DNA from: a virus
IMG/VR virus record: IMGVR_UViG_3300006198_000004
Length of the DNA stretch: 57,494 nucleotides
Direction: 5' to 3' (one strand)
Part shown: positions 1 through 57,494 of the stretch, piece after piece
Numbering within the stretch: the first letter of the stretch is position 1
Layout of the letters: every line of letters starts with the position of its first letter
Notes under the pieces: generated by a model
Databases searched by the model: none
The model's input: only the letters and a program-made list of their open reading frames with translations
Told to the model about the DNA's origin: nothing
Position numbers and translations under genes: made by a program

Positions 1-77
1 AACCTATTGCCCTTGCAAGATTGGCGGTGTACCAAAGCACATCGCCCAATTCGTAGGCTATTCGGTCCCGTGTGTCC
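1..77. repeat. Terminal overlap, copy 1 (identical to 57418-57494)
   Basis: An exact 77-nt match was read by eye at both ends of the window. It is consistent with an assembly overlap on a circular molecule. Confidence 0.9.
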
Positions 78-238
78 TTGTCGGAGAAATCTCCATTGTG
101 GTCGCGGATTATCTTTTTCACCTTGTCGGCTACCTCGCCGGCTTCACCGCATAAAGCGAGTGCGAGATATTCAACCTTGTTGTCGTTGGGGTAGATAGCC
201 GTAGAGAGTGCCTCCGCTTGGTATTCGTTTAGTTCCAT
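1..238 (-). CDS. MazG-like nucleotide pyrophosphohydrolase, N-terminal part (gene wraps the circular junction and continues at 57417 down to 57326)
   Basis: My translation of the minus strand from the ATG at 238 gives MELNEYQAEALSTAIYPNDNKVEYLALALCGEAGEVADKVKKIIRDHNGDFSDKDTRDRIAYELGDVLWYTANLARAIG. The EAGE...K and ELGDVLWY motifs are typical of the MazG family. Confidence 0.75.
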   Translation of the reverse strand, partial: MELNEYQAEALSTAIYPNDNKVEYLALALCGEAGEVADKVKKIIRDHNGDFSDKDTRDRIAYELGDVLWYTANLARAIG

Positions 239-244
239 TCGATA

Positions 245-1066
245 TTAGTTTTTGCTTGTGATTGTCTTTTTATATTCTCTCATGGCTGCGTGGAGTGTGC
301 CGTGCTTGTCGAGCAACTTTATCAGAGTGTCAACCTCAATGGTCGGCTCACCGTCCAGATACGCGGCAATGTTTCGTAGAGCGTCAGCGATAGCTTTACC
401 TTGCTTTGCATCCTTGAGGGAGCGTTGCACCTCTTTGTTGGTTGCGGTTGAGCGTCCGGCGGCCTTTGCAGTCCTCACGGCCGTTCTTGCGGCTCTAACT
501 TGGTCGTGGGGGTCGGTGTAGCTGCTTGCAAGCTCACGAGCCGCCTTTGCCGACAGCTCCCCACTTGCTATTTTGTCTTGTAGGTATTGAGGCAGGTCGA
601 GCAATGCCAGACACTTGCTAATGAAAGCCGGGGATTTTTTGAAAGTTTCGGCTATTTGCACTTGCGAATAGCCAAATTCCTCTTTGAAACGGCGAAACAT
701 TATAGCACATTCCAGCTCGGTAAACCGCTTACCCTCGTTCCCCATCATCTGCTCAATGTAGAGGTCTTTCACGCTTGCGTCTTTTGGAGCTTTGAGAGCC
801 GGAACATAAGGTATGTCGGCACCCTCGGAGATAGCAAGCATGGTCGCACGATAGCGGCGTTCTCCGTCAACCAGTTTATAGCGTTCCACCCCGTTTTCAT
901 CCTTGTAGGCGATAACGGTTATAGGGTTAAGTACCCCCTTTCCCTTGATTTGCTCTTTGAGTTCGTCTAAGTCGAAATCTCGGCGCACGTTAAATCCGTC
1001 CACAACCACGATGTTGCGCGGGTCCACAAGAAATATATCCTTGCGTTTGGTAGAGTTAGTTTCCAT
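245..1066 (-). CDS. ParB-like nuclease/DNA-binding protein
   Basis: ParB N-terminal motifs are present (NPITV...LVDGERRYRA). The track ORF extends to a GTG at 1117, but the ATG at 1066 (METNSTKRK) avoids overlap with the upstream gene. Confidence 0.75.
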   Translation of the reverse strand: METNSTKRKDIFLVDPRNIVVVDGFNVRRDFDLDELKEQIKGKGVLNPITVIAYKDENGVERYKLVDGERRYRATMLAISEGADIPYVPALKAPKDASVKDLYIEQMMGNEGKRFTELECAIMFRRFKEEFGYSQVQIAETFKKSPAFISKCLALLDLPQYLQDKIASGELSAKAARELASSYTDPHDQVRAARTAVRTAKAAGRSTATNKEVQRSLKDAKQGKAIADALRNIAAYLDGEPTIEVDTLIKLLDKHGTLHAAMREYKKTITSKN

Positions 1067-1085
1067 TGTAGTAACTTGTTGTACG

Positions 1086-1817
1086 TTAGAATAAACTTTT
1101 TTGAGCGACAGCCCCACGGAGGCGTTTCATGGCCGGCTCAAAATACTTTTCCAGTATCTCGCATCCGATAAACTTACGCTTTTCGTTGTGGCAGGCTATG
1201 GCGGTCGAGAAAGAGCCTGCGTATGCGTCAAAGACTACATCACCCTCGCTTGTATGGAGCAATAATAGGCGTTGCAACAGGCTTACGGGCTTTTCGGTTT
1301 CATGTATGCGTTGCGCTGCTTGAGGCGGCTGGTTGCGAAAGGTTTTCAGTTGCATATCATATCCGAGAGAGTTGTATGTAACGCCTTTCTCACGCACATA
1401 CACGATAAATTCCAGATTGTTGATATAGCAACCATTACCGAGTGGAATAGGGTTAGGCTTATCCCATACCAAAAGAGTTGCTACATAACCGCGCTGCTCC
1501 CACCATGTCATTATGCGCCCTATCTGCTTGTTTGAGCAAAACACGCAGATATTCACGCGCTTGCAAATACGCTCAAACTCGCTGAAAATCTTGTCGTAGT
1601 CAATGCCTTGCGACACGAAATATAGAGAGCTGTTTTTGCGCGACTGTATTTGCTTACGGGTGCAGAAATCACCATGCGCACCGCCCCCGTTAAGGTCTAA
1701 GTCGTAGGGAATATCCGACAATATGAAATCCACACTATTATCCGGCAGATTACCCATAACCTTTTCACAGTCGGCGTTGAAACACTTGCAATCGCCCAAT
1801 ATCACGCAGCTATCCAT
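1086..1817 (-). CDS. DNA methyltransferase, N6-adenine/N4-cytosine class (beta-type)
   Basis: It has a SDIPY (DPPY-like) catalytic motif followed by HETEKPVSLLQRLL and an FDAYAGSFST AdoMet-binding motif. The start was moved to the ATG at 1817 (MDSCVILGDC), directly after the upstream stop at 1820. Confidence 0.85.
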   Translation of the reverse strand: MDSCVILGDCKCFNADCEKVMGNLPDNSVDFILSDIPYDLDLNGGGAHGDFCTRKQIQSRKNSSLYFVSQGIDYDKIFSEFERICKRVNICVFCSNKQIGRIMTWWEQRGYVATLLVWDKPNPIPLGNGCYINNLEFIVYVREKGVTYNSLGYDMQLKTFRNQPPQAAQRIHETEKPVSLLQRLLLLHTSEGDVVFDAYAGSFSTAIACHNEKRKFIGCEILEKYFEPAMKRLRGAVAQKSLF

Positions 1818-1819
1818 GC

Positions 1820-2278
1820 TCAATATCGAAAATCGGTGAAATGAATAATTTTGCCCTTGAACACATTGCCGGTGTGAACACTCCCGAAAAACCACTCTAT
1901 AAAGTCGGGTAGTTCGAGGCCGTCATTCTTGGCGAGAGTTTCAATAGGTACTGGCTTGCCGTCAACCCACGCTTGGGGCTTTTCATCATCCACTCCGTAG
2001 GTAATGGTGATGTCTTGCAGTCCTACCGACACAAACTGCTTTATATCGGCCTGCTCGGAGTTGTAGGGTCGGCCCGTCCATTCTCTCACGCATAAGATTT
2101 TGTTTCCGGCGTTGATGTCGGCCACTTTTTGCGCCCATTGTCCTTTTTCATCGGCGCGTATGGTGTGTATCTTACGACCCGCAAAGAGCTTGACCGCAAA
2201 GAGGGTATTTATGCCCTTTTTGGAGTGTGTGGCTGGGAATACCCGGCACAATGTAAGGATTACTTTCTTGCGTTCCAT
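1820..2278 (-). CDS. Small conserved protein, possibly ASCH/PUA-like
   Basis: The ORF lies between the two methyltransferase genes. The start was taken at MERKKVIL (2278), abutting the upstream stop at 2281. The fold assignment rests only on weak similarity judged by eye. Confidence 0.35.
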   Translation of the reverse strand: MERKKVILTLCRVFPATHSKKGINTLFAVKLFAGRKIHTIRADEKGQWAQKVADINAGNKILCVREWTGRPYNSEQADIKQFVSVGLQDITITYGVDDEKPQAWVDGKPVPIETLAKNDGLELPDFIEWFFGSVHTGNVFKGKIIHFTDFRY

Positions 2279-2280
2279 TT

Positions 2281-3354
2281 TTACTTGGTTAATTTGGTTA
2301 GCCATTGTTCGTAAACTTGTGTGGCTATCTGGGCTATCATTATTGGCGGTACGCTCATTCCGCAGATATATTCGGGCTTTTGAGTGCCAAAATCGTAGTC
2401 TTGTGGGAAAGATGATACTTTGCATATATCCGACACTGAGAGCCATTGTTTGCCCCAATCCGGCATAGGAGAGGCTTTTGTCCTATATCCGGCAATCAAC
2501 GTGGGGTGTATGTCGGTTTTCTGAACGAGGGCGCATTGGAGATACTTTTTCGGCAATCCTCTCTTGAGTCGGTCGTATTCCTCGGAATAGCACGGGGTAG
2601 TTATCGGGTCCCCTAACGTAAGGCCGGCCTCCTCGCATGATATACCCGGCTCGTTGAAATCAAGTATCAGACGAGGCAATACATCGAAAAGGTTGTAGGT
2701 CTGCGGCACATAGTCGATAAGGTCTTTTCGCAGACACACGAAAAAGACACGCTCACGCCTTTGTGGTACGCCCATATTCTGCGCGTCTAAAAGCCAGTGT
2801 TGGCAATAATAGCCAGCCGCATCAAATTCGGCGTAGATACGTTGCACATACTTTTTCGCATCGCCTTGCAACAAGCCTTTGACGTTCTCGGCGATTACCA
2901 CTTTCGGCTGGAGCTTACGCGCAACCTCGATGAAATCGAAAAAGAGTGTATCAAGCACTTGCGTAGCCTGCCCCTCACGAAACTTTTTCTCAACGCCCCA
3001 TGCTTTCTCACGACTACCAGCTATCGAGAAAGCGGAGCATGGCGGGGACCCGTCCAGAATATCGAGATTGTAGAGAGCTTCGGGAAATGCAGTCCTTTCC
3101 TTGAACGTCTGAATTGGCTCCAGAAACTTATAGCGCGGGTGATGGTTGCTCTCGTATAGGTTCATTACCCGAATATCTATCTCATTACAGCCTATCACGT
3201 CAAAGCCCGCCAGTTTATAGCCCATAGTCGAGCCGCCACCACAAGCAAAGCAAGAGAAAACCTTGCCTTTGTCTTTGGTGAAAATCGCGTCTTTGAGCGT
3301 CCAGTTGTAATTAAATCTATGCTCCATTTTCTTATAAAGCTGTTTGGTGAACAC
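2281..3354 (-). CDS. DNA (cytosine-5) methyltransferase
   Basis: The C5-methyltransferase motifs are present: FSCFACGGGS (I), GSPPCSAFS (IV, with the catalytic Cys), ENVKGLL (VI), QRRERVFFV (VIII) and GMSVPP (X). Confidence 0.9.
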   Translation of the reverse strand: MFTKQLYKKMEHRFNYNWTLKDAIFTKDKGKVFSCFACGGGSTMGYKLAGFDVIGCNEIDIRVMNLYESNHHPRYKFLEPIQTFKERTAFPEALYNLDILDGSPPCSAFSIAGSREKAWGVEKKFREGQATQVLDTLFFDFIEVARKLQPKVVIAENVKGLLQGDAKKYVQRIYAEFDAAGYYCQHWLLDAQNMGVPQRRERVFFVCLRKDLIDYVPQTYNLFDVLPRLILDFNEPGISCEEAGLTLGDPITTPCYSEEYDRLKRGLPKKYLQCALVQKTDIHPTLIAGYRTKASPMPDWGKQWLSVSDICKVSSFPQDYDFGTQKPEYICGMSVPPIMIAQIATQVYEQWLTKLTK

Positions 3355-3373
3355 ACTTATAGGGCGAAAAGAA

Positions 3374-4198
3374 TTAACGCCGGCGGCTACCCCCGTGCAG
3401 TTCTATCACGTTGAAAGATTTGAAACGGTCAACAAGTCTGCCCTCAAAGCGTTGTTTAAGCTCCTTGACAGTAAGGTTGCTTGTGATATGATAGCGTTTG
3501 CCGTGCTGCTGGTATATCTCATAACGGGCAAAGAGAAATTCATCCGTTATCTGGGTAAGCAACGTGCCGAAACTCTTTTGATTCTCGGTTGCAAGTCCTA
3601 AGTCATTAAGGCAAATGTTATACGGGTCCACACCGTCATAAGCCTCTTGGCGGCTTGCTCCTTGCAGTTCGTTGTAGGTGTACTTGTCAATATGCCCGAA
3701 AACCTTGTGGTAGTTCATAAGCTGGGTCATACTGATATTGCGAAACTGATTCACGTTGCTTGTCGCTTGGAGATAGTCGGCGAATACTTGCATAAGCAAT
3801 GTTTTACCCGTTCCGGGTTCACCTATCAAGAGTATGTTTTTGTGTATCTTGTAGTTCTCATTTGGAAACACAAGCTCGGCGAGGGGGCAGTCGTTGAAAT
3901 AGTATAACAAGAAACGCAAAACATCCTTGTTATGCTCATCAACCATGAAACGTGAAAACTCACGCAGCATATAGTTGTTACCCATGCCTATAACCATATT
4001 GGCGTGTACTTGGTATTCCTGCTCGTCTGTAAGGTCATACTTAAAACCTTTCAGCATAGCCTTCCTCCGGCGCATCACCAGATTGCGGGCCTGTTCCTGC
4101 TGGAGCTTGTAACGCTCCTGTTGCATATCCCGGAGTAGCTGGAGTGCCTCCTGCTGATTCTGGGGTAGTCGGAGATTTTGTTGGTTTACAAATTCCAT
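3374..4198 (-). CDS. DnaC/IstB-like AAA+ ATPase (putative helicase loader)
   Basis: It has a Walker A motif (GEPGTGKT) and follows the replication-initiator-like gene. The start is uncertain, with in-frame ATGs at 4126, 4075 and 4060. Confidence 0.65.
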   Translation of the reverse strand: MEFVNQQNLRLPQNQQEALQLLRDMQQERYKLQQEQARNLVMRRRKAMLKGFKYDLTDEQEYQVHANMVIGMGNNYMLREFSRFMVDEHNKDVLRFLLYYFNDCPLAELVFPNENYKIHKNILLIGEPGTGKTLLMQVFADYLQATSNVNQFRNISMTQLMNYHKVFGHIDKYTYNELQGASRQEAYDGVDPYNICLNDLGLATENQKSFGTLLTQITDEFLFARYEIYQQHGKRYHITSNLTVKELKQRFEGRLVDRFKSFNVIELHGGSRRR

Positions 4199-4925
4199 AT
4201 CTTTGTTGTTTTTCGTAGTAGCTATCCGCTACCCACGATAGGATTGTTCTGTAATGGCTTTTATATCGTTTACCTTTTGAGCCTATGTAGTTATCAAGAA
4301 TTTCTATCATGCCCTTTGCGGCCTCTTCTCCGTATTTCTCGCAGAGTTTGGCGTATTCGTCACGGGTCATTGATACAAATTCCCCATACTTGTATTTCTT
4401 AGCTTTCTCGGCCTTTGCCTTTTGTTCCGGGGTCATTTCTGGAGCTTGGGGCAATTCCTCATCATCGAATAATTGAGGTTGTGGCGGCTCTTGCTTGTTT
4501 TCGGGGGGAGGCTCAACGATTACGGGCGCAGGCGTTTCGGGTAATTCCGCTTGTTGCTCAATTACCTTGCGCATGGTTATCTCGCCACCCTTGCGGCCGG
4601 CGGTGCGCCTTATTGCGCTTATGCGCTCTTTTCTCACCATTTCGGGGGAGTAGTAAGCTCCTTTGTCATCAACCGCCAATAGACCGTTCTCAACAAGAAT
4701 TTCAAGTGCTATCGGGTCAATATCCAGAGTTCTTAATATCTGCCCTTTGGTGTAGAGTTTTCCGTTGGGATATGCCATAATCCCCCTTGTGGGGCTTTCC
4801 CACAGATAGCAAAGCATAGTTAGCCACATCCCCCTTATTTCGTAAGAGAGATTATTGATACGGGGGCTGTCTAACCATTCCCCCGTATCAATAGGCATTA
4901 GGGATTTGCTCCGCTTGTTTGCCAT
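4041..4925 (-). CDS. Replication initiator / DnaD-like replisome organiser
   Basis: The C-terminal YGEFVSMTRDEYAKLCEKYGEEAAKGMIEILDNYIGSKGKRYKSHYRTILSWV segment resembles DnaD or phage replisome-organiser domains. It lies upstream of the DnaC-like ATPase. Confidence 0.55.
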   Translation of the reverse strand: MANKRSKSLMPIDTGEWLDSPRINNLSYEIRGMWLTMLCYLWESPTRGIMAYPNGKLYTKGQILRTLDIDPIALEILVENGLLAVDDKGAYYSPEMVRKERISAIRRTAGRKGGEITMRKVIEQQAELPETPAPVIVEPPPENKQEPPQPQLFDDEELPQAPEMTPEQKAKAEKAKKYKYGEFVSMTRDEYAKLCEKYGEEAAKGMIEILDNYIGSKGKRYKSHYRTILSWVADSYYEKQQRYGICKPTKSPTTPESAGGTPATPGYATGALQAPAGTGPQSGDAPEEGYAERF

Positions 4926-4941
4926 AGGGGATTTGCAGTCT

Positions 4942-5691
4942 TTACGCCTCCAGAATGGCGATGTCGGGGGCTATCCCGCGGATTTCGTTCAGCACTCGGT
5001 CAATGGCCGTGTCGCGCCACTCATCGGAAATTTCCTTTGCGCCGGGCGATACGAGCTGTAAGAACACCTCGCCGTCCGTAAGGTAGTGGTCAAATTCCAC
5101 ATCGAAAGTGGTCTTTTCCGGCCCCTTGAAAATAGGGATTTTCACGGTGAACGACTTGGGCAGGTTGCTTTCTACCGTCTGGCGATAGACCTCGGCGCGA
5201 GAGCCGGACGGGTCATGCTGCTTTTCGATTTGAGATTGGGCGTTGGCTTTGAAATTCTTGAGGGCCGATACGAGTTTCATGCACTGCTCTTTGTCCTCAA
5301 AGGTAGCACGATTGAGGCGTATGAATTGCCCCAGTTTGGCGGGTACCCAGCCGGCGTTGGGGTCGTTGATACCGAATTTCTTGAACACCTCGGAGAGTTC
5401 GGCGGTGCCGGAGATTGTGGCTTTGTTGTAGGGGTCGCTTTCGTTGACAATAAGCGTGATTGTGTACTTTTCACGCTCCACCAGAATTTTTGCCTTTTTC
5501 TGCTCGATTGTGTCAACTCGCTTCCTCAGCCAGTCCAGCGGTGTTGAGAGAACACCTGCCACGTCCGTACTTACGGGGGCTTTCTCATCCAGCACTTTGC
5601 CAGCTACGCCCTCGCGGTAAACTATCACGATAGGCTTTTCACCCGTGTAGTTTTCGATTGTGAGATTGATTTTGTTGTTATTCTCATCCAT
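4942..5691 (-). CDS. Hypothetical early protein
   Basis: It is a long ORF in the operon context. I recognise no secure motif. Confidence 0.5.
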   Translation of the reverse strand: MDENNNKINLTIENYTGEKPIVIVYREGVAGKVLDEKAPVSTDVAGVLSTPLDWLRKRVDTIEQKKAKILVEREKYTITLIVNESDPYNKATISGTAELSEVFKKFGINDPNAGWVPAKLGQFIRLNRATFEDKEQCMKLVSALKNFKANAQSQIEKQHDPSGSRAEVYRQTVESNLPKSFTVKIPIFKGPEKTTFDVEFDHYLTDGEVFLQLVSPGAKEISDEWRDTAIDRVLNEIRGIAPDIAILEA

Positions 5692-5718
5692 TGTTGTAAG
5701 GATTAAGTTGGTGAATTG

Positions 5719-6153
5719 TTAATCATCCGTGCCGGTGCGCAAAAAACGCGCAGCCTGAATGATGTTGCGTTGTCTTTCTTCGGGTGTCATGGCACGTTCC
5801 TCTATCTTGTAGCCGTCAGCGGAGTAGTAGGCTGTTCTACCCGCCTCAACGTCAACAAATTTGAAAGTGTCGGCCGTTACCCACTCGCCACGGGCTTTCA
5901 GCTCATCAAGAATTTTGCCCCGACGTTCAAGCAAAGGCTTGATACGGCCTTTGATGTCGGCACGCACTTGTGCAAGCTCATCTTCAAGCTCCGCCACTTG
6001 GATTGACACGGATTCAAGCTCGGCGCGGCGGTCGTTAACCTCGTCTTGGTTGAAAGAGCGCGTAAAACTACGCGGCTCTATCTGGTCGCAGTTGTCGCGC
6101 AGCATTTGCTCACGAGCTTCAACCGGGTCATTGGGAAACATTACATCTTGCAT
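5719..6153 (-). CDS. Hypothetical coiled-coil early protein
   Basis: The ORF sits in the operon and has a charged heptad-like segment (ELESVSIQVAELEDELAQVRADIK). Confidence 0.5.
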   Translation of the reverse strand: MQDVMFPNDPVEAREQMLRDNCDQIEPRSFTRSFNQDEVNDRRAELESVSIQVAELEDELAQVRADIKGRIKPLLERRGKILDELKARGEWVTADTFKFVDVEAGRTAYYSADGYKIEERAMTPEERQRNIIQAARFLRTGTDD

Positions 6154-6183
6154 ATCTCTTATGTTTTTGAGGTGAATTGCAGT

Positions 6184-6798
6184 TTATTCAAGGTGGCCGC
6201 CCACGGTGAAATTGTAGGCATAGGCTTCAGCCCACAATTCCACGAATTGCTTGCCAAAGTATTCTGCCTTTTCCTCGGTGTCAAGGCACAAGCGGAACGC
6301 CCCATACGCATACGCCCACGAGCTACGACGGCGCGCAAGCAGAGAACCGAAACCCGCAAGCGCGCCAGCGCACGCATGGGCAGACAGGAGGGCACCCCGT
6401 TCATCATCGCTCATGTTGGAGATTTCGCCGGGGGTCCAGAGTGCCATTACCGGGTACCACCACACTTTGCTACCGTCAGCCGTGGGCTGGCATTTGTTCT
6501 CGCCGCCCCATAGAGCTTTGCAAATATGCTCCAGCTTCATTTGGGCGATAATATGGTTAGGTACTCCGGCGGCTACGAGCTTTTCAACGTCCAGACTTTC
6601 GCCAAGAGCAACGCAAGCGTCCTCGTAGGAGCGAATTGTGGTATAGTCTGAAAGACTTGGTGCTGGTCGGGAGGGTGTTGCAGTTGTTTCGTTATCCCCT
6701 ACGAGAACAGCGAGAATTTTGCGCGTGTTGTCATCGGCCATTGCATAAGCCGCCTCATAGTTCGCGCTTGTGATTTTGAGTTCTTTGTTTTCGCTCAT
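6184..6798 (-). CDS. DGR target protein 2 (small C-type-lectin-fold-like variable protein, no signal peptide)
   Basis: Residues GALLSAHACAGALAGFGSLLARRRSSWAYAYGAFRLC align with the TR-encoded GAILSANANNGANAGFGYLNANNRSSWTNANGAFRFY. The DNA differs from the TR only at TR adenines. Confidence 0.85.
   Translation of the reverse strand: MSENKELKITSANYEAAYAMADDNTRKILAVLVGDNETTATPSRPAPSLSDYTTIRSYEDACVALGESLDVEKLVAAGVPNHIIAQMKLEHICKALWGGENKCQPTADGSKVWWYPVMALWTPGEISNMSDDERGALLSAHACAGALAGFGSLLARRRSSWAYAYGAFRLCLDTEEKAEYFGKQFVELWAEAYAYNFTVGGHLE
6285..6398 (-). other. DGR variable region VR2 (remote)
   Basis: My hand alignment to TR 19998-20111 shows about 18 substitutions. All fall at plus-strand T positions of the TR, which are A on the coding strand. 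Confidence 0.85.
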
Positions 6799-6936
6799 CG
6801 TCTAATTGTTTGAGTTTATTGATGTTAATTTTTAGTCATTCGTATTGCATTTGCCACTCTAAGGCTCTTTGTCGGATTAGGTGGCAAGAGGTCTAATATC
6901 ATCGGAATATGTCTTACCAATTCCGATATTACGTTG

Positions 6937-7389
6937 TCAGCTACCGGTATCATTTGTGCGCCAATATTTATCCGGGTCTGGTATTTCGATACCGAGAAAT
7001 TCACGTCCGTACTCCCGCAGCTTTTCGCAATAAGTTGAGAATTGCACGGTGTCCATTGTGGCGGTCGAGCTTGGAAATTCCACTATTTCGCCCGTGTGTC
7101 GATTAACAACACTCTCTTTGGCGATAATGGATTTGAAAAACTCATGCACCTGCTCCACCGTGGTAAACTCCCAGCCGGCCTCTAAAAGACCGTCTAAAAG
7201 CATGGGATAGATGCAACCCCAGAGCCAACCGTTTTGGTCGTTGGTGCGCGGCTTGCGGATTTTCTTAACCTCAATATGGTAAAGTCCATCGCATACCTGC
7301 GCAAACCACTCGTATAGGGGTCGGAGATTGAAACGCCCGCTTATCTTTTCTACCATAACCTTTGCCATATCAATACTTGGAAATGTCAA
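6937..7389 (-). CDS. NinB/Orf-like recombination mediator (tentative)
   Basis: The PRTNDQNGWLWGCIYP motif resembles the RSxxQNxxLW signature, and the gene sits in the recombination module. Confidence 0.4.
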   Translation of the reverse strand: MTFPSIDMAKVMVEKISGRFNLRPLYEWFAQVCDGLYHIEVKKIRKPRTNDQNGWLWGCIYPMLLDGLLEAGWEFTTVEQVHEFFKSIIAKESVVNRHTGEIVEFPSSTATMDTVQFSTYCEKLREYGREFLGIEIPDPDKYWRTNDTGS

Positions 7390-8098
7390 GAGTTAAGCCC
7401 GGATTTGCGGCATACACAACCTTACCTGTCAATCGTTCTATCTCGCTTATGAAATGCTCTCGGTCGCTATTCTGCGCGGATAGGTGCAAAAGCACGATAT
7501 TCTGAACGAGCGATAGGTCATGCTCACTAATTACGCGCTTGCAAGTGTCAAGCTCCATGTGCGAGTTAGGCAGTCGCTCAATCTGACTTTTGAGCGTGTA
7601 GCCCTTATTCACGGCCTCAAGCAACTTGTAGTTGGAATAGTTGCACTCAATCAGCAAGTGGCTTAAATTCGGGAATATTTGCAAGCAATCGCAACTATCG
7701 GTAAGGAACATCAAGCGGCCACATTCGGGGTGCATGATATGATAGCCCACACAAGGCACATCGTGAAATGCGGGGAAAGGCAACACCTTAAACCGCCCCA
7801 GCTTGTAGCCTTTGCCCGGTCGTATGGCTATTGCACGAGAGCCGGCCACCTGCTTTGCAGTCCATACCTCCGGCAATGCCAGTGTTGTAATTCCACTATC
7901 AACCATGTTACGAATATATTTGGCGTGGTCGTTGTGCTGGTGAGTGATTAGGCAGCCCGCCACCTTGCGGAGATTGAATCCCAAAGCCTTTTTGACTTTC
8001 GGAAAAGCAATACCGGCCTCAAGTATCAAAGCCTCTTTGCCATTGTCGAGAATATAGCAATTACCGGCTGACGAGCTACCTAACACTTTCAGTTCCAT
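7370..8098 (-). CDS. Metallo-beta-lactamase-fold hydrolase/nuclease
   Basis: It has the HxHxDH motif (ITHQHNDHAKY) and lies next to RecT. Confidence 0.8.
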   Translation of the reverse strand: MELKVLGSSSAGNCYILDNGKEALILEAGIAFPKVKKALGFNLRKVAGCLITHQHNDHAKYIRNMVDSGITTLALPEVWTAKQVAGSRAIAIRPGKGYKLGRFKVLPFPAFHDVPCVGYHIMHPECGRLMFLTDSCDCLQIFPNLSHLLIECNYSNYKLLEAVNKGYTLKSQIERLPNSHMELDTCKRVISEHDLSLVQNIVLLHLSAQNSDREHFISEIERLTGKVVYAANPGLTLDISKY

Positions 8099-8110
8099 TT
8101 GTCGAGCGTG

Positions 8111-9082
8111 TTAAAATCCACATTCGATTACTTGTGCTTCCTCACTCTCAACCTCAGTGGGGGCAGGTGTAATGTCCTCATACTCCACCGTGGTTGCGTC
8201 AACCGCTTGTGCGGTCGTTGCGCTGGCAGTGTCGGCGGTCGGAGCTTTGACAACGCTTTGCGTTGCGGCCCCGTCATCGCTATCAAGTGCCTGCTGGAGT
8301 TCCACGGAGAGATAGCCATATTTACTTAGTAGATTTCTTAGTACGGTCTTAATCGCCATGCCGTGAAAGTTTCCGAGCCAGCCCAGAGAGCCGCTATCGG
8401 CTACCACGGGGAGCTTTGAAAGCTCCATAAGCGACTGAACGGTTACATCACGATTGCCCTTGATTGCTTTTGAGTAGCGTTTGGCGTGTATGGCAATTTC
8501 CTCAACACTCATGTAGAGTGCCTTGTGATAGCCGTTGAGCAATTCGATATAGGCAAAGTAGCCTATAACGGTTTCGCTCTTGCGGTCTCCGTCTAAGTCG
8601 ATTTCGCCCGTGAGCTTGGATTTCTTTTTGAGTTCGCCCTCATACACCACATCGGCGTTGATAATGCGATACTGACCCGTGCGCATTGCGAGTTGATATA
8701 AGCCCTTATAGCCTATCTGGAAAGTCGGCTCATACTGCTTGCACTTGGAGCCGTCCGGCAATGTAACAGTGTTGTTGTAGGCTATGATGAAAGCCTGTCC
8801 GAGAGCCTTGTTGATAGGCAGGCGCAGAACGGCCGCTTTTAAGGCTTCTTTCACTACGAGGGTAGGGTCGCATAGCTGGAGCTTGCCGTCCGTGCTGAAA
8901 AGTTCCAGAACGGCCGCCATAAATGTTGAGGCGTTCTGCTGGAGGGCGTTCTCAAATTGCTTTTTGATTGCGCCATTGTTCAGCACCTCGTTAAGCTGGT
9001 TGACAGGCGATTTCTTTGCCGGTGCCGTCTGTGGAGCCGGCGCGGGTGCAGTCATCGGAGCTGCTTGTCTTGTCTGTGTCAT
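8111..9082 (-). CDS. recT: RecT-family single-strand annealing protein
   Basis: The central region is RecT-like (GYKGLYQLAMRTGQYRIINADVVYEGE; GYFAYIELLNGYHKALYMSVEEI). Confidence 0.8.
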   Translation of the reverse strand: MTQTRQAAPMTAPAPAPQTAPAKKSPVNQLNEVLNNGAIKKQFENALQQNASTFMAAVLELFSTDGKLQLCDPTLVVKEALKAAVLRLPINKALGQAFIIAYNNTVTLPDGSKCKQYEPTFQIGYKGLYQLAMRTGQYRIINADVVYEGELKKKSKLTGEIDLDGDRKSETVIGYFAYIELLNGYHKALYMSVEEIAIHAKRYSKAIKGNRDVTVQSLMELSKLPVVADSGSLGWLGNFHGMAIKTVLRNLLSKYGYLSVELQQALDSDDGAATQSVVKAPTADTASATTAQAVDATTVEYEDITPAPTEVESEEAQVIECGF

Positions 9083-9090
9083 TGTGGTAA

Positions 9091-11058
9091 CTATTGAATT
9101 GTTAGAGTTCTGTCATAGCTCACGCGCAGATTGATAACCTGCGAGATTGTGGGGATTACCTCATTGACACTTTCGCGGTTGTCAATAAAGATAGGCGCGG
9201 AAAAGCCTTTGGCTACGCATAAGGCGTTGATAATATCAAGCCCGGCATTGAGCTTTCCGGCGGCGTTCACATCGGGATAGGGGGTGCCGTTCACCGTGCA
9301 TACACAAGTGATTTTCTCGCCACCGTTCTTTTGCTCTTTGAGGAAAGAGAAAGAAACGTACTTGAAAAGGCCGTTGATACGCTCATAGAGCATTTCATCT
9401 TTGGCTTTGAGGAAGCGCGTGTAGGTGTCCTCCCAGCACTCCAAATCGGCTATGGCTTGATTGTTGGCAATCCGTTTTTCCTCTAACTCAGAGATTTCCT
9501 TTCGGCAGCGGGCGATTACCTCACGCTTACCCAGTCGGCGGTTGAGTTCGGCGATACTTTCCGACAACATGGCTTTTGCCTCTTGGAGTTCGCTTGTGTC
9601 GGCCGGCTTTACATCGGCGTAAATCTGGTTATTCAGTTCCTCTATTTCGTTGGCAAGCGCAACGCATTGAGGGTCGGCCCCGATTATTTCCTCAACATTG
9701 AGCGCGGCGGGAATATGCGCTTTGGCATATTCGATTTTGCCTTTCAGCTCCAGCACCCTGTCTTGGAGCGTTGAGATTTGCCCTGTAAGGCGCGTTTCAT
9801 CGGCCTTTGCTTGGTCGAGCGACTTGCGCATTGGTATTCCACGAGCCTGTATCTCCTTTTGGCGTTTGGCTTTGTCCTGCTCAAAGTTGCCACGGATTCT
9901 ATCAAGTGTTTTGGCGAGATTATCACCTTTCAGCGGTTCGCCACAAGTGGGGCATACGAGGCTTTCTTTGGTCGGCTCAACGAATACCTCTAACGCCACG
10001 GCCTTAAAGTCCTCGCGTAAGCCTACAATATCCTTGTCGAGCTTGGATATAGTGCCTTGCACGGTTTCAAGCTCACGGGTCTTAGTGGCAATGTTACGCT
10101 CCATTGTGGCAAGCTCACTCTCCATTGCCTCTAAGTCGGAGATAGCTTTGTTACGGTCGGAATTGGCTTGCACACGGATTTCATTCTGACGGTTGCCTAA
10201 CGCCAGACGTTTTTCTCCCTGTAAGCGCATAAGTTCAACCTTGCGCTTGTTGGCGGCATTGGCCGCTGCGCTCACATCGGAAAGTTGAGCGTCAATGTCG
10301 GCGAGGCTCTTTTTCTTATCGGCAAGCTCTTTCTCCAACGCGGCCCAGTCCTCATCTTCGGGCATTAGCTTTTGCGCCATTTCGATATTTGAGGGTATGG
10401 TTGTGAGCGCATCATTGCAACTCTTTTTCTTGGCTGCTACCTCTTGGGCGTACTTGATTAAGGACGTGCCGTTGATATGGTCCAGCAACGCCATAAATTC
10501 CGGGCTTAAAGCGGCCACCTCGTCATCGGATATGTTGCCTACCATTTGGAGCAACATTTCTTTCTGGTCCTCAGCCGACAGGCGGGGGAATAGGTAGGGA
10601 TTGGTTATCAGCCTAAATACATCTTCGGGGATAATCTCGGAGATTTCGGCTTGATACTCCTTTTTGGTACCGCAACGCACATCGTTAATGAAAAACTGTG
10701 TTTCGTCTTTCATCACCTCATCGGTGGTGCCGTTTACCTTGTTCCATTTCTCCACAAGGCAGCGTTGCAGTTTAATCTCTCTCCCGTCCACGTCAAACAC
10801 GCCAGTTACGGAGTGTTCCAGACGATAGATAGGTTTTCCGTTCTTGTCGAGGGTCTTGACATTAAAGCCCCCGTTACCATCGCCACGGCCTGCGCTATCC
10901 TTTCCGAATAGCAGCCACAAGTAAGCATCATAGAGCGTGGTCTTGCCCGTAGCGTTACCGCCTGTAATCGTAACCACGTCACTATCAAAGCTCACATCAA
11001 AGGAGCGTACCCCCTTGAAATTCACCAGCGACAGCGATTTTAATTTAATTGTTCTCAT
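9091..11058 (-). CDS. SMC/SbcC-like AAA ATPase with long coiled coil
   Basis: The N-terminal Walker A is in the RecF/SbcC-type context (LVNFKGVRSF...ITGGNATGKTTL), followed by a long coiled coil and a CxxC hinge. The start was taken at MRTIKLKS (11058). Confidence 0.75.
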   Translation of the reverse strand: MRTIKLKSLSLVNFKGVRSFDVSFDSDVVTITGGNATGKTTLYDAYLWLLFGKDSAGRGDGNGGFNVKTLDKNGKPIYRLEHSVTGVFDVDGREIKLQRCLVEKWNKVNGTTDEVMKDETQFFINDVRCGTKKEYQAEISEIIPEDVFRLITNPYLFPRLSAEDQKEMLLQMVGNISDDEVAALSPEFMALLDHINGTSLIKYAQEVAAKKKSCNDALTTIPSNIEMAQKLMPEDEDWAALEKELADKKKSLADIDAQLSDVSAAANAANKRKVELMRLQGEKRLALGNRQNEIRVQANSDRNKAISDLEAMESELATMERNIATKTRELETVQGTISKLDKDIVGLREDFKAVALEVFVEPTKESLVCPTCGEPLKGDNLAKTLDRIRGNFEQDKAKRQKEIQARGIPMRKSLDQAKADETRLTGQISTLQDRVLELKGKIEYAKAHIPAALNVEEIIGADPQCVALANEIEELNNQIYADVKPADTSELQEAKAMLSESIAELNRRLGKREVIARCRKEISELEEKRIANNQAIADLECWEDTYTRFLKAKDEMLYERINGLFKYVSFSFLKEQKNGGEKITCVCTVNGTPYPDVNAAGKLNAGLDIINALCVAKGFSAPIFIDNRESVNEVIPTISQVINLRVSYDRTLTIQ

Positions 11059-11665
11059 TCTTGAATATTTTATTGAGTGGTAATCCTTTGTTGTTTCGGT
11101 ATCGGATTGTTCCGGGTGCGACACCTAAGCGTTGCGCCCATTCGCTTATAGTCAGAGTTTCACCATTGAAAGTTATTTTATGATTGTTTCTTTTGTTTCG
11201 TGCTTGTGTTAAGCTATCTACCCAGCGGCAATTATCCGGCTCATAGCCTAAATCGGGATTTATACGGTCTATTGATAAGCCCTCTTGATAGCCGTTGTTG
11301 ATAGCCCACGTTTTGAAATTATCATAATTTTGCCACTCGGAGCAGAGGGCGATTCCACGGCCGCCATATTGAGGATAATTTTTGTGGCGTTGATATTCAC
11401 AACGCTGTTTCATACCTCGCCACACATGATACAACCTCGTATTGCTTTCTCCGTGTTTTGTATTTCGTGCGGTCGCTTTTTCAGAGGATATGCACCCGCA
11501 GCTTTTTGTATTGCCACGTTTAAGACTTGCGCCTAATACGGATAAGGTTTTGCCACAATCGCATTGGCATAGCCACAAACTTTGTCCTCTACGGTCAGAG
11601 CCATTTCTGGCAATAACTACCAACCTACCGAAGCGTTGGCCGATAAGATTACTTGCTTTGCTCAT
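11045..11665 (-). CDS. AP2/HNH-associated DNA-binding protein
   Basis: The pattern GRLVVI...WLCQCDCG...SCGC, then YHVWRGMKQRC and YGGRGI..C.EW, is typical of phage AP2-like or HNH-associated proteins. Confidence 0.55.
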   Translation of the reverse strand: MSKASNLIGQRFGRLVVIARNGSDRRGQSLWLCQCDCGKTLSVLGASLKRGNTKSCGCISSEKATARNTKHGESNTRLYHVWRGMKQRCEYQRHKNYPQYGGRGIALCSEWQNYDNFKTWAINNGYQEGLSIDRINPDLGYEPDNCRWVDSLTQARNKRNNHKITFNGETLTISEWAQRLGVAPGTIRYRNNKGLPLNKIFKNENN

Positions 11666-11946
11666 CTGTGAATTATTGTGTTGAGCCTTTCGGCATTGTT
11701 GATTGCCATCAGTTCGGCGCGTGAATAGTAGCGTTTGGAGTTTTTTGCGGACCCGTTACGTTGTGGCGTTATCAATCCGCTTTCCACCCAGCGTTTAACC
11801 CTCACCTCTTGGAATTGACTATACGCCTCACGTTGAGAAATAAGGTCGCTTGCCGGAGCCGCTTCCTTTTGGTAGGTCGCAACACCAAGAGCCGCCATAT
11901 TCGCGCATAGCGTTTTCAGTTCGTACAATTCCATTGTGATTGTCAT
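11662..11946 (-). CDS. Small DNA-binding protein, excisionase-like (tentative)
   Basis: It is a 94-aa basic protein with an HTH-like segment, and its stop and start overlap its neighbours in the operon. Confidence 0.35.
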   Translation of the reverse strand: MTITMELYELKTLCANMAALGVATYQKEAAPASDLISQREAYSQFQEVRVKRWVESGLITPQRNGSAKNSKRYYSRAELMAINNAERLNTIIHR

Positions 11947-12173
11947 TGCTTTGCTACCTTATGCGCTTTGTGAGCTTTGATTTTGCGAATAAGCAAATCC
12001 TTGAGGCTCTCCCCGTCCTCTTTGTCGAGAAAGAGTAAGCCCGAAAAATAGAGAGAAGCGGCTACGAAAAGCCAGTGCGCCGGATTACCGGCGCATACTC
12101 CCCAGATAGCCCCGGCGAGGCATAAGAGCCAAATGCAGAGCCAGACGGTGTTGTAAATTTGTGTTCCTGTCAT
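11943..12173 (-). CDS. Small membrane protein (two predicted TM helices)
   Basis: There are two hydrophobic stretches (VWLCIWLLCLAGAIWGV; WLFVAASLYFSGLLFL). Confidence 0.5.
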   Translation of the reverse strand: MTGTQIYNTVWLCIWLLCLAGAIWGVCAGNPAHWLFVAASLYFSGLLFLDKEDGESLKDLLIRKIKAHKAHKVAKQ

Positions 12174-12187
12174 CGGTGTTGCAATTT

Positions 12188-12412
12188 TTATGTGAATAAT
12201 TCTTGTTCGGGAATACCTAACTCTTTGGAAATAATAGAGGTTTTGAGCGCATCCGGCTTTTGAGTGCCGGCTATCCAGCAGCGCACCGTAACCTCATGCA
12301 CTTTACACAAAGCGGCGATTTTCTTAACGAAAGCCGTTTTTGGGGCTACCTCAGCCTTTGGGGGCAGAGCGTCATAGAATAGGCGAAACCTTGTTTTTTT
12401 CTTGTTCTCCAT
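12188..12412 (-). CDS. Cro-like HTH regulator
   Basis: It is a 74-aa protein with an HTH (KKIAALCKVHEVTVRCWIAG) and is divergent from the XRE repressor gene. Confidence 0.6.
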   Translation of the reverse strand: MENKKKTRFRLFYDALPPKAEVAPKTAFVKKIAALCKVHEVTVRCWIAGTQKPDALKTSIISKELGIPEQELFT

Positions 12413-12564
12413 TATAATTCTTATAGTGTTATGTGTTCCGTAAGCACAAATTTTTGTATCTTTGCGGCATTACAAAACTGATTGTGTCGCAAAGTTAGAC
12501 ATTCTTTGCGATATATCGCTAAGTATCGCAAATAAAAATTGCAATATTAACAATTATTAACAGC
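12413..12564. promoter_or_regulatory. Immunity switch region
   Basis: - -7 boxes: TATCTTTG (12457-12464, plus strand) and TAACTTTG (12490-12497, minus strand).
- 12-bp palindrome GCGATATATCGC (12508-12519), plus TATCGCAAA (12524-12532).
- 17-bp site TGTGTTC-CGT-AAGCACA (12432-12448). Confidence 0.6.
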
Positions 12565-13050
12565 ATGCCAATCAAGATAGACCTTAACGGCCTCCGAAAA
12601 TCTTTAGGTTTGAAGCAGGCCGAATTTGCCGAAAAGATAGGCATTAAACAAGCCTATCTATCTGAGTTGGAGACAGGTAAAAAGCCTATTCCGACCAATA
12701 TATACAACTCTCTCGTGGATGTGTTTGGCGAGGAAACTTGCGATACGTTTGCAATATCGCAAGAGGAAGCCATAAGCGGTCAACATTTCCACGGCCCGAT
12801 AACGGGGGATAACCCACAATTCGCCGGGCATGATTTCAATAACAACCCGCCATGCAATTTTGGCATCGAGGTTGAAAGGGTAATCGCGGCCATGACTGCA
12901 CAAGCAGACCTCACAAAAGAAGCTCACGAGATAACCAGACGCGCACAAGCCCAAGTTGACCGAGCGCAAGCGCAGGTTGACGTGGCACAACAACAAATGA
13001 ATCGCCTATTGGCTATAATTGAACAGAAACTAAATATTGTACCAGTATGA
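12565..13050 (+). CDS. XRE-family HTH repressor (CI-like) without an S24 peptidase domain
   Basis: The N-terminal HTH is LRKSLGLKQAEFAEKIGIKQAYLSELETGKK. The C-terminus is a Q/A-rich coiled coil (AQAQVDRAQAQVDVAQQQ), and no Ser-Lys autocleavage motif is visible. Confidence 0.75.
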   Translation: MPIKIDLNGLRKSLGLKQAEFAEKIGIKQAYLSELETGKKPIPTNIYNSLVDVFGEETCDTFAISQEEAISGQHFHGPITGDNPQFAGHDFNNNPPCNFGIEVERVIAAMTAQADLTKEAHEITRRAQAQVDRAQAQVDVAQQQMNRLLAIIEQKLNIVPV

Positions 13051-13355
13051 TTTGGATTTTTCTTATCCCGATAATCTGCCTAATACTCGCGGCGATTGTC
13101 AAAGGCTTTACGACAACTCCAAGCCAAAGCCTTAATCAAAAATTCGTAAGTCTTGGCACACTTACAGGCAAAACCTACTCGCAGATTACAAGTGTAGTTG
13201 GCGAGGCTAACTCCAAAAATTCTATTGGTAATGGAACAATCCTTTGCCAATGGGTTCAGCCTGCCTATCACATAGCGTTATTATTTGACGCGAACATGAT
13301 TTGTTTGGGAGTGGAGAGCGAAACAAAGGTTGATGAAACGCAGTTAGGACTATGA
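13047..13355 (+). CDS. Membrane-anchored small protein (candidate superinfection-exclusion factor)
   Basis: It has an N-terminal TM helix (MIWIFLIPIICLILAAIV) and overlaps the stop of the repressor gene. Confidence 0.5.
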   Translation: MIWIFLIPIICLILAAIVKGFTTTPSQSLNQKFVSLGTLTGKTYSQITSVVGEANSKNSIGNGTILCQWVQPAYHIALLFDANMICLGVESETKVDETQLGL

Positions 13356-13552
13356 ACGAATACTACCGAATGGTGATTGAGCTTTTCAAGGAGAGCCTCA
13401 CCAGCGTAAACCGGGTAAATCCCGATGAAAGCCTCCGGGTGCTGATAGAGATAGAAAAAGCGATAACAACTGCAAAAATCACCGGACAGCCCCTTGATGA
13501 GCTATACCAGCTCAAAGCGGATGTTGAGTTGATAAGAGCTTTGAATGAATGA
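13352..13552 (+). CDS. Hypothetical small protein
   Basis: Its start and stop overlap its neighbours in the repressor operon. Confidence 0.45.
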   Translation: MNEYYRMVIELFKESLTSVNRVNPDESLRVLIEIEKAITTAKITGQPLDELYQLKADVELIRALNE

Positions 13553-13803
13553 ACACTCCGATAAGCAAGCAAATCATGGAGCGTTTCTATTGCGCTCTTG
13601 ACGCGATAATAGCCATGAAGCGTATTCGCGGAGTAAACACATATTGTCGGCTATATGAGATAGACCGCCGCAACCTTATCGCCAATCGAAAGGATTTAGA
13701 TAGGGGATGGTTTCAAGTTTCGTGGCTCCAGCCGATGATAACCGACTACGGAGTAAACGCCAAATGGCTCTTGACCGGCACCGGCAAGATGTTTGATGAA
13801 TAA
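13549..13803 (+). CDS. CI-repressor-type HTH domain protein
   Basis: The C-terminal signature VNAKWLLTGTGKMF matches the WLLTGEG motif of the phage CI repressor HTH domain. Confidence 0.55.
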   Translation: MNTPISKQIMERFYCALDAIIAMKRIRGVNTYCRLYEIDRRNLIANRKDLDRGWFQVSWLQPMITDYGVNAKWLLTGTGKMFDE

Positions 13804-13808
13804 GAATA

Positions 13809-13845
13809 GGGCAGCACTTTCGGGTGTTGCCCTGTTTTGTTCTTT
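13809..13845 (+). terminator. Rho-independent terminator of the repressor operon
   Basis: The stem GGGCAGCAC/GTGTTGCCC (one G-U pair) is followed by TGTTTTGTTCTTT. Confidence 0.7.
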
Positions 13846-13953
13846 CCCCCACACCCCCTATTTTAATATACATATACTCTTTTACTACTACTCTTAATAT
13901 AGTGTGTATATATACGCGCGCAGGCGCATTATGCGCGCAGGCGCGAGGCAAAA

Positions 13954-14329
13954 TTTTGCCTAAGCAAAACCGCCTAAAAAGTATCTTGAATTTCAGCGAC
14001 TTACAAATTTTGCTTAGGCAAAACGGTGATTTTGGGATTTTGCTTAGGCAAAAGTTGTGAATGTGTTGATTATCAGCGTTTTGCGAGTTTTGCCTAAGCA
14101 AAATTTTAGGGCGTGGAACATTTTGCCTAAGCAAAACCGAAAGCGCAAAGCATTGATTTTGTGGGTATTTCAAAATTTTGCCTAAGCAAAACGGGGTCGA
14201 AAAAGTGTGTTTGAGAGCCTATTTTTAGCCACTTTTTGCCCTAAAAATTCCGTGGAACATTTTGCTTAGGCAAAATCACCTTGAAATTATTTTGATATTC
14301 AGATATTTACAAATTTTGCTTAGGCAAAA
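13954..14329. repeat. Array of eight 16-bp palindromes TTTTGC-YTAR-GCAAAA
   Basis: Copies lie at 13954, 14008, 14038, 14088, 14121, 14176, 14260 and 14314, with a degenerate copy at about 14234. The array is non-coding and sits between convergent genes. It is flanked by an AT-rich tract (13860-13915) and a GC island (13916-13946). Confidence 0.85.
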
Positions 14330-14331
14330 CG

Positions 14332-15606
14332 CTATTTTTTAGGCTCGTCAACACTTGGTAAATCCAATGCCAGAAAATCAAGCACGGCGCGGTTGGCCGC
14401 ATCTATTTTATCCCAGCTCTTGCGAATGTAAATGTCGGTTACGCGCATATTCTCGTCAACATGGTTTAGGGCAGTATGCACCGTGTATTTATCAACCCCA
14501 GCGTCATTGTTGGCTATCGTAGCCCAACTATGCCGGGCCGCGTAAAACTCCAAATCATCAACGCCGATAATCTTACCTATGCGTTTCAATCCTTTGTTGA
14601 GCGCAGCGCAAAATGTATCGGTGGATGAATAGAGCCGATAGAAATTGAACACCCTTTGCCCCGTGGTGTCGCGGTACTTATCCACAAGAGCCTGCGCCTC
14701 CGGCTCAATCCTTATGGAGATTTCCGCTTTGTCGGCACGGCGGTTGCGTGTCTTTTGGCGTTGGTAGGTTATGCGGCCGTCCGCGATGTCGGTTGCGGCG
14801 AATAGGTCGGCGGCGTTCATGCCTACAAGAAAGAAACTCAGAAGAAACACGTCCTTTGCAAAATTGAACCGATTCACTCCGGGTTGTAGTATGGTCGTAT
14901 ATGGAACTTGCGCAAAAGCCCGCATCTGCTCGACTGACAAAGCGCGTTTGCGCGATAGCGAGGGCTTTGGTATCTCTACCTTGTTGAACGGAGAGAAAGG
15001 TATGCGGATAATTCCGGCTTCCTCATCGTTAAATTCTTTCTTAGCCCGGTTATACATTGCCCGGAGTTGCGCAAGATACAGGCTTTGGGCGCGGTCTCCT
15101 TTCTTGCAGTCCTTACGCGGTGGCTGCTTGGCTATCCATGCTATCCAGTCATTGAGGAATTGCACCGTGATTTCCTTAATGCTGACAACCTCACGCTCGG
15201 CAAATCGTTTCAGACTGTTTATTGCCACCTTGTAGGCTTTGGCGGTCCCGCCTCGTCCGTCTTTCTCCAGCTTGGCGATGAAAGCCTCGGTGTAGGCTAC
15301 TATATCCAAGTCAAAGGGTTTTTCTCTATCTTTTGCCAGCAACTCCACGACCTGCTCCACGGTCATATCGTCCAGACCCTCGCCCACGCTGTTGCATATA
15401 GCGCGATAGCGGCGCAATGTGTCCTCTACCATGTCGATGTACTTTTGGTTTTTGAGCTTGAGGGCGCGTGTCAAATCCTCTTTACCTACATACCACGGAG
15501 TAGAGAGATACTTTTTGCGCTGCTTGTGAGTAACGCGGATTTTTATGTTATAGGTGCCGTCGGCTCTCTTTTGATGAGCATACACCTCTGCTTTGAAAGT
15601 TGCCAT
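14332..15606 (-). CDS. int: Tyrosine recombinase (phage integrase, Bacteroidota type)
   Basis: The N-terminal arm-binding-like segment is MATFKAEVYAHQKRADGTYNIKIRVTH. The C-terminal catalytic region is ARHSWATIA...ALNH...TDIYI (Tyr). Confidence 0.9.
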   Translation of the reverse strand: MATFKAEVYAHQKRADGTYNIKIRVTHKQRKKYLSTPWYVGKEDLTRALKLKNQKYIDMVEDTLRRYRAICNSVGEGLDDMTVEQVVELLAKDREKPFDLDIVAYTEAFIAKLEKDGRGGTAKAYKVAINSLKRFAEREVVSIKEITVQFLNDWIAWIAKQPPRKDCKKGDRAQSLYLAQLRAMYNRAKKEFNDEEAGIIRIPFSPFNKVEIPKPSLSRKRALSVEQMRAFAQVPYTTILQPGVNRFNFAKDVFLLSFFLVGMNAADLFAATDIADGRITYQRQKTRNRRADKAEISIRIEPEAQALVDKYRDTTGQRVFNFYRLYSSTDTFCAALNKGLKRIGKIIGVDDLEFYAARHSWATIANNDAGVDKYTVHTALNHVDENMRVTDIYIRKSWDKIDAANRAVLDFLALDLPSVDEPKK

Positions 15607-15614
15607 TTTCTCTT

Positions 15615-15631
15615 GTAGAACTATTGTAGAA
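15615..15631. repeat. 17-bp GTAGAACTATTGTAGAA element, copy 1 (tandem GTAGAA(C) heptamers 11 bp apart)
   Basis: It is an exact repeat of 15938-15954 and lies in the integrase 5' leader. Confidence 0.8.
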
Positions 15632-15641
15632 CATTCTCACG

Positions 15642-15649
15642 CAAAATTA
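15642..15649 (-). promoter_or_regulatory. -7 box TAATTTTG upstream of integrase
   Basis: The reverse complement of CAAAATTA matches the TAnnTTTG consensus, about 36 nt upstream of the int ATG. Confidence 0.45.
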
Positions 15650-15672
15650 GTCATTTTTTGCGGAAAGTGAGG

Positions 15673-15705
15673 AAACAAAAAAGCCCCACCCGGAAAAGGT
15701 GAGGC
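15673..15705 (-). terminator. Rho-independent terminator downstream of tRNA-Arg
   Basis: On the minus strand, the stem GCCTCACC/GGTGGGGC is followed by TTTTTTGTTT. Confidence 0.7.
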
Positions 15706-15712
15706 TTGATTT

Positions 15713-15784
15713 TGTAGCCCTGCGGGGAATCGAACCCCGATTTAAGGTTTAGGAAACCCTCGTTCTATCCGTTGAACTACAAGG
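15713..15784 (-). tRNA. tRNA-Arg(CCT)
   Basis: I folded the cloverleaf by hand:
- acceptor AGCCTTG/CAGGGCT;
- D arm GTTC-AACGGATA-GAAC;
- anticodon arm AGGGT-TTCCTAA-ACCTT;
- T arm CGGGG-TTCGATT-CCCCG;
- discriminator A, with no encoded CCA. Confidence 0.85.
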
Positions 15785-15937
15785 CTTTATGTAGTCTAAT
15801 CAATGTGTCGGCTCTAAAACATTCACTCGGTAAACAAAATTTGCTCTCAAATTTTGCGTTCAACCCGGAATAGATGTTTAGGAAACTCCTATTTTAACTT
15901 TGATTATCAACCAGATACGAGGCTAATTCGTTATTTC

Positions 15938-15954
15938 GTAGAACTATTGTAGAA
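15938..15954. repeat. 17-bp GTAGAACTATTGTAGAA element, copy 2
   Basis: It is an exact repeat of 15615-15631 and lies on the other side of the tRNA. Confidence 0.8.
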
Positions 15955-16097
15955 TTTCGGTTGAAATTCCAAAATCCCCGCGCCTCTTTCGGGGCTAACG
16001 GGGATTGGGTTGCAACACCGATTACAAGAATCGGATGTGCAAAGTTAGCTCTATTTTTTGAAACGCGCAAGCTCATTGTTTATTTTGTCAATGGAGC

Positions 16098-16132
16098 AAA
16101 AAAATAAGGGGCAACCTCACGGCTACCCCTTA
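16098..16132 (-). terminator. Rho-independent terminator ending the late/lysis operon
   Basis: On the minus strand, the stem TAAGGGG/CCCCTTA is followed by ATTTTTTTT. It lies 33 nt after the stop at 16165. Confidence 0.7.
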
Positions 16133-16164
16133 CCTCTAACTATAATAGTTACTACAAGAAAATG

Positions 16165-16752
16165 CTATTTCAATTCGATGTATTCCGTGTAGGTTATTTT
16201 GGTGTGAGGATTGGAGCTTACTATTTCCTGCCGTATAGCCTTTGTACCCCACTTGATAAACCAAAACTTTTTCGGGACCCGGTGAACAATCTGCGTGATT
16301 GTATCGCACGAAACAACATCAAGAGCTGCGCTATCACCTCGTATCTCTCCAGCAACAGTTACCCACGGGTCCTGCCAGCGCAACACCTTGAGGCTATCCA
16401 TAACGCCCTCACGGTAAACAATGCTGTCTCGGACTTGGGTAATCACTTTGACCTCGGTCTGCGTTGCAGTCGTGGCAGCCGATTGGAGGCGTTTGACTTT
16501 TACCCCCAGCTCGTCAGCCGTCCGGCACACATGGTTGTAGTGGTCTTGAAGCTCGGAGTAGTCGAGAGTGAGTTTTTGAACCGATGCGGCCGATTTGCCG
16601 GCCTCCGTTTCGTAGTAGTCGGCTCTATCCATTAAAGCCGTAGCGTTGGCGGTCAGACGCTCATTTTCGCTCGTGAGCTTTTTGTTGGCAGCCCACAAAG
16701 AGAGAATGATAACGCCCAGCCCCAGCAATACAAGATAAACCCAATTTTTCAT
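16165..16752 (-). CDS. Membrane-anchored coiled-coil lysis-associated protein (spanin-like)
   Basis: It has an N-terminal TM helix (VYLVLLGLGVIILSLW) followed by a coiled coil. An ATGA overlap joins it to the amidase gene. Confidence 0.55.
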   Translation of the reverse strand: MKNWVYLVLLGLGVIILSLWAANKKLTSENERLTANATALMDRADYYETEAGKSAASVQKLTLDYSELQDHYNHVCRTADELGVKVKRLQSAATTATQTEVKVITQVRDSIVYREGVMDSLKVLRWQDPWVTVAGEIRGDSAALDVVSCDTITQIVHRVPKKFWFIKWGTKAIRQEIVSSNPHTKITYTEYIELK

Positions 16753-17342
16753 TTGTAGGTCTGGTCTATGTAGTTGATGATAGCCTTGACGTGGAGCATG
16801 GCGATTGTCTGTTTGCCGTTCTCGGTCAAAAGATAGTCAACCTCGCCTTTGTTGTCTTGGAAAAGATTTTCAGTGAGGACAGCCGGGCAATTTGTATCTC
16901 GGCATATAGCCCAGTTGCCTACCCAGTATTTTTCAGCCGGAACACACCGATTGCCTTGTAGCTCGGCTCGTTCAGCCTCCTTGTATAGACATTGAGCCAG
17001 ACGCTTTGAGTTGGAGCTTGCGTTGGGAGCGACCCAGCCACTCCAGCCTGTCGCATTATGCCACTTGCCATCGGAGCCAGCGGCATTGTTGTGTACGGAG
17101 ATGCAAAGGCAATTCTTGGAGCCGTAGCGTTTGCAGTAGTCGTTTACCCTACGCACTCGCTCCTTGAGGGGTATGTCTTTGGTTTCGGGAGTTATCAGAA
17201 CGGCATCATACCCCATGCCTTTTAATATATTCACGATACGGGCCGCAACGTCCCGGCACCACTCATATTCTTTCAGTCGGCCATCGGGGGAACACTTGCC
17301 CTTAGTGTCGAAGCCGTGGCCGTTGTCTATTAAGATTTTCAT
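16749..17342 (-). CDS. N-acetylmuramoyl-L-alanine amidase (endolysin)
   Basis: The Amidase_3-like motifs ILIDNGHG...E...SVHNNA are present. Confidence 0.85.
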   Translation of the reverse strand: MKILIDNGHGFDTKGKCSPDGRLKEYEWCRDVAARIVNILKGMGYDAVLITPETKDIPLKERVRRVNDYCKRYGSKNCLCISVHNNAAGSDGKWHNATGWSGWVAPNASSNSKRLAQCLYKEAERAELQGNRCVPAEKYWVGNWAICRDTNCPAVLTENLFQDNKGEVDYLLTENGKQTIAMLHVKAIINYIDQTYK

Positions 17343-17938
17343 TCGTCATTCATTCTATGGTAGAAATCAATTTTAATTCTCTCATATACGGCTTGCACGT
17401 TGGTGTAGGCGCGTCCGTGGTTTACCGTTTCGTTGTAAACCTCATGCTCCACAACCTCGGCCACCCATTCTATCCAATCGTGGTTAATGTAAGAGGATAG
17501 TTTCTTACCTCGGTAGTTGAAACAGTCAAAGCGACTGTTCCTGTCCTCATGGATATTCTGGATAAGGGTGTGGATTTTGCCTCTTGTCGCGTCCTTATCT
17601 ACAATGTGGTTTTCCTCGCGCACTTTTTTAATAATGCGACACACTTTTTCAATAGCAAGGTCAAAGAAAACCCCGGTGGTATGCTTTATGCGTAGCTGCG
17701 TTTCCGGGCGCAAGCCCTCGGATATGTCGGTGAGCATATCGTTTTGTTTCCGGGTTTCAACAAGCAGGTCATTAACCATTTTGTTGTTGCCCTTAATCAT
17801 GCCGTCTATAATAGACTTGAACCAGCGGAAACAAGCTACCCACAACAATGCAGTCAGTATAAGGAAAAAGGCGGCGGTAACGGCCATCATTCCTACATCG
17901 CCTATATTCTTGGCGATTACGTCAACTTCTTGTGTCAT
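17339..17938 (-). CDS. Membrane protein, possible holin or lysis regulator
   Basis: It has a single N-terminal TM helix (MMAVTAAFFLILTALLWVACF) and lies directly upstream of the endolysin. Confidence 0.4.
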   Translation of the reverse strand: MTQEVDVIAKNIGDVGMMAVTAAFFLILTALLWVACFRWFKSIIDGMIKGNNKMVNDLLVETRKQNDMLTDISEGLRPETQLRIKHTTGVFFDLAIEKVCRIIKKVREENHIVDKDATRGKIHTLIQNIHEDRNSRFDCFNYRGKKLSSYINHDWIEWVAEVVEHEVYNETVNHGRAYTNVQAVYERIKIDFYHRMNDE

Positions 17939-18351
17939 CGGTTTCTCTTTTTACCACGTTTGTAGAAAGCGAAATTATCCTTGTCGGCCTGCGTTATCTC
18001 GGTCTTGGGAGAGAACACATTAAAGCCAAACATATTGCCGTAGCTTACCACCTTGATAACGGCACGGAAAGGGAATTTGCGATTTGGGTTGCAAAACACA
18101 TTCCGCAACTTTTTACTGTCGGTGAAAAACGCGGATTTGGCCGCACCCTCACCATAAGCTACAAGCAAGCGGTCTCCATTCTCGGTTGCGCGAGTGGTAC
18201 ACCCGGTAAACACAGTGATTTGGTTAACCACTGCGTCTATCGGGGTGTAGTCGCAATCGAAAAGGTCGGAGCTTGTTACAGATTCGTCCTCAACGAAATC
18301 CTCTATTTCCTCATCTATCATAAGTCCATAGGGATATTGAGAGTGGCACAA
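17935..18351 (-). CDS. Hypothetical protein
   Basis: The ORF is in the operon. I recognise no motif. Confidence 0.45.
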   Translation of the reverse strand: MCHSQYPYGLMIDEEIEDFVEDESVTSSDLFDCDYTPIDAVVNQITVFTGCTTRATENGDRLLVAYGEGAAKSAFFTDSKKLRNVFCNPNRKFPFRAVIKVVSYGNMFGFNVFSPKTEITQADKDNFAFYKRGKKRNR

Positions 18352-18788
18352 TCGCTATCCACCATATTGCGGATAGCCAGACGGTCGCGCAAAAAGTCCT
18401 CGTAGGGCTTCTTGTATTCTTTGGGTAGCAGACCCAGCACTGCGCTCTGATACTCGTTCACCAGCTTGCTCTCGGTGTTGGCCGAGTACTTGGCAGATAG
18501 CAGGGTGCTGAAAATGTTGTCTGCGGTCGTGGGATATTCCACACGGAGGCTGTCGTACTGGAACATCTTGCCTGTTGCAGTCTCCGGGTCGGTGGCGATT
18601 GTTACGCCGCCCATGTCATCCTTGACAACATCAACCTCTACGATGTTGTGGTTGTAGAGTACGGTACCTTGCCCGTTGTTATACGGGTCAATTACCTGCG
18701 GCCGTGTTTCCGATAGCAGCCCGATTGATAAAATACTTTTTTCCATTTTGAATAACGGTGTTAAAGATGTTTTCTTTATGTTGCTCAC
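18318..18788 (-). CDS. Hypothetical protein (start uncertain; overlaps the RT 3' end)
   Basis: The ORF is in the operon, with an alternative ATG at 18746. It does not resemble a helical-bundle Avd. Confidence 0.4.
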   Translation of the reverse strand: MSNIKKTSLTPLFKMEKSILSIGLLSETRPQVIDPYNNGQGTVLYNHNIVEVDVVKDDMGGVTIATDPETATGKMFQYDSLRVEYPTTADNIFSTLLSAKYSANTESKLVNEYQSAVLGLLPKEYKKPYEDFLRDRLAIRNMVDSDCATLNIPMDL

Positions 18789-19911
18789 TACACCTTAAAG
18801 CCCACCCGTATTCCGAGGGGAATAGATGTTTAATGTCTTGTTGGTCGCGGATAGGGTTGTTGCGGGCCACCTTGATTGATTTCTTGTAGAATCTCAAAAG
18901 TATGCTCTTACGCATCAACACGCCATAGTGGTTTTGCTTGAACCCCACATAGTCAATGCTCCTATCATCAACCGGGAAAATCTGCCAAGTGTGCTTAAAC
19001 TCCACTTTTAGCTCCGCAGCCAGATATAGCCCCGCCATGTCGAGAACGAAATGCAGTGCAACCGAGCTTTCAGCCAGAAACACCATATCATCCATGTAGC
19101 GGAAATAATAGAGCTTGCATCCGAATTTGAGCCTTACCAACGCCGCCAATTCCTCAACAACCCAGTGGTCGAAATATGCGAAATAGAGATTGGCTAAGTA
19201 TTGGCTGGTGTAGTTGCCTATTGGCAGACCTTTTTCTTTACCGTTGCTATCTATAATCTTATCTAACAGCCTTAAAAGTTGTTCATCCGCAATGGTTATG
19301 CGGATTATGAGCTTGAGGGCGGCGTGGTCTATATTGTCGTAGCATTTTTTAATATCGGTCTTGAGGCACATTCTCGTACCTCGTTTGTCGCGTTTTAGAG
19401 CGTGGCGCACGTCAAGCATACATTTGTGAGTGCCTCGGCCCTTGATACATGAATAGGTATGCTCAATAAATATGTGGGTCCAGTGCTGCCCCAGCACGTT
19501 TATGATGCAATGGTGAATAATCCTATCTGGAAAGAACGGAGCAATCATAATGTCGCGCTCTTTCGGGTCATATATTTTCTTTACGCGATACTCGCCCGGC
19601 TGGTATGTTTCATACCTTAACATAGCCCATAGCGCATCCATATTCTCCAATATGTGTTCATTGAACCGCTTTATATCCGAGTGGTCGCCTTTGCCTTTCT
19701 GCGCCATATATTGAGCGCGGCAAAGATTCTCACAAGTATATAGCAGCCAATACACATTATACAGCTTTTTGGTCGGTGAACAAAAGAGTTTTCCAGTGTC
19801 CCCGATATAAAGCCCGCAATCCTCAAAGTCGGAATATTGAGGTTGATATGTATGCGTCTTTTTGCTCATTGTGCCGTTAGTCAAAAACAGAGTTTTGGAT
19901 TTCCTACTCAC
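18688..19911 (-). CDS. DGR reverse transcriptase
   Basis: It has the catalytic motif YMDDMVF (YxDD), the DGR-type motif LPIGNYTSQYLANLYF, and an adjacent TR/VR pair. Confidence 0.92.
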   Translation of the reverse strand: MSRKSKTLFLTNGTMSKKTHTYQPQYSDFEDCGLYIGDTGKLFCSPTKKLYNVYWLLYTCENLCRAQYMAQKGKGDHSDIKRFNEHILENMDALWAMLRYETYQPGEYRVKKIYDPKERDIMIAPFFPDRIIHHCIINVLGQHWTHIFIEHTYSCIKGRGTHKCMLDVRHALKRDKRGTRMCLKTDIKKCYDNIDHAALKLIIRITIADEQLLRLLDKIIDSNGKEKGLPIGNYTSQYLANLYFAYFDHWVVEELAALVRLKFGCKLYYFRYMDDMVFLAESSVALHFVLDMAGLYLAAELKVEFKHTWQIFPVDDRSIDYVGFKQNHYGVLMRKSILLRFYKKSIKVARNNPIRDQQDIKHLFPSEYGWALRCSEQHKENIFNTVIQNGKKYFINRAAIGNTAAGN

Positions 19912-19995
19912 ACTGTCTTAATCACTATTTTTTTACCAAGAGGTAAGGTGTCGGCGGTCAACAGTCTGAAATATCTTATTCAAAGAATTGAAACC

Positions 19996-20111
19996 ACGGT
20001 AAAAGCGGAACGCCCCATTCGCATTCGTCCACGAGCTACGATTGTTCGCATTCAGATAACCGAAACCCGCATTCGCGCCATTGTTCGCATTGGCAGACAG
20101 GATGGCACCCC
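19996..20111 (-). other. DGR template region (TR)
   Basis: It is homologous to VR1 and VR2. It is adenine-rich on the minus strand, with Asn AAY codons (ANANNGANAGFGYLNANNRSSWTNANG). Confidence 0.88.
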
Positions 20112-20221
20112 TGACCGCCGACACCCGTATTTCGTTTTGCGTTAATCCGTTTTATTTCATTGTATTACATATTAGTTTGACAATATTTTCGTTGCTCCGT
20201 GTTCCGTTGTTTTGCAGTCCG

Positions 20222-21586
20222 TCAAAAACGGCACAAGCGGACCGCCCCAAACGCACCCGTCCACGAGCGACGATGGGTCGCATACAGAACACCGAAACCC
20301 GCAAGCGCGCCAGAGGTCGCAAGGGCAGACAGGAGGGCACCGTACCAGCCCGAAGCATTGACACCAGCCTGCCAGAGATAATCACACAATCCTTGATTGG
20401 AGCTGGCTCCTACACTTGTGGGGAAAGTGAAACCGTCATAGGAAAAGCCGAAATTCCACTGATAGCCATCGCTACGGGGTAGGTCGGTGATAGCAACGTA
20501 GCCGTCCGGCACAGTTGTTGCGTTGTCGGCCGGGGACGTAAATTTGGTAGGGTCAGAGCAGCCATAGGCCGTTGTCTTTCCATTTTCACTATCCGGCGAA
20601 TAGTGGATAAGAACGTCATCGGCCAAGAACCACAAGTATTCATACGGGGCTTCAAGTCCACGATAAGAGTTGACTTGCACAACCTTGTCGCCGCCGGTCC
20701 AGCCTTTGATTGTATAAGACACGCGGCCCGTGTTGTTGCCGAGGGTTGCAGTCACGCCGCAGGGGATAAACGGCCTATAACCGCCCCATGTGTTCCACTG
20801 GCTGCCGTCAACAGCGGGACCACTGCCGAGGCCGCCTTGATGAAAGCCATCAGCCGTGAGCGTTTCGTTGTAGGTGTCCTGACAGTGGAGAGAAGCATAT
20901 TCGATGCGCTGGAGCCATGCAATTTCCATATAGGCACGAGCCATGCCTAAGTGAGTGCCATTCTTGCAAGCCGGCCTTGCGCCGGCCTTAGAGATTGAGG
21001 TGCGGGGCATACCGAGCTGAGAATTGTATGTGCCGTCCTTGCTTGCGTCCGAGGCACCGCTGCCGCCACGGAAATTAGTAGCGTTGGGGAGCAACGACAA
21101 AATGCCGTTTGCATCGCGCAAAAGCTCTCCGTCTGCCCCCCACTGGAGCCAGCACCCGGAAACGGCCGTATTGTTGGCAATGTCGATAGTCGCGCCCCAC
21201 GGCGATAGGGTCTTTCGGGTCATACGCACAAAGCCGGGCAGAGCATACTCGGAGATAGCCAAAGCCCACTGTGTGCCGTTCACCTCAAAGCGGGCATAGT
21301 ATTCCGGCTTTTCAAGCATTACATTTCCGTCCGTTGTGTCGAGCTTTGCGGCCGCCCCGGAATCCTTTTTACGAGAATCGTTCTGGTGGAGATAGTATTT
21401 TACCGAGCCGTCCGTGTTCTCAACAAAACGCCTCAGTTTCTTTTGGATAGGGAGTGTGCGGTGCAAGTCCATGTTGCCGATACGGGTCAGCAAATAGTCC
21501 TTGCTGGTAAAATCGCCTTGCACACCATACCACATATCGTATGGATATTGCGGCTTAGTGGAGCCGCTGCCTAAGATTAAGCCCAT
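20222..21586 (-). CDS. DGR target protein 1 (tail-fibre/receptor-binding-like, C-terminal C-type-lectin-fold VR)
   Basis: The VR lies at the extreme C-terminus (GALLSALATSGALAGFGVLYATHRRSWTGAFGAVRLCRF*). The gene is positioned after the tail tip genes. Confidence 0.8.
   Translation of the reverse strand: MGLILGSGSTKPQYPYDMWYGVQGDFTSKDYLLTRIGNMDLHRTLPIQKKLRRFVENTDGSVKYYLHQNDSRKKDSGAAAKLDTTDGNVMLEKPEYYARFEVNGTQWALAISEYALPGFVRMTRKTLSPWGATIDIANNTAVSGCWLQWGADGELLRDANGILSLLPNATNFRGGSGASDASKDGTYNSQLGMPRTSISKAGARPACKNGTHLGMARAYMEIAWLQRIEYASLHCQDTYNETLTADGFHQGGLGSGPAVDGSQWNTWGGYRPFIPCGVTATLGNNTGRVSYTIKGWTGGDKVVQVNSYRGLEAPYEYLWFLADDVLIHYSPDSENGKTTAYGCSDPTKFTSPADNATTVPDGYVAITDLPRSDGYQWNFGFSYDGFTFPTSVGASSNQGLCDYLWQAGVNASGWYGALLSALATSGALAGFGVLYATHRRSWTGAFGAVRLCRF
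20228..20341 (-). other. DGR variable region VR1 (3' end of adjacent target gene)
   Basis: My hand alignment to the TR shows about 17 differences at TR adenines and 2 at non-adenine positions. Confidence 0.85.
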
Positions 21587-21598
21587 AGCTTTACGATT

Positions 21599-21880
21599 TT
21601 AATAGGGGTTATCACTTGCACCCCAATAAATCTCATATTTGGCGGTGTCGATAGCGTTTGGGGGCAATGCCACTATCTTACCGGGAGTCCAATCACCGAC
21701 AGGCACGGGGAAATCCCCTACCTCTTTGTCGCATATAAGGCGGCATTGCACGATAGTATCATTCTCCACCACGCCCGTTTTGGAGCGCAGGTATATGGAA
21801 AATGGCAGGCTATCGCGCAAAAGAAAGCCTTTTGAAAGGTCATCTATACGACCTTTGGCGAGTATTCTTACGTCATCCAT
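21599..21880 (-). CDS. Hypothetical tail-module protein
   Basis: The ORF is in the operon. Confidence 0.45.
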   Translation of the reverse strand: MDDVRILAKGRIDDLSKGFLLRDSLPFSIYLRSKTGVVENDTIVQCRLICDKEVGDFPVPVGDWTPGKIVALPPNAIDTAKYEIYWGASDNPY

Positions 21881-21923
21881 AATTAACTGGGTTAATCTAC
21901 TGCAAAGTTAATAATAAATGCGT

Positions 21924-22154
21924 TCATAGAACACACTTTAAGGCATAAATTATAGCCACTTGGAGCATTTGCCCCACAATCCCGCCTAAAATCGTAGCTA
22001 ATATGTCGAGCCAATCCCATACGCCACCGTGCGCTTTATCCTTAAATTCCATGCCGGCGGCAAGTCCACCGACAAAGAGGATAGTGAGGAACAATGCGCA
22101 GGGGATAGCGTAGAGAAAGTGCTTGAGGCGGTTGCTTTCCGTAATCCAGCTCAT
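21924..22154 (-). CDS. Small membrane protein (two TM helices)
   Basis: There are two hydrophobic helices (FLYAIPCALFLTILFVGGLAAG; ILATILGGIVGQMLQVAIIYAL). Confidence 0.45.
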   Translation of the reverse strand: MSWITESNRLKHFLYAIPCALFLTILFVGGLAAGMEFKDKAHGGVWDWLDILATILGGIVGQMLQVAIIYALKCVL

Positions 22155-22156
22155 AG

Positions 22157-25100
22157 CTATTCGTTGTTTGTGTTAGTGTTTGAATATTTAGGGCTTCGGC
22201 TCATAGTTAACTGCTGATATTCTGATGCCGGGCACATTTTGGCGGTTACATAATTCCACCCGATTATCTCAACATTGGAATATTGAGTATCTTGCGTGAT
22301 AGTATTGGTTTTAGTAATACCACATTCGAGTGCGATAAAACTTCCTTTTGGTACTGTCACTGACTTGTGGGCCGGTACGTGGGTAAGCGTAGACGGTTTG
22401 AAATCATCAAGGCAATAGAATACAAACTCAACACTTGTGGGGGAAAAATTATAAATAATCATTCGCGTACCCACAAGGCTGCGCACATACTTTGATCCCT
22501 CTGCATCGTATGGGAATAGCACACCCGGCATACAAGGAAGCCAAAATAGATATGTGTATTGGCTTAACTTGGATAAGTTGGCACTTAGATATATCAACGG
22601 TCCAGTCTTATTCAAGTCAAGGCAATCATGCTCATCCACATAGGTGGATATATTGCTATTTGTTATTCCCGTAACAAAAGGCCGTAACCATCCGCTAAGT
22701 AGCATTTGCCCAGTGCGTCCATCAAGATACGCATTTCCACTCTCGCTTTCCAATCGCCCATTGCGGAATATCCAATTTGCGATATTAGCGTTTTCCGCCA
22801 AGAGGAATCCTGTCGCAATAGTTTCAAACTCCGCTCCAAAATCATTCCATTTGCTTGTATTGGTCGGCAATATATTTGAGAAAGAACCTGCATCAATACG
22901 CGCAATGTAATAGTGGTTATTATATTTCACCACATCAATGCGTTTGGCATTTCCGTAATATGTTTTAGAGCTATCATACACACCGCGAAAAACAAGAGCT
23001 GGCCCAACATCGCCGTCTTTACCATCTGCGCCGGGCTTGCCGTCAACACCATCGTAGGGCGTTACGCGGACGGGGGTAGTCCAGTTTGAGAGCAACGCAT
23101 TTGTCTGTCCGCTGATTTTTGCGGTCGTGAGCCAAAGATATTTCAAGCTGCCGACACTCGGCATTGCAGTAGTCCATCCACTCGGCGCACGTTCTCCGTT
23201 GTTCAAAGTCGGTGCCGCGCTCTTTGACCCGTTGACAGCATAACGATACTCGGTGTAATCGCCATTTTTGCCATCAGTGCCATTCTCGCCGTCCTTTCCG
23301 TCATTAGGGAGTACCATCCATAAAACGGGTGTGGAGAAAGCCCCCCACTTGCCATCTTTCTTTTTGCGGACACTCTCATATTCGTAACGATAGCTGGTTG
23401 TTACGCCAGAGGGGTTGTCAGTCCAGCCTTTACGCAACGCCCAATCCATGCCCATAATCCATAACGGGCGACCGGTACTCGCGACTGTTGATTGTGTAAC
23501 AGGTGCTATTGTAGTTGCCACTAAGCACTCATAATAATTGCCGTCTGCGCCAATAACGACATCGCCGACATTGTAAGATTTTCCGACAACGTGGTTTTCA
23601 GTCGTTAGCGGAGGCACGAAATCATCAACATACTCATCGCTTGCGGGAGTTGCGGGAGTTGTTTCGCTGCTCATCAAGCGATATATGCGTTCTACATCGG
23701 CCGTGTCGATTGAAAAAGGAATCGGGTCGCTCCATGCCACTACGTTATTATTGGAGCCGTCAACGGTGCCAACGGAGAGCCAGCAATTATTTACCGTTAC
23801 GATACGATAATGGCCGCAATCGCCATTTTTGCCATTGCTCTGGTCTTTTGCGTATGCGACATCAACAAAATGTGTTCCGGCGGTTGGTATTGACACATAA
23901 ACGACCTTTTTAGCATCCGGGCCGCTTATTCGGTCCAGATAGTTTGCAGTGCGTGTAAGACCCTCGGTGTCGAGTTTACCCACAAGCACAAAGTCAAAGT
24001 TGGTTTCGCTCTGCGCCCAAATTTCAATCGCAACCATCTGATTAGGTTTGGTGGTTACGATTGTAATACGGTTTTTCGTTATCTCGTTGTCGGCGATTGC
24101 CGGCGAATTATAATATCCGTTTAGTTGCGAAAAAACATTGCCATGTGTGATTTGCACATTCTCGCGGTCGGGTGTGTCGCTCCAGCCTGCTGGGGTCAAT
24201 GCGCTGCCGGTAGGCTTGCTTGGCTTTTCAAAGGAATAACGATAGACAAGGCGGTTGCTATCTCCATTTACACCATTAACGCCCTGTGCCACTACACCCC
24301 AATATACGGAATCCGTTGGCAAGTGTCCTTTTGTCGGGGTATTATGAATATAGCGATAGGTAGCGGTCGCTCCGTCCGGGGTCGTGTAGCTTACCTCGTC
24401 ATTCCGATAATAGATATAGCTTGCGTTCCATACACCACGATATACACCCAAAGGCGAAACATCGCCACTCTCGCTTACAACGCTTACGTTCTTTAAGGAT
24501 ATGCCATTGTCCCGGCTAACATTCCAGTCGATAGAGCTTGAGGCATCCCCTATACGAAATTTGTTTCCGTCCAAGTCCAGATAGCACTCACCATCGCTTG
24601 TTACGATACGACCCGTGGTAATGGTGTTGCCATTGATACGGGTAAAGCCATAGGTAGTTTGGAAATCACGGAAATTATCATCGGAGTAGAGCGTTGAGAG
24701 AATCCCCACAAGGAAATAGTAGTTGTTGGGGTCATCGGTCGGCTCAAACTTATATTGGGTCTGGGTCATTATCCATGTGCCGGTTTCTCCATTCTTGGAG
24801 CATTTGGCAAATAGATAATACCCTGCTGTGCTTGGCAACTCAAAGGCAACCGCGCCCATTTGCCATGCCCTAATTTTGTTCGGGTCAATGGTAAGGTGCG
24901 ACAATATGCCGGCTGAGGCGGCAAAGCGATTAGGATTGCCGCCATAGTTGGCTTGGAGAATTACCCCGGTTAACACAAACTGCTGGCTTTTTGAGCCAAC
25001 TGTCAACATATTAGTGTCTATCGAGTTGGGGCGTATATTGTCAGTATCGAAAAAGCCGTCAGTGTCATAAACCATGTTGCGCAAGTCCTCGGTGGTACGC

Positions 25101-26743
25101 CAACCACGGCGGGCTTTATTGAGGTCGCGTAGTCGATTGTTGGTGATTATCTGCTCATGGTCTATAACCGTTAGAACCGTCTGGGTTGAGATTGAAATTG
25201 CTGTCGTATCGGAGAGGGTCAACTGATAGTCATGCTCCAACAAAAGATTGCGAGTAATCTTTTGTATGCGGATTTGTTTTGCTATTCCGAAACGGTCATC
25301 TTTTACAGGCACAAAATCGCCAACCTTGAATACACATACCTCCGCATCGCGGCTCAACGCCTCAAGGAAATATAGGCGGTCCAGCGTAAGCGAATATTGC
25401 GCTTTGGCTTGGGTCGCAGGCTTGAAATCATCCATGCCGGCATACCACAAATCTTCCTCGGCATTTTGCTCGTAACTTTCGGGCAGAAATATATCGGTAA
25501 TCTTGTAGGTATCACCTATCCTTATGCGATATGCCTCGGTGTCGGTCGTAGGTATGGTAAGGCCGCGTTTGTCAGTGAAAGGGATTAAGCGGAATTTCTT
25601 AGTAGCATGGTCGTAGCCGCCTTTCGCCTCAAGCTCAAACTGCTGCCCTGCCAAAAGCCCGGACGTGAACGTGATTTTGGCCGTAACACCATCCACGAGA
25701 TAGATTGTGCCACTATCGTTTTTGGCGTTAAGGTCAAAGTCCATAGTGTCATCAATGAAAGCGTTTATATCACCGTCAACCAATGCAGTAACTTTGCCCG
25801 TGCGAGTCGGAAAGATTTTGTCGTAGGTCTTGCTATCCTCATCGCTGCCTATCTTGGCCGCCAACTGCGCATCCTCTAAATAACGCTTGCCGTCATCCGA
25901 AATACCGATAAGCTCGGTATTGGGTTCAACAACGGTGCCGTCATATAGAATGTGCTTTTTGCGATTGTAGCGGCGGGGATAAGGCAGTTGTAGGCGTTCA
26001 GCGTAGTTGCGATAGTCGGTGCGTATGTTGGTAGTGCCGCCCTCAACCCAAAGGCGCGTAATAATGGCTTTGTCATCCACCTTTTGCTCTTTGAGCTTAT
26101 AGAGGCCGTTGCCCTTGCCCCACTCAAAATATTCAGCACCGCCGGGGGGATTGACACGCTGCCCGAATTTTCCAATATGGATTGTGCGCACGTTGTCATC
26201 CTGTGTAATAAGAAATTCCAGATTGAAATTGTCCTTATTGCAAAGGGTCTGTAAGACTTGTAGGCAGTTATTCCCGGAGAATTGAAGCGTGAGAGCCTCG
26301 GTTTCGGGGCAGTTGTTTTCATCGAAAGCCCATAGCCCCGGATAATCACGATTGAGGTTGAAAATCAACACTTGCACAAATTCCTTGATTGTATAAGTCA
26401 AGTCAAATGTAGAACGGTCGGATTTTCCGTACCTGTCGCAATTACGATAGATTGTTTTCATAAGGTCATACATAGGCCCGTAGAAAATCGGCTCAAACGT
26501 ATAATGGTTTGCGCCCTCAATCCCACGGGTTGTAGTAGTCCTTATAGAGTAATCGAATCCGTCAACAATGATTTTATCCCCCTTGTCGAAAGATAGCCAT
26601 TTATCGGAAACGATTTGGAGCGAAATATAATCATCGCCCATAAGGGAGCTGTTTTGTGTTGCCTGCTTGACTACACAAAACGGCTCCTTAGTATTGAGCG
26701 TGATAATCTCGCCGTTGCGTTTGATTATTTGAGTAATTCCCAT
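22157..26743 (-). CDS. Giant tail tip / host-specificity protein (1528 aa)
   Basis: It follows the Dit-like gene. Two collagen-like G-X-Y runs are present: GKDGENGTDGKNG (about 23270-23310) and GVDGKPGADGKDGDVGPA (about 23000-23055). Confidence 0.7.
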   Translation of the reverse strand: MGITQIIKRNGEIITLNTKEPFCVVKQATQNSSLMGDDYISLQIVSDKWLSFDKGDKIIVDGFDYSIRTTTTRGIEGANHYTFEPIFYGPMYDLMKTIYRNCDRYGKSDRSTFDLTYTIKEFVQVLIFNLNRDYPGLWAFDENNCPETEALTLQFSGNNCLQVLQTLCNKDNFNLEFLITQDDNVRTIHIGKFGQRVNPPGGAEYFEWGKGNGLYKLKEQKVDDKAIITRLWVEGGTTNIRTDYRNYAERLQLPYPRRYNRKKHILYDGTVVEPNTELIGISDDGKRYLEDAQLAAKIGSDEDSKTYDKIFPTRTGKVTALVDGDINAFIDDTMDFDLNAKNDSGTIYLVDGVTAKITFTSGLLAGQQFELEAKGGYDHATKKFRLIPFTDKRGLTIPTTDTEAYRIRIGDTYKITDIFLPESYEQNAEEDLWYAGMDDFKPATQAKAQYSLTLDRLYFLEALSRDAEVCVFKVGDFVPVKDDRFGIAKQIRIQKITRNLLLEHDYQLTLSDTTAISISTQTVLTVIDHEQIITNNRLRDLNKARRGWRTTEDLRNMVYDTDGFFDTDNIRPNSIDTNMLTVGSKSQQFVLTGVILQANYGGNPNRFAASAGILSHLTIDPNKIRAWQMGAVAFELPSTAGYYLFAKCSKNGETGTWIMTQTQYKFEPTDDPNNYYFLVGILSTLYSDDNFRDFQTTYGFTRINGNTITTGRIVTSDGECYLDLDGNKFRIGDASSSIDWNVSRDNGISLKNVSVVSESGDVSPLGVYRGVWNASYIYYRNDEVSYTTPDGATATYRYIHNTPTKGHLPTDSVYWGVVAQGVNGVNGDSNRLVYRYSFEKPSKPTGSALTPAGWSDTPDRENVQITHGNVFSQLNGYYNSPAIADNEITKNRITIVTTKPNQMVAIEIWAQSETNFDFVLVGKLDTEGLTRTANYLDRISGPDAKKVVYVSIPTAGTHFVDVAYAKDQSNGKNGDCGHYRIVTVNNCWLSVGTVDGSNNNVVAWSDPIPFSIDTADVERIYRLMSSETTPATPASDEYVDDFVPPLTTENHVVGKSYNVGDVVIGADGNYYECLVATTIAPVTQSTVASTGRPLWIMGMDWALRKGWTDNPSGVTTSYRYEYESVRKKKDGKWGAFSTPVLWMVLPNDGKDGENGTDGKNGDYTEYRYAVNGSKSAAPTLNNGERAPSGWTTAMPSVGSLKYLWLTTAKISGQTNALLSNWTTPVRVTPYDGVDGKPGADGKDGDVGPALVFRGVYDSSKTYYGNAKRIDVVKYNNHYYIARIDAGSFSNILPTNTSKWNDFGAEFETIATGFLLAENANIANWIFRNGRLESESGNAYLDGRTGQMLLSGWLRPFVTGITNSNISTYVDEHDCLDLNKTGPLIYLSANLSKLSQYTYLFWLPCMPGVLFPYDAEGSKYVRSLVGTRMIIYNFSPTSVEFVFYCLDDFKPSTLTHVPAHKSVTVPKGSFIALECGITKTNTITQDTQYSNVEIIGWNYVTAKMCPASEYQQLTMSRSPKYSNTNTNNE

Positions 26744-27909
26744 ACCGTTATGGCGTTGGTTTCAAATTGCTCTATGTCCTCGATAACCCCGGTAACGATA
26801 ATGTCATACTCGCCGGGGAGCGCGTAGGTATGCTCTACGGTAGTGTTGTTGCCACCCACGTTGAAAGTGTGAGTGCCATCGCCCCAGTAGATGTTGAGTA
26901 GCTTGTATGTCGATACAGTGATTGTTGCCTTTGAATTGCTGGTGCCGGATATGTGGCGCAACACTCTTTTCACCGGTTCATCCTCTGTGAGCTTGAGGGT
27001 GAATTTGCCAATCATAAGGTCATCATTATAGCCACCCCATTTCTTATCAACGGGGGATTCATCCAGTAAGTCAACCTCATAGACGAGTGGCTTTGCGGTC
27101 CCGTCATACTCCACCTTGAGGCGGCGCGTATGGTCGCCGTCAAAGAGCGCGAAAAAGCGGTTGCACCACTCCACAAATGCGCTGCGGCTGCTTGCCTCGA
27201 TAAAGCATTGTAGAGTAATGGTACGCTCCTTGAAACGCTTGCGCTTGCGGTCGCGCACAACTCCGTGGTAGTTGTCGTAGTCCACCGATAGACTTTCTTT
27301 CTGCGCCAGCCTGCCAACAAGTCTATCAGAGGCCGACACATATACGCCGTAGTCCTTGAAATTTACGCCGTCAACGTAGTATTCAACATCGGTGTCGGCT
27401 TGCATTTTGAGGATTTCTTTCTCTGTCTTTGCCACGTTGAAGAGGCGCACCTCATCCAGCGTTGCAGTCGTTGTGAGCAATTCATCGGTGGAGAGTGAAA
27501 GTCCCGTGGGGTTTGCGCTCAACGTGCCAACATAGACACACTCGGCATTTAAGAACACTTTGAGCGTGGAGCCGCTGCGCACGAAAGCGACAAAATGCCA
27601 CTCGCCCGGCACAACGTCCAGCCACTGCTCGTTGAAATTCTCTATACCGGGTAAATTTACGAGCCACCCCAGACGCTTTGTAGCGATTTTCACATACAAC
27701 GTGAGTGTAAAGTCGCTTGTGAAAGGTATAGCCTGCGCCGTGCTTACCTCGCCGCCGCATAGGTCGAGAGCTTTGCCGGTCTTGGCTTGCTTGGTGAATA
27801 CGGCACCGCCCGAAATGGTTGCGTCATGGCGGCCCGTGGAGTAGTCGTATGCCTTTGAGCCGTCCGGGTCATCAAAGGGCAGATACAAGAGTAAATTTTT
27901 GTCAACCAT
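26725..27909 (-). CDS. Distal tail protein (Dit-like) with LamG-like N-terminal and PKD-like C-terminal domains
   Basis: It has a LamG-like start (LPFDD..GS.AYDYS...ATISGGAVF) and a PKD-like end (WGDGTHT...HTYALPGEYDIIVTG). It lies downstream of the tape measure gene. Confidence 0.6.
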   Translation of the reverse strand: MVDKNLLLYLPFDDPDGSKAYDYSTGRHDATISGGAVFTKQAKTGKALDLCGGEVSTAQAIPFTSDFTLTLYVKIATKRLGWLVNLPGIENFNEQWLDVVPGEWHFVAFVRSGSTLKVFLNAECVYVGTLSANPTGLSLSTDELLTTTATLDEVRLFNVAKTEKEILKMQADTDVEYYVDGVNFKDYGVYVSASDRLVGRLAQKESLSVDYDNYHGVVRDRKRKRFKERTITLQCFIEASSRSAFVEWCNRFFALFDGDHTRRLKVEYDGTAKPLVYEVDLLDESPVDKKWGGYNDDLMIGKFTLKLTEDEPVKRVLRHISGTSNSKATITVSTYKLLNIYWGDGTHTFNVGGNNTTVEHTYALPGEYDIIVTGVIEDIEQFETNAITVWELLK

Positions 27910-27911
27910 GA

Positions 27912-28436
27912 TTAGTATGTGGTTTTATCGTTATAAGTTGCTTTGACTTTTGCGAGTGAGGATAACCCTATATACTCGGTTGTGGTATTTTCCCCATAGG
28001 CGTTGATACTGACATTCGCATCATTGCCTATCACGGAAAGGTGTAGCGTGGCATTGTCGAATAGGTCAATGGTAACAATGGCATTGTCGGAAACAATCAC
28101 GGCTACCTCGCTGTCATGGCGCACATACAGGCGTGAAACGGAATAGCCGTCATACTCCAACATAGCTTTGCAGGCACCGTTAAGCACAACATCCGGCTCG
28201 TTTTTCATCGGGGGGAGTTCATCATCAATAAACACCCCGAAAGGCTCACTCTTGCCCTTGAAATTCTCTCGGAGAAAATCAAGAGTAGGATAGTTTTCGG
28301 AAATGCAAAAATCTATTCCTTTGATATAGAGTTTCACAAGTTCCTCGGTCGAAAGTCCGTTATGGAGCTTCCTTTGCCATAGACGGCACAAGCCTTTATT
28401 TATACCGTCCGTTTTGAGTTGTTCTATCAGTTCCAT
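27912..28436 (-). CDS. Hypothetical tail-module protein
   Basis: The ORF lies between the tape measure and Dit-like genes. Confidence 0.45.
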   Translation of the reverse strand: MELIEQLKTDGINKGLCRLWQRKLHNGLSTEELVKLYIKGIDFCISENYPTLDFLRENFKGKSEPFGVFIDDELPPMKNEPDVVLNGACKAMLEYDGYSVSRLYVRHDSEVAVIVSDNAIVTIDLFDNATLHLSVIGNDANVSINAYGENTTTEYIGLSSLAKVKATYNDKTTY

Positions 28437-28439
28437 AGC

Positions 28440-31400
28440 CTACGATATACCTTGTGAGAGTAAAGAGCTGTCTTTTGTTTCTATTCGCTTGAGGGTCGCG
28501 TCAATCCGGGAGAGTATGGCGTTTGTATTAGCCGTGTTCTGCGATATGGCCGACTGTTGCAATAACTGTTCGCGCAATACGCTCGTCTGCTCGGATTGAT
28601 TTATGATAAAAGCGTTAAGACGGCCCGCGATAACACCGCCTGTTTCCTCGCTCATGGCGGCCACGGCACCGGCCAGCGGGTCGCTTGCCGTATCGTCCTC
28701 AATATCTTTTATCCAATCGCCTACTGCGTCAAGAGCGTTAGTAAAGGTTTCGCCGGCCATTCTGGTAAGGTATTCAAATCGGGCTTTTTCCTCTTTGGTA
28801 AGCACACCGTCCGACATCGCCTCTCCCAGATATTGCACGGCCTCATCCATAGCCTTAGCGAGAAATTGGCGTTTCAGAGCGTCAATCACGGCCTTTTTCA
28901 GTACCTCGCGTGTAGTATCGCCCAAAGCCTTTGCCGCGTCCTCGCCGGCGCAATATGCGTCAACTATCGCGTCCGCGTATTGGTCGATAGCCTCTTTGGT
29001 TGTGGTCCCGGCGAAAGTTTCCATCATTTGCCGGTCTAAGTCCTCAATCTGCTGCTCAATCTGCTCTATCGCATCATTCCATTGCTGGATTTTGTTGTTG
29101 TCGGTCTTTTTCTTGTCCTTTTCAGCTTGGATTTGCTGGCGCATAAGTTCTTGCTGCTCTCGGAGCGACTGTTTCTGTTGCTCATACAAGCCCAGCATAT
29201 CATCACCCTCTTTGGCTTTTGATAGCTGTTTGTTCAAGTCCTTAATCTGCGCCGTCAGTTGGGCGTATTTGGCAAAATCCCATGTTCTACGGGCTGTTTC
29301 ACGCTGTTTCTCCAATGCGGCTATCTGGTCCTCTATCAGTTTTATGTTTTGTTCAAATCCGGCACGTTCCTCATCATTGAATACCCAGTAAGTATTATTA
29401 AAGGCACGTTCCAGACGAGAGTGAGAGCGTTCAAGCGCATCAATCTGTTTTTGTAGCTCCTGTATGCGCTTTTCGTATTTCTTATCATGGAGCTTGGCGA
29501 ATATTCCTACAACGGATGTAATAGAGGAAATCATGCCGGTTACTCCACCGATAATATCACCACTCATAAACTTGCCAACCGAGGCGGCCGCATTTCCCAA
29601 CTGCCCCATAAGCTCTATTGCAGTCCCCAGACCGTCAGCCACTCCGTCCATACCCAGAGCGTCAAACATACTTTGGAGCGAAGAGGCGCACTCGGTCGTT
29701 ATATCCGTTACTTTCTCCACGGATTGAGTAATGCCATTCGCGGCGGCTTTTACCTCGCGCTCGGCATTTTCTACATCCTCTTTGCTACCCTCGCCTTTGG
29801 CTAACGCAGCTTTGGCTGCTGCGAGTTTCTTTCTCGCTTTGAGATAGTCATTAAAGAACGTATCAAGGGCAGAGAACGGGTTGAGTTGCTGAATCCTTTC
29901 TTTGGCTCGTGTAAGGCTATCAATAACGGCCTTAAAGTCCACGGGCGAGAGTTGGATATTGCCGGCGGCCAACTGTTGCTCAACATCCTTAATCAGCTTG
30001 GAGATTTGCCCCACGGAAAGAGTATCAAGGTCGCTAAACAACTTTTTCCAGCTATCGGATTGCTGGAGAAATGCCGTATTCAAAGCCGACAATGCCTCTT
30101 TCTCAGCTTTGTTGATAAGGCGTATGCGTTCCTCATCGCCCATGCGCTCGGCCTCAGCTCGGAGTAAAGCGTATTGGTCGGTGATAGATTGCCTTTGTTC
30201 CTCAAAAGAGCGATAATCGTTTAGGACGGTTTCATGTACCTCTTTTTGGAGTTCGGCCTCCCTTTGGGATAGGTCCAGACTTGCGGCGGCTCGGTCATCA
30301 TCGCTTATAATACCACTTTCGCCATTTTCCAGCTTGCGTTTTGCATCTGCCACCGCTGCCAGTTTCTCGGCAAGAGTTTGGCTACGATTGATAGCGGCAT
30401 TGACACTCTCACGGAAAGCGTCAAGAGCCGTTTTTGCACCTGTAAGCTCATCATATTGCACGTTAAGGGATATAAGAAAATTACTCTCTCCCTCGGTGAT
30501 TGTTCCGGCGGCTTTTTTGGCTTGGAGTTCGGCGATTTGCTTTTCAAGATACTGCTTGAAAGAATTGCCCGATTGGAGCAAAGACGCAAATTGCTTATCG
30601 GCAACATCCTTACCCATATTCTCCACCCAACGCCAATAGAGTTCGTATTGCTTTTTCTTGTAATCCAATTCGCCCTCAAAGAGTTTGTTCGTGGATTGCT
30701 GGTAGCTTTGATTCTCATAGGCGCGGCGTTGTGCAAAGCCGTCTTTTTCCTCTTGGGATAGGCCGCCTTTGCCTGCGGATTTACGAGCCTTTATAAGCTC
30801 TTTTTCCTCTTTGTCGATACGGTCAAGAGCTTCCTTATGTTGTAGGTCAAGAGTAGCTTTGCGTTTGGCATAGCCCTCTTCCATGACTGCAATACGGGAC
30901 TCTTCGACACGCTTTTCAGCCTCAAGCTGCTTTTGTGCCAAAGTATCAGCGGCACGGGCCGCATCGTTTGCTCCATTGTGGCCGCCACTACGCCCGCCAC
31001 CGCGCTTATTTCTGCCCGTGGCGGAATCCAACTTTTTCTGGAGTGTATCAATTTGGGTGTTGTAGTCTTTCCATGCTTGGCTTCCCAGTTGAGCCTCGCC
31101 GCGCAACTTTTTGAGATTTTGGATTTCGCTATTTATGCCAGTTTCAGTATTGAGGTCGTTTTGTTTCTGCCCAATTTGAGCTTGAACATCGCGCAACATC
31201 GCCATTGCGTCTTGATAGCCATATACGGCAATATCAATCGCAACCTCGGTCCCGCTTATCTTTGTAGCCAAATCGTGTAGTTCAGTAAGGCTTAGGCTGG
31301 CAATATCAATTTGCGGAGCTGTCTGTTCAGCCGTGTTACCCATTCGGGCATAAGAATCAGCGGCGGCATTTGTCGCTTCTGTTTGTTCCTCAAATGCTTG

Positions 31401-33875
31401 TCTTGCCAAGATAGCACGGTCAATAATACCATCTTCCTGCATGAATACATCGTGGAACGCATCATCAAGCACTGAATAATCAGTAATAAACGAAGCGTGT
31501 TGTGCATCAATTCCCGCATCGGTCATTATCTGTGTTATCTGGTCGCGTAACTGTTGTTTAGCCCTTTCCTTTTCATCGTCTGAAAGGTTCACCATTTTAG
31601 GCAAAGCGTCCTCAATTATTTGCCGGATATGCCCGGCAAAAGCCGTGGCGTTCTGTTGAATATCATCGCTATCAGTAGAATATCCAATGCCTAAAATTTC
31701 ATTCCAATTATAGTGGTGAGCCTCTTTGAGTTCCTTTTGGATTGATTTCTCAATCTCATCCAAAGCCGTAGAATACTCGTTTTGAATATTAGCGAGTGAA
31801 TTAGACCTTTCAGTTTCGCCCGATTGACGTTTAATAGCGTCAGTGAGTTTATCCATAGCCTCCTGCACCTCTCGTGCGGACGCTCCAACTTGTAACGCAT
31901 TTAAGCCGTATTCCTCTAACTGCGCATTTAGTTCTTGAAAGGCTTTCTTATAGGCATTACTATTATGGTCGGTATTTTGTAACACCGATACAAGCATTTG
32001 GAGATTGGATAACTGACTTTCTCCACTCTCGCCAAATTTTTTCATACTATCCGCCGCATCATCCTCGCTATCGCCCAGCATGGTAAATGCACTTATCAAT
32101 AGGCCGACAAGAGATAGAATTGCGCCGATAGGGTTAGCTACCATTGTAGCCCAGAGAGCTTTTAACCCTGCTGTCAATTTACCCGTAGCGGCCGATAATA
32201 TGCTTGTGGCTGCTGTCTGTGCAGTCTTAGCGGCGGTGTCGGCTACCGATGCGGCCCGACCTTGTGTGGTTGCAAGAGTTTCAAGCTGTTTTTTCTTTGC
32301 ATAGAAATCCGATTGAGCCGCCAATGCCGCTTTGCGAGTAATAGCTTGCTGGTCCACGGCCGCCTCAAGTCTTTTTTGTGCAGCGGCTATGGCTGTCGCA
32401 TTTCCTGACTGTTGCGCCCAATATACCTCATAACGAGCCGCTTCAACCGCTTGTGTTGCTGATATAGCCTTTGACTTGGCGGCTTCAACTGACACGGCCG
32501 CCTCTTTTACGGTTGTGCGCATGGTTTCCAAAGAGGCCGCTTGGCTTGCCCGTTTGGATTGTACCTCTTGGATAACGGCAGCTCGATAGGCCGCACTTTT
32601 GGCGGTCAAATCCATTTTTGACAATGCCAAACGCTGCTCGGCCGAAAGAACACTCAACGCTGCGGCTTCATATCCTGCGCTTGATGTAGTAAGTCCGATG
32701 TTGGATAGGTACTCTTGCTGCTGAACAGTCAACAGGCTCGTAATAGCCCCTATTCGTAGCTGCTTGACAATAGCCGCTTGTTGTTCCGCGCTTAGGGTAG
32801 CCTCCAATGCCGTAAAATGTGCATTTTCGGCGGCGGTCATAGCTTTCTTTTGAGCAAGAGCCGTGCCGTTGAGAGCTGCCTCGGCTTTCATAAGTACGAG
32901 TTTTGCGCTCCTTACGGTGTTGTCAAGCACTGCAATGCCGGTGTAGCCTTTGGTCGCAACACTATTGAGTACGATAGCGGCTTTCACTGACCCGTAGCCG
33001 ATAGCAACCGCTTTCAGTATGCGCACCAACGTATCCATGTGTTCCACAAGGTATGTGGCACCGGCAATAGCCCCGGAGAATAAGCCCTCGTTGGATTTAC
33101 CCCAGTCGTTAAGAACAGTGTCCCAAGCGTCTTGTAGGTTTGCAATCTGTCCCGTGAGAGAGGCCGATTGTTTTTCCATGAGGTTGTAGAATTGGCCGCC
33201 GGAATTAGTCATCTTGTTTAAGACCTCTTCGACATCGGCAAAGCCGATTTTGCCGGCCGACACCATTTCATTTATCGCATCGGCTGTTGTATGGTATTTC
33301 TCCGCAAGCTCTTTTACAAGTGGAATACCACGGCCCGTAAATTGTCGCACGTCTTGCGCATAGAGCCTGCCCTGTACCATTGTTGTACCGTATAGGTAAA
33401 CAATATCATTAAGAGGTATGGAAAGGCCGCTGGCTATGTTTCCAAGCCTTACAAGCGTGTCATTCACTTTGTCGGCACTCACACCATAAGCCATGAGCTG
33501 CTTTGCACCCTCAGCCACGCCCATAAGGTCAAATGGCGTTTTGGCGGCGGTGTCAACCATCTGTTGCATGAGCGTAGTAGCCTTATCGGTACTGCCCAGC
33601 ATTGTTTCAAAGGCAATTTCCAGTTGCTGGAATTGTCCGCGTGTCTGTATAATGGAATTTACGAGGCCGTGCATACCCTGTCCTACAAGGTAATAGGAGA
33701 TATAACGCCCTGCGCTTTCGGCCATTTTTCTAAATGAATCCTCAACCTCTCCAACCTCGCTAATAGCGGTATTGGAGAAATTTCTAATCTGTCGCTCCAT
33801 TGACTGAGCCGACACATTGAAATCATCTATATTGAGCGTTGCCCTAAATCCTAACGCGCCGCCTAAGTTTTCCAT
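28440..33875 (-). CDS. Tail tape measure protein (1811 aa)
   Basis: The N-terminal TMP core is AKTPFDLMGVAEGAKQLMAYGVSADKVNDTLVRLGNIASG. It also has a long coiled coil, a TM-like segment and the expected position. Confidence 0.88.
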   Translation of the reverse strand: MENLGGALGFRATLNIDDFNVSAQSMERQIRNFSNTAISEVGEVEDSFRKMAESAGRYISYYLVGQGMHGLVNSIIQTRGQFQQLEIAFETMLGSTDKATTLMQQMVDTAAKTPFDLMGVAEGAKQLMAYGVSADKVNDTLVRLGNIASGLSIPLNDIVYLYGTTMVQGRLYAQDVRQFTGRGIPLVKELAEKYHTTADAINEMVSAGKIGFADVEEVLNKMTNSGGQFYNLMEKQSASLTGQIANLQDAWDTVLNDWGKSNEGLFSGAIAGATYLVEHMDTLVRILKAVAIGYGSVKAAIVLNSVATKGYTGIAVLDNTVRSAKLVLMKAEAALNGTALAQKKAMTAAENAHFTALEATLSAEQQAAIVKQLRIGAITSLLTVQQQEYLSNIGLTTSSAGYEAAALSVLSAEQRLALSKMDLTAKSAAYRAAVIQEVQSKRASQAASLETMRTTVKEAAVSVEAAKSKAISATQAVEAARYEVYWAQQSGNATAIAAAQKRLEAAVDQQAITRKAALAAQSDFYAKKKQLETLATTQGRAASVADTAAKTAQTAATSILSAATGKLTAGLKALWATMVANPIGAILSLVGLLISAFTMLGDSEDDAADSMKKFGESGESQLSNLQMLVSVLQNTDHNSNAYKKAFQELNAQLEEYGLNALQVGASAREVQEAMDKLTDAIKRQSGETERSNSLANIQNEYSTALDEIEKSIQKELKEAHHYNWNEILGIGYSTDSDDIQQNATAFAGHIRQIIEDALPKMVNLSDDEKERAKQQLRDQITQIMTDAGIDAQHASFITDYSVLDDAFHDVFMQEDGIIDRAILARQAFEEQTEATNAAADSYARMGNTAEQTAPQIDIASLSLTELHDLATKISGTEVAIDIAVYGYQDAMAMLRDVQAQIGQKQNDLNTETGINSEIQNLKKLRGEAQLGSQAWKDYNTQIDTLQKKLDSATGRNKRGGGRSGGHNGANDAARAADTLAQKQLEAEKRVEESRIAVMEEGYAKRKATLDLQHKEALDRIDKEEKELIKARKSAGKGGLSQEEKDGFAQRRAYENQSYQQSTNKLFEGELDYKKKQYELYWRWVENMGKDVADKQFASLLQSGNSFKQYLEKQIAELQAKKAAGTITEGESNFLISLNVQYDELTGAKTALDAFRESVNAAINRSQTLAEKLAAVADAKRKLENGESGIISDDDRAAASLDLSQREAELQKEVHETVLNDYRSFEEQRQSITDQYALLRAEAERMGDEERIRLINKAEKEALSALNTAFLQQSDSWKKLFSDLDTLSVGQISKLIKDVEQQLAAGNIQLSPVDFKAVIDSLTRAKERIQQLNPFSALDTFFNDYLKARKKLAAAKAALAKGEGSKEDVENAEREVKAAANGITQSVEKVTDITTECASSLQSMFDALGMDGVADGLGTAIELMGQLGNAAASVGKFMSGDIIGGVTGMISSITSVVGIFAKLHDKKYEKRIQELQKQIDALERSHSRLERAFNNTYWVFNDEERAGFEQNIKLIEDQIAALEKQRETARRTWDFAKYAQLTAQIKDLNKQLSKAKEGDDMLGLYEQQKQSLREQQELMRQQIQAEKDKKKTDNNKIQQWNDAIEQIEQQIEDLDRQMMETFAGTTTKEAIDQYADAIVDAYCAGEDAAKALGDTTREVLKKAVIDALKRQFLAKAMDEAVQYLGEAMSDGVLTKEEKARFEYLTRMAGETFTNALDAVGDWIKDIEDDTASDPLAGAVAAMSEETGGVIAGRLNAFIINQSEQTSVLREQLLQQSAISQNTANTNAILSRIDATLKRIETKDSSLLSQGIS

Positions 33876-34108
33876 TACATATAACCTTTGAGATAGTTTT
33901 TAATATCTTCTTTTGTTGTGAGTTCTTGGGTGATTGTCTGGCTTTCATCAATCGGGTTGCCGTTTTCGTCAAGTGGCACTTCCTTTGCCCTCGGCGCATC
34001 CGCAATCATCAGTTGCACGTTGAGCCATGAAATGCCCCATAGCAAGTATTCATAGCTCCACCCAAAGTTTCGTAGTAGTTCGCCACGATTACCCCACGGA
34101 GAGTTCAA
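33875..34108 (-). CDS. Tail assembly chaperone, downstream part (TTG start in the track; possibly made by frameshift)
   Basis: It sits directly between the chaperone-like ORF and the tape measure gene. Its frame is -1 relative to 34114-34761 and stays open upstream. Confidence 0.4.
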   Translation of the reverse strand: MNSPWGNRGELLRNFGWSYEYLLWGISWLNVQLMIADAPRAKEVPLDENGNPIDESQTITQELTTKEDIKNYLKGYM

Positions 34109-34113
34109 CCCGG

Positions 34114-34761
34114 TTACTCTATTCGGTCGTTCTCGGTTTTCGGCCGGGTCGTTCCCATTTCCCGTATCAATCGAATAGAGGATGTAAAACCCGCGGGGTT
34201 CATCATCTGGTTAATAACCTCGGCGAGTTTTTGTAAACGCGCCACGGTTAGGTGTTCCATGAAAAATTGTTTGAGGTCCCGCACGGATTTGTTTTTAAGG
34301 TCGGCCACTATCGGGTCGTTAATGACTGCAACGGCGGCTATTTCTGCCATTTGGGGTATGTACTTGAATAGCCGCTTGCTCTCTTGGATAGGTTGCGCTT
34401 GCACAACATCCTCGTTGTATTCCATGAGCATATAGAGCTGGCGCAAGCGGTCGATAGTTCCGAGATAAAGAGGTTTTATATGGAAATTGCGCATATACAC
34501 CTCTTTCATCGTGCCGGTTTCAACATCGGGTATCTCGGTAAGCGTTACATCCCAGTCTTTGGGTATCTGTTTATCGCGCCACACTACATTGCGCTTTGGG
34601 AATAAGCGTTTTTTGAGATTAAACCACTTTGAGGGCTTAACCGGGTTAATTTTCAAAGGCACGGTAAACTTAGCCCCCATTGATAGGAGGGCTTGTATTG
34701 CCTTATCTTCTATCTCTAACCGCTGCTCGCGTGTCAGTTCTTGTTGCTCTTGCTGTTCCAT
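34114..34761 (-). CDS. Tail assembly chaperone (gpG-like, by position)
   Basis: It lies between the major tail and tape measure genes. Confidence 0.5.
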   Translation of the reverse strand: MEQQEQQELTREQRLEIEDKAIQALLSMGAKFTVPLKINPVKPSKWFNLKKRLFPKRNVVWRDKQIPKDWDVTLTEIPDVETGTMKEVYMRNFHIKPLYLGTIDRLRQLYMLMEYNEDVVQAQPIQESKRLFKYIPQMAEIAAVAVINDPIVADLKNKSVRDLKQFFMEHLTVARLQKLAEVINQMMNPAGFTSSIRLIREMGTTRPKTENDRIE

Positions 34762-34776
34762 TGCGATTTAATTAAA

Positions 34777-34810
34777 TGCGCCCCCTAACCGAATAGGGAT
34801 AGGGGGCGCA
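34777..34810 (-). terminator. Strong hairpin after the major tail gene (possible attenuator)
   Basis: It has a perfect 11-bp stem, TGCGCCCCCTA/TAGGGGGCGCA, with a 12-nt loop. The following A/T-rich run is weak as a U tract. Confidence 0.45.
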
Positions 34811-34832
34811 GTCGTTGCGAAAAGGCCCGTTG

Positions 34833-35348
34833 TTAGGCGGTCTGTGTCGGGTCGGTCATTTCCTCGTCTATGCAGAGCTGGTCTTGGAAATTGATTTTGA
34901 GAGGCACCAGACAGATACCCTTGCTTGAATAGGTGATTTCAAACTTGGGTACGACTACTACGTTGGGGCAGCCGACAAACAAGCCCTCTTCTGGCATGAG
35001 CCATACGGCCCATTCCTTGTAAACAGGCTTGAGGGGGCGCAGCCACTTACGCTTGGGCGCGGAGCCGGTGATTGTGCCACCGAAATACCGGGATAGCTGC
35101 TCCAGCGACGGGTCCATGAGTGTGAGGTTGACGGCGGTAACGTAGTTACCCATCAGCGTGATTTTCTTTGAGGACGTTTCCGATTCATGCACGGTCTGTT
35201 CCACATCGTCATCTACAAGCTGACAGGTGTCTTTGTAAACATCGCCTAAGTCAAGCCACGCATTGCCGTTCGCGGGCATCTGGCCGGCGGTTGTGCCAGC
35301 GGGGGCTATAAAGATTTTTTTAAGCCCCATTGTTGATAATATAGGCAT
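34833..35348 (-). CDS. Major tail protein (by position and size)
   Basis: It is a 171-aa ORF directly upstream of the chaperone pair. Confidence 0.55.
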   Translation of the reverse strand: MPILSTMGLKKIFIAPAGTTAGQMPANGNAWLDLGDVYKDTCQLVDDDVEQTVHESETSSKKITLMGNYVTAVNLTLMDPSLEQLSRYFGGTITGSAPKRKWLRPLKPVYKEWAVWLMPEEGLFVGCPNVVVVPKFEITYSSKGICLVPLKINFQDQLCIDEEMTDPTQTA

Positions 35349-35367
35349 GGTCTTATTAAATTGGTTG

Positions 35368-35796
35368 TTATTGATTACTTGTTTTATCTCTCACGGTGAT
35401 TTCCAGAGCAAACGAAACGAAATGCTCGTCATGGTCCGGCTCTTTGATAGGGGGATTGATTAGGCCGACATTCCAGTTGTAGCCCTCGCCCTTTTCGTAG
35501 TGGTTTTGCAGTACCTCAATCGCCTTGCTCCGAATGGCAATCAACCGCGAGTGATTGATACGAAATACGGATTTGCCGCCGGCCATCGGCTTTTGTATGT
35601 CCGGCACATGGATATTCACGTTGATTTGTCCGTAACGCACACTCCCCTCGCCGTCTATGGTGTGAGGAACAATGATAACGTCCTCTTTGGTGTAGTCGTT
35701 CCTTTCGTAGTCGATTACACCGCTTATCATGGTCTTAACCTCGCTCTCTTGGAGCATTTGGTAAACCCTTACAGCTATTTCCTCGGTCGTTATCAT
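35368..35796 (-). CDS. Tail completion / tail terminator-like protein
   Basis: The assignment rests on its position in the head-tail joining cluster. Confidence 0.45.
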   Translation of the reverse strand: MITTEEIAVRVYQMLQESEVKTMISGVIDYERNDYTKEDVIIVPHTIDGEGSVRYGQINVNIHVPDIQKPMAGGKSVFRINHSRLIAIRSKAIEVLQNHYEKGEGYNWNVGLINPPIKEPDHDEHFVSFALEITVRDKTSNQ

Positions 35797-36260
35797 ATTG
35801 TCATTCCAAACATTTCATTTGCTTTGGCTTTCGCCTTATCCATGAGCTTTTGCATTGCCTTTGGAAAGTCGGTTTTGGCTTTGAGTTCAGCGGGGAGTAT
35901 CACGTTATAGCCCTTTGCCTCCACATAGGCGGCATAGTTCATGCCGGCAACAATCACGAGCGCAATACAATCGGGGAGTGTCGCAATCATTTTCATTGCG
36001 GCTTTCAGTGCCGCCTCTTGCGGTTTGTCGGATTGGTCGGCGGGACCGAAAACAATGTCTTTGTTTTTCACTACAACATAGCTTATTGAGTTTGTGAGAT
36101 TACCCGTGCGGTCGGTGTAGTTGTGCTTATCCTTTGCATACTTGACTAATTCCTCACCCAAGTATTTGCAAAGGAATATGGCAGCCTCTTCAACGCGATT
36201 TTGAAACGCGGCTACTTGGGCGGCTATTAAACCACTGCCAAACATCGGAGTTATCCCCAT
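35793..36260 (-). CDS. HK97 gp10-like head-tail joining protein
   Basis: It has the TGNLTNSISY motif and the expected position. Confidence 0.55.
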   Translation of the reverse strand: MGITPMFGSGLIAAQVAAFQNRVEEAAIFLCKYLGEELVKYAKDKHNYTDRTGNLTNSISYVVVKNKDIVFGPADQSDKPQEAALKAAMKMIATLPDCIALVIVAGMNYAAYVEAKGYNVILPAELKAKTDFPKAMQKLMDKAKAKANEMFGMTI

Positions 36261-36580
36261 ACCTCAATATATTTTCGGTTCAACGTATCTACTCCTTGCG
36301 CCTTAAACTCGGCAATCATGGTCTTGTCGGCATTGTAGAGCCGGATAGTATCACCCACACTTATTTCACCTCGGAAATACTTTGAAATGAAAACATCGTA
36401 AGTGTAGGTGTATTCTTGCCCGTCAGTACCTATGTAGTGCTTGGCAGGGATAGAAATATCAATCTGGCACTCGCAACCCTCTTCAAAAGCGGCGGTGTCG
36501 CTTTGAACAGTAAAGCCGGTTGCGGGGTCTGTGAAAACCTCGCCACCATGCCAATAGTCAAAAGAGCCGTTGTATCTCAT
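36251..36580 (-). CDS. Head closure / head-tail adaptor protein (by position)
   Basis: It is a small ORF in the connector cluster. Confidence 0.4.
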   Translation of the reverse strand: MRYNGSFDYWHGGEVFTDPATGFTVQSDTAAFEEGCECQIDISIPAKHYIGTDGQEYTYTYDVFISKYFRGEISVGDTIRLYNADKTMIAEFKAQGVDTLNRKYIEVWG

Positions 36581-36583
36581 ATC

Positions 36584-36919
36584 CTACCAATACATAGAGC
36601 CGTCCGTGATTGTGGGGATTTCCAAAATCTCATCGGCATCAAGTCCGGCATCAGCGCACAATTCCTTGATACGCTTTCTCAACTCCTTAGTGTCGTAAGA
36701 CTGTGAGGATTTGCCTAAACTTTCACTACTTAACACCAGAAACTTTTTAAGCACCTTGACAGCGGCAGTTGCCACTATCTTTTTGCAGTCCGGTGTGTAA
36801 GGCGTGTCGTTGGCTACCTCGGAAAGTCCAGCGTCAATAAGGGCTTTCTTACATACCACCTGTGCGGCGGTGTAAGGCTCCAGCTCGGCCATTAATGCCT
36901 CAAGAACGGTTATCTCCAT
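36584..36919 (-). CDS. gp6-like head-tail connector protein (by position)
   Basis: It is a small acidic helical ORF downstream of the capsid gene. Confidence 0.4.
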   Translation of the reverse strand: MEITVLEALMAELEPYTAAQVVCKKALIDAGLSEVANDTPYTPDCKKIVATAAVKVLKKFLVLSSESLGKSSQSYDTKELRKRIKELCADAGLDADEILEIPTITDGSMYW

Positions 36920-36922
36920 AGC

Positions 36923-37321
36923 TTACTCCTTTTCGGGGTTGGGGTCGGCGGTTTCGTTGTTGTTGAGCATTTCAGAAAGGGTCTGCGCCTGCTCATCGTT
37001 GAGAGCCGAAAGAGCGTTGCTCACGGCCTTTTCTTTGGCGTTGTGAGCCACACGAATACCCATAATGCCCAGTGCGGCCTTAATGGTTTCTATGTGATAG
37101 CGTTTCCCTTGAAATTCTACATGGTCGCTTGCCGCCTCTACGGGGTTTGTAGGGGCAGTTTCGGAGGCGGCCGGTGCGTCATCCAGTGCAACGATAACGC
37201 AAAAGCCACGCCCTACAAGCGCGTTGATACGTTCAACATCGTTGCTCTGGATAAACTCGCCGGGGCAAAGGGTCTTACCCTCTGCTTTGCCATTGAAAGG
37301 CTTAATTACTTTCAGTTTCAT
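36923..37321 (-). CDS. Hypothetical head-module protein
   Basis: The ORF lies directly after the capsid gene. Confidence 0.4.
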   Translation of the reverse strand: MKLKVIKPFNGKAEGKTLCPGEFIQSNDVERINALVGRGFCVIVALDDAPAASETAPTNPVEAASDHVEFQGKRYHIETIKAALGIMGIRVAHNAKEKAVSNALSALNDEQAQTLSEMLNNNETADPNPEKE

Positions 37322-37336
37322 AGCAAAGCAAAAGGG

Positions 37337-38587
37337 TTAGACGGTTTCAAGAGTAGCGGCGGCTACGGCAGCGTCATAGTCGGCTTTGGTGCGGTAGTAG
37401 GCAGTGGTGCCGTTTGCATCGGCGGCAACCTCTTTTTCCTCTAAGCCGCGTACCTGTAAGCAAACAATCTGCCCAATCTCGGTGATAAGGGGCAGCAAGC
37501 GGCCCGCGCCCTCGGTGTATTCGCCGGCGGTCTGGCCCGTGGATGCACCTGTGCGCCACTTGGAGATACGAATACCATTGCCGGCGTTGAGATAGTCCAC
37601 ATTCTCTTCCTCGATAAGCTCGGAGTCCTCGATAGCGGGCTGGATTTCGCCGATAACGCCGGCGGGCTTGATTGCGATAAAGTTGGGATTCCACGGCTCA
37701 ATAGCTTGACGCTTGCCGTCCGGGGAGATACCCATCTTGCGCTGGATAACGGTAATGGGGGGGATTTCGTTTTCTTCCAGCAACGCGGAAAATTCCGATT
37801 TGGTGACAGTCTGCGCCTGCTTGTCGGTGCCGTGTGCCAGTAGGCGGGTAGCGTCATTCATGCGCAGCCATGTTGCGAGTTCCTGCGACATAAGGATTTC
37901 GCCGGGCTGAACACCACGGGCGCGCAGGGCGGCGCAAAGGACGGAAAGGAAAAGAATCGGGTTGAGCTTGCCGGCCTTGACATTTGCAGTGGTCCAGTTC
38001 AGAACGCTTACGAGCTTGTTTGCGTCCGGCATGGTATAGTCCACCTCGTAGGCACGGCCGCCGGGGTTGTTGATAGCGGGTACGAATTGAGCCACGCCCC
38101 AGTTGGAGAAAGCCATGAGAACGATAAAGTCCATCACGTCCTTGCAACCGAGATATGCGTCCTGCATCTGGTGTGTGAGCGTCTTTTCAATCTGCTTAAC
38201 CTTGTCGGCCTCCTTGAGGCGGGGGTTCTCGTAAACCTCCATGAGCTTACGATAATCGCGGGCGAACATTACGAAAGTCTGGCCGACACGGGGAATTTCC
38301 TTTGTCCAGACATCGAAGCCGTCCGACCGGCGCAGGGGCGAGGGTGATTCATCGCCCAAGAGCGTAGCCATGAAACGTATCTGGTATTTACCGACAATAG
38401 CCTCGGCAGTAAGCGACATCTGCGGAGTATTGTAGGTAAACCAGCCATCGGTATACATCTTTTGGAAAAGAGCAACCTCACGCTCCGAAGCCTTGTCAAA
38501 GGTCTTACGCCACGTTGCAAGCAAGTCCAGCGGAGAGCCGGCCTTGTGCAAGCCAGTGAAAGTTGTAAAAATTGACTTTGTAGGCAT
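37337..38587 (-). CDS. Major capsid protein
   Basis: It is a 416-aa ORF downstream of the scaffold-like gene. The internal out-of-frame ORFs look spurious. Confidence 0.7.
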   Translation of the reverse strand: MPTKSIFTTFTGLHKAGSPLDLLATWRKTFDKASEREVALFQKMYTDGWFTYNTPQMSLTAEAIVGKYQIRFMATLLGDESPSPLRRSDGFDVWTKEIPRVGQTFVMFARDYRKLMEVYENPRLKEADKVKQIEKTLTHQMQDAYLGCKDVMDFIVLMAFSNWGVAQFVPAINNPGGRAYEVDYTMPDANKLVSVLNWTTANVKAGKLNPILFLSVLCAALRARGVQPGEILMSQELATWLRMNDATRLLAHGTDKQAQTVTKSEFSALLEENEIPPITVIQRKMGISPDGKRQAIEPWNPNFIAIKPAGVIGEIQPAIEDSELIEEENVDYLNAGNGIRISKWRTGASTGQTAGEYTEGAGRLLPLITEIGQIVCLQVRGLEEKEVAADANGTTAYYRTKADYDAAVAAATLETV

Positions 38588-38612
38588 GGTTTATTAAAAT
38601 TTTGTGTTGATA

Positions 38613-39260
38613 TTACAGCGATTTTGTCAGCTTGACGTGTGGGTTGGCTTTGAGGAAAGCACCGGTTTCGTCTTTCTGGCTGTCGGGGATAGGCGATACA
38701 CGCCTTTCGTAGAGCGCGTATTGCATGGTGTCGGCGGTTACGTCAATGTCAGTTTCAAACTCGCTCACCACCCTATCCTTGATGGTGACGGAGTTTGCGA
38801 GGCCGCGTTCTTTGGTCTTGGGAGTAGCGGCACCATCGCTCACAAGCTCCACAATCACATCGCCGGCTTTCAGCCCGGTAATGGCAGCGGAAAGAGTGAT
38901 ACGATAAATGTTGCCCTTTTCCTCAATGGCGGAGATTTTGGGAGCCGAGGCGATTGCAACGGCATCTGCGCCGGCGATACCCACAAACTCGCCCTCGGCG
39001 AAACACGGAGCATAAAACTCATCGACATACAGGGTAACGAGTTTTGAGTTTTCCGCATCCACCTCTACGACCTTTGCAGTCTTGATTACCTGCACCAGAC
39101 GGGTTTCCTCATTACGAATGGCAGGCGTTCCGGCGGGGATAACATCGCCGACACGGAATTTCTGCCCCGTAACATCAAGGTTAAAACCGCCCATTACGAT
39201 TGAGGGGCTACCCGTAAAAATCGGGCGCGTACCCACAAAGGAGGCTGTCTTGCGTTTCAT
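38613..39260 (-). CDS. Capsid-associated structural protein (decoration-like, tentative)
   Basis: It lies between the scaffold and capsid genes and is beta-rich. Confidence 0.4.
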   Translation of the reverse strand: MKRKTASFVGTRPIFTGSPSIVMGGFNLDVTGQKFRVGDVIPAGTPAIRNEETRLVQVIKTAKVVEVDAENSKLVTLYVDEFYAPCFAEGEFVGIAGADAVAIASAPKISAIEEKGNIYRITLSAAITGLKAGDVIVELVSDGAATPKTKERGLANSVTIKDRVVSEFETDIDVTADTMQYALYERRVSPIPDSQKDETGAFLKANPHVKLTKSL

Positions 39261-39272
39261 CTTGAAAAATTT

Positions 39273-39902
39273 TTATTTAGCGGTTATTGTTTCCAGCAAT
39301 GCGTCAGCGGCTTCGTCAACCTGCTTTTCGCTTGCCGATTTTGCACCCTCGGCTTTGTCGGAAATAAGGCCGTTTGTGATACAATCCTGTCGGAGTGCTG
39401 CCACGGCGGTTTCCACGTCCTCATCATCAGCAATGGAATTGCCGAGGCGGTCGCGGAGAAAAGCGGGGATTTTGTGCTTTTCAAAAGCTGCGTTGATTTC
39501 GGCCTTACGCGCCTCGCGGCTACGTTCAGCTTTCAAGTCGTTCAGCTCTTTTTCCATTGCGGCAATACGCTCATCGGAGTTATCACCGGGCTTTGTCTTG
39601 CCCTTGCCCTTTGTGCCTTTGGTGGCGGTGTCATCGTCCGTGTCATCGTCCGTGTCATCGTCATCTTTGGCGGGTTTGGTCTTACCATTGCCCTTTGCTT
39701 TCTGCGCCCAGCGTGTAGCCTCACCCTGAGTTTCGGTTGCTACATCAGCTATAAGGGTTGCAGTCTTTTCGATTGCCTCCTCATCGGTAGAATCATCCTC
39801 AATGCCTCCACCGAGCTGCTCGGTTAGCTTATCGAGGTACTTCTCCGATAGGCGGGTGTCCTTAGTCTTTTCCTTGACTTTTGCCCTAAGTGCTTTGTTC
39901 AT
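39273..39902 (-). CDS. Scaffolding protein
   Basis: It is acidic and helical, contains a DDDDTDDDTDDDT run, and sits upstream of the capsid gene. Confidence 0.6.
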   Translation of the reverse strand: MNKALRAKVKEKTKDTRLSEKYLDKLTEQLGGGIEDDSTDEEAIEKTATLIADVATETQGEATRWAQKAKGNGKTKPAKDDDDTDDDTDDDTATKGTKGKGKTKPGDNSDERIAAMEKELNDLKAERSREARKAEINAAFEKHKIPAFLRDRLGNSIADDEDVETAVAALRQDCITNGLISDKAEGAKSASEKQVDEAADALLETITAK

Positions 39903-40185
39903 ATCGGTTGTTGTTATGCCCCGGAAAAGGGGGTGTTAATAATTGGCTTTTCAGTTCTTAGACACAAAGATAGCTAATTTTTACGATATGTGTTTATAAA
40001 ACACAGAAAAATTTTACCGGGTAAATCTCTGAATTTTCAGCGACTTAAATTTACTGGGTAAATTTTTCCGAAAAATAATTGCCAAAATATTTGGTATATT
40101 CAATAAAACACATTAACTTTGCGGTGTGTTTGAGAAACACAGAAGCTCAAACCAACAAAGCAACACCGATAAAAACTACAAGAAA
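39903..40185. promoter_or_regulatory. Divergent control region (late head-tail operon to the left, accessory block to the right)
   Basis: - Minus-strand -7 box TATCTTTG (39965-39972).
- Plus-strand promoter: TTTG (40090-40093) and TAACTTTG (40114-40121).
- 17-bp palindromes at 39989-40005 and 40125-40141.
- Two TTTACYGGGTAAA palindromes (40013-40025 and 40050-40062). Confidence 0.65.
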
Positions 40186-40395
40186 ATGGCAAAGACAAAA
40201 AGACAGGCTCTCCAAGAACGCCTCAATACCTATGGAAAGAGTGTTAACGCAACGCTCACAATCGGCAAAAACGAGTTAGGCTATTTCATTAGCTACAACG
40301 ATAATCCGATAGCTCTTACATCTGGTCGCTCTTTCAAAGAGCTTGCTGCTTACGTTGACGGTCTCCGCGATATGCTCTTAATCTCCAAACACTAA
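40186..40395 (+). CDS. Hypothetical small protein
   Basis: It is the first ORF after the plus-strand promoter. The start was taken at the ATG at 40186 (MAKTKRQ). Confidence 0.5.
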   Translation: MAKTKRQALQERLNTYGKSVNATLTIGKNELGYFISYNDNPIALTSGRSFKELAAYVDGLRDMLLISKH

Positions 40396-40407
40396 TCTCT
40401 ACAAGAA

Positions 40408-40608
40408 ATGGCAACACCAAATAAATTCAACAAAGGCGATAAGGTAACAGTAACACGCCGCAATGGTGCTAAGGTAATAGGCACAATCTCCGGGTGGGAT
40501 TACAACGTATGCACCTTTGAGGTAGAGTATGATATTGACTACCTCAAAGACGGTAAAAATTTTACCATGATATGTGTTCCACAAACAGCTATAACCCTTA
40601 ACGCATAA
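40408..40608 (+). CDS. Hypothetical small protein
   Basis: It belongs to a tightly packed plus-strand ORF series. Confidence 0.45.
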   Translation: MATPNKFNKGDKVTVTRRNGAKVIGTISGWDYNVCTFEVEYDIDYLKDGKNFTMICVPQTAITLNA

Positions 40609-40619
40609 CCCACGCAGGA

Positions 40620-40874
40620 ATGGAAACCAACAATAAATTCAACAATGCAATCAATGAAATTCGCACTCGCATTGCGGATAAGTTCGATGCAAGCATTTCA
40701 AGTGATTACTATTCGACTAAATATGCCGACATACGCATACGCTTGAATAAGACAACCGACATGGTAGCCTTTCGATACGAAATTGCTAAGATAGCAAAAG
40801 AACACGGCCTAAAATCGGCAGTTAACGGCAATGGGCTTTATGTAGATATATTGCTCTGCGATTCCGACAAATAA
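40620..40874 (+). CDS. Hypothetical small protein
   Basis: It belongs to a tightly packed plus-strand ORF series. Confidence 0.45.
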   Translation: METNNKFNNAINEIRTRIADKFDASISSDYYSTKYADIRIRLNKTTDMVAFRYEIAKIAKEHGLKSAVNGNGLYVDILLCDSDK

Positions 40875-40905
40875 CATCAACAGACAACGCAACACCAACA
40901 AGAAT

Positions 40906-41265
40906 ATGGAAACAAAAAAACTCAAATTCACTCTCAAAATCCCGCGCTGGACTATGGCCGAGGATTTAGGCTACACGCCTATCACTACGTTCTGGCAAGA
41001 CTTTTCTATTGCCGACAAATTCGGTCCCGCCGCAATCCGCGACACTTTCAAACGTGCCTTTGCGGAATGGAAAGGCAACTACAAGTATCTCACGGAGCTT
41101 GTAATGGTACTCAACCACAAAATAGCCTATCACTACAACCCAGCAAAAGGCGCACCCAACGTGTTAGCCAATCTCTACAATGAATTGTGGGAAGAGGCCG
41201 ACAGCTACGCTAACACTCATCTTGAGGGTGAGGAATATGCTTACTTTTACTCAATCACCGACTAA
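40906..41265 (+). CDS. Hypothetical protein
   Basis: It belongs to a tightly packed plus-strand ORF series. Confidence 0.5.
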   Translation: METKKLKFTLKIPRWTMAEDLGYTPITTFWQDFSIADKFGPAAIRDTFKRAFAEWKGNYKYLTELVMVLNHKIAYHYNPAKGAPNVLANLYNELWEEADSYANTHLEGEEYAYFYSITD

Positions 41266-41277
41266 ACACCTACGACA

Positions 41278-41481
41278 ATGGGAATACTCAAAGACGCAAT
41301 CCGTGAGGTGCTGACACAATCAGCCAAAGAGCAAGGCCGCGATATTCGCTTTATTGATAGCCCTACAAGGGTTATCGAAACAAGCGAACAAGCCAAATAC
41401 AATGACATACGCCGCGTTGAACGTGGCTATGTGCAAGGCGTTCACAAAGCAAGAAAGGAGGCTAACAATGGCAACCAGTAA
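41278..41481 (+). CDS. Hypothetical small protein
   Basis: It belongs to a tightly packed plus-strand ORF series. Confidence 0.45.
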   Translation: MGILKDAIREVLTQSAKEQGRDIRFIDSPTRVIETSEQAKYNDIRRVERGYVQGVHKARKEANNGNQ

Positions 41482-41620
41482 ATCCCTATGCGCCCAATGC
41501 ACCTATGGCGCACGTTACGGCTCATCCTACTTTTGTAGTTATCGGTGCCGACCATTCAATAACAATAAATCCAAATGCGCCAACTATCACGCCAAAAACG
41601 ATACTCAAAAAAATGGATAA
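41468..41620 (+). CDS. Cys-rich small protein
   Basis: The start was taken at MATSKSLCAQC (41468). It carries CxxC...C...C spacing. Confidence 0.35.
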   Translation: MATSKSLCAQCTYGARYGSSYFCSYRCRPFNNNKSKCANYHAKNDTQKNG

Positions 41621-42125
41621 TATCATAAAATTTAGAGCTAAACGCCTTACCAATAGAAAGAGAGGCGCATGGGCTTACGGGCATTTATACCCGATGAACA
41701 CAACAAAAGGACTGCAACTCTGTATCTGCGACCATAAACAGGGCTTTGCCGGTCCCGTGGACGATAATACAAAGGGGCAATTCATTGGGTTATACGACCA
41801 GCATGATAAAGAGATATTTACAGGTGATTATATCGCCATTGATTACAAATATGATGGCTTAGGCTCACATGGATGCGTTGAACCAGACCAAGATTGCTTC
41901 TGCGAGGGAGTAGTTGTTTATATGAGAGAATTTGCCTGCTATGGCTTACATCTTTATAAGGCAGAACAGCCAATTAAAGAATCCTTAAAAGAAACGCCAT
42001 ATCTAACCCTACCGTTAATAGAGTTTGATTTGGTAAGTGATAGCATTGAGATATTAGGAAATATTTACGATAACCCGGAATTACTCACCAATGGAAAAAA
42101 TAGTAAAGCAAAGAGAAATCAGTAG
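41613..42125 (+). CDS. YopX-family protein
   Basis: MDNIIKFRAKR...GLYDQHDKEIFTGDYI matches the YopX pattern (IKFRAW...GKEIYEGDIV). Confidence 0.65.
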   Translation: MDNIIKFRAKRLTNRKRGAWAYGHLYPMNTTKGLQLCICDHKQGFAGPVDDNTKGQFIGLYDQHDKEIFTGDYIAIDYKYDGLGSHGCVEPDQDCFCEGVVVYMREFACYGLHLYKAEQPIKESLKETPYLTLPLIEFDLVSDSIEILGNIYDNPELLTNGKNSKAKRNQ

Positions 42126-42132
42126 CATTAAG

Positions 42133-42396
42133 ATGAGCGTAAATCCGCCACAATGCGTTATAGATGCCGACTATTGCGTTATCGCCAATGGAAAGGTGAT
42201 GCAATATGTAGGGATAGGATGGGTTGAATTAAGAGCCGCAACCCCAAGCGACTACGATACAATCCCCCAGATACTAACACCGCATTGCTCTCAATGCGAA
42301 TACTACGACAATATAGGCGATACCATGTATTGCGCCAAATATCAAAAGCGGATAACGGCCCGCAAGCGTCCGTGTAAACACTATAAAGAAAGATGA
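42133..42396 (+). CDS. Cys-rich small protein
   Basis: It carries CSQC...C...C motifs. The start was taken at the ATG at 42133, after the YopX stop. Confidence 0.4.
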   Translation: MSVNPPQCVIDADYCVIANGKVMQYVGIGWVELRAATPSDYDTIPQILTPHCSQCEYYDNIGDTMYCAKYQKRITARKRPCKHYKER

Positions 42397-42638
42397 AAAA
42401 ACAACTCATTTCAGCCGTGGGCGTTATCTACGTTCACAATCTCCAAGGCGACACCGTAGAACCTAACGTATTGGGCGAGGTGTTCTATATGCGCACAACG
42501 CGCATACTCAAACGCCGAGTGCGTAAGGTTATCTATTCTCTTGCCGTGCCTCTTGACGGGCATAGCATAGACTCTACAAAACAAGAAATGCGTGAGTTAC
42601 TTGATGATATAGTAAGACGATATTACGACCGTTGCTAA
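42393..42638 (+). CDS. Hypothetical small protein
   Basis: Its start overlaps the preceding stop. Confidence 0.45.
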   Translation: MKKQLISAVGVIYVHNLQGDTVEPNVLGEVFYMRTTRILKRRVRKVIYSLAVPLDGHSIDSTKQEMRELLDDIVRRYYDRC

Positions 42639-42639
42639 T

Positions 42640-42927
42640 ATGCCAATCAAGCCCGAAAATCGCGCACGATACCCTAAGAATTGGCCGCAAATACGCAAGG
42701 CAATACTTGAACGTGCGCACAACTGTTGCGAGTTTTGCGGAGTTGAAAACTACTCTATGCGGCTCAACCCCAATACAGGCAAAGAGGTTAAAATCATCCT
42801 CACGATAGCGCATTTAGACCATACCCCCGAAAACTGCGACCCCAGCAACCTACGGGCATTGTGTCAGAAATGCCACAACTCTTATGATGCGGAACACCGC
42901 AAGGAAACAAGAAAACGAAATAAATAA
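42640..42927 (+). CDS. HNH endonuclease
   Basis: It has the motifs CEFCG...IAHLDH...NL.ALCQKCHN. Confidence 0.8.
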   Translation: MPIKPENRARYPKNWPQIRKAILERAHNCCEFCGVENYSMRLNPNTGKEVKIILTIAHLDHTPENCDPSNLRALCQKCHNSYDAEHRKETRKRNK

Positions 42928-42933
42928 CAAGCT

Positions 42934-43158
42934 ATGAAAGTCTATATCAATAAACGTAGTGGCGGTTACGGCTACACAGGTGGCTTAATCGTTGTGGCCG
43001 CAAATAGCCCTCAAGAGGCACATGGTGTTATGTGTGATAGTGAACGTGGCGATGATTATATTGACTATTACGAGGCCGCAGGCTGGCAACTGTTAGCTAA
43101 TGTAGTGGCAAACGTGGAACAACCTACAATATTAGCGGAACATGGCTACACAGAATGA
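42934..43158 (+). CDS. Hypothetical small protein
   Basis: It belongs to a tightly packed ORF series. Confidence 0.4.
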   Translation: MKVYINKRSGGYGYTGGLIVVAANSPQEAHGVMCDSERGDDYIDYYEAAGWQLLANVVANVEQPTILAEHGYTE

Positions 43159-43351
43159 AACTGTTGCGCTCGTGGAAGGCTTTGCCAAAGCCAACCCGGA
43201 AACGATAGAGCGACTTAACGCCGCAGCTCGTGAAATGCTCAATCCATGCCGGCAAGAATTGACTGCAAAGGAGCTTGAGGCGGCGCAAGTGGCGTTCTGT
43301 TTGGGCGGCGTGTGGGTAATCATTAACCAAGTAAACATAAACCCTAAATGA
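43142..43351 (+). CDS. Hypothetical small protein
   Basis: It belongs to a tightly packed ORF series. Confidence 0.4.
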   Translation: MATQNETVALVEGFAKANPETIERLNAAAREMLNPCRQELTAKELEAAQVAFCLGGVWVIINQVNINPK

Positions 43352-43352
43352 T

Positions 43353-43601
43353 ATGGAAATAAAAATCAAATGGAGATATGCCAGCGGCTCTATCGACACA
43401 AAAGATATGGAGCTTATATGTATTCCGGCAAGAGGTCGGCGTTCTTTTGGTCCCGATGAGCTGGATGCGGAGATGGCAATCAAAGACGGCTGGAACATGG
43501 TAATCGCCCACATACACACTGGCGATGTGGAAAGCTCCAATGCCTTGTGTCAAGAGATATGCCGCCGGTTTAATGAATTTCCAAAAGAACAGAAACTATG
43601 A
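43353..43601 (+). CDS. Hypothetical small protein
   Basis: It belongs to a tightly packed ORF series. Confidence 0.4.
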   Translation: MEIKIKWRYASGSIDTKDMELICIPARGRRSFGPDELDAEMAIKDGWNMVIAHIHTGDVESSNALCQEICRRFNEFPKEQKL

Positions 43602-43810
43602 GCTATTGCCCGGATTGTGGATGCAAGATGTATAAAGGCATTTGCACCAACTGCCACGAGGATTTGATTATCTTCGATGAGTGTTTGGAATACGATATTC
43701 CAATGAGTGATGAATTTCTGGAGCGCGTTGATGAGTGCCGCAAGCGACAAAAGGAGTATGCAAAGCGTCCCGATGTCAAACGTGCCATAAACTCCAATAA
43801 CAACGAATGA
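43598..43810 (+). CDS. Zinc-ribbon small protein
   Basis: It has the motif CPDCGCKMYKGICTNCH. Confidence 0.45.
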   Translation: MSYCPDCGCKMYKGICTNCHEDLIIFDECLEYDIPMSDEFLERVDECRKRQKEYAKRPDVKRAINSNNNE

Positions 43811-43813
43811 ATT

Positions 43814-44053
43814 ATGAAAATGATAGTAGAGCCTAACGGCGCGTATTCAGAACAATATTATGGGCTTACCAAAAGAGAGGTGAAATTGATATTGCCGTAT
43901 ATACGCAATGCGGCCCGACACGCTGAAAACATGGTAGAACACTATCAAGATATTCTTGAAAGTGGAGAGGCTACCGACCGCCAAACAACGGCCTTAGCTC
44001 AATGGGAAGATAAAATGGATATTTTTAACTCCATGATAGCTTTTATGGAATGA
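43814..44053 (+). CDS. Hypothetical small protein
   Basis: It belongs to a tightly packed ORF series. Confidence 0.4.
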   Translation: MKMIVEPNGAYSEQYYGLTKREVKLILPYIRNAARHAENMVEHYQDILESGEATDRQTTALAQWEDKMDIFNSMIAFME

Positions 44054-44283
44054 GCGATAAGTGCCATTACATAAACGTCCGCGATGTTGGGCGCGTCCTT
44101 ATTCCGGGTTGTATGGCGGTGGCTGTAAGTGGCGATATATCGCAATGCACTTGCAACGCCCCGCTATCATACCCGGAGCAAATAGACCAACTCCAGCGGG
44201 AGAATAAAAGGCTTAGAGAGGAAAACAAGCGGCTCAAAGCCTTGTTAAGCTCACAAGAAAACGAGGCTAACAAAAGAAAATAG
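44050..44283 (+). CDS. Hypothetical small protein with C-terminal coiled coil
   Basis: It has a leucine-zipper-like segment (QIDQLQRENKRLREENKRLKALL). Confidence 0.4.
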   Translation: MSDKCHYINVRDVGRVLIPGCMAVAVSGDISQCTCNAPLSYPEQIDQLQRENKRLREENKRLKALLSSQENEANKRK

Positions 44284-44292
44284 CCCCAAAAG

Positions 44293-44338
44293 TTTGTTAT
44301 ATTAAATATATTCCATAACTTTGCGTTTATCAAACACA
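44293..44338 (+). promoter_or_regulatory. Internal promoter with operator
   Basis: The promoter has TTTG (44293-44296), a 19-nt spacer and TAACTTTG (44316-44323). The 17-bp site TGCGTTT-ATC-AAACACA (44322-44338) overlaps the expected transcription start. Confidence 0.65.
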
Positions 44339-44342
44339 AAAT

Positions 44343-44627
44343 ATGACTACGAAACGCCAAAGGAAAGTAATCCACGTTGAGCTTAAAGAGCCTTACAACG
44401 GCCGGCGCAACTACTATTTCGGTAGCGCAAAAGCCATATACAACACACTCCCCACGGAGATAGTCGGTATTAGCTTAGGCTCGCTCTGGAATTGGTTTAG
44501 CAAGTCCAACACCTACACCGGCGCACACGCCACAATCCGAAAGAGAGATTTAATCACAACACCAACCAATAGAGGAAAACGAAATGAAAACCGAGCTGAC
44601 AATAGAACAGAGCCAACGGCTCATTGA
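44343..44627 (+). CDS. Hypothetical basic protein
   Basis: It is the first ORF after the internal promoter. Confidence 0.45.
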   Translation: MTTKRQRKVIHVELKEPYNGRRNYYFGSAKAIYNTLPTEIVGISLGSLWNWFSKSNTYTGAHATIRKRDLITTPTNRGKRNENRADNRTEPTAH

Positions 44628-44937
44628 AAGAGGGGTAAATCCTATATTAGCAAGTGGATTGGCGAAAGACCCTGTATCACAATGGGAATTACCCGTGTTT
44701 ACTTTAATAGACATTGCTAAATTATTGCCAGAAAGAAAAGCGTTTGCAAATGCCGAGGCTTATGCGAACATACATTTTGAGCTTGCCGAGCATAAATGGG
44801 TGGCTCAATATCTTGATTATGACAAAGATGATGATGTGATTGCCGAGGAATCTGCTCCGGAGCTTATAGACGCTTTATATTCTCTTTGCTTGTGGGGCAT
44901 TAAGAGAGGGTATATAGAAATTCTAAAAAAGAATTGA
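44584..44937 (+). CDS. Hypothetical protein
   Basis: The ORF overlaps the preceding one. Confidence 0.45.
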   Translation: MKTELTIEQSQRLIERGVNPILASGLAKDPVSQWELPVFTLIDIAKLLPERKAFANAEAYANIHFELAEHKWVAQYLDYDKDDDVIAEESAPELIDALYSLCLWGIKRGYIEILKKN

Positions 44938-44938
44938 T

Positions 44939-44992
44939 ATGTTAGGAGCAATCATAGGAGATATAGTTGGCTCACGCTTAATATTTTCGTAA
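44939..44992 (+). pseudogene. Truncated remnant of an ADP-ribosylglycohydrolase-family gene (17 codons)
   Basis: It encodes MLGAIIGDIVGSR, the characteristic N-terminus of ADP-ribosylglycohydrolase-family proteins. This is followed by LIFS* and then the lipoprotein-gene promoter box. Confidence 0.5.
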
Positions 44993-45032
44993 TTTTGCAT
45001 TTCAATTCAAACAACTCAATAACTACAAGAAG

Positions 45033-45620
45033 ATGAAAAAACTATTATTTGGATTTTCCATGCTGCTTGCATTGACCCTTTCGGCTTGCGGCGGCGATGA
45101 TGAGCCGGACACACCGACTGCAAAACTGGACGTGAAAGAGCTTGTAGGCTATGTAGGCAAACAAACATCCTACGTCAAAGAGAATTTCAAGAGTGGCACA
45201 TTTGAAAACGAGGGCGGCTCACTTGGCAAGACCACGCTAAGATATGGCTTGCCAACAAAAGATGCCAATTATTCCGTTACGTTCAAAAGCAACACAAGCG
45301 GAGTAATCACCGACATTGTAGTATATGGCAACTACGGCTCGTCTTACGACAAAGGGATTGAGGCTTACAAGGCCGACATGGACAAAATCAACTCTACCAT
45401 TACACACGTTTCCTATATCGCCAGATACAACAACGGTGTAACAATGGATTTCAAAGACCGTGCGGAGTTCTGGAGCTATGTTGCCGAAAACGGCGTTTCC
45501 AAATTCATTCAAGAAACATGGTGGATTGAAAACACCGCAACAATCAAGTTTGATGTGGAGGCTACATACAACCGTAGTGGCAACTCCGTGGAGATTGACA
45601 TTGAAAAGAAAGAGTGGTGA
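45033..45620 (+). CDS. Lipoprotein (moron-like)
   Basis: It has a signal peptide with a lipobox (MKKLLFGFSMLLALTLSAC-GGDD) and its own -7 box, TAATTTTG, at 44989-44996. Confidence 0.8.
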   Translation: MKKLLFGFSMLLALTLSACGGDDEPDTPTAKLDVKELVGYVGKQTSYVKENFKSGTFENEGGSLGKTTLRYGLPTKDANYSVTFKSNTSGVITDIVVYGNYGSSYDKGIEAYKADMDKINSTITHVSYIARYNNGVTMDFKDRAEFWSYVAENGVSKFIQETWWIENTATIKFDVEATYNRSGNSVEIDIEKKEW

Positions 45621-45672
45621 TGTGTTTATATAACACATATTGCTCACTTTCAGCAAAATAGTTGATTTTTTA

Positions 45673-45703
45673 TTTGTAAATCTCGGTTTTTGAGGCTACC
45701 TTT
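45673..45703 (+). promoter_or_regulatory. Promoter of the structured leader / antirepressor operon
   Basis: It has TTTG (45673-45676), a 19-nt spacer and TACCTTTG (45696-45703). Confidence 0.6.
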
Positions 45704-45708
45704 GCAAT

Positions 45709-45849
45709 GCGTTACATTTCAAAGGGCAAGTGAGTAAAACCGCTTGCAAATCTGTGAGTGGTATTTTTATACCCTTACTTGACATAACTAACGGTATTGT
45801 ACCCCCGTGTGGTGCGTTAATGCGCCCACTGCCCTTTGAGGTGTAACGC
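45709..45849 (+). ncRNA. Candidate structured RNA / 5' leader (closing helix plus internal hairpins)
   Basis: - The 5' arm 45709-45732 pairs with 45827-45849 over about 22 bp.
- Two of these pairs are U-G and work only on the plus-strand transcript.
- Internal hairpins lie at 45754-45778 and 45809-45829.
- The RNA would start at the predicted transcription start. Confidence 0.5.
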
Positions 45850-45904
45850 AACGGGAAAGGCAATGCCGTTTTCTATTGCCTGTTATCTTTCAAAATGCGT
45901 TATA

Positions 45905-46168
45905 ATGAAAGAGAAACAAAGAGGTATGGCTACCTCAAACAGCCAAACGGAGTTTGACCTACTGCTTACTCTCGCCAAAAAGGTTGCTCGGCTTCGTGAT
46001 GAGTTTGAAAAACTCTCAATGAGCAAGGTGTGTGACGGAATATTCTCGGTTAATTTCTTTGAGGCTCAAAACCGCCTTAACGAAATTCTGCTCACTGACC
46101 TTACGGCTCCGATGCACTCGTGCGTGATAGAACAGTTTGTAAACCACGCAAGCGAGGAGGGCGTATGA
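45905..46168 (+). CDS. Hypothetical protein upstream of the antirepressor
   Basis: The ORF follows the leader. The start is at ATG 45905 or 45926. Confidence 0.45.
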   Translation: MKEKQRGMATSNSQTEFDLLLTLAKKVARLRDEFEKLSMSKVCDGIFSVNFFEAQNRLNEILLTDLTAPMHSCVIEQFVNHASEEGV

Positions 46169-47028
46169 GCAAGCAAGTGTTCAGCTACAACGGCTCTCCC
46201 GTCACTTTCCAACTCGGAGAGGCTACAATGGTTAACGCTACCCAAATGGCGAAGCCTTTCGGCAAACGACCTGTGGATTGGTTGCGACTACCTTCAACAA
46301 AAGAGTTTATCAAAACTCTATCCACTGTGAGAAATTCACACAGTGAAAATCTCGTGATAACGGTTAACGGTGGTACGACTGACAACGGAAAAGGCACATG
46401 GTTACACGAAGATGTTGCGCTGGAGTTCGCACGTTGGCTATCGCCCCAGTTCGCTATATGGTGCAACGACCGTATCAAGGAGCTTATGCGCCACGGAATC
46501 ACCGCCACGCCGCAAGCGATAGATGCACTGCTCAACGACCCGGACACCATGATAAGGACGCTCCAAGCATTAAAGGCAGAGCGTGAACGGGCCGACAATG
46601 AGAAACGCCGTGCCGATACTCTGGAGATACAGCGTGATACATTCCACTCGGAAAACCGCCGCTTGCAAAAGCTACACACCGGCTATCTCCGTCAGCTTGA
46701 GGCGCAAGCTCCAAAAGTTGAGTATGCCGATAACGTGCTTTCCAGCGATAGCACCTACACCACTACCCAGATAGCAAAGGAATTGGGAATGTCGGCGCAG
46801 GCACTCAACAAAATACTCCACGGCCTCGGCATACAGTTCCGGCAAAGTGGTCAATGGCTGCTCTATGCCAAGTATCAGGCAAAGGGGTATATGAAAACAC
46901 GGACGCATACCTACAATCGTTCCAATGGACGCACAAGCACCATGCTTGTATCAGTCTGGACCGAGGCGGGGCGAATGTTCCTACACTCACTGCTCAAAAA
47001 GTACGAGTTAATCAAAAGTGGCGTATAA
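46165..47028 (+). CDS. KilA-N / Ant-type antirepressor
   Basis: The N-terminal KilA-N-like region is FSYNGSPVTF...ATQMAKPFGKRPVDWLRL...GTWLHEDVALEFARWLSPQFAIWCNDRI. The C-terminal KilAC/ANT-like region is YTTTQIAKELGMSAQALNKILHGLGIQ. Confidence 0.8.
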   Translation: MSKQVFSYNGSPVTFQLGEATMVNATQMAKPFGKRPVDWLRLPSTKEFIKTLSTVRNSHSENLVITVNGGTTDNGKGTWLHEDVALEFARWLSPQFAIWCNDRIKELMRHGITATPQAIDALLNDPDTMIRTLQALKAERERADNEKRRADTLEIQRDTFHSENRRLQKLHTGYLRQLEAQAPKVEYADNVLSSDSTYTTTQIAKELGMSAQALNKILHGLGIQFRQSGQWLLYAKYQAKGYMKTRTHTYNRSNGRTSTMLVSVWTEAGRMFLHSLLKKYELIKSGV

Positions 47029-47078
47029 ATTGTTCTAATTCCAAAAGTTATTACTAACTTTGCACAACGGTAAAATTT

Positions 47079-47147
47079 AAGCCCCTCCAAGTAAGGCCGT
47101 GGATTGTAGTTCCACGGGTTGCTGCTTGGATGGGCTTATTTCTTTTT
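47079..47147. terminator. Bidirectional terminator between convergent operons
   Basis: The outer stem AAGCCCCTCCAAG/CTTGGATGGGCTT has 12 of 13 pairs, and the inner stem is CCGTGGA/TCCACGG. It is followed by TATTTCTTTTT on the plus strand. Confidence 0.7.
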
Positions 47148-48680
47148 CAGCATTTTCAAGATATTAGGATTGTCCGTAATGCTATGAAGTCTTAACCCTT
47201 GTTCATATATGGCTCTTGTGATTATCCAACAAGTAATCTCGCCTATGATAGTTTCATGTATATAGGCTTTCATTTCGGGGTCATGTATATCATCAACATA
47301 ACCCATATATTGAGATTGTTGATACAGCTTTGGCAACTGCAAAAGAGCCTCGTTTTTGGCTTCAATGTTCGCGAAAGGTTGATTAAGCCACTCCTTGACA
47401 CTTTTCTTTGATATTGTTATAGGGTCATTTATTCCGGGTGCTGATAATGCCTGTGAGCATATAGTGGCATACGCCAGCCGTTGTATCTCCTTTCGCCTCT
47501 TTTTAATTCGTTCCGACAACGGATTCTTTATAACACGGCCTTTCTCTACAAGTTCTTGATTATCCCTTAAAAAGTATGGTAAAGTTCCGGCAGTTGTTGC
47601 TCTATCTATTCTCTCCGCATTATCTTTCGCCCAGACCTTAAACGTTGAGGGCATAGCCGTTACCTCGTTGGCACAATCAACGCCGGCCGGGTCTTTCCCG
47701 TCCAGAATATTATCCAACATTTTATCAAGCTCGGCGGGGCTTGCCAGTACCGGCTCTTGGTAACAACGACAATTAGGGTGCCAGCCACTCCACTTGAATG
47801 TTTTGGGGTATATGCCTTTGAGGTCATCGCAAATATCCGGCTCCGGGTGGTTGTTGCTCAACTTGATTTCAATGCCGATAACGAAAGGCATTTGTTGCCA
47901 ACGCTCATAGTCGGCAGTGCGGTAGGCGATATTTGTTTCAGTTCGCGCCAGCCTTTGAGCGTTCCTATAAGAGCTACGATATACACCACGTCCGGGGTGA
48001 TATTTACGGGGGTCATCATCAACCCATTTGTAGGACCCGCTTTCAGCGTCAAAGATGCGCCTTTTCCACACGCGCCCATATTTGGGTGTGCCGTCCTCGT
48101 TCTCGCCGATTTTGACACGGAAACGCCTATAAAAGCGGTCGGGGTCATTGAGATACTTTTGAATTTGGGTGGCAAGTCTATTAGCCGGAGTTCCCTCGCC
48201 AATAGCCAAATCCAAAGCGTCCTCTAACTCATCCTTGAAAACTCCCGTGTATTTCCATACCTTTTGAGAGAGATTAAGCCCTGCGCCGGTCTTACGCGCA
48301 AAAAACGCTTTCATTGCATCCATGTTGCGTTGAAAGAATCGGGCAAAGTGGTTATCCTCTATTGAGTGTTCGCCAAATATAGCCTTGACAAGTCCATCGT
48401 TATGCTCGTTGGCATTTAGCCACTCTTTTTCTACCCCAGTACGGATTATCTGGTAAACGCGAGAATACATAGAGCGCAATATTGGCGTAACCTCATCGGA
48501 ATAGCCATATTCGGAGAAAGAGAACGGTTTGCCCGCCTCAAGCTCCGTGCCTTTTACCAAGTTAATTATTTCAGTGAGCGCAGACCGATAGACAGCCCCC
48601 ACGTTGGCGGCGTAGCCCTCGGTGCGCTTGAATAACTCGGAATTGAGCTTTTTGTAATCTATGTATTTCCGCTTTGCCAT
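47136..48680 (-). CDS. Head morphogenesis protein (SPP1 gp7 / Mu F family) with C-terminal extension
   Basis: The MuF core is RTETNIAYRTADYERW...NHPEPDICDDLKGIYPKTFKWSGWHPNCRCY, and about 150 further residues follow it. Confidence 0.8.
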   Translation of the reverse strand: MAKRKYIDYKKLNSELFKRTEGYAANVGAVYRSALTEIINLVKGTELEAGKPFSFSEYGYSDEVTPILRSMYSRVYQIIRTGVEKEWLNANEHNDGLVKAIFGEHSIEDNHFARFFQRNMDAMKAFFARKTGAGLNLSQKVWKYTGVFKDELEDALDLAIGEGTPANRLATQIQKYLNDPDRFYRRFRVKIGENEDGTPKYGRVWKRRIFDAESGSYKWVDDDPRKYHPGRGVYRSSYRNAQRLARTETNIAYRTADYERWQQMPFVIGIEIKLSNNHPEPDICDDLKGIYPKTFKWSGWHPNCRCYQEPVLASPAELDKMLDNILDGKDPAGVDCANEVTAMPSTFKVWAKDNAERIDRATTAGTLPYFLRDNQELVEKGRVIKNPLSERIKKRRKEIQRLAYATICSQALSAPGINDPITISKKSVKEWLNQPFANIEAKNEALLQLPKLYQQSQYMGYVDDIHDPEMKAYIHETIIGEITCWIITRAIYEQGLRLHSITDNPNILKMLKKK

Positions 48681-48982
48681 TAGTCGTTATATTCGTTTTC
48701 CAAGTGGGTTATAAACTCATCGAGAACATCGCGTATTCGCTTCATTTTGGCAATAAATTCCTTGTCGCTGTCATAGACGGCCTTGTGTATGTTTGCCGAA
48801 ACGTGGCAGTCAGACACGCGCAAAAAGGTGGATTGATACGGTTGGTTATCGTAGTCAATTACATCACCGTCATAAGCAACGACACTCCCGCTTGAGGGCG
48901 AATCCGGCTCGTTGAGCCAGACACGTTTAATGAATTTCGTATTTCTTGCTTTCTCGCTCATCGCTTTTGGAAATGGTCGCAA
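48680..48982 (-). CDS. Hypothetical protein
   Basis: The ORF is in the operon. Confidence 0.45.
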   Translation of the reverse strand: MRPFPKAMSEKARNTKFIKRVWLNEPDSPSSGSVVAYDGDVIDYDNQPYQSTFLRVSDCHVSANIHKAVYDSDKEFIAKMKRIRDVLDEFITHLENEYND

Positions 48983-49140
48983 TAGTCGTATTTGAGAAAT
49001 TTACACCATTTTTGGAATTGGCACCGGCAAAATATCATATTGCCGTCTGCCCCTTTGTTGTGCCAGTCGGTCGAGTGTTTGCAGTCCTTACAGGTGTAGG
49101 CTGGTCGCTCCGCTTGCTTGGTGGTCGCTTTCTTAGCCAT
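48958..49140 (-). CDS. Cys-rich small protein
   Basis: It has the motifs CKDCKH...CRC...C...C.H. Confidence 0.4.
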   Translation of the reverse strand: MAKKATTKQAERPAYTCKDCKHSTDWHNKGADGNMIFCRCQFQKWCKFLKYDYCDHFQKR

Positions 49141-49142
49141 AG

Positions 49143-49448
49143 TTACACCTCATCCATTTCAATAGTCTGCCCTGCTAATTTGTGGTCGCAATCGGGCAGA
49201 TATTCAATTCTACCCTCTCGGATGAAAGAGTGGCACCGTGTTTCTCTATATGCGCCGGCTATCTTTGTGGTTGATAGGACAGCGACAGACGGCGTGAAAG
49301 TGGGTTTATTCACATCGCCATTAAACCCCCAAATAGGGTGTTCTTGATTGTTCTCTTGCTTGGTATAAACCGCGTGAGTTTTCCCACAACCGGGGCAAAA
49401 GAAAGAATACATCCCGGCGGTTCCGGGTACGAGTTTTATTTTAGCCAT
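49143..49448 (-). CDS. Zinc-ribbon-like hypothetical protein
   Basis: It has the motifs CPGCGKTH...CHSF...CDH. Confidence 0.45.
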   Translation of the reverse strand: MAKIKLVPGTAGMYSFFCPGCGKTHAVYTKQENNQEHPIWGFNGDVNKPTFTPSVAVLSTTKIAGAYRETRCHSFIREGRIEYLPDCDHKLAGQTIEMDEV

Positions 49449-49665
49449 TGGTGGAGTTGAAAAGGTGGTCTATTAGTTCCTGCTTGGTCGCAAAGCAACC
49501 CCTCGCGTCAAAGGTCAGACGTTGGGGATTGTTTCGCGGGGCCGTGTTGATAAGCTCAACAAGTACCTCGGTAGTGCGTCCTCGCATCGGAGAGTTAGGG
49601 GCAGTGAGCGTTATTTCCACACTTGCACTTGGAATTTGTGGGGCTTGTTTTGGCTCATAGTCCAA
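49441..49665 (-). CDS. Hypothetical small protein
   Basis: The ORF is in the operon. Confidence 0.4.
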   Translation of the reverse strand: MDYEPKQAPQIPSASVEITLTAPNSPMRGRTTEVLVELINTAPRNNPQRLTFDARGCFATKQELIDHLFNSTNG

Positions 49666-49702
49666 ACCTCATCGCCCGGATTGAATTTTGTAGTGTAGTC
49701 CA

Positions 49703-51130
49703 TTAGTCCGTGGGTTCAAAAGCGTCCATGCGCCGTAAAGCCATTTGCTGCTCCATATTTTCCGCTTGCTCTTTCTTGATACGTTCCAACTCGGTCTTTA
49801 CGTCCTTGATTAAGTAAGACAGCTCTACATAAGTTTCACGGCTCATCGCGCCATCATTGAATTGTTTGGATATGTCGGCCAGCATATCGCTAACGTCATC
49901 GCCGAAAGGCTCTTGAAATTCATGCCCTAAGTCGAGTGCGTCATGCTCGGCCTTGTGGGTGTAGTCAAGAACATTTCCCATTATGGCACACATAAGGGAG
50001 GCGTGGCGGTTCATATACTCATCGTGCTTTTCCTTATGTTTTTCGGCCTTGATTATCGCCAGCAACATAATTTTGCGAATAGCCTTTGCCGACAGGTTGC
50101 CGAGGCTTTTCATGTTGTCAAAATCAATGTTGGGCGTGAACGACTTGGAAAGAATGTGTTTATCCAGACGTTCAAACTGGTTGCGCTTGCTCTCGCTTGC
50201 CTCGTTCCATGTGAGGTAGGACACATTGCCGCCATTTTTGAGAATAAGCAATTTAGCCTCTTCCTCTTGCTTGGGTAGGGAGTTGAGTATTTCGGCGGTC
50301 GCTACCATTGTGGGGTTGGCGAAACGGTCGATAACATCGGCCTCCACACTCTCGGAGTTCTCAACCTTTTCAATAAGCGGTTGCACATCGGAGTGTTCTG
50401 GCTCCTGCTCAAAGAGCAACACGGGGATTTTCCCTATTGGATTGGGTCGGTGTTCCACTTCCCAGCCAAAAGAGCCTTGCTTACAACGGTAGATAGTATC
50501 GGCCGTGTATATGTCGATATGGTGAACGGTGCGATTTCCCTCCTCGGTGAGATAGTAGCCCCAGCCAAAGGCGCGCAGACGCTTGTATTGGTCTTTTATC
50601 GTGTATATGTCATCACCGCTTTTCTTGCTCAATACATTAAGCAAGAGTTTTGGCTTATTGGTCGCTTCCTCGCGGTAAACGTGATACAGGATAGCCGACA
50701 CACCCTCGGCACCGGCGGCACGTTTAGCCTGCCTCACGCAGCTATCAAAGCGAATTTCACGCATAAGCTCCTTGTAAAAGTTGTATGAGTAATCGGTGTT
50801 TTCTGAAAGTTGCGTCCATTTCACGGGCCGGCCGTAGAGAAATACCAACGCAATTTCGTTGATGAATTTCTGGTAGGGGATAGGAATTTTGTTGCGCTTG
50901 CTCCAACGCAGGAAATTACCCTTGCTATCAAGCACGGCCCTATCCTTGCGCTCCATTACTTTGTGAGTGCTTATCTCGTACTCTTGCAAGTGGCGCATCG
51001 CTTTCTCGGAGTGTGCGGTCATCATTGCAACGGCCCGTGTTACGTCATTAGACGCAAGCAACTCATCAAAGCTCTGTTGGTAGCCGACAGCCGCCTTGAT
51101 GTTGTTGGTGATTGTTTGAATTAAGCTCAT
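49703..51130 (-). CDS. Portal protein (SPP1 gp6-like)
   Basis: It is a 475-aa ORF directly downstream of TerL, with a portal-like N-terminal pattern (HKVMERKDR...IPIPYQKFINEIALVFLYGRPV). Confidence 0.8.
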   Translation of the reverse strand: MSLIQTITNNIKAAVGYQQSFDELLASNDVTRAVAMMTAHSEKAMRHLQEYEISTHKVMERKDRAVLDSKGNFLRWSKRNKIPIPYQKFINEIALVFLYGRPVKWTQLSENTDYSYNFYKELMREIRFDSCVRQAKRAAGAEGVSAILYHVYREEATNKPKLLLNVLSKKSGDDIYTIKDQYKRLRAFGWGYYLTEEGNRTVHHIDIYTADTIYRCKQGSFGWEVEHRPNPIGKIPVLLFEQEPEHSDVQPLIEKVENSESVEADVIDRFANPTMVATAEILNSLPKQEEEAKLLILKNGGNVSYLTWNEASESKRNQFERLDKHILSKSFTPNIDFDNMKSLGNLSAKAIRKIMLLAIIKAEKHKEKHDEYMNRHASLMCAIMGNVLDYTHKAEHDALDLGHEFQEPFGDDVSDMLADISKQFNDGAMSRETYVELSYLIKDVKTELERIKKEQAENMEQQMALRRMDAFEPTD

Positions 51131-51142
51131 AATATCGGGATG

Positions 51143-52570
51143 TTACGTTAAACCTAATATTTGTTCTATGTTTTCGGGTATGTCGATTTCGTTGTAATCA
51201 AACCAGCAACGCATCAAAAGCATATCGCGCCAGTCCGGGGAGCAACCCAAATCAAGTTTTATTTCCTCTTTGGGCTTTAATTGGAGCTTGCCGTCACTAT
51301 CCCCTTTCCACGTTTGCAGTTGTTCAAGCTCTCTTATGATTTCCTCTCGGTCGGCTTGGCTCACAAGTTCCTCATCAATGCCTACCTCATTGGCGTTAAT
51401 GTGTTCAGCCAGCTTGTAGCCGCATTGAGTTTGTAGGTTGCGGTAGTTCTCGCCGGCGAAAGGCGAAGCACCATTGACAAAGCCCTGTATGTCGCAATTA
51501 TCAACCACGCCGCCGCCCACGCCGTCCTCATCCACAATGCACCTATGCTTGGGTATTCTATATTTGCGCTGCTTGGTCGTTATCCATAGCTGAATATCGG
51601 TGAGCTTGCTTTTAGGAAAGCACATCAAATCTATTATATGATAGCCATCCCAAACGGCCAGACGCGCATAGTCGGCACCGAAACGCGCTATATCGCCAGT
51701 GATATAAAACTTGCCGGTGCGGATAGAGAGATTGTTTCCGAATATCGCGCAAATGTCATCGTAAGAGCATAAGGCGTTGGGGTTATCGTCATAATCCCAA
51801 TTACCCTTAAACAGTCGCTCAAACTTGACTTTATCGCTTGTGGTTTTCAATCCCTCAATATAAGCCGGGTCTATGTATGGATTTTCTTGTACCAGACAAG
51901 CAATATAGTAGCGGTACGCCTCAAGACGATTGGCTTTATAAGGCTTGTAGAAAATATCATACATCCAGTTCTTTTTGGGGTTACAAGTGATAAAGAGTTT
52001 GCGCACAATCCCATATTCCAAATTGAGGTGTCGGCCCACACGGGTTTTGAGCGTGTCGTATGCACCAAAATTCACCTCGCCGCCCTCTTCAATCCAGCCC
52101 CCGGTAAATTCCAAAGAGCCAAAGCGTTCATACAGCGGGTCGGAGGGCTTGTATTGCAAATCCAACAAGTCTATTCGGGACCCGTTGTAAAATTCAATAT
52201 AGTTGTCCTGCGCGTTGTACTTGTAAAGTTCCTCGGTGCAACCATACATGGCACATACTTTCTTGAATGTTATGTATGTCGATTGCTTGATACGCTTTAA
52301 TTCCTCACGTCCGATAAACCATTTTGTCCCCGCATAAGCAAGACTCATAAAGAGCAACCACGCGGCACCTGTCCACGATTTTGCACCGCCGGCGGCTCCA
52401 CCATACAACACCTCTACATGGTCGTTGTCGGTGAGTATGGATAATGCCATACCTTGCTTTTCGTGCCTCTTGCCGTCTTTGCAAGTAATAAAGTCGAAAC
52501 ACCCACGTTTGAATAGCTCAACTTTGACCGCAAGCGACAACGGCAATGATATGTCTTTATTCCTTGCCAT
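51143..52570 (-). CDS. terL: Terminase large subunit
   Basis: It has a Walker A motif (YGGAAGGAKSW), an acidic Walker B region (WIEEGGE) and a C-terminal nuclease-like DIARFGADY segment. Confidence 0.85.
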   Translation of the reverse strand: MARNKDISLPLSLAVKVELFKRGCFDFITCKDGKRHEKQGMALSILTDNDHVEVLYGGAAGGAKSWTGAAWLLFMSLAYAGTKWFIGREELKRIKQSTYITFKKVCAMYGCTEELYKYNAQDNYIEFYNGSRIDLLDLQYKPSDPLYERFGSLEFTGGWIEEGGEVNFGAYDTLKTRVGRHLNLEYGIVRKLFITCNPKKNWMYDIFYKPYKANRLEAYRYYIACLVQENPYIDPAYIEGLKTTSDKVKFERLFKGNWDYDDNPNALCSYDDICAIFGNNLSIRTGKFYITGDIARFGADYARLAVWDGYHIIDLMCFPKSKLTDIQLWITTKQRKYRIPKHRCIVDEDGVGGGVVDNCDIQGFVNGASPFAGENYRNLQTQCGYKLAEHINANEVGIDEELVSQADREEIIRELEQLQTWKGDSDGKLQLKPKEEIKLDLGCSPDWRDMLLMRCWFDYNEIDIPENIEQILGLT

Positions 52571-53084
52571 TGTTGCCTGTCTTTATTTTCTCCAAAAGAG
52601 CGTTGTATTGCAATAGTTCCTCGGTAGTCAGCACCGACAAATCAACCGGGTTAACTTTCGCGTTGATTTCGCCCTCTATCGTCTGCGTAGCCTTGCCAAA
52701 TACTCGGTCAAAAAGCATTTCGATTGTTGACGTGCGCCCATAGCGCATATCGGTATTGATAGCGGATATTATGCTCAATACCCACATCGGAGTGTTGGGA
52801 TTGGGCTTGTGGGGGTCGGCGGGGTCTTTCAACAGCGGCTCCAGTTCTGCGGGGGAGCTTTCGTAAATGTGTTGAATTACTTTTAAGATTTCCTCTTTGC
52901 TGCTTTGGGGGTCAACTTTTTTTCCCGTGGTCTGCCGTATGTAATTAAGCACGGAGAATTTGCCACGCCCTTTTCGCTTGGGCTGGTTCTCGGACGTAAA
53001 GCGATTGCCTTTCTTATTTCCTTTTTCAAAGAGTGCCATTCGTTGTGATTCCGTTGATTTATTCTTTCCGTGTTTGTTGAACAC
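52557..53084 (-). CDS. Terminase small subunit (by position)
   Basis: It is basic at the N-terminus and lies directly upstream of TerL, overlapping it. An alternative ATG lies at 53039. Confidence 0.5.
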   Translation of the reverse strand: MFNKHGKNKSTESQRMALFEKGNKKGNRFTSENQPKRKGRGKFSVLNYIRQTTGKKVDPQSSKEEILKVIQHIYESSPAELEPLLKDPADPHKPNPNTPMWVLSIISAINTDMRYGRTSTIEMLFDRVFGKATQTIEGEINAKVNPVDLSVLTTEELLQYNALLEKIKTGNNGKE

Positions 53085-53148
53085 ATATTGACTGCAAAGA
53101 AAACCGGGCAGCCGAAACCGCCCGGCTCTTTACTCGGTATTGTGGGAG

Positions 53149-53373
53149 TTAGGCGTTAGCCTCTTGGGTCTGATACTCTTTCCATATCCATGCTATAAGG
53201 TCATCCCCAAAGTCGTAATCATCGGGGTATTCATCCAGACGTGCCTCGGCTTTGTCGATAACACTTGTGAGGTGTTTTTGCTGCTCATCGGTAGCACTCC
53301 ACACCTCAATTTCTCCATTGAGTTGCTGCTGGATAACAGCCTTTTCCTCTTGGGTAAATTCAATTTTTTTCAT
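53149..53373 (-). CDS. Hypothetical acidic small protein
   Basis: The ORF is in the operon and is followed by a hairpin with a T-run at about 53105-53135 on the minus strand. Confidence 0.4.
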   Translation of the reverse strand: MKKIEFTQEEKAVIQQQLNGEIEVWSATDEQQKHLTSVIDKAEARLDEYPDDYDFGDDLIAWIWKEYQTQEANA

Positions 53374-53390
53374 TTTCTTGTCGTATGTAG

Positions 53391-53990
53391 TTAGAGTTTA
53401 TATTTCGCGCATATAGCTTTAACGCGGCGAGTGTATTTGTCGGCTTTACCATGAACGGCCTTTGTTACCGTTTCAGCCCAAAACTCGCTCACATTGGTAC
53501 GGGCATATTTACCATAGCCCGATTTTTTCTTATCTCTCATCCATGAACGATAGAGAGAACGTATTTCTTTGCCGGCCGCCCTTTGATTTGCTCCTGTGAG
53601 GTGTTCATTCCATGTAGCGTGTGCCAGCTCATGTGTAACAGTATGCGCAATAGGTTTGTTTGTGCGCGTACTCCAGCCGCTTGTGTAATTGTCGGAGTGC
53701 GCCCTACTAACAGACTTTGCGCCTTGATTGAAATGTGAACGGTTGAGATAAACAGCCTTTGATGCACCATTGGCAGTAACGTGAACACCATAAGCCTCCG
53801 GAAAGTCCGCAAGTTTAACCTCTCGTTGTCTTACGCCTAAGACAGCATGATAACGAGATATTGCCTGCTTTGTTGCCTTATACATCTGGGGGTCGGTCAT
53901 TTCAACAAGCGGGCCTACATTTGTGATTTTGCCCTTAAAATCGCCGCCACCGTCTTTTGTGCCGCGATTGGAGCCGGAATTTCTGCCCAT
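53391..53990 (-). CDS. Zincin-like metallopeptidase domain protein
   Basis: It has an HExxH motif (HTVTHELAHATW). The start was taken at MGRNSGSN (53990), abutting the upstream stop. Confidence 0.6.
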   Translation of the reverse strand: MGRNSGSNRGTKDGGGDFKGKITNVGPLVEMTDPQMYKATKQAISRYHAVLGVRQREVKLADFPEAYGVHVTANGASKAVYLNRSHFNQGAKSVSRAHSDNYTSGWSTRTNKPIAHTVTHELAHATWNEHLTGANQRAAGKEIRSLYRSWMRDKKKSGYGKYARTNVSEFWAETVTKAVHGKADKYTRRVKAICAKYKL

Positions 53991-53992
53991 AG

Positions 53993-55114
53993 TTATTTCT
54001 TTTTTGCGTTGATAAAATCGTGAATATAGAGCAATCCATGTCGGCGGCAAAAGGCTTTAATCTCATCGCCACCGCCATAAACTACAAGATTGGGGAGTTC
54101 AAGCCCGCTTATCTCCTGCGCTACCTGTAAATCGCTCTTGAGGCTTTCAAGCCATCCGTCAAGCCCACGAGTGAAAAAGGCGTTGTAGCCTTTCGGAATA
54201 CCCATTTTGTTGTATTCGATAAACTTGTGGGCTACATTAAGGTCGGCGTAAACTTTGATACCACACTCTTGCAAGTAGCGACAAAGCCACCGCTTTTTGT
54301 AGATAAGGCTTATTCCGTATGCGATTGGCGTTTGGTCGTGGCAGCTACAATTAGGCTCTACCACCGCCTTACAACCGCTTGTGAGCAAATTAATCGGGTC
54401 TTTGAACAAAGCCTCAAAGCGGTAATCATCCACATAGAAATGATAGGTCGCTACATCCTTTCTTAGACGGCTATTCGCGCCCCACGGAGTTAATGGCAAT
54501 TCAACCTTGCCGGCTTGCATTTCAAGCAAGAGATTGGGGATTTCGTAAATATTATCGCTTTCGTATAGCACATCTTTCAGCATGGAGCGATAAAAAGCCT
54601 CTTTATCATCGCCTCCATTCTCTCCGTCATCGTCTGGCTCATTGTCATTGTCGCTATCATCGCCCTCGTCCCCATCATCGGAGTTGTCAAAGGGCGCGAG
54701 GGTTGCAGTCTTGGAGGCCGTCTTTTTCTCTTTCGGAAAATCCAGACCTATAAAGCCAAAATCAACATCACCAAAAGCCGGGTCTGTCTGTAATGCGCCA
54801 AAATCCCACTCTCCATTGTTGATGTTGGAGCGTAGGATAAGGTCGGTGCGTTCATCATCCGACAACTCGGAGTAAAGCACGGTCGGGACCTCTTTTATTT
54901 TGAGCCTTTTTACAGCCTTGAGGCGTTGGTTCCCGTCCAGAACGATAAGGCGGCCGTCCTGTTCCTCTAATGCCATAGGCCGGTGTTCCCAGAATCCGTT
55001 GAGCTTGATTGAATCAACAACACGAGCCAGCCCGTCCTTGTCGATAGTTCGCGGATTGTTTGGCAGAGGGTGCAGGTCGGCAACCTTGCGATATTTCATT
55101 GGCTCACATTTCAT
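53993..55114 (-). CDS. ParB-like nuclease domain fused to a DUF4417-like C-terminal domain
   Basis: It has an N-terminal ParB motif (LHPLPNNPR...VLDGNQRLKAV), an acidic linker and a conserved C-terminal domain (YHFYVDDYRFEALFKDP). Confidence 0.65.
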   Translation of the reverse strand: MKCEPMKYRKVADLHPLPNNPRTIDKDGLARVVDSIKLNGFWEHRPMALEEQDGRLIVLDGNQRLKAVKRLKIKEVPTVLYSELSDDERTDLILRSNINNGEWDFGALQTDPAFGDVDFGFIGLDFPKEKKTASKTATLAPFDNSDDGDEGDDSDNDNEPDDDGENGGDDKEAFYRSMLKDVLYESDNIYEIPNLLLEMQAGKVELPLTPWGANSRLRKDVATYHFYVDDYRFEALFKDPINLLTSGCKAVVEPNCSCHDQTPIAYGISLIYKKRWLCRYLQECGIKVYADLNVAHKFIEYNKMGIPKGYNAFFTRGLDGWLESLKSDLQVAQEISGLELPNLVVYGGGDEIKAFCRRHGLLYIHDFINAKKK

Positions 55115-55595
55115 CGTCCTCTGCGCCCTCCTCTGCCTTTTCAGTTAACAGTTCCTCATCCTCGGAGTAATCGGGATTGAGGTTTGTTTCATCCTCGGCC
55201 AGATTGAACACCTTGCGGATAAGTTCAGCCACGCGAATAAGGCGATAGTGGCGGCGATTGGCGATAAAAACCAGTCGGCTACCATCGCTTCGGTCAACGC
55301 CCATTCCATAGAAACGAGCGCGATAGTCCAAAGGCAATTTAACCTTATTGTCGTAGATATACACCGCATCGGCCACAACCTTTGAGAGTGTCGCGGTACG
55401 ATTGTAGCGGCCATTGAGATAGATATGCGCCTTATCGCCCATAGAGAGCGTTTCGTGGGGCAATAGCCTTGCGACTTTTTCACCTATCCACTCGCGCCCT
55501 CCGACAAGCCAAATGGCATATAAGACAACCACCACCGCCAGAACGGTGCAAGCTATCATAACGTAATCTCCAACCTGTAGGGTCGAAATTTCCAT
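55104..55595 (-). CDS. Membrane-anchored hypothetical protein
   Basis: The start was taken at MEISTLQ. It has a TM helix (YVMIACTVLAVVVVLYAIWLV), and a -7 box TATCTTTG on the minus strand lies at 55624-55631. Confidence 0.45.
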   Translation of the reverse strand: MEISTLQVGDYVMIACTVLAVVVVLYAIWLVGGREWIGEKVARLLPHETLSMGDKAHIYLNGRYNRTATLSKVVADAVYIYDNKVKLPLDYRARFYGMGVDRSDGSRLVFIANRRHYRLIRVAELIRKVFNLAEDETNLNPDYSEDEELLTEKAEEGAEDDEM

Positions 55596-55675
55596 GCGTG
55601 TAATATTAACTTGGTTAATGATGCAAAGATACAAAATAATGCGTTTACAGAACACATTTTAGGTGAGAAAATTTA

Positions 55676-56113
55676 CTATCTCCCGAAAACGAGCATAGCG
55701 GCATCACGCTTGTGTTCATTCGTGCGTCCTTTCCACTTTGTCATGTTCACGAAAGTTTCATGCGTAATCTTGGTAAGATTGCGTTTCGGGGCTACCATTT
55801 CAAACCATACGCCTAAGTCCGTGAGGTATGCCTCCCAGATAGACGCATCACGTTTGACCGAGCCAACGCCTTGCAGTTTTTTACGCTCTTCCTCGCGGCT
55901 CATGTTTTCCGTACCAAACCACGTTCTTTGTCGCGGGTCCTCAACTCTCACATAAAGCCTTACGCCCTCGCTCTCGGCTATTCCCTTGTATTGAGCCACT
56001 ATTTCCATAGCCTTGTGGATTGCAACATCCTCAATGGCACGAAAACACTGGCTCCGGCTATCCCACACGGCAATGCCTGTGTGGGTACCGGTATCAATGC
56101 CAATGTGTATCAT
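55676..56113 (-). CDS. RuvC-like Holliday junction resolvase
   Basis: It has an N-terminal IGIDTGTHTG motif and a size typical of phage RuvC-fold resolvases. Confidence 0.6.
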   Translation of the reverse strand: MIHIGIDTGTHTGIAVWDSRSQCFRAIEDVAIHKAMEIVAQYKGIAESEGVRLYVRVEDPRQRTWFGTENMSREEERKKLQGVGSVKRDASIWEAYLTDLGVWFEMVAPKRNLTKITHETFVNMTKWKGRTNEHKRDAAMLVFGR

Positions 56114-56114
56114 A

Positions 56115-56684
56115 TCAGTAGCGGGCGCAAACTTTGTCGTAGATAGCCTTGCACACCTCTATGTCGTAGAGCGCATCGTGGAGCTTGCTATCGTCAATAG
56201 CAATGCCGAGGGTCTTGGCTACTGTTCCCTGCTTGAAATTCTCCATGTCGGCGCGCTGTTCGGCGAGATAGGGCGTTGCCATAACCATCACGTCTATGCT
56301 ATTCGCCCAGAACCACGAGCCAAAGAATTTATCGTCGTTCTGGATAAACCATGCACGGAGAAATTGATTGTCGAAAGAGGCGTTGTTGTAGCCCACAAGA
56401 AAAAACTTGTCTTTCTTGTTGTAGCGGTCGACATACTTTGAGAGCATATCCACAAATTGATTGTAGATAACGCCCATAGGCGGGTATGCCTTGATTTGAG
56501 CCTCGGTTACACCGCCTACCTCTAAGGCGGCCGGCTCAATAAGAGCCTGCGGGTTGGGCTGGACGTGGAGATTGAAAGTTTCCTTAACCTCTCCGTCTAT
56601 TACCACCATGCCGGAAATCTGGTGGATTCCATGCTTGTTTACGAGTGTTCCGGTCGTTTCTAAGTCGAAAAATAATAGTTTCAT
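56115..56684 (-). CDS. DEDDh 3'-5' exonuclease (DnaQ-like)
   Basis: It has the Exo I motif FFDLETTG, Exo II GYNNASFDNQFL and Exo III HDALYD. Confidence 0.85.
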   Translation of the reverse strand: MKLLFFDLETTGTLVNKHGIHQISGMVVIDGEVKETFNLHVQPNPQALIEPAALEVGGVTEAQIKAYPPMGVIYNQFVDMLSKYVDRYNKKDKFFLVGYNNASFDNQFLRAWFIQNDDKFFGSWFWANSIDVMVMATPYLAEQRADMENFKQGTVAKTLGIAIDDSKLHDALYDIEVCKAIYDKVCARY

Positions 56685-56875
56685 TTAGTGTTGTTGTTTG
56701 GTGTTACGAGTTCTATGTTTTTAAGCCTCCATGCGCGTTTTTCCTTGTAGCCCGTGGCGTAAGGTATGAATACCCGGAGAAAACACTGGTCTTGATAGGG
56801 CAATGCGCAAACCTCGGCCACTCGGCCCGTCTTTTTGTTGCGCACAATGTCCCCGATTTGGTAGGGTCGGCTCAT
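56681..56875 (-). CDS. Hypothetical small protein (KOW/SH3-like)
   Basis: The start was taken at MSRPYQIGDIV (56875), which forms an ATGA overlap with the upstream stop. Confidence 0.4.
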   Translation of the reverse strand: MSRPYQIGDIVRNKKTGRVAEVCALPYQDQCFLRVFIPYATGYKEKRAWRLKNIELVTPNNNTK

Positions 56876-57063
56876 TTTATCTTGCGGATTTTGATATATT
56901 GCGGGCCGCCCATAAGCACTTGCATATAGATTGCGGCTATGATTTGCCAATAGGCTTCGCGCCCGGATGTCTTGATGATGTCCTTTTTGAGCTTACGCGG
57001 TAGGCGTATAGGCTTGTGGGGCTTTTTCGTGCGTATGCACTCCCCTTTGATGTCTTGTGTCAT
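56872..57063 (-). CDS. Hypothetical basic small protein
   Basis: ATGA overlaps are present at both ends. Confidence 0.35.
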   Translation of the reverse strand: MTQDIKGECIRTKKPHKPIRLPRKLKKDIIKTSGREAYWQIIAAIYMQVLMGGPQYIKIRKIK

Positions 57064-57320
57064 TCTTTCTCGGTCTTTTTGTATGTGAATAAGTCGTTGT
57101 TGTCGGTCGTAACGAATAGAGGCGGGATAGCACCCCCATACGTCATTTGTGATACATATATCCGTGGCTTTCTCTTGAGGCGTTCAAAGTCGGCCTCGGT
57201 CAGCTCCCAGCAAGATATTACTTGGGTCCCGTCCTCGGATATGCGACAGGGTAGCGGTTGCACATTCGCATCCTTGCTTGAGGCGATAGCGTTCTGTTCT
57301 GGAAATTCTATCGGTTTCAT
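57060..57320 (-). CDS. Hypothetical small protein
   Basis: The ORF lies 6 nt downstream of the MazG-like stop. Confidence 0.45.
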   Translation of the reverse strand: MKPIEFPEQNAIASSKDANVQPLPCRISEDGTQVISCWELTEADFERLKRKPRIYVSQMTYGGAIPPLFVTTDNNDLFTYKKTEKE

Positions 57321-57325
57321 GTTGT

Positions 57326-57494
57326 TTATCGGTTATCGCCCGTGCCGTGGATAGTACCCCGGAGCTTACGGGCAGCTATTTTTGCGAGATTGAGAGTTGC
57401 CACCTCGGAAAGTGAGGAACCTATTGCCCTTGCAAGATTGGCGGTGTACCAAAGCACATCGCCCAATTCGTAGGCTATTCGGTCCCGTGTGTCC
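57326..57494 (-). CDS. MazG-like pyrophosphohydrolase, C-terminal part (continuation of 1-238 across the junction)
   Basis: My translation gives ...ARAIGSSLSEVATLNLAKIAARKLRGTIHGTGDNR*, with the stop at 57326-57328. Confidence 0.75.
   Translation of the reverse strand, partial: DTRDRIAYELGDVLWYTANLARAIGSSLSEVATLNLAKIAARKLRGTIHGTGDNR
57418..57494. repeat. Terminal overlap, copy 2 (identical to 1-77)
   Basis: It is an exact 77-nt match to the start of the window. Confidence 0.9.

Follow-up and report, generated by a model that had tools for sequence, protein, structure and literature searches.

Results

The window carries a DGR with one template repeat and two variable repeats

The DNA analyzed here (the window, that is, the whole stretch of 57,494 nucleotides) begins and ends with an exact 77-nt direct repeat (1-77 = 57418-57494), and because of this terminal overlap we read it as a complete, circularly closed phage genome of ~57.4 kb. 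This gut phage of Bacteroidales is temperate, encoding an integrase (14332..15606) and a repressor, the HTH regulator described further below. A repeat search of the whole window returned a single direct-repeat family in three copies (6282-6398, 19995-20111, and 20227-20343), with spacings of 13713 and 232 nt. The repeats and the genes associated with them, all of which lie on the minus strand, are as follows:

6184..6798, minus strand: target 2 gene, 204 aa, 22.3 kDa, pI 5.0, phrog_11581
6282..6398, minus strand: VR2, codons 134-173 of target 2; 18/18 core mismatches at TR adenines
6282..6300, minus strand: IMH-like 3' end of VR2 (GGGGCGTTCCGCTTGTGCC), inside the coding sequence, encoding ..GAFRLC
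18688..19911, minus strand: DGR reverse transcriptase (RT), 407 aa; Pfam RVT_1 (E 2.8e-15) and phrog_1423 (E 7e-109)
19995..20111, minus strand: TR, 84 nt upstream of the RT gene; A at every position where VR1 or VR2 differs
20222..21586, minus strand: target 1 gene, 454 aa, phrog_5302 ("tail protein"), adjoining a 1528-aa tail-fiber-like gene
20227..20343, minus strand: VR1, at the extreme C-terminus (last codons) of the tail-module target 1

The middle copy of the repeat has A, on the coding strand, wherever either of the other two copies differs from it, and we therefore assign it as the TR. The RT translation contains IGNYTSQ and YMDD, the former conforming to [I/L]GxxxSQ, a hallmark motif of DGR reverse transcriptases. 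Searches of the small ORFs around the RT and TR against Pfam, PHROGs, and NCBIfam gave no match to an Avd accessory gene. Because a recognizable Avd is not present in every DGR, the missing match does not exclude this locus from the class, although the cassette is not textbook-complete. Uncharacterized conserved ORFs flank the RT and target 1 (17935-18788 and 21599-21880; phrog_11557, 156 aa; phrog_29953, 138 aa; phrog_22750, 93 aa), and these are candidates for an unrecognized accessory factor. On the side of the tail target, two 90%-identity clusters of target 1 homologues (P0271 and P0312) contain 36,228 and 42,382 sequences; cluster sizes inflated to this extreme reflect the hypervariability of VR1.

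VR2 differs from the TR only at adenines across its core

The sequence-only reading that preceded this analysis had proposed that a second VR of the same TR lies about 13.7 kb from it, with 18 substitutions confined to TR adenines and no other change in the core. The repeat search places this VR at the coordinates given above, and our recount was identical to the earlier one. Across the 103-nt core, VR2 and TR differ at 18 positions, all of them TR adenines (A>C 8, A>G 5, A>T 5), with 0 differences at non-adenine positions (hypergeometric P 1.3e-16). The VR1 core carries two T>G differences from the TR (~20290 and ~20242) besides its adenine changes, and the VR2 core has none, so that the remote target is the "cleaner" of the two.

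The final 14 nt of VR2 contain three further differences from the TR (T>G, A>G, and G>T), the first two of which are common to VR1. As a result, both VRs have GCTTGTGCC at the 3' end and the TR has GCTTTTACC. Judged from the sequence, this asymmetry is the IMH/IMH* pattern expected of a DGR, which would set the direction of homing. A search for hairpins 3' of the VRs gave weak hairpins after VR2 and VR1 of the window (z about -1.9) and none that stands out after VR2 of the related phage Versailles; a hairpin downstream of the VRs is thus not clearly conserved.

VR2 is hypervariable among natural variants

If VR2 is a working DGR target, natural copies of the gene should differ where TR adenines permit. 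A database search with target 2 returned 1611 homologues, and we read the variation from the best 120 of these 1611, all of which are 204 aa long and 94-97% identical. Among these 120 variants, the differences cluster at residues 141, 143, 144, 147, 152, 154, 156, 157, 162, 163, and 165, and target 2 is almost invariant outside the adenine codons of the VR. Changes at adenines alone can reach 15 residues from an AAY codon, and every one of the nine such codons shows 14-15 of them; taken together these codons show all 15, and residues outside the reachable set number 0. The other adenine codons behave likewise: TAT gives exactly Y/S/C/F, AGC gives S/R/G, and ACG gives T/A/S/P. In a second sub-lineage (13 IMG/VR contigs, ~60% identical), variation is again limited to the VR. 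Since the variation follows the adenine-reachable codon sets, VR2 is actively diversified in nature, and we are very nearly certain that it is an active remote DGR target. The polymorphism that the sequence-only reading had suggested looking for is thus present, and the opposite pattern, an invariant VR2 beside a varying VR1, which that reading had named as speaking against it, is not what we find.

These data also bear on the idea that VR2 has dropped out of use by the DGR, surviving as a decaying relic or as a copy of VR1 made by chance or recombination. In favor of this idea there is one observation, the distance between VR2 and the cassette, and nothing more. Every VR2-TR core difference lies at an adenine, the IMH of VR2 is intact, target status is kept in 7/7 genomes (see below), and more than 130 natural variants are hypervariable exactly along the adenine-reachable codon sets. 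We rejected the relic explanation on the basis of the natural variation in the 120 variants and the second sub-lineage, and we regard its probability as negligible.

Three smaller observations concern the edges of this pattern. Codon 137 (6388-6390) holds the first TR adenine (ATC, Ile), and here 120/120 variants and VR1 invariably read CTC; this probably marks the 5' limit of cDNA replacement. Trp161, whose codon (TGG) has no adenine, is replaced by Y/H/C/N in 11/120 variants, which suggests that the TR itself differs between sub-lineages. Finally, database homologues are often frameshifted or truncated exactly at the VR (P0124, P0137, P0141, P0142, and P0150; locus L061, 5295-5895), and such breaks fit assembly errors arising from VR heterogeneity within samples.

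The remote VR is conserved in related phages

We compared VR and TR in seven genomes, namely the window, Versailles, LoVEphage, and four IMG/VR contigs, those common to the target 2 loci and to an RT scan of IMG/VR. The target 2 homologue carries a remote VR with adenine-only differences in all seven. In Versailles (ON453897; host B. caecimuris), the syntenic orthologue WAK79127 (L001, 10181-10762) is 51% identical to target 2, and its VR2 (10550-10656) shows adenine-only changes relative to the TR beside the RT and has the same IMH as the window. The Versailles RT lies 43 kb from this VR in the prophage map. We found no description of the Versailles DGR and its second target in papers that mention this phage. 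The LoVEphage (MW660583) homologue (33613..34197) is 31% identical, and between its VR (34003-34115) and the TR (49393-49501) there are 19 differences, all A>N; VR1 of LoVEphage lies in a tail-collar-fiber gene, and its IMH asymmetry is analogous to that of the window. The four IMG/VR contigs have 9, 18, 12, and 12 mismatches to their TRs, all A>N. In a larger set of 109 homologous loci, 98 encode a VR-like motif and 91 have the exact nucleotide motif TTCCGYTTGTGCC at the end of the VR; a few distant relatives have no VR.

Target 2 lies in a recombination and replication operon

The gene for target 2 is part of a tightly packed leftward operon, which starts at a divergent regulatory region at ~12.4-12.6 kb with small ORFs and ends at a DnaC-like loader. 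The operon and its regulator comprise the following:

12565..13050, plus strand: HTH regulator, transcribed divergently from the leftward operon and marking the lysogeny/early switch
6937..11665, minus strand: upstream operon genes (HNH endonuclease, SbcC-like ATPase, RecT, MBL-fold hydrolase, and NinB/Orf, by family assignment)
9091..11124, minus strand: SbcC-like ATPase, upstream of target 2
8111..9082, minus strand: RecT, upstream of target 2
7370..8098, minus strand: MBL-fold hydrolase, upstream of target 2
6937..7389, minus strand: NinB, upstream of target 2
3374..6153, minus strand: downstream operon genes (144-aa phrog_12688, 249-aa phrog_11501, replisome organizer, and DnaC-like loader, by PHROG and Versailles annotation)

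This agrees with the earlier description of a 204-aa gene beside NinB, MBL, and RecT and outside the tail module. No Bacteroides-type TAnnTTTG promoter motif occurs within 200 nt upstream of target 2. The sequence-only reading had also called for the context of homologues in related phages, and here the position in the operon proved stable: the order SbcC-RecT-MBL-NinB-target 2-p144-p249-replisome organizer on one strand is found in 75 of the 80 IMG/VR loci with a homologue. We examined two of the three IMG/VR loci with a differing context; a DNA methyltransferase is near the gene in both, and a DnaC-like loader is also near in one. The hosts of homologue-bearing phages are Bacteroidales (Prevotella sp. 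MGM2, Barnesiella, Lepagella, Bacteroides, Parabacteroides, Alistipes, and others).

This arrangement must be weighed against the possibility that target 2 belongs to the virion or otherwise acts outside the cell as an adhesin, for example a small accessory or decoration protein of the tail, whose gene happens to lie apart from the structural genes and which, like ordinary phage DGR targets, is diversified to bind receptors or mucus. Its VR is common to the tail-module target, and other phage DGRs with two targets (Bacuni, tentaclins) diversify two adhesin-like proteins. The conserved place of the gene inside the early operon argues against an adhesin, as does the presence of the gene among DNA-metabolism genes in three unrelated phage backbones. 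The properties of the protein itself, considered in the next section, bear on the same question.

Other features of these genomes were recorded along the way. Between NinB and target 2, a 59-aa ORF (6825-7004, minus strand; ELVRHIPMILDLLPPNPTKSLRV) overlaps NinB; it resembles the N-terminus of P0133, where it is apparently fused to a target 2 core, and the Versailles annotation has a small gene at the equivalent position. The isolate assembly of Barnesiella sp. WM24 (L136; NODE_17, 57,418 bp) contains a whole related phage as a separate contig, with a target 2 that is 79% identical, and in culture this phage may exist as an episome or be actively replicating. Just downstream of the 3' end of the integrase gene are two 84-nt direct repeats (13950-14033 and 14256-14339; 80% identical) with the palindrome-like sequences TTTTGCCTAAGCAAAA and TTTTGCTTAGGCAAAA, which may be attP arm sites or operator sites. 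In the late region, a 54-nt AT-rich intergenic repeat (21901-21954 and 55622-55675; 74% identical) is possibly a promoter or other regulatory element that occurs twice.

Target 2 is a small protein whose VR is followed by a conserved helix

Target 2 matches phrog_11581, a family whose function is annotated as unknown, over its full length (residues 6-200 of 204; E 2.6e-50), and the LoVEphage and Versailles homologues belong to the same family. It gave no match in Pfam, NCBIfam, or the PDB sequences, even with a 68-sequence profile; window-type proteins of both target families have no PDB or Pfam matches, sequence profiles of both families returned nothing from the PDB, and an 8-kb piece of the window had no megablast match among GenBank phages. 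An exhaustive search of 50%-identity representatives gave 222 clusters, mostly of 170-220 aa. In the family alignment, a variable N-terminal segment of 35-45 residues precedes a conserved core (..Y.TI.TYEDAC..LG, a long helix ..KLE.I..AL.G, and a strand Y.PWF.LYT), which is followed by the VR (G..AGFG........S...A..GxRLC) and then by a conserved C-terminal helix (E.A.YFG.QF..LW). The VR of target 2 is therefore internal (residues 134-173), and the 33 residues after Cys171 bear out the earlier estimate of about 30. The protein is acidic, and a Kyte-Doolittle scan revealed no hydrophobic N-terminus or transmembrane helix (the maximum 19-residue mean is 1.53 and falls inside the VR), in line with the earlier prediction that the protein would have neither a signal peptide nor a membrane segment.

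Several family members lack the VR motif and keep the N-terminal core and the C-terminal helix (P0159, P0163, P0166, P0174, and P0182; loci L161 and L162). Three of these (P0166, P0174, and P0182) end in a hydrophobic tail anchor, which would leave the domain in the cytoplasm; the genomic context of P0166 consists of 2-kb contigs only.

The AlphaFold2 model of target 2 has a pLDDT of 89.7 and a pTM of 0.78. In this model the VR is predicted to form a strand (138-141), a loop, a long strand (147-159), and a loop leading into a short helix. Foldseek searches with the model gave no match in the PDB (best E 0.75) and matched only uncharacterized gut-phage proteins in BFVD. We do not count this negative against a C-type-lectin fold, because a control with the tail target also failed: the target 1 model (pLDDT 80.7) had no PDB match at E<0.001, and Mtd (1yu4) appeared only at E 1.0.

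Comparison of the two target families clarifies a conflicting annotation. Within target 2, phrog_5302, the family of target 1, matches only residues 131-173 (E 0.0014), and profile-profile alignment of the two families is limited to 38 VR columns; the two scaffolds are therefore not detectably related. GenBank labels the Versailles orthologue WAK79127 a "tail protein," which would favor an adhesin, but the PHROG tail match on which this label rests covers the 38-43 VR residues and nothing else. We rejected the label, which on this comparison is almost certainly wrong. Moreover, no attachment domain is detectable in target 2, and the predicted lack of a signal peptide likewise speaks against export. 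Weighing these points together with the operon context, we consider an adhesin role unlikely, with roughly one chance in a handful of being correct.

Discussion

Relation to known two-target DGRs

The sequence-only reading had set target 2 apart from the usual virion receptor-binding targets of phage DGRs. Its novelty is overstated, as phrog_11581 has already appeared as a non-structural DGR target with defense-related neighbors (PMC8008677) and distal second VRs have been reported (PMC12629997). Target 2 is a real feature that adds a member to a family whose place among non-structural phage DGR targets is already in print. In Quimbyvirus, Benler et al. 2021 (PMC8008677) identified ORF 84 (ORF 80 in places) as a second, non-structural DGR target; its neighbors are a MutY-like enzyme, methyltransferases, and RtcB, and the authors suggested that it takes part in conflict between phage and host. 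They reported C-type lectin domains for both Quimbyvirus targets. Quimbyvirus belongs to the LoVEphage lineage, both being ~95% identical to a B. dorei CL03T12C01 prophage, and the LoVEphage gene at 33613..34197 is the gene of ORF 84, with exactly the same neighbors.

The Quimbyvirus/LoVEphage system resembles the window in three respects: the target is a full-length phrog_11581 protein with an internal VR and then a conserved ...YFGxQFxELW helix, the remote VR is adenine-only and shares one TR with a tail-module target, and the gene is encoded among DNA-metabolism genes. It differs in its backbone (71-75-kb "Quimbyviridae," whereas the window is a roughly 57-kb Versailles-like temperate phage), in its neighbors (methyltransferases, MutY-like, and RtcB, as opposed to NinB/RecT/SbcC and the replisome organizer), and in its RT, which is split over three frames in Quimbyvirus and is a single intact ORF in the window. 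Versailles is the closer counterpart, with a syntenic orthologue, a remote VR2, adenine-only changes, and the same IMH.

Other systems are related by position or by principle. Dahlman et al. 2025 (PMC12629997) found, in four species of induced Bacteroidota prophages, a distal second VR close to counter-defense genes. As in the window, the second VR is far from the RT cassette in a non-tail region, and the authors read it as part of an arms race; these prophages are described in one sentence and one figure, and the likeness to the window that they show is one of VR position. In the Bacuni phages (PMC8143477) and the tentaclin phages nd4 and nd12 (PMC10743442), one TR serves two different adhesin-like proteins, and the VR is thought to be a surface beta-hairpin usable in different scaffolds. 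Unlike target 2, those targets are fimbrial-tip-like, Ig-fused, or Mtd-like proteins presumed to bind receptors, and they are unrelated to it in sequence; both target genes lie within the DGR cassette in nd4 and nd12, and one target lies beside the RT in Bacuni. Finally, Doré et al. 2024 (PMC10907252) report that, in multicellular bacteria, cellular DGRs diversify cytoplasmic proteins with conflict or sensor functions. These are a precedent for binding domains that a DGR diversifies and that work within the cell as part of conflict systems, although the proteins are large bacterial multidomain NTPase-type proteins, unlike the small, single-domain, phage-encoded target 2.

Proposed mechanism and role

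Because VR1 and VR2 end in the same IMH, one RT and one TR serve both. In this mechanism, TR RNA is reverse-transcribed with adenine-specific errors, and the cDNA replaces VR1 in the tail gene and, independently, VR2 13.7 kb away in trans. Replacement of VR2 rewrites ~12 codons of target 2 (the nine AAY codons plus TAT, AGC, and ACG), for a theoretical diversity of ~4e13 protein variants, and the rest of the protein, including the conserved helix after the VR, stays constant. From its gene position and sequence, target 2 would be made with the early recombination and replication genes as a soluble intracellular binder. Its variable surface could then help the phage population keep pace with a variable intracellular partner, most likely a host defense or host-takeover target that differs between Bacteroidales strains; a cell-surface receptor would not be required.

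We hold the parts of this proposal with different confidence. A single DGR with two targets in trans, of which target 2 is an early, soluble, non-structural intracellular binder, is the account we judge probable. That the role of target 2 is both non-structural and intracellular, as its sequence and gene neighborhood suggest, seems to us slightly favored over the converse, and the early-use, non-receptor reading is plausible. Benler et al. 2021 gave the same reading for the Quimbyvirus homologue. A specific function in counter-defense is a more tentative suggestion. One point against a conflict role is that the lineage of the window has no methyltransferase/RtcB neighborhood of the kind that motivated the conflict hypothesis for Quimbyvirus. 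The ligand, in turn, could be extracellular since the VR module is common to a tail protein.

An intracellular protein might alternatively act against other mobile elements. Target 2 could be a diversified exclusion or recognition factor that binds proteins of incoming competitor phages, or proteins associated with DNA, and it would act in the lysogen or while the phage replicates. The temperate lifestyle of the phage, with its integrase and repressor, is compatible with such a role, as are the VR-less relatives that are tail-anchored membrane proteins and the putative antigen sensors diversified by cellular DGRs (PMC10907252). However, the gene sits in an operon that is normally repressed in the lysogen of a temperate phage, and no effector domain is attached to target 2. 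We therefore regard a factor against competitors as improbable, and more so than an adhesin, and retain the early intracellular binder as the preferred reading.

Implications

Large DGR surveys miss remote targets because only the surroundings of the RT are scanned, and Roux et al. 2021 state that their own global survey could not detect them; the general picture has therefore stayed one of host-range switching through tail proteins. To this picture the present analysis adds a second phage backbone in which target 2 is conserved, hypermutated, and located in the early recombination/replication operon. It adds that nearly all members in this part of phrog_11581 have kept the VR and IMH, and it demonstrates the natural diversification of VR2 at the level of codons. 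The conservation of VR and IMH strengthens the case for a second, non-adsorption function of phage DGRs. A caution also follows: neither a "tail protein" annotation nor a Foldseek negative can be relied on for these DGR targets.

Versailles encodes an orthologue and is active as a prophage of B. caecimuris I48 in gnotobiotic OMM12 mice, and it offers a tractable model. We suggest, as a possibility that we rate below even chances, that phrog_11581 is a widespread class of DGR-programmable intracellular binders, acting as an "antibody-like" counter-defense or host-takeover factor. If this is true, a minimal scaffold carrying the VR cassette of a tail fiber would let some phages neutralize or recruit a host protein that varies between strains, and it would be the first adaptive, hypermutating anti-defense mechanism known in a virus of bacteria.

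Follow-up and report, generated by a model that had tools for sequence, protein, structure and literature searches.

An array of oriented 16-bp near-palindromes at the integrase gene of a Bacteroidales phage, a candidate docking platform for a phage HTH protein

What is the function of a block of short, repeated near-palindromes that fills the non-coding gap between the lysogeny operon and the integrase gene of a temperate phage, and which protein would bind there? The question is raised by positions 13846 to 14331 of a 57.5-kb viral sequence (57,494 nucleotides; here the window, to which all coordinates refer), which represents a circular phage of Bacteroidales and a relative of Bacteroides phage Versailles. 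The initial annotation placed this gap between the terminator of the repressor operon and the 3′ end of int, as is borne out by a terminator at 13803-13838 and the int stop codon at 14332, and regarded the repeats as protein-binding sites. The sequence comparisons described below agree that this is a multi-copy candidate protein-binding array, arising neither by chance nor by coding.

Anatomy of the gap and its array

The features of the gap, and of the genes that bear on it, are as follows.

245-1117, minus strand: gene for a ParB/Spo0J-family protein (ParB_N, HTH_ParB and KorB matches)
13549-13803, plus strand: gene for "X" (phrog_9710), an HTH protein of CI/XRE type with 84 aa; closes the lysogeny (CI) operon
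13803-13838, plus strand: intrinsic terminator of the lysogeny operon (16-pair stem, then a T run)
13840-13858: conserved C-rich box TTCTTTCCCCCACACCCCC, at the same place in relatives
13859-13915: TATATA-rich tract of about 57 bp, which always accompanies the array
13913-13944: GC island with two (T)GCGCGCAGGCGC copies 17 bp apart, from a direct-repeat search
13945-13953, minus strand: extra half-site GAGGCAAAA, which forms a tail-to-tail palindrome (13946-13961) with site 1
13954-13969, plus strand: site 1, TTTTGCCTAAGCAAAA, exact match
13985-14007: IHF-like spacer of a 54-bp module, CTTGAATTTCAGCGACTTACAAA (consensus of 51 unique modules)
14008-14023, minus strand: site 2, read on the plus strand as TTTTGCTTAGGCAAAA, exact match
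14038-14053, minus strand: site 3, exact match
14071-14083, plus strand: TATCAGCGTTTTG, exact fit to the E. coli IHF consensus WATCARNNNNTTR; motif class also present in relatives
14079-14086: extra half-site TTTTGCGA, overlapped by TATCAGCGTTTTG
14088-14103, plus strand: site 4, exact match
14121-14136, plus strand: site 5, exact match
14176-14191, plus strand: site 6, exact match
14219-14248: degenerate region with inverted repeat TATTTTTAG / CTAAAAAT, absent from the matches at up to three mismatches
14260-14275, minus strand: site 7, exact match
14292-14313: second 54-bp-module spacer, TTGATATTCAGATATTTACAAA, conserved and part of a repeated 84-nt module
14314-14329, minus strand: site 8, exact match, ending 2 nt short of the int stop codon
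14332-15606, minus strand: tyrosine integrase gene int (phrog_1, Phage_int_SAM_5)

The 16-mer TTTTGCYTARGCAAAA was found as eight exact matches in the window, starting at 13954, 14008, 14038, 14088, 14121, 14176, 14260, and 14314. All copies are confined to 13954-14329, with no others in the 57.5 kb even when up to three mismatches were allowed; shuffled sequence returned no exact match, and none is expected by chance. The eight copies had been described as perfect palindromes; the number and exactness of the copies stand, while the perfection does not, as 7 of 8 positions pair and the centre is asymmetric. The array unit is one oriented near-palindrome composed of two 8-bp half-sites, TTTTGCTT and AGGCAAAA, and is present in four copies each way (order + − − + + + − −). 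Since TTTTGCCTAAGCAAAA and TTTTGCTTAGGCAAAA are exact reverse complements of one another, the two centres CTAA and TTAG belong to a single oriented 16-mer, and the earlier argument that the centre varies independently of its flanks, hence that the site is symmetric, fails. The accompanying detail, that CGTGGAACA stands at 14112 ahead of a CTAA site and at 14251 ahead of a TTAG site, is accurate. Among 52 unique related arrays, the centre was TTAG in 165 copies, CTAA in 54, TTAA in two, CTAG in two, and TTGG in one, with no independent change of the Y and R positions. A degenerate ninth copy, proposed near 14233, has six mismatches to the 16-mer and is unconvincing; the real additional elements are the half-sites GAGGCAAAA and TTTTGCGA, and the junction of the former with site 1 (13946-13961) is the sole perfect 16-bp palindrome in the genome.

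The start-to-start distances between sites (54, 30, 50, 33, 55, 84, and 54) fall within the 30 to 84 bp first reported, and the spacing of adjacent sites is periodic (R = 0.49 at 11.0-11.2 bp, versus 0.21 for the 99.9th percentile of the null), with 22 bp a frequent interval. Within the 16-mer, 10 bp separate the T1-C6 block from the G11-A16 block, giving the dyad with multiple phased copies that is seen in CI/XRE operators, and runs of isolated AAGCAAAA half-sites at 11-12 bp adjoin the palindromes. The site pairs separated by 54 bp enclose a spacer of consensus ..TAA...aCTGAa.ttCAA..a.TTACAAA, as derived from 51 unique 54-bp modules, and an 84-nt module at 13950-14033 recurs at 14256-14339 with 80% identity. 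In sum, the sites follow a phase of about 11 bp and often form 54-bp pairs, with a conserved IHF-like spacer between the two members.

The AT-rich tract and the GC island with its direct repeat of GCGCGCAGGCGC are both present, as first described, and differ in their distribution among relatives. The TATATA-rich tract adjoins the array in every relative, even where cargo genes separate the tract from the 84-aa gene, and the C-rich box keeps its position in Versailles (L001:5793-5812), L009, L015, L036, L050, L073, L082, and L013. A comparable GC-rich island was found in only the closest relatives: that of L050 contains the GCGCGCAGGCGC repeat itself, and those of L197 and L114 contain GCGCACGCGCATAATGCGC, which is likewise GC-rich and is related to the repeat but not the same.

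Recurrence beside int and exclusion of other roles

A scan for the motif, which had been proposed for the genome and for related phages, was performed; it located the array in this one gap of the window and recurrently beside int in relatives. The same 16-mer, at 4 to 11 copies each, was detected in about 55 viral contigs (IMG/VR), in Versailles, and in Alistipes and Muribaculaceae prophages. At all of these loci the array abuts the int 3′ end as the first element past the int stop codon, with about 5-25 nt between array and int in every locus that holds the gene; in L013, a C-terminal int remnant is all that remains, and it adjoins the array. The DNA around the conserved 16-mer arrays is just about 65-70% identical, and the non-coding array stretch beside int occupies about 400 bp in this prophage family. 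The array element ranks with the best-conserved parts of the lysogeny-int region in a widespread family of temperate Bacteroidales phages. Versailles is carried by a strain of the defined OMM12 mouse community, and a tractable lysogen is available for asking how Bacteroides prophages control int, lysogeny maintenance, and DNA organisation. A plasmid search and a PDB sequence search returned no match, and a search of the open-access literature for the motif core found nothing relevant.

Several roles for the gap were rejected. With respect to coding, a 165-aa ORF at 13676-14173 had been dismissed as an artefact of the repeats, and we agree: it lies on the minus strand with a TTG start, runs antisense across the end of the 84-aa gene, the terminator, the AT tract, and five sites, and is not conserved, with 1.6 kb of other genes inserted into the matching stretch of Versailles. 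The gap is also not a promoter cluster, as no Bacteroides −7 box (TAnnTTTG) was found on either strand of 13846-14331, while the promoters of the switch and of int were detected; a sigma-70 promoter scan is uninformative for this host. A known RNA was rejected as well: an Rfam scan of the whole window at gathering thresholds detected only the tRNA, and the 16-mer, which is present in either orientation, would fold into no more than an A/U-rich hairpin of 6 bp. A pac or cos site is discounted because lysogen contigs and the circular window read through the array, and about 37 kb lie between it and the terminase genes. Many IMG/VR contigs do begin within the array, the module of which is an exact internal repeat; these starts are assembly breaks.

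Candidate proteins for the array

The gap appears to be a dedicated multi-site docking platform for a phage HTH protein, and the likeliest assignment, made tentatively from the pattern of conservation and position, would be the operator array of the 84-aa protein encoded upstream. This protein matches phrog_9710 (E = 9e-35) and has no match in Pfam or NCBIfam. Its AF2 model (pLDDT 82) is a five-helix fold for which the top Foldseek match is the N-terminal domain of phage 186 CI (2fjr, prob 0.99), and on this prediction the fold is that of a CI/XRE DNA-binding domain. The end of the gene is 150 bp from the array. The 84-aa gene is the most frequent neighbour of the motif (62 loci), being present in 62 of the 62 loci that extend far enough, and its product is the best conserved of the neighbouring proteins (median 80%, compared with 66% for int and 45% for the replisome organiser), with an HTH segment, TYC..IDRRN..RGWFQ.SW, that is nearly invariant in all array-bearing clades. 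Furthermore, a phage represented by L233 (contig IMGVR_UViG_3300042816_000038) and L514 has an array of TTTGCTTC/GAAGCAAA and an AT tract in the same position as in the window, and is otherwise unrelated, the 84-aa homolog being the sole protein within 10 kb that it has in common with the window. The 84-aa family as a whole comprises more than 320 clusters, located beside int or att in Bacteroidota prophages. Should the 84-aa protein prove to be the binder, a function would be assigned to a family for which neither Pfam nor NCBIfam has a model.

A mechanism may be outlined for this 84-aa protein. The basic unit would be the 8-bp half-site TTTTGCYT, two of which, placed head to head, would make up the 16-mer and be bound by a dimer. 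With their period of about 11 bp, the sites would face the same side of the helix, and a bending protein of the host could bring the two members of each 54-bp pair together about the IHF-like spacer, such that 8 to 11 dimers might assemble into a single large wrapped complex resembling a repressosome or a partition complex. Such a complex would be expected in lysogens, as the 84-aa protein is co-transcribed with the CI repressor, and it would occupy the point of convergence between int and the lysogeny operon with its morons, at the prophage end that is proximal to attL. Since int has no recognisable terminator of its own at this point of convergence, we infer that the complex may keep these two units apart, by blocking or by silencing, with an effect that possibly extends over int.

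Not all observations fit the 84-aa protein. Most members of its family are arrayless (the L235 type at 55 loci, Albibacterium, Riemerella phage PJN03, and L510-L517); no TTGC-N4-GCAA palindromes were found near arrayless family members, and no comparable repeats in PJN03, which has a homolog of the protein. A scan for a pattern of three TTTGCTT copies retrieved 118 unrelated loci, none with the 84-aa family. The recognition helix reads INRWN in L233 and IDRRN here, yet the half-sites are similar, and L246 combines an L233-type helix with a different mini-repeat; these mismatched pairs speak against a simple covariation of helix and motif. The L235 type is a further misfit, and within the clade of the window both the helix and the 16-mer are invariant. 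Among relatives, the array stays beside int even where cargo of up to 3 kb lies between it and the 84-aa gene. In addition, the array overlaps no promoter, unlike classical operators, and convergent relatives without an array exist, so a roadblock is not generally needed. As a separate observation, matches to the three-copy TTTGCTT pattern within a DUF1376-like replication gene (L394 and L375) reflect selection bias.

Other proteins of the phage were considered for the array. The 161-aa HTH_3 repressor (12565-13050), initially listed with the 84-aa protein for binding assays, was detected in only 6 of about 60 array-bearing loci and is rejected as the binder. The suggestion that the phage has two ParB-like proteins is correct in part: by sequence, ORF 245-1117 appears to be a ParB of DNA-binding type, while ORF 53993-55114 combines ParB_N with DUF4417 and has no HTH. 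The former scores 87 bits against TIGR00180 (cut-off 58), has an intact and invariant GERRYRA box in its ParB_N domain, and has an HTH_ParB region that shows no change in any relative, including those whose ParB is 62% identical (for example contig 3300045988_093157). A serious rival, though a less probable one, is that this ParA-less protein uses the repeats as a parS-like loading site or centromere, with dimers on the 16-bp sites and IHF-like bends compacting the DNA, as in P1 parS, where ParB boxes around an IHF site provide a precedent. From there, the flanking lysogeny operon and int could be covered by spreading CTP-dependent clamps, and the outcome might be KorB-like silencing during lytic growth or the positioning of phage DNA; the specific version in which a ParA-less, CTP-box ParB/KorB-like protein loads at the array and its spreading clamps silence the lysogeny operon and int we consider rather unlikely. 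Consistent with a ParB, (i) the ParB-like gene is present in array-bearing contigs where this could be checked, divergent clades included; (ii) the eight sites are of parS-like length, 16 bp with 8-bp half-sites; and (iii) the ParB-like protein would need a 16-bp palindromic site, and the genome has neither a canonical parS nor another palindrome of at least 14 bp. In 55 arrayless relatives, the 10 kb to each side of the 84-aa homolog contained no ParB-like gene; this joint absence is uninformative because these phages have almost no genes in common with the window. Against a ParB, 12.8 kb separate the array from the ParB-like gene, and the 0.5-1 kb around parB had no sites at 136 loci; a scan of about 30 window proteins detected no ParA; the array site is unrelated to parS in sequence, with no parS match at up to three mismatches; direct runs of isolated half-sites are atypical of Spo0J-type ParB; and L233/L514 have the array with no ParB-like gene within 10.3 kb of it. 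If the ParB-loading explanation were true, a partition-type protein would act within the lysis-lysogeny switch of a widespread family of gut phages, and partition-type machinery would have been reused in a phage that integrates.

The remaining explanations involve a host protein, replication, or recombination. That the array is a site for a conserved DNA-binding protein of the Bacteroidales host, for example a nucleoid-associated or regulatory protein recruited by the phage, would account for the constancy of the 16-mer in phages of Bacteroides, Alistipes, and Muribaculaceae whose proteins diverge, and for the similar half-site of an otherwise unrelated phage. We nonetheless judge it unlikely, as the matches listed for Bacteroidales chromosomes are prophage arrays and scattered single copies only. 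The dispersed 16-mer copies among the matches listed are the cores of unrelated Chitinophagales and Ca. Spyradosoma repeats; with the listed matches being prophage arrays, single copies, or unrelated repeats, the motif does not look like a common host repeat (REP or MITE), a possibility raised at the outset. A replication origin, with the 16-mers as initiator iterons and the TATATA-rich tract as the unwinding element, is improbable. The phased cluster does adjoin a conserved, very AT-rich tract in the window and in relatives, and no other iteron-like cluster was found in or near the replication module or elsewhere in the genome. However, the replisome organiser (4041-4925) is 9 kb from the array and is 42-68% identical (median 45%) among phages with an identical 16-mer, and L233/L514 combine this type of array and AT tract with an unrelated replication/recombination module (Lin1244_N, AAA_24, and PcfJ/K). 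The AT tract also occurs in an attP arm of the relative L516 and is, therefore, not origin-specific, and GC skew is uninformative on the origin. Of the three roles first put forward, binding by the 84-aa HTH protein (13549-13803) and binding by the ParB-family protein thus survive as candidates, while the iteron origin does not fare well. Least probable, in our view, is a role related to the integrase, in which the repeats would serve Int as arm-type sites, as accessory sites, or as an enhancer of recombination that acts from a distance, comparable to the Mu operator/IAS. The position of the array, always at the int 3′ end, is that of a lambda-like attP; its IHF-like sites and AT tract resemble the attP arms of relatives (L516); and GCAA-type motifs (AGCAACAAA and ACTTGCAAAT) are found in the arm repeats that belong to related integrases. 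The attP core, however, was located at 15862-15896, at a tRNA-Arg gene, from five lysogen junctions (15886-15896), which places the array 1.55 kb from the crossover and internal to the prophage. The arm positions are held by a different motif, GTAGAAC-N4-GTAGAAC, which flanks the core at 15614-15631 and 15937-15954 and is kept in every relative; on these grounds, the array is neither attP nor its arm sites. In addition, the N-terminal domain of Int is conserved no better than the rest of the protein (median 67%), and the L233 int is unrelated. Three TTTTGC half-sites occur within 211 bp near attP, one of them being the −7 box of Pint, an enrichment that is not significant genome-wide.

Likeness to known multi-site systems

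The two candidate proteins each have counterparts in well-studied systems, and the array itself is a sharply defined, easily synthesised DNA target for both. In the parS sites of P1 and P7, ParB box A and B motifs flank an IHF site, and sopC of F consists of 12 repeats, each with a 16-bp inverted repeat. Like these, the window has many short copies of an HTH-type motif in both orientations, modules of about 80 bp around a bend site, 16-bp inverted-repeat sites, and a ParB-family protein encoded by the same genome. Unlike them, no ParA was found in the window, the array is distant from parB, the spacing is irregular, the centre is obligately asymmetric, and the sequence is unrelated; the phage, moreover, integrates, so a need for partition is not obvious. 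KorB of RK2 is a ParB-family silencer that acts from 13-bp OB palindromes (TTTAGCSGCTAAA), and the resemblance here would be that of a ParB-family protein perhaps without a partition role, acting on palindromic sites located off promoters, from which long-range silencing is conceivable. The OB sites of RK2 are dispersed singly and not clustered, however, no KorA partner is known in the window, and the likeness of the motifs is superficial.

For the 84-aa protein, the closest parallels are repressors of the P2/186 type, namely the CI wheel of 186, with its pR, FL, and FR sites, and the C protein of P2, which binds direct repeats two turns apart. Shared with these are the predicted 186-CI-like HTH domain of the candidate binder, many sites phased by whole helical turns, half-sites in direct and inverted arrangements, and a gene in the lysogeny operon next to int. 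The window differs in that the array has no promoter beneath it, that 8-11 sites are gathered in a single block, that the 84-aa protein is a bare domain without the oligomerisation domain of 186 CI, and that a separate, variable CI (161 aa) is encoded at the genetic switch. The operator/enhancer of phage Mu, arranged as O1-IHF-O2 about 1 kb from the recombination end, is likewise a case in which sites of repressor type stand on either side of an IHF site, near the recombinase gene and about 1-1.5 kb away from where recombination occurs. The N-terminal domain of the Mu transposase shares the specificity of the repressor, whereas Int of the window gives no sign of binding the array, and the Mu operator region contains promoters, unlike the array. 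Compared with lambda-type and plasmid iteron origins, the array is neither in nor beside an initiator gene, its sites are invariant while the initiator is poorly conserved, and its type recurs with an unrelated replication module; the repeated sites with dyad character, the helical phasing, and the flanking AT-rich tract are nonetheless features that it has in common with such origins.

Sequence and setting of the 16-mer array

The first 77 nt of the window are identical to its last (57418-57494), an assembly overlap; the contig is therefore circular and represents a phage genome of 57,417 bp. This genome was found to be collinear with that of Bacteroides phage Versailles (circularised; host B. 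caecimuris) at a nucleotide identity of 64-81%, mostly 65-72%. Its layout is as follows.

Gene layout of the window
245-12412, minus: early operon (ParB-family protein, two methyltransferases, DnaC-like loader, replisome organiser, RecT, SbcC-like protein, HNH and small proteins, among them an HTH_17/MerR-like protein of 94 aa)
12412-12565, both strands: divergent switch with Bacteroides-type -7 boxes each way
12565-13803, plus: lysogeny operon (161-aa HTH_3 CI, then 102-aa, 66-aa and 84-aa proteins)
13803-13838, plus: terminator
13840-14331, no strand: array, preceded by C-rich box, AT tract and GC island
14332-15606, minus: int
15606 onwards, minus: attP and tRNA-Arg, followed by the lysis and structural genes

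Eight exact matches to the 16-mer TTTTGCYTARGCAAAA were detected in the window (13954, 14008, 14038, 14088, 14121, 14176, 14260 and 14314), with no further window matches at up to three mismatches and no exact matches in dinucleotide shuffles. The count of eight copies in the initial annotation was thus correct, as were their placement in a non-coding gap bounded by the terminator (13803-13838) and the int stop codon (14332), and the AT tract and GCGCGCAGGCGC duplication alongside. Its description of a perfect palindrome whose centre, CTAA or TTAG, varies independently of the flanks had to be revised: TTTTGCCTAAGCAAAA and TTTTGCTTAGGCAAAA are reverse complements, so the unit is one oriented 16-mer (order + - - + + + - -), and this 16-mer is a near-palindrome, complementary at 7 of 8 position pairs. 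The asymmetry of the centre is kept across related arrays, with TTAG (165), CTAA (54), TTAA (2), CTAG (2) and TTGG (1) found in 52 unique arrays, in which the orientation relative to int was biased 3:1. Orthologous sites with identical flanks sometimes carry flipped centres, and CTAG forms do occur, if rarely; the flips therefore seem to be routed through perfect palindromes, intermediates that do not seem to persist. An 84-nt module with two sites 54 bp apart (13950-14033) is repeated at 14256-14339.

Conservation among phages and search for host copies

A motif scan of related phages, proposed as a check in the initial annotation, was performed on IMG/VR with the exact 16-mer and returned 98 loci, about 55 of which carry arrays of 4-11 sites; the remaining loci have single matches and no genes in common with the window phage. 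Versailles was found to have nine copies, and arrays were also present in prophages of Alistipes sp. CAG:831 and one Muribaculaceae MAG. In the loci that hold int, the order is invariant. The 84-aa gene comes first and is separated by 0.1-3 kb of variable cargo from a terminator; next come the box TTCTTTCCCCCACACCCCC, a tract of about 60 bp rich in TATATA, the array, and the int stop codon, which lies 5-25 nt from the array in every case. The exception was L013, whose array is next to only a C-terminal int remnant. The cargo, positioned between the terminator of the 84-aa gene and the C-box/AT-tract/array unit (Versailles L001:4300-5760; L004, L043 and others), appears to be a hot spot for moron insertion. 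Many near-full-length IMG/VR contigs of metagenome 3300045988 (L006, L011, L021, L027, L048 and L051) start 1-4 nt before a 16-mer; assembly breaks at exact internal repeat modules, not genome termini, are the best explanation.

Among the matches listed in the genome scan, most were single, and none of those listed points to a general host repeat; in Chitinophagales MAG.64 (L152, L169, L173, L177 and L215) and Ca. Spyradosoma (L104 and L185), the 16-mer provides the core hairpin of dispersed REP-like repeats that are unrelated. The plasmid search gave no match to the 16-mer, and a literature search for the motif core found nothing relevant.

Array architecture and the attachment site

The basic unit of the array is a half-site of 8 bp. 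Divergent relatives (L010, L045 and L079, and likewise L009, L015 and L082) have isolated TTTGCTT/AAGCAAAA half-sites in runs of three or four, 11-12 bp apart, that adjoin or flank the palindromes. Distances between adjacent sites peak at 22, 30, 54-55, 65 and 75-79 bp, with a periodicity of 11.0-11.2 bp (R=0.49 versus a null 99.9th percentile of 0.21; 216 unique segments, kinship ignored). The 54-bp pairs have a spacer in common, ..TAA...aCTGAa.ttCAA..a.TTACAAA, which is similar to the E. coli IHF consensus, with exact matches in 11 of 45 modules. A scan that does detect the switch and int promoters gave no Bacteroides -7 box (TAnnTTTG) in the array; on the int strand, no terminator-like site for int was found within the array. 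A promoter reading was excluded by the missing -7 box, and a coding reading was also excluded. Taken together, the half-sites, phasing, conserved spacer and lack of a -7 box or int terminator therefore argue for protein binding at the DNA level. Beyond the anatomy, conservation, phasing and position of the array, which are established by observation, these sequence features indicate a protein bound on one helical face, and the bound array would probably be bent into a higher-order complex.

The attachment site was located with five metagenomic lysogen contigs, which encode the identical 84-aa protein and have different host genes beyond int in each; a sixth contig is the phage form. Homology to the window stops at 15886-15896 in all five, and the breakpoints fall within a partial tRNA copy (15862-15886). 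Flanking the attP core are GTAGAAC-N4-GTAGAAC direct-repeat pairs (15614-15631 and 15937-15954), probably the arm-type sites of Int, which are kept in all relatives; corresponding pairs, differing in sequence, occur in other integrase lineages. The array is therefore internal to the prophage, and its identity as attP or arm-type sites was rejected, since the crossover is 1.55 kb off and another repeat holds the arm positions. The int-proximal pair has the Pint -7 box (15649, minus strand) on one side and the int ATG on the other; this placement and its retention in all relatives suggest that int may be autoregulated through it. An intact phage tRNA-Arg(CCT) (15714-15786) lies right beside the attP core (15862-15896), which is a partial copy of it. 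ARAGORN called no hybrid tRNA at the lysogen junction, only the phage copy (L222/L227 12166-12367); it is therefore possible that the phage disrupts the host tRNA-Arg and brings its own substitute.

Candidate binding proteins and a proposed mechanism

Our favoured, though tentative, candidate for the array binder is the 84-aa protein. It is the most conserved among its neighbours (median 80%), its HTH is invariant across all array clades, and it is predicted to fold as a CI/XRE domain (AF2 model, pLDDT 82), for which Foldseek ranked the 186 CI N-terminal domain best, followed by other XRE regulators, all at weak E-values. No other window protein has a homolog within 10 kb in the otherwise unrelated phage L233/L514, in which a TTTGCTTC/GAAGCAAA array, together with a terminator and an AT tract, lies between the homolog of the 84-aa gene and a convergent int. 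The family, which has more than 320 clusters at 50% identity and no Pfam or NCBIfam model, is encoded by a gene that always closes a CI-type operon beside int or att in Bacteroidota prophages, in either orientation (e.g., Riemerella phage PJN03 and an Albibacterium genome; L508, L509-L517). However, most family members are without the array, and helix-to-motif covariation in the family is not clean. The two ParB-like proteins of the initial annotation differ in standing: that at 245-1117 (minus strand) is a bona fide ParB/Spo0J-family protein with an HTH, whereas that at 53993-55114 consists of ParB_N and DUF4417 without an HTH. The former is a less likely binder, yet a serious rival: its TIGR00180 score is above the cut-off, its GERRYRA box is intact and its HTH invariant, it occurs in array-bearing contigs where checkable, and it has no other palindromic site in the genome, but its gene is 12.8 kb from the array with no 16-mer nearby, no ParA was found among about 30 window proteins scanned, and no ParB-like gene lies within 10.3 kb of the L233 array. 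The 161-aa CI was excluded because it was detected in just 6 of about 60 array-bearing loci. Int is unlikely because it has a different arm repeat, an N-terminal domain of no special conservation, and an unrelated counterpart in L233; the replisome organiser is likewise unlikely given a median identity of 45% among relatives and the unrelated replication module of L233.

With the 84-aa protein as binder, its dimers, expressed from the CI operon in lysogens, would occupy the phased 16-mers and half-site runs, while a host IHF/HU-like protein would bend the 54-bp modules. The wrapped complex, located where the lysogeny operon, morons included, converges with int, could then serve as a roadblock or silencer, for example by halting terminator-less int transcripts before their antisense entry into the lysogeny operon; against such a function, convergent relatives do without an array of this kind. 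The closest working model for the array would be a nucleoprotein platform of the multi-operator or centromere type, with P1 parS with IHF, F sopC, KorB-OB, the 186/P2 CI operator sets and Mu O1-IHF-O2 as the nearest analogues. Its distinctive set is the obligately asymmetric 16-mer, 54-bp paired modules, half-site runs, C-rich box with TATATA tract, and fixed position at the int 3′ end. The array is widespread and sharply defined, lends itself to experiments and has a putative function, with two candidate binders now named.

Several other observations were made. In L246, whose homolog is 44% identical to the 84-aa protein, four tandem 11-bp repeats TAATGTGGGGG (4286-4345) lie between this homolog and the int stop codon, and the motif CCCCCACA is common to these repeats and the C-rich box beside the window array. 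The ParB/Spo0J-family gene is followed by N6/N4 and C5 DNA methyltransferase genes at the distal end of the early operon (245-3354), the ParB_N/DUF4417 gene (53993-55114) is directly upstream of the terminase genes, and a KilA-N/ANT antirepressor gene (46120-47028) is located in a plus-strand island amid the late genes.

Follow-up and report, generated by a model that had tools for sequence, protein, structure and literature searches.

The 57.4-kb genome of a temperate phage of gut Bacteroidales very probably carries an active diversity-generating retroelement (DGR) with two target genes. The window referred to throughout is the whole stretch of DNA analysed, which is 57,494 nt in length. On its minus strand, a tail protein gene with a variable repeat at its 3' end (VR1) is followed by a gap of about 110 nt, the template repeat (TR) and the reverse transcriptase (RT) gene (Table 1). 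This order, given in a first-pass annotation of the same DNA, is borne out by the ORF layout and the repeat alignment. A second variable repeat (VR2) is located in another gene, outside the tail module. DGRs are an already known class and the cassette itself is an ordinary member of it, apart from the extra small target protein; the main cassette should be seen as one more well-documented gut-phage DGR. No evidence was found that contradicts the DGR assignment. The adjacent cassette is common to about 75 IMG/VR loci, and the two-target layout is also present in phage Versailles, LoVEphage and seven IMG/VR genomes. Points absent from the first-pass annotation are that the second target is not a tail gene, that no Avd was found in a Pfam scan and that the TR lies inside a conserved RNA helix.

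Table 1. Coordinates of the DGR features in the window
Feature	Position	Strand	Evidence or remark
Target gene 1, tail protein of 454 aa with C-terminal VR1, presumed to bind the receptor	20222..21586	-	PHROG 5302 'tail protein', E 6e-107
Variable repeat VR1, in target 1 codons 416-454	20224..20341	-	118-nt ungapped match to TR; runs into stop codon
IMH-like 3' boundary of VR1, GGGGCGGTCCGCTTGTGCC	20230..20248	-	Fixed marker differing from TR copy
5' arm of long-range RNA helix enclosing TR	20113..20125	-	Pairs with 19959-19947
Non-coding template repeat (TR), with its 21 mutagenic adenines in 20091-20018	19992..20109	-	Repeat alignment
IMH*-like 3' end of TR, GGGGCGTTCCGCTTTTACC	19998..20016	-	Repeat alignment
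3' arm of TR-enclosing helix, in TR-RT spacer	19947..19959	-	Covariation
Stem-loop UUACC-UCUU-GGUAA directly after helix, then A-run to ~19923	19933..19946	-	5 pairs, 2 with compensatory change
Rest of conserved spacer RNA to RT start, including conserved AGUGYRAGUA	19870..19932	-	Alignment of relatives
DGR reverse transcriptase, 393 aa (probable start)	18688..19869	-	ORF open back to GTG 19911 (407 aa); Pfam RVT_1; PHROG 1423
Target gene 2, 204-aa acidic protein, no recognised fold	6184..6798	-	PHROG 11581, function not assigned
Second variable repeat, VR2, in target 2 codons 135-174	6279..6396	-	13.7 kb from TR
IMH-like 3' boundary of VR2, GGGGCGTTCCGCTTGTGCC	6285..6303	-	Repeat alignment

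Template and variable repeats

The alignment of TR, VR1 and VR2, with mismatches tabulated by TR base, gave adenine-specific differences that are not spread over the four bases. Over 118 nt without gaps, the TR and VR1 have 23 mismatches, 18 of them at the 23 TR adenines (hypergeometric p 1e-12), which agrees with the earlier reading that the differences are mainly at coding-strand A. Between the TR and VR2 there are 24 mismatches over the same ungapped length, and 19 of these are at one of the 23 TR adenines (p 7e-14 by the same test). The position of the TR was correct in the first-pass annotation, its limits being refined from 20111–19996 to 20109–19992. That about 17 of roughly 22 TR adenines differ in VR1 holds in so far as most are changed; the actual counts are 16 of 21 in the mutagenic tract and 18 of 23 over the 118 nt. 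In the tract, VR1 also has one T>G at 20058, and VR2 is changed at 17 of the 21 adenines with no change at any other base. The differences outside the tract are at TR 20103, which is private to the window, at 20002 and 20000, which form a 3' marker, at 20010 (T>G, VR1 only) and at the terminal bases where the homology ends. The T>G changes at 20058 and 20010 are private to VR1 and are unexplained by adenine mutagenesis.

The 3' marker reads TTTTAC in the TR and TTGTGC in both VRs. This difference is kept in related phages and the VR marker is invariant in populations. The IMH-like boundary segment that contains it is GC-rich and may play a part in homing. Efficient homing in BPP-1 needs a hairpin after the IMH, and a GC-rich hairpin 3' of the IMH is reported in only 34% of DGRs in the survey data given in PMC5758913. 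The 3' flanks of both VRs were searched for a GC-rich hairpin or cruciform, and neither flank gave a fold that stood out significantly from shuffled controls (z = -0.7 and -1.5).

The reported richness of the TR in AAY codons was also found, with 10 of its 39 codons of this type. Both VRs are in frame in their target ORFs. Such AAY-rich coding allows approximately 4e12 DNA variants and 3e13 protein variants per target, with no stop codons created.

Natural variation of the targets

Activity of the DGR in the present genome is suggested by its sister contigs. Nine places encode an identical RT and have between them eight distinct VR1 sequences, which differ only at TR-adenine positions. The TR is identical in six of these nine places, the exceptions being the window, with its private C>A at 20103, and two eroded variants. 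The cluster of target 1 proteins has 449 members, and in the ten close members that were compared the differences are confined to VR1 codons and, except for two singletons, to TR-adenine codons.

Diversification of target 2 is seen in 120 near-identical proteins, in which the high-diversity columns are the TR-adenine codons only. Each of the ten AAY codons shows 14–15 residue types, while TAT gives Y, S, C or F, ACG gives T, A, S or P and AGC gives S, R or G. There is low-level variation at four further positions, the other columns being invariant or nearly so. Population variation is thus confined to TR-adenine codons in both targets apart from a few low-level changes, the pattern that the first-pass annotation had proposed to look for. 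Together with the adenine-specific mismatches and the DGR-type RT, it upholds the proposal of mutagenic retrohoming.

Eroded TRs and chimeric contigs spanning the repeats were seen among the related contigs. These illustrate that DGR repeats can mislead assemblies.

Reverse transcriptase

The ORF at 19911–18688 that had been assigned to the RT was confirmed; its start is most likely the ATG at 19869, giving 393 aa, rather than 19911. This ATG is favoured because it is conserved as the start in phage Versailles and is called on related contigs, and it would place 19911–19870 in the conserved spacer RNA. In a public assembly collection, 643 blocks list a protein identical to this 393-aa form. 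Both motifs claimed for the RT, YMDDMVF and the DGR-type LPIGNYTSQYLANLYF, are present in the translation. In the numbering of the 407-aa ORF, IGNYTSQ is at 231–237 and YMDD at 272–275, the signature being [I/V/L]GxxxSQ and not QGxxxSP. R119 aligns with R74 of the BPP-1 enzyme bRT. In bRT, R74 and I181 promote adenine mutagenesis (PMC7826257), and the residues at both aligned positions are conserved here.

The best match in the PDB is BPP-1 bRT (8ub7, E 1.6e-30), with the group II intron protein LtrA at 3e-10. NCBIfam scores are 104 bits for group II (TIGR04416, cut-off 300), 40 for retron St85 (cut-off 235) and 53 for Drt2 (cut-off 390), with a weak sub-threshold similarity to Drt3. Grouping of the RT, another of the checks proposed earlier, therefore places it nearest to the DGR enzyme and far below the group II, retron and Drt cut-offs.

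Those weak similarities to group II, Drt2, Drt3 and retron RTs could suggest that the repeats are ordinary paralogous or recombining sequence lying beside an RT from an unrelated intron, retron or defence system. This has a negligible probability and is already refuted by the tests described, since every NCBIfam score is far under its cut-off and the nearest structural homologue is a DGR RT. It is refuted equally by the adenine specificity of the mismatches, by the confinement of population variation to TR-adenine codons and by an Rfam scan of the window, in which the sole match was a tRNA and no intron or retron RNA was found. A different proposition is that the element is a DGR by descent that is now inactive in this genome, where the VR/TR differences would be fossils of earlier activity. 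The private C>A in the TR at 20103 and the two private non-adenine changes in VR1 fit this, and the eroded TRs of some sister contigs, which have A>N changes and indels, suggest that decay does occur in the lineage. In the window, however, the RT ORF is intact with every catalytic and signature residue present, the TR has kept all 21 tract adenines and the RNA helix pairs perfectly over 14 bp. In addition, the RT protein is identical to that of contigs whose VR1 sequences all differ. Loss of activity is on this evidence very unlikely, and the element is best regarded as an active DGR.

RNA structure around the template repeat

The TR is enclosed by a 13-bp helix that is conserved in 16 related phages. 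Compensatory changes are present at 11 of the 13 pairs, 96% of cells are paired, and the observed covariation score was reached by none of 500 shuffles. In some relatives, the loop of the stem-loop after the helix contains an inserted hairpin. The succession of duplex, stem-loop and adenosines has the same order as the cPRT Stop of BPP-1. The spacer at 19870–19932 may have a function, for example as a priming site; the priming nucleotide could not be located from the sequence alone.

To our knowledge, RNA architecture of the cPRT-Stop type has previously been surveyed only in DGRs that contain Avd. The covariation shows such an architecture in a lineage without detectable Avd, which bears on how the template is positioned by Avd-independent DGRs.

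These elements suggest a mechanism in which an RNA of approximately 20125–19870 would be transcribed, with the TR closed off by the helix between the spacer and the sequence just upstream of the TR, followed by the short stem-loop and the A-run. The RT would copy the TR to cDNA, with nucleotides inserted at random opposite each of the 21 tract adenines, and the cDNA would replace the homologous repeat in the two genes. Direction would be set by the 3' IMH-like segment, which has fixed differences from its TR counterpart. By analogy with BPP-1, cDNA synthesis may be self-primed from the spacer, the helix may be a stop or positioning element and the integration may be IMH-directed.

Accessory proteins

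Avd is present in approximately 74% of DGRs and is not universal. A Pfam scan for Avd (PF05635) of 51 small or neighbouring ORFs gave no match; these were eight neighbours and 43 small ORFs, the latter concatenated into two pseudo-proteins. Avd proteins are poorly conserved, therefore a divergent member might go undetected by the Pfam model. With no Avd detected, the element seems to belong to the accessory-free 'architecture A' DGRs.

A 'CH1' accessory gene is described for Avd-less DGRs of Bacteroides in the account given in PMC5758913. The acidic ORF at 18318–18788 (142/156 aa, pI 4.9), just downstream of the RT, was considered as a candidate of this type and fits CH1 by description only. 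Its homologue in Porphyromonas phage005b directly follows the homologue of target 1 with neither RT nor TR, and it is absent from the more distant RT relatives. The ORF is therefore treated as a phage gene.

The two target proteins

Target 1 was taken for a tail-region protein in the first-pass annotation, and this is supported by its PHROG 5302 match and by its predicted structure. The AF2 model (pLDDT 78) has TaqVP (5VF4, E 2e-4) and Mtd (1YU0-4) as its best PDB matches, the likeness to TaqVP being modest, with a TM of about 0.37–0.44 and 9% identity. VR1 corresponds to the C-terminal ligand-binding face of a TaqVP/Mtd-like protein, so its diversification would be expected to shift host-receptor specificity, the role being read across from BPP-1.

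Target 2 shares with target 1 only the 37 residues encoded by the repeat. VR2 is not at the 3' end of its gene, since thirty codons follow it in the ORF 6798–6184. The gene is co-oriented with recombination and replication genes, its neighbours being NinB, an MBL-fold hydrolase, RecT and a replisome organiser (assigned by synteny with Versailles). The AF2 model of target 2 is confident (pLDDT 89), yet a Foldseek comparison with the PDB returned no structure at E<=2 and a profile search against PDB sequences gave no match. In BFVD the matches are uncharacterised gut-phage proteins only. A C-type-lectin-fold variable domain is possible in target 1, whose model matches TaqVP and Mtd; the target 2 model matches no solved structure.

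By analogy with the target of BPP-1, target 2, which looks like a cytoplasmic protein, may be a second ligand-binding protein, and it is more likely to be non-virion than structural. If instead it belonged to the virion, for instance as a second subunit for receptor binding or at the fibre tip, with its gene lying apart from the tail module by chance, the DGR would serve host recognition alone. This is possible, if somewhat doubtful. Characterised phage DGR targets are almost all tail or receptor-binding proteins (PMC8144416), the 37-residue binding module given to target 2 is exactly that of the tail protein, and the Versailles homologue of target 2 was labelled 'tail protein' by annotators on HHpred evidence, a label that is due to the shared VR. 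The location of the gene argues the other way: in Versailles, in the divergent LoVEphage and in the window alike, it is found with genes for recombination, replication or DNA metabolism and not in the tail module. Outside the VR, there is no detectable similarity to tail proteins or solved folds, and the PHROG family has no assigned function. A non-virion protein thus remains the preferred reading. The more specific suggestion that target 2 is a DGR-diversified intracellular binding protein, never in the virion, which is co-expressed with the recombination and replication genes and has a hypervariable surface that tracks variable host factors, is speculative and on balance unlikely. If true, the protein might for example neutralise defence proteins or capture host machinery, the function of phage DGRs would extend past receptor recognition, and a templated 37-residue module would have been grafted onto a scaffold unrelated to the known C-type-lectin variable proteins.

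Target 2 is conserved in at least three divergent Bacteroidales phage lineages and is massively diversified in nature. Remote targets were, by their own statement, invisible to large DGR surveys (PMC8144416), therefore this family is a tangible candidate for phage hypermutation put to a use other than receptor recognition. Versailles is a cultivable prophage of Bacteroides caecimuris I48, a strain of the OMM12 mouse-gut model, and could be used as a test system.

Comparison with known systems

The BPP-1 DGR (mtd-avd-TR-brt) is arranged in the same way, with the TR and then the RT after a target that has its VR at the 3' end. Adenine-specific mutagenesis, AAY-rich TR coding and an IMH/IMH*-type 3' boundary are common to both, as are a homologous RT (E 1.6e-30) with the IGxxxSQ motif and the R74 and I181 equivalents. 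In both, a duplex of upstream sequence and spacer brackets the TR and is followed by a stem-loop and adenosines (the 'cPRT Stop'). The target is in each case a tail protein, the target 1 model here matching Mtd itself. The present DGR differs in having no avd detected between VR and TR or elsewhere in the genome, no significant GC-rich hairpin after the IMH, and an RT that is 65 residues longer (393 aa versus 328 aa). It also has two targets, the second lying at a distance of 13.7 kb and bearing no relation to the tail protein beyond the VR.

A target-TR-RT core without an accessory gene corresponds to the 'architecture A1' of Wu et al. 2018 (PMC5758913), which by their figures makes up 29% of their set. 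The same paper reports Avd-less RT lineages in Bacteroides and relatives, and prophage DGRs with an adjacent and a non-adjacent target, the second within 50 kb of the RT. The second-target family PHROG 11581 and its non-tail position are not described in the available parts of that paper. Among variable proteins, target 1 resembles TaqVP (5VF4) and the 'domain group 2' variable proteins of Bacteroides prophages (bioRxiv 10.1101/2024.11.15.621889) in being prophage-encoded with no other recognisable domain. Target 2 differs in that it matches neither TaqVP, Mtd nor any solved structure.

Bacteroides phage Versailles (ON453897) is syntenic with the window, its RT being 70% identical, target 1 70% and target 2 51%, although the match at the DNA level is restricted to the TR/VR region (approximately 80%). 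A DGR is mentioned neither in the Versailles record nor in the searched literature that names this phage, and the LoVEphage publication notes only an RT next to a tail fibre gene. Both Versailles and LoVEphage (MW660583) nevertheless have a TR, VR1 and VR2 with adenine-only mismatches, LoVEphage differing in that its target 2 is on the strand opposite to the TR.

Repeats and mismatch pattern

The window carries a typical, active phage diversity-generating retroelement (DGR) of a known class, and the first-pass annotation was correct in calling it one. When the whole window was scanned with adenines masked, a single repeat copy (VR2) turned up besides the template repeat (TR) and the variable repeat VR1. 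TR and VR1 differ at 23 of 118 nt, and 18 of the differing positions are among the 23 adenines of the TR (p = 1e-12, hypergeometric), and TR and VR2 differ at 24 of 118 nt, 19 of them at the adenines (p = 7e-14). The mutagenic tract contains 21 adenines, 16 of which are changed in VR1, together with one T>G, and 17 in VR2, with no other change in the tract. The window alone has A at TR position 20103, through a C>A change. Since C is present there in both VRs and in all other contigs with an identical reverse transcriptase (RT), this "adenine mismatch" does not stem from mutagenesis. Fixed differences at the 3' end, TTTTAC in the TR and TTGTGC in the VRs, are alike in both VRs, phage Versailles and seven other genomes, and are what an IMH/IMH* boundary is expected to show.

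Features of the DGR and of its surroundings in the window
Feature	Position	Strand	Remarks
Terminal direct repeat	1-77, 57418-57494		perfect
VR2	6396-6279	minus	inside target 2
Target 2 ORF	6798-6184		204 aa
84 nt direct repeats	13950-14033, 14256-14339		upstream of integrase
Tyrosine integrase	14332-15606		adjoins complete tRNA-Arg gene
tRNA-Arg(CCT)	15714-15786		complete gene beside integrase
Acidic ORF	18318-18788		downstream of RT
ORF with RT motifs	19911-18688	minus	downstream of TR
Inverted repeat around TR	20125-20112, 19960-19947		perfect, 14 bp
TR	20109-19992	minus	110 nt downstream of target 1
Mutagenic tract	20091-20018		within TR
VR1	20341-20224	minus	last 118 nt of target 1; ungapped alignment to TR
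Target 1 ORF	21586-20222	minus	454 aa
12 nt periodic repeats	39618-39677, 54614-54679	plus	

Reverse transcriptase

The RT ORF matches Pfam RVT_1. Its best homologue of solved structure is the DGR RT of the Bordetella phage BPP-1 (E 1.6e-30), followed by the group II intron protein LtrA (3e-10). In the alignment to the BPP-1 RT (bRT) the catalytic aspartates and the residues opposite R74 and I181 are conserved, and IGNYTSQ fits [I/V/L]GxxxSQ, the signature of DGR RTs (PMC7826257). The NCBIfam models for group II, retron and Drt RTs give scores far under their cut-offs, and Rfam found no intron or retron RNA in the window. The start is probably the ATG at 19869, giving 393 aa; the Versailles RT begins at the matching position, and related contigs have gene calls of this length.

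Variation in natural populations

In the public assembly collection, 643 blocks list exactly this 393 aa RT. Nine places with this RT were examined, including the window's own contig (Ga0080696_100188, JGI metagenome 3300006135). Six share one identical TR, and the nine contain eight distinct VR1 sequences that differ only at TR-adenine positions. The 90% cluster of target 1 has 449 members; ten close members differ only inside VR1, in TR-adenine codons except for two singleton changes. Two T>G changes in the window's VR1 are private. A search with target 2 yielded 1,611 proteins, of which the best 120 (94-97% identical) were aligned. Among these 120, the ten AAY codons of VR2 each show 14-15 residue types, TAT gives Y/S/C/F, ACG gives T/A/S/P and AGC gives S/R/G. 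M118, W161, A167 and G135, four positions that lack a TR adenine, vary at a low level, and the other columns are essentially invariant. Restriction of population variation to TR-adenine positions, proposed earlier as a check, was found for both targets.

In some sister contigs the TR itself, directly 5' of the RT, is altered by A>N substitutions together with an indel. The indel is a 6 nt deletion shared by TR and VR1 in L087-L089 and L103, and 1 nt in L104; all five retain the 3' IMH*. These are either real TR erosion, through VR-to-TR conversion or self-homing, or assembly chimeras between the repeats. Among four others (L064, L067, L055 and L057), some TRs are AAY-poor or only about half of the TR/VR mismatches fall at adenines; these cassettes may be decaying or reshuffled. 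Five short IMG/VR contigs (L036, L038, L040, L045 and L047) have NinB and a target 2 homologue fused straight to the RT, with about 13 kb left out in between; these contigs probably result from chimeric assembly across the VR2/TR repeat.

The two targets

Target 1 matches PHROG 5302 ("tail protein") and closes the tail module, ahead of the holin, amidase and spanin genes. The best matches of its AF2 model (pLDDT 78) are TaqVP and Mtd, both variable proteins of DGRs, a likeness that fits "domain group 2" among the variable proteins of Bacteroides prophages.

Target 2 is acidic, with no signal peptide or hydrophobic segment seen on reading the sequence by eye. Its gene has NinB on one side and a replisome organiser on the other, with RecT and an SbcC-like ATPase on the same strand. 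Its family is PHROG 11581 (222 clusters at 50% identity). The model is confident (pLDDT 89) and resembles only uncharacterised gut-phage proteins, with no PDB match by model or by profile search of PDB sequences. In profile-profile comparison just the 37 VR residues align between the two target families. VR2 is internal, with two helices and a strand after it. Other phages also have the second target. Versailles carries a homologue after NinB, and seven IMG/VR genomes have an RT and a 60%-identical homologue in which VR2/TR mismatches are adenine-only, plus a single T>G marker. In LoVEphage, a different, 71 kb phage, the homologue is 31% identical, sits with DNA-metabolism genes and has 19 adenine-only mismatches to the LoVEphage TR, about 15 kb away on the opposite strand. 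Target 2 might conceivably be an intracellular hypervariable binder, a reading considered doubtful.

RNA around the template

Folding of the TR region brought out the perfect inverted repeat around the TR, which was tested as a helix on 16 related phages (alignment A4). RNAalifold gives a 13 bp helix with compensatory double changes in 11 of the 13 pairs. Of the helix cells 96% are paired, against 29-66% with the partner slid, and none of 500 shuffles reached the observed covariation score. Directly 3' is a stem-loop, UUACC-UCUU-GGUAA, whose loop holds an inserted hairpin in some relatives; next come an A-run and a conserved stretch that reaches the start of the RT. Duplex, stem-loop and adenosines occur in the same order in the cPRT Stop, an RNA element seen by cryo-EM in the complex of BPP-1 RT, Avd and RNA (bioRxiv 10.1101/2023.10.23.563531). 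By analogy, the helix would position the template and limit cDNA extension.

Accessory genes and phage setting

No domain of the accessory protein Avd was found in eight neighbouring proteins or 43 further small ORFs scanned. The acidic ORF downstream of the RT resembles "CH1" as described, a reading rejected because a homologue occurs in Porphyromonas phage005b without TR or RT. There (L083, 3627-5429) it begins 3 nt after a 54%-identical target 1 homologue with a similar C-terminal ...FRLCRG end, with neither TR nor RT between. The ORF is accordingly taken as a phage gene. The phage005b locus is a DGR-less relative, and shows, with the homologues adjoining in their absence, that TR and RT act as a 1.5 kb insertion module.

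The ends of the window are identical over 77 nt, which makes it a complete phage genome, assembled as a circle of 57,417 bp. An 83%-identical target 1 homologue is found on a 57,418 bp contig of Barnesiella sp. WM24. Bacterial contigs L087 and L088 hold the same phage in integrated form, where the spanin gene is followed by genes of the host (PglZ response regulator, Fic and MscL). From these copies and the integrase, the phage is temperate; its attachment site is probably near the tRNA-Arg. The two 84 nt repeats, 80% identical and each flanked by TTTTGCCTAAGCAAAA-type palindromes, are possible attP arm sites or operators. The short GTCATCGTCCGT-like periodic repeats, which have no relation to the DGR, may encode acidic repeats on the minus strand.

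Comparison with known DGRs

DGRs that pair an adjacent target with a non-adjacent one are, in general, already known from phages (PMC5758913); the same paper places accessory-free DGRs in architecture A (29% of the set) and records Avd-less lineages in Bacteroides. Remote targets were undetectable in the largest DGR survey (PMC8144416), and two papers that name Versailles, like the LoVEphage paper, contain no description of these DGRs or of the second target. Two features go slightly beyond the routine. One is a conserved, heavily diversified target 2 of unrecognised fold, outside the structural module and with a putative role. The other is a cPRT-Stop-like RNA of putative function in an Avd-less DGR; the cPRT Stop was predicted in 207 DGRs, with Avd present in all (bioRxiv 10.1101/2023.10.23.563531).

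Follow-up and report, generated by a model that had tools for sequence, protein, structure and literature searches.

Dispersed operators are a known kind of regulatory element in phages. The c repressor of the Streptomyces phage phiC31 acts at the CIRs, inverted repeats of ∼17 bp that occur in many near-identical intergenic copies, one of them at the repressor's own promoter. Mycobacteriophage L5 carries dozens of stoperators for gp71 on both arms, in short intergenic gaps; these are asymmetric 13-mers and are orientation-dependent. In the IncP plasmid RK2, nearly all transcription units are placed under two palindromic operators, those of KorA and of the ParB-family protein KorB, and in the immI region of P22 the proteins Mnt and Arc control the anti-repressor gene ant.

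The DNA analyzed here (the window, i.e., the whole stretch of 57,494 nucleotides of IMG/VR record IMGVR_UViG_3300006198_000004) is the circular genome of a gut Bacteroidales phage in which a 17-base palindrome lies at eight promoter regions. The palindrome resembles the phiC31 CIRs in being a ∼17-bp inverted repeat with many intergenic copies through which one repressor could govern many units. It differs from them in host phylum, promoter type, sequence, and protein, and also in that the candidate binder is an 84-aa HTH-only protein encoded beside a separate, variable CI-like repressor, with an operator conserved across the phage family and across host families. Like the L5 stoperators, the sites are dispersed and could silence a prophage beyond its early promoter, and a roadblock role would suit the copy at 45621, which directly follows a stop codon; unlike the asymmetric stoperators, they have 7-3-7 symmetry, and most of them are positioned on core elements of promoters. 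Similar to RK2, two operators are present, sometimes side by side, namely, the TGTG palindrome and a second one of the form T[TA]AC-N3-GT[TA]A. However, the replicon is a phage and not a plasmid, and nothing ties its ParB-like nuclease (53993-55114) to the sites. The 17-bp pseudo-symmetric format suited to HTH dimers, a weak and possibly autoregulatory copy, and phased distant copies recall CI/Cro and OL-OR of lambda, and the N-terminal domain of TP901-1 CI, a repressor with three operators, was the best, though weak, match for the Cro-like as well as the 84-aa protein of the window. In contrast to lambda and TP901-1, the palindrome is not positioned at the early lytic promoter and shows no co-variation with the immunity repressor. 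A putative second repressor system in the late region, over an accessory module with an Ant protein (46120-47028), is reminiscent of P22 immI, but Ant was found in only three related loci whereas the palindrome is universal, and the sites reach all structural operons. No ribbon-helix-helix protein was identified.

Temperate phage regulation in gut Bacteroidales is almost unstudied, and this palindrome has not been described for these phages. The paper on BV01 terms its induction "enigmatic" (PMC8354205), the description of phage Versailles reports no regulatory sites (PMC10197239), and neither describes an operator. Full-text searches of the literature, by half-site string and for promoter palindromes of Bacteroides prophages, turned up nothing but unrelated papers.

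Distribution and promoter geometry of the palindrome

The eight sites are non-random, strictly intergenic, fixed in position relative to -7 boxes, and conserved across relatives. They share the consensus TGYGTTY-N3-RAACRCA (Table 1). The strict pattern matched six sites in the window as against 0.00 expected from 100 dinucleotide shuffles, and the consensus with up to two mismatches matched seven as against 0.25 expected, the maximum in any shuffle being two. With a symmetrised position weight matrix (PWM), the eight sites scored 19.4-24.8, well separated from the next best match (11.7). The original prediction had listed seven 17-mers, all of which are present at their coordinates, and the PWM scan added an eighth (21919-21935) that it had missed. 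The intergenic enrichment it had proposed as a check was confirmed, as all eight palindromes lie in the 6.6% of the window that is intergenic. Two seeming overlaps with open reading frames vanish when conserved ATG starts are used (53039 for TerS and 55595 for the 55104 gene). The 7-3-7 layout places the half-site centers 10 bp apart, in keeping with operators of the CI/Cro type, which are two-fold symmetric over 14-18 bp with half-site centers about one helical turn apart. Many near-identical copies, restricted to intergenic DNA and spread genome-wide, are the hallmark of a dispersed operator regulon. Among the isolated half-sites, the one at 40106-40112 proved to be real, with an exact or one-mismatch copy in 10 of 14 aligned relatives. 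The half-site reported at 14206 is present but has been retained only by L130 and L146, two sets of closer relatives whose 84-aa proteins are 92% and 86% identical to that of the window, and it looks like a product of chance or recent ancestry.

Table 1. Palindrome copies, neighboring elements, and candidate regulator genes in the window.
Feature	Coordinates	Strand	Context
Palindrome copy TGTGTTCCGTAAGCACA, weakened	12432-12448		8 nt upstream of lysogeny-operon -7 box; within 5' leader of Cro-like gene
Palindrome copy TGCGTTCATAGAACACA	21919-21935		8 nt upstream of minus-strand -7 box 21903-21910, ahead of tail genes
Perfect palindrome TGTGTTTATAAAACACA	39989-40005		16 nt upstream of minus-strand -7 box 39965-39972 (head-gene promoter)
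Two copies of second palindrome TTTACYGGGTAAA	40013-40025 and 40050-40062		Flanked on both sides by the perfect TGTG palindromes
Extra half-site AAACACA	40106-40112		Between -33 TTTG and -7 box of accessory-module promoter
Perfect palindrome TGTGTTTGAGAAACACA	40125-40141		3 nt downstream of plus-strand -7 box 40114-40121 (accessory-module promoter)
Palindrome TGCGTTTATCAAACACA	44322-44338		Overlaps -7 box 44316-44323 by 2 nt; ends 4 nt before ATG of 94-aa gene
Palindrome TGTGTTTATATAACACA	45621-45637		Begins at first base after stop of lipoprotein gene 45033-45620
Palindrome CGTGTTTGTTGAACACA	53069-53085		29 nt upstream of TerS ATG (53039, minus strand)
Palindrome TGCGTTTACAGAACACA	55640-55656		8 nt upstream of minus-strand -7 box 55624-55631
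Face-to-face -7 boxes	12457-12464 and 12490-12497	+ and -	Lysogeny-operon promoter (+) and early promoter (-)
Separate repeats TATCGCAAA	12485-12532		Around early promoter box 12490-12497
Cro-like 74-aa HTH protein	12188-12412	-	First gene of early operon; weak HTH_23 match
XRE-family repressor, CI-like	12565-13050	+	Pfam HTH_3 at 1.4e-9
84-aa HTH-like protein	13549-13803	+	Fourth translationally coupled gene of lysogeny operon
94-aa protein (phrog_10608)	44343-44627	+	Palindrome overlaps its own promoter

Every one of the eight sites is associated with a -7 box of the Bacteroidetes type (TAnnTTTG), and 7 of the 14 intergenic boxes with this sequence adjoin a palindrome. The boxes that lack one belong to the CI-controlled early promoter and to the integrase, tRNA, and lipoprotein-gene promoters, or are located at 15895, 47055, and 57377. 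The sites sit over +1, -7, or -33. In arrangements of the 40125 type, the palindrome center is exactly 19 nt from the start of the box in 59 unique related contexts, and in the window this copy spans the expected transcription start of the accessory-gene module. Where the palindrome is upstream of the box, the gap is loose, ranging over N6-N9 with counts of 14, 19, 12, and 15, a looseness that fits steric blocking better than the stereospecific contact of an activator. A further class with gaps of N16-N18 places the site center near -37 to -40. The lysogeny promoter shares its N8 geometry with the late promoters at 21919 and 55640, the latter being the first promoter after the Holliday-junction resolvase gene and heading the packaging region. 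Near the early promoter, the palindrome is found 40-50 nt downstream of the transcription start and not on the early lytic promoter itself, where a CI/Cro operator would be expected. Box 45697-45704, a -7 box preceding the anti-repressor gene, follows the palindrome at 45621 by 59 nt, and the position of this copy suggests a role as a roadblock or distal operator. The TerS copy comes after a GC-rich hairpin, which a simple scan for terminators did not detect, and a T-rich tract. Its counterparts in L088 and L089 follow a perfect -7 box at a distance of 3 nt. The two perfect copies in the divergent head/accessory region of the window are 136 bp apart, and divergent pairs generally fall into center-to-center classes of 115, 125, and 134-137 bp, i.e., ∼11, 12, and 13 helical turns. 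The view that operator-like sites stand at the heads of transcription units is upheld by the intergenic restriction, the fixed -7 geometry, and the family-wide conservation of the half-sites, which agree with one another.

Conservation among related phages

Related IMG/VR contigs and Bacteroidales genomes carry the sites at matching positions, as does Versailles, a Bacteroides phage that has been isolated. Strict matches numbered 135 in the 1.23 Mb of 80 related loci, for which ∼3 would be expected as estimated from base composition. In alignment A5, the TGTGT/ACNC cores were invariant and the flanks variable. Both copies of the divergent region, that at 39989 included, were present in nearly every related locus, the TerS palindrome was conserved in L081-L089 and Versailles, and the 55640 palindrome in L081-L087. 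The copy at the lysogeny promoter was always the degenerate one. Versailles was detected by protein search only, and megablast of 36000-57494 against GenBank phages gave no match. It harbors counterparts of seven of the eight sites (none for 45621) and one more; counting a 3-mismatch copy at 4630, it has nine sites, all between real genes. Its counterpart of 21919 at 52024 likewise shows the 8-nt gap, the counterpart of 55640 is at 17837, and the 44322 arrangement is repeated at 28490 as well as in many other loci. The hosts of these phages span Bacteroides, Prevotella, Muribaculaceae, Alistipes, Parabacteroides, and Dysgonomonas.

One clade, L071, deviates from this pattern. Its operator is TGYGTAT-N3-ATACRCA, a change consistent at seven of eight half-sites, and its divergent pairs are spaced 148-149 bp apart, ∼0.2 turn out of phase. 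One promoter gap in this clade has shifted from N8 to N18. It has also lost the second palindrome, T[TA]AC-N3-GT[TA]A, which is conserved in most relatives and is probably the site of a different protein. The original prediction had overlooked this second conserved palindrome at late promoters, which is present in the window within 40013-40062. In a distant clade, L238-L240, the Cro-like and 84-aa proteins have both diverged; its late region falls outside the covered sequence. Two loci with the 84-aa gene and without the Cro-like gene (L187 and L194) are truncated remnants that carry no sites.

Candidate binding proteins

The palindrome is almost certainly, judging from its recurrence at promoter regions and at the same places in relatives, the binding site of one conserved phage regulator, and this regulator is probably a small repressor. 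The best candidate for the binder, put forward with less certainty, appears to be the 84-aa HTH-like protein, which was not considered in the original prediction, where the repressor, the Cro-like protein, or a late regulator had been named. It was the most conserved protein of the early region, with a median identity of 81% over the 79 loci recovered with it as query, exceeding the 66% of the integrase and the 61% of the Cro-like protein. Its homologs are found in hosts across Bacteroidales, including one in Versailles at 3585-3845, and one database source calls a homolog "CI repressor." The AF2 model showed five helices (pLDDT 84), and all seven PDB matches obtained with it in Foldseek were CI/XRE-type HTH domains, although weak (E 3-10, TM 0.4-0.58). 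The copy on the lysogeny-operon promoter (12432) would serve the 84-aa gene; the Cro-like gene likewise has a copy next to it, and the 94-aa gene has one on its promoter. The altered-operator clade offers a further indication, as its 84-aa protein alone carries non-conservative changes in near-invariant columns, namely, GWFQ(53-56) to SIFD (G53S, W54I, Q56D), found only in that clade, whereas its Cro-like protein shows only L56I, the sole change in 17 conserved columns. Against this assignment, the covariation comes from a single clade that also lost the second palindrome and changed one gap, so that the SIFD change could belong to the other motif, and the 94-aa protein also alters two conserved residues there. 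Moreover, the fold matches are weak, and no match was found for the 84-aa protein in Pfam, NCBIfam, or a PDB-sequence profile search. With hhalign, neither the Cro-like profile nor the XRE N-terminus aligned significantly and no link to HTH profiles emerged, and a profile search of a big protein collection returned unannotated family members only. Similarly, none of the 84-aa, 94-aa, 69-aa, and 183-aa proteins could be assigned a function from Pfam, PHROGs, or NCBIfam.

Other readings of the palindrome were weighed against that of an operator for the 84-aa protein. Each copy can form a stem of 6-10 bp and several copies lie in 5' leaders or between genes, as would suit RNA or DNA hairpins serving as terminators, processing sites, or antiterminator targets, but such a role is barely plausible. 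The stems are AU-rich and predicted to be of low stability (-2.9 to -9.5 kcal/mol), and for three or four copies the accompanying promoter is located downstream of the palindrome. It is the stem sequence that is conserved rather than its pairing, and positions 7 and 11 do not covary (C-A 26 times, C-G 7 times). The loops are unconstrained, 47 different spacer triplets being present among related sites. No compensatory change, following U-tract, or Rfam match, the marks of an intrinsic terminator or structured RNA, was found for the palindromes. Constant half-sites, a free spacer, and the lack of covariation point instead to the operator of a dimeric protein. The XRE/CI-like repressor named in the original prediction is a clear HTH_3 protein adjoining one copy, yet it can hardly be credited as the binder of all sites. 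Its HTH is swapped or diverged in near relatives that keep the palindrome: in relatives with 97-100% identical neighbor proteins, the repressors are 62-70% identical or match only over residues 65-161, and in 43 of 79 loci no repressor similarity was detectable. The repeats at the early promoter (P_cro) also vary among relatives and, in the window, form a set of their own (TATCGCAAA, 12485-12532), while TGTGTTC-NGT-AAGCACA, the imperfect counterpart of 12432, stays in place. Hence, the operator does not change together with the DNA-binding domain of the repressor, whereas a joint change among heteroimmune relatives would be expected of an immunity repressor and its operator. The Cro-like protein, also named originally, is disfavored, and it is unlikely to bind the palindrome. 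Made from the early promoter after induction, it would shut off the lysogeny operon (12432) and the accessory module and act at late promoters as repressor or activator depending on position. It is present in 73 of 79 loci (median identity 61%) with an invariant recognition helix, TVRCW-G-QKPDAL, and is HTH-like, the N-terminal domain of TP901-1 CI being its best PDB sequence match (E 0.04). Its start codon always has the palindrome as a neighbor, and this copy also covers the -33 of the lysogeny promoter facing the gene, a placement that mirrors CI operators over the early promoter. The Cro analogues P2 Cox and 186 Apl, which have separate operators, also count in its favor. However, its recognition helix is unchanged in the altered-operator clade, and another of its substitutions, T50V, is also present in Versailles, which has canonical sites. 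The copy that Cro would use is the weakest, whereas perfect copies stand at promoters whose activity is required late in the lytic cycle, and the N8 geometry shared by 12432, 21919, and 55640 would have to yield opposite outcomes. In addition, L238-L240 keep the helix with no palindrome beside the gene.

A lytic regulator of dual function could be the 94-aa protein or some other small conserved protein; from sites at about -30 to -40 it would switch on late promoters, and from +1 it would repress early or accessory ones. Dual or late regulators of such a kind are phi29 p4 and the Mu C/Mor and P2 Ogr families, and the TGT-N12-ACA operator of the P2/186/P4 late activators is invariant family-wide together with its binder. 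The invariance of the operator and its presumed binder in the present family follows this late-activator pattern, a copy is located at all four structural-gene units, and the N16-N18 class near -37 to -40 is suitably placed. The 94-aa gene is found in every related locus with enough upstream DNA, carries a copy on its own promoter, and has L48T and R66K in the altered-operator clade. Nevertheless, a regulator of this type is quite unlikely, as the late promoters have perfect TAnnTTTG boxes that should need no activator, the N6-N9 class lies in the spacer/-33 region with loose spacing, the TerS copy is at +1 in L088 and L089, and the geometry of the lysogeny promoter matches that of two late promoters. 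The 94-aa model (AF2 pLDDT 81) had no PDB fold match and thus no DNA-binding relative there, its sole match in a viral fold library was an uncharacterised homolog, and the promoter of its gene has lost the site in the L010 group. Constancy of the motif in phages of all six host groups, without the diversification that immunity elements should show, would also be explained by a host transcription factor conserved across Bacteroidales that couples phage promoters to host physiology. CRP/FNR sites are TGTGA-N6-TCACA, i.e., TGTG-N8-CACA over 16 bp. The palindrome is TGTG-N9-CACA over 17 bp with TTY, not A, at positions 5-7, and a CRP/FNR site was rejected. It also differs from, and matches neither of, the Bacteroidetes SOS boxes of non-canonical LexA, GGA-N5-TCC and CTAA-N5-TTAG (PMC8565304). 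The host flanks of 34 genome loci, a small sample, gave only 3-mismatch matches, and the half-site change at seven of eight half-sites in one clade is easier to understand if the binder travels with the phage. The phages themselves encode three conserved small candidates, of which the 84-aa and Cro-like proteins are HTH-like and the 94-aa protein is without a DNA-binding relative. A host factor is very unlikely. The LuxR-type "sigma factor" of Versailles was rejected as a universal regulator since only 24 of 79 loci encode it and the window does not.

Proposed mode of action

The comparisons allow the eight palindromes to be read, with moderate confidence, as operators of one phage-encoded, dimeric, sequence-specific protein conserved in a large family of temperate siphophages of Bacteroidales. 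Such a protein would act mainly as a repressor, occluding the start site, -7 box, or -33 region of sigma-A-type promoters. The sets repressed in this manner would comprise the accessory module (40125 and 44322) and the packaging (55640 and 53069), head (39989), and tail (21919) genes. The 45621 copy may block read-through into the anti-repressor gene, and the degenerate copy at 12432 could provide weak autoregulation of the lysogeny operon. The two perfect copies 136 bp apart would probably cooperate by DNA looping. The promoter geometry, the weak lysogeny copy, and the roughly phased divergent copies favor a repressor, possibly one that loops DNA, while the out-of-phase spacing in the L071 clade speaks against looping. 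Other observations also run counter to repression: a repressor of the immunity type is expected to diversify, an operator and binder invariant across several host families are more typical of late activators or host factors, and site centers at -37 to -40 also suit activators.

The 84-aa protein, if it is the binder (a less certain step), would be co-transcribed with the variable CI-like repressor, and the prophage would be silenced by two locks, the variable CI at the early promoter and the conserved second repressor at all others. A tentative extension, which we regard as possible only, is a family-wide cross-immunity resulting from such two-tier silencing, with the hypervariable CI confined to the early promoter and the 84-aa HTH protein holding all other sigma-A promoters through 17-bp operators and looping. 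Because the whole family shares one operator and one protein, whatever the host family, a resident prophage would silence the late genes of a superinfecting relative in trans. Removal of the 84-aa protein should then de-repress late genes, and the operator/84-aa pair could serve as an orthogonal repressor/operator part, a portable switch for Bacteroidales/Bacteroides engineering. The analysis yields a family-wide map of cis elements, with eight or nine promoters per genome, and a shortlist of three conserved small proteins. An inducible isolated model is available in Versailles in B. caecimuris I48 (OMM12), a member of a defined mouse consortium. The early genes of the window code for RecT, an SbcC-like protein, and a hydrolase, and their presence ruled out a Mu-like transposable phage, an idea that gene sizes had suggested.

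Dispersed palindromes and promoter architecture

The window begins and ends with an exact 77-bp direct repeat (1-77 and 57418-57494); since its end copies its first 77 bp, it represents a circular assembly of ~57.4 kb (about 57,417 bp), with the gene content of a temperate siphophage. The attachment site is probably located in or beside tRNA-Arg(CCT), as this tRNA is also found at the prophage end of Bacteroides phage Versailles. The closest records were a contig of Barnesiella sp. WM24 (57,418 bp; its 84-aa gene is 96% identical to that of the window), genomes of Muribaculaceae and Prevotella, and the isolated phage Versailles. Searches anchored on five proteins (the 209-aa head-region, 183-aa, XRE, Cro-like and 84-aa proteins) yielded >200 related loci in IMG/VR and another 34 in GTDB genomes. 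For the minor-head-protein homolog (47136-48680), the PHROG match (E 2.5e-226) carries the annotation Bxa ADP-ribosyltransferase; Bxa has been described as a fitness factor of Bacteroides prophages.

The observation of dispersed 17-bp palindromes (TGYGTTY-N3-RAACRCA) was confirmed and extended. All seven 17-mers of the original prediction were found where it had placed them, and the total was raised to eight. The strict pattern occurred at six sites against 0.00 expected, and the consensus with two mismatches allowed at seven against 0.25 expected; a symmetrised weight matrix separated eight sites (scores 19.4-24.8) from all other sequence (≤11.7). All eight are intergenic, intergenic DNA being 6.6% of the window by our own gene list; two apparent overlaps with ORF starts disappeared with the ATG starts conserved in relatives (TerS, 53039; downstream gene, 55595). 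The original prediction had named equally good matches at similar density in coding DNA as a refutation; coding DNA held none comparable. The proposed additional half-site at 40106-40112 proved real, recurring in 10 of 14 aligned relatives; the lone half-site at 14206, shared with just two sets of closer relatives, probably has no significance.

Palindromes, genes and related features (window coordinates unless a locus is named; palindromes by start coordinate)
Feature	Coordinates	Details
Palindrome, lysogeny-operon promoter	12432	N8 plan
Palindrome (eighth copy), tail-unit promoter	21919-21935	TGCGTTCATAGAACACA; weight-matrix scan; N8 plan
Palindrome, head promoter	39989	16 nt upstream of -7 box
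Palindrome, accessory-module promoter	40125	3 nt past box; full-consensus -33/-7 pair, half-site in spacer
Palindrome, promoter of 94-aa gene (44343-44627)	44322	Overlaps -7 box by 2 nt
Palindrome	45621	First base follows lipoprotein-gene stop codon
Palindrome	53069	Ahead of TerS, after hairpin-like sequence
Palindrome, promoter of unit opening packaging region	55640	N8 plan
Second palindrome, two copies	40013-40025, 40050-40062	Between two perfect TGTG palindromes
Second palindrome	21883-21895, 55606-55618	Just downstream of -7 box, one per N8 late promoter
XRE-type repressor	12565-13050	Divergent from Cro-like gene
Cro-like protein	12188-12412	Conserved columns changed in clade 1/17 (L56I)
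MerR-like 94-aa protein	11662-11946	Conserved columns changed in clade 1/17 (E86D)
84-aa protein	13549-13803	Conserved columns changed in clade 3/26 (G53S, W54I, Q56D)
94-aa protein	44343-44627	Conserved columns changed in clade 2/16 (L48T, R66K)
Integrase	14332-15606	Adjoins tRNA-Arg
tRNA-Arg(CCT), complete	15714-15786	Next to integrase gene
Head and tail genes	39902 down to 16165	
Accessory module	40186-47028	~20 small genes, opposite orientation; last gene anti-repressor
Packaging/head-side genes		TerS, TerL, portal, Bxa-type ADP-ribosyltransferase/minor-head protein
Early operon	Spans window ends	SbcC-like protein, RecT, hydrolase, Holliday-junction resolvase
Variant-operator sites	L341:11261, 13867, 19666, 19815	IMGVR_UViG_3300045988_010769; also L071-L075

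The promoters follow the Bacteroidetes pattern of a "-7" box TAnnTTTG and a "-33" TTTG. Seven of the 14 consensus -7 boxes in intergenic DNA are accompanied by a palindrome, and three promoters (12432, 21919 and 55640) share the plan palindrome-N8-TAnnTTTG, N8 being the nucleotides between palindrome and box. No palindrome accompanies the remaining boxes, among them those of the integrase, tRNA and lipoprotein promoters and that of the early promoter, where separate repeats are present.

The arrangement was found to be conserved in relatives. The first 1.23 Mb of related loci contained 135 strict matches, against ~3 expected by our estimate from base composition. Both divergent head/accessory copies are kept in nearly all loci, even where the flanking protein is 43-60% identical, and alignment of 14 diverse regions showed invariant TGTGT...AC.C cores and -7 boxes in otherwise variable DNA. 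Conservation extends to the palindromes preceding TerS and the 183-aa gene, that at the 94-aa gene (44343-44627) is kept in many loci, and an imperfect copy is always present between the Cro-like and repressor genes. In Versailles, from B. caecimuris, sites match seven of the eight window positions, 45621 being without counterpart, and one further palindrome lies within the early operon.

Operator character and mode of action

An RNA hairpin and a protein-binding site were weighed as explanations of the symmetry. Rfam matched only the tRNA in the window, and the hairpins that the palindromes could form were predicted to be weak (-2.9 to -9.5 kcal/mol). The central triplet had 47 variants among 213 unique contexts, and positions 7 and 11, which would have to pair, varied independently (T-A 79, T-G 47, C-A 26, C-G 7). 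Conservation of positions 1-5 in this table is partly circular, as these positions served to select the contexts; independent support for the cores comes from the 14-region alignment, and the unselected positions 6 and 7 were T (78%) and T/C, respectively. Arms of constant sequence around a freely varying centre, with half-site centres spaced by 10 bp, are the hallmark of a site read by a DNA-binding dimer; hence, the palindromes are very probably protein operators.

It is fairly likely that these operators are repressive. They cover the start point (40125), the -7 box (44322) or the -33/spacer region (12432, 21919 and 55640). Among 306 unique related contexts the downstream classes were rigid, with the site centre 19 nt past the box start in 59 contexts and 14 nt past it in 24, and the upstream class was loose (N6, N7, N8 and N9 in 14, 19, 12 and 15 contexts), a pattern more easily reconciled with steric blocking than with an activator that touches the polymerase at a set distance. 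In two relatives a perfect -7 box is followed, 3 nt on, by the TerS palindrome, so that at least one late promoter there is in a repressing arrangement; the perfect -7 boxes of all late promoters were also counted in favor of repression. The lysogeny-promoter copy is always degenerate and the lytic and accessory promoters bear perfect copies; strong target sites with a weak autoregulatory site are what a repressor produced in the lysogen would show. Two points speak against repression: the centre of the N16-N18 class falls near -37 to -40, where activators too can act, and an invariant pair of site and binder is seen more typically with late activators than with immunity functions.

In the window, 136 bp separate the divergent-region copies; the distance is 125 or 134-137 bp in relatives and 115 bp in Versailles. 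These distances (115, 125 and 134-137 bp) correspond to ~11, 12 and 13 helical turns and suggest cooperative binding with a DNA loop; one clade, with a spacing of 148-149 bp, is ~0.2 turn out of phase.

A second motif, T[TA]AC-N3-GT[TA]A (TTTACCGGGTAAA / TTAACCAAGTTAA), has ten copies in the window, of which four are intergenic. Most relatives and Versailles retain it; the clade with the altered operator (L071 clade) does not. The motif probably belongs to another regulator and may give the late promoters their timing. In the L071 clade, where the divergent-region copies are 148-149 bp apart, TTTTCTAT direct repeats take its place.

Candidate binding proteins

The original prediction had proposed one phage regulator behind the sites; the operator part of this proposal is supported, and the XRE repressor, the obvious candidate for that regulator, was ruled out by comparison of relatives, since its HTH/N-terminus varies while the palindrome stays. 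Contigs whose neighbouring proteins are 97-100% identical carry repressors that are 62-70% identical or alike at residues 65-161 alone, the latter with a different N-terminal domain, and 43 of 79 loci showed no detectable relation to it. The early-promoter repeats (12485-12532), of the TATCGCAAA type in the window, have other sequences in relatives. These differences are ordinary heteroimmune variation in which the palindrome takes no part, and the TATCGCAAA-type repeats are probably the true CI operators. Three or four of them, partly as inverted pairs, flank the early (Cro-side) -7 box and change along with the repressor.

The Cro-like protein is present in 73 of 79 loci (median identity 61%), and its profile points weakly to TP901-1 CI; a Cro should bind the site at the repressor promoter best, yet that copy is degenerate. 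The MerR/excisionase-like 94-aa protein (11662-11946) is family-wide (median 58.5%), and the other 94-aa protein (44343-44627) was found in all 56 loci with sufficient upstream DNA. The confident AF2 model of the latter has two long strands, three helices, two strands and a basic tail; a PDB fold search returned no solved relative, and the model may represent a new small DNA- or RNA-binding fold. In Versailles, the Cro-like gene is followed by a gene annotated "RNA polymerase sigma factor" (L241:4947-5453), whose sequence holds a LuxR/sigma-region-4-like C-terminal HTH alone; the window lacks this gene, which 24 of the 79 related loci carry.

The 84-aa protein stands out for its operon position, high identity across hosts and capsid-like conservation. 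Its gene stands fourth in the lysogeny operon and is translationally coupled. Identity is 74-96% in 30 of the 34 genome loci, whose widely separated hosts include Bacteroides, Prevotella, Muribaculaceae, Alistipes and Dysgonomonas, and 51-69% in the other four, which are distant Bacteroidales MAGs. Its conservation is similar to that of the major capsid protein and exceeds that of any other early protein. It had no Pfam or NCBIfam match. The AF2 model (pLDDT 84) is a five-helix bundle whose Foldseek matches in the PDB, weak in themselves (E 3-10, TM ~0.5), were all CI/XRE-type HTH domains, namely TP901-1 CI, C.Esp1396I and a phage 186 regulator, and one database source labels a homolog "CI repressor". 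The HTH assignment is no more than moderately supported.

One clade (3300045988_010769, _007267, _056299 and 3300029570_000324) carries a variant operator, TGYGTAT-N3-ATACRCA, at all four covered sites, with A in place of T at position 6 in 7 of 8 half-sites. Each candidate was set against its unique homologs in phages with the canonical operator, numbering 66-73 or, for the 44343 protein, 16 sequences, a conserved column being one with ≥97% agreement among canonical homologs or, for the 44343 protein, invariance among the 16. The 84-aa changes are contiguous and non-conservative, GWFQ to SIFD, directly past the predicted recognition helix, within which lies a further change, K48E; GWFQ persists in homologs with just 51% identity. 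In 434-type repressors, the loop past the recognition helix contacts inner operator positions. By that loop the GWFQ change agrees in location with the operator change at position 6, in a co-change seen in one clade that also lacks the second palindrome and has N18 instead of N8 at one promoter. The 84-aa protein is put forward tentatively, at a little short of even likelihood, as the leading candidate binder.

Known systems and the lysogeny region

In kind, the palindromes are dispersed operators of a mobile-element regulator. The nearest parallels are the conserved 17-bp inverted repeats of phiC31, the stoperators of L5, which are asymmetric whereas the present sites are symmetric, the dispersed KorA/KorB operators of RK2, and repressor looping in lambda and TP901-1. 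The set differs from immunity-repressor operators on both defining counts: the palindrome shows no covariation with CI, and the early promoter has no copy. Known Bacteroidetes SOS boxes (PMC8565304) did not match it. The motif is not mentioned in the Versailles (PMC10197239) or BV01 (PMC8354205) papers and is treated as undescribed within the limits of the literature library searched. The element itself is ordinary in kind; its sequence, host group and probable binder are new. Through it, a widespread prophage family of gut Bacteroidales, one member of which can be cultivated as a model, gains its first regulatory map that is concrete and open to testing.

At 12457-12497 the lysogeny promoter and the early promoter point towards each other, with predicted starts just ~12 bp apart. 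Their transcripts must cross, an arrangement well suited to transcriptional interference of the kind known from phages 186 and P2. In many relatives (L114-L127, L156-L193), the degenerate half-site between the Cro-like and repressor genes reads TATGTTTG; as this is a perfect TAnnTTTG box facing the Cro-like gene, the operator there coincides with a possible second promoter. No S24 peptidase domain was detectable in the window's repressor, so induction may proceed via an anti-repressor; the anti-repressor gene (46120-47028, KilA-N and ANT domains) was found in just three related loci. The lipoprotein-like gene (45033-45620; signal peptide with Cys) has its own consensus promoter (box 44990-44997) and no operator inside a module otherwise under operator control, and looks like a lysogenic-conversion gene.
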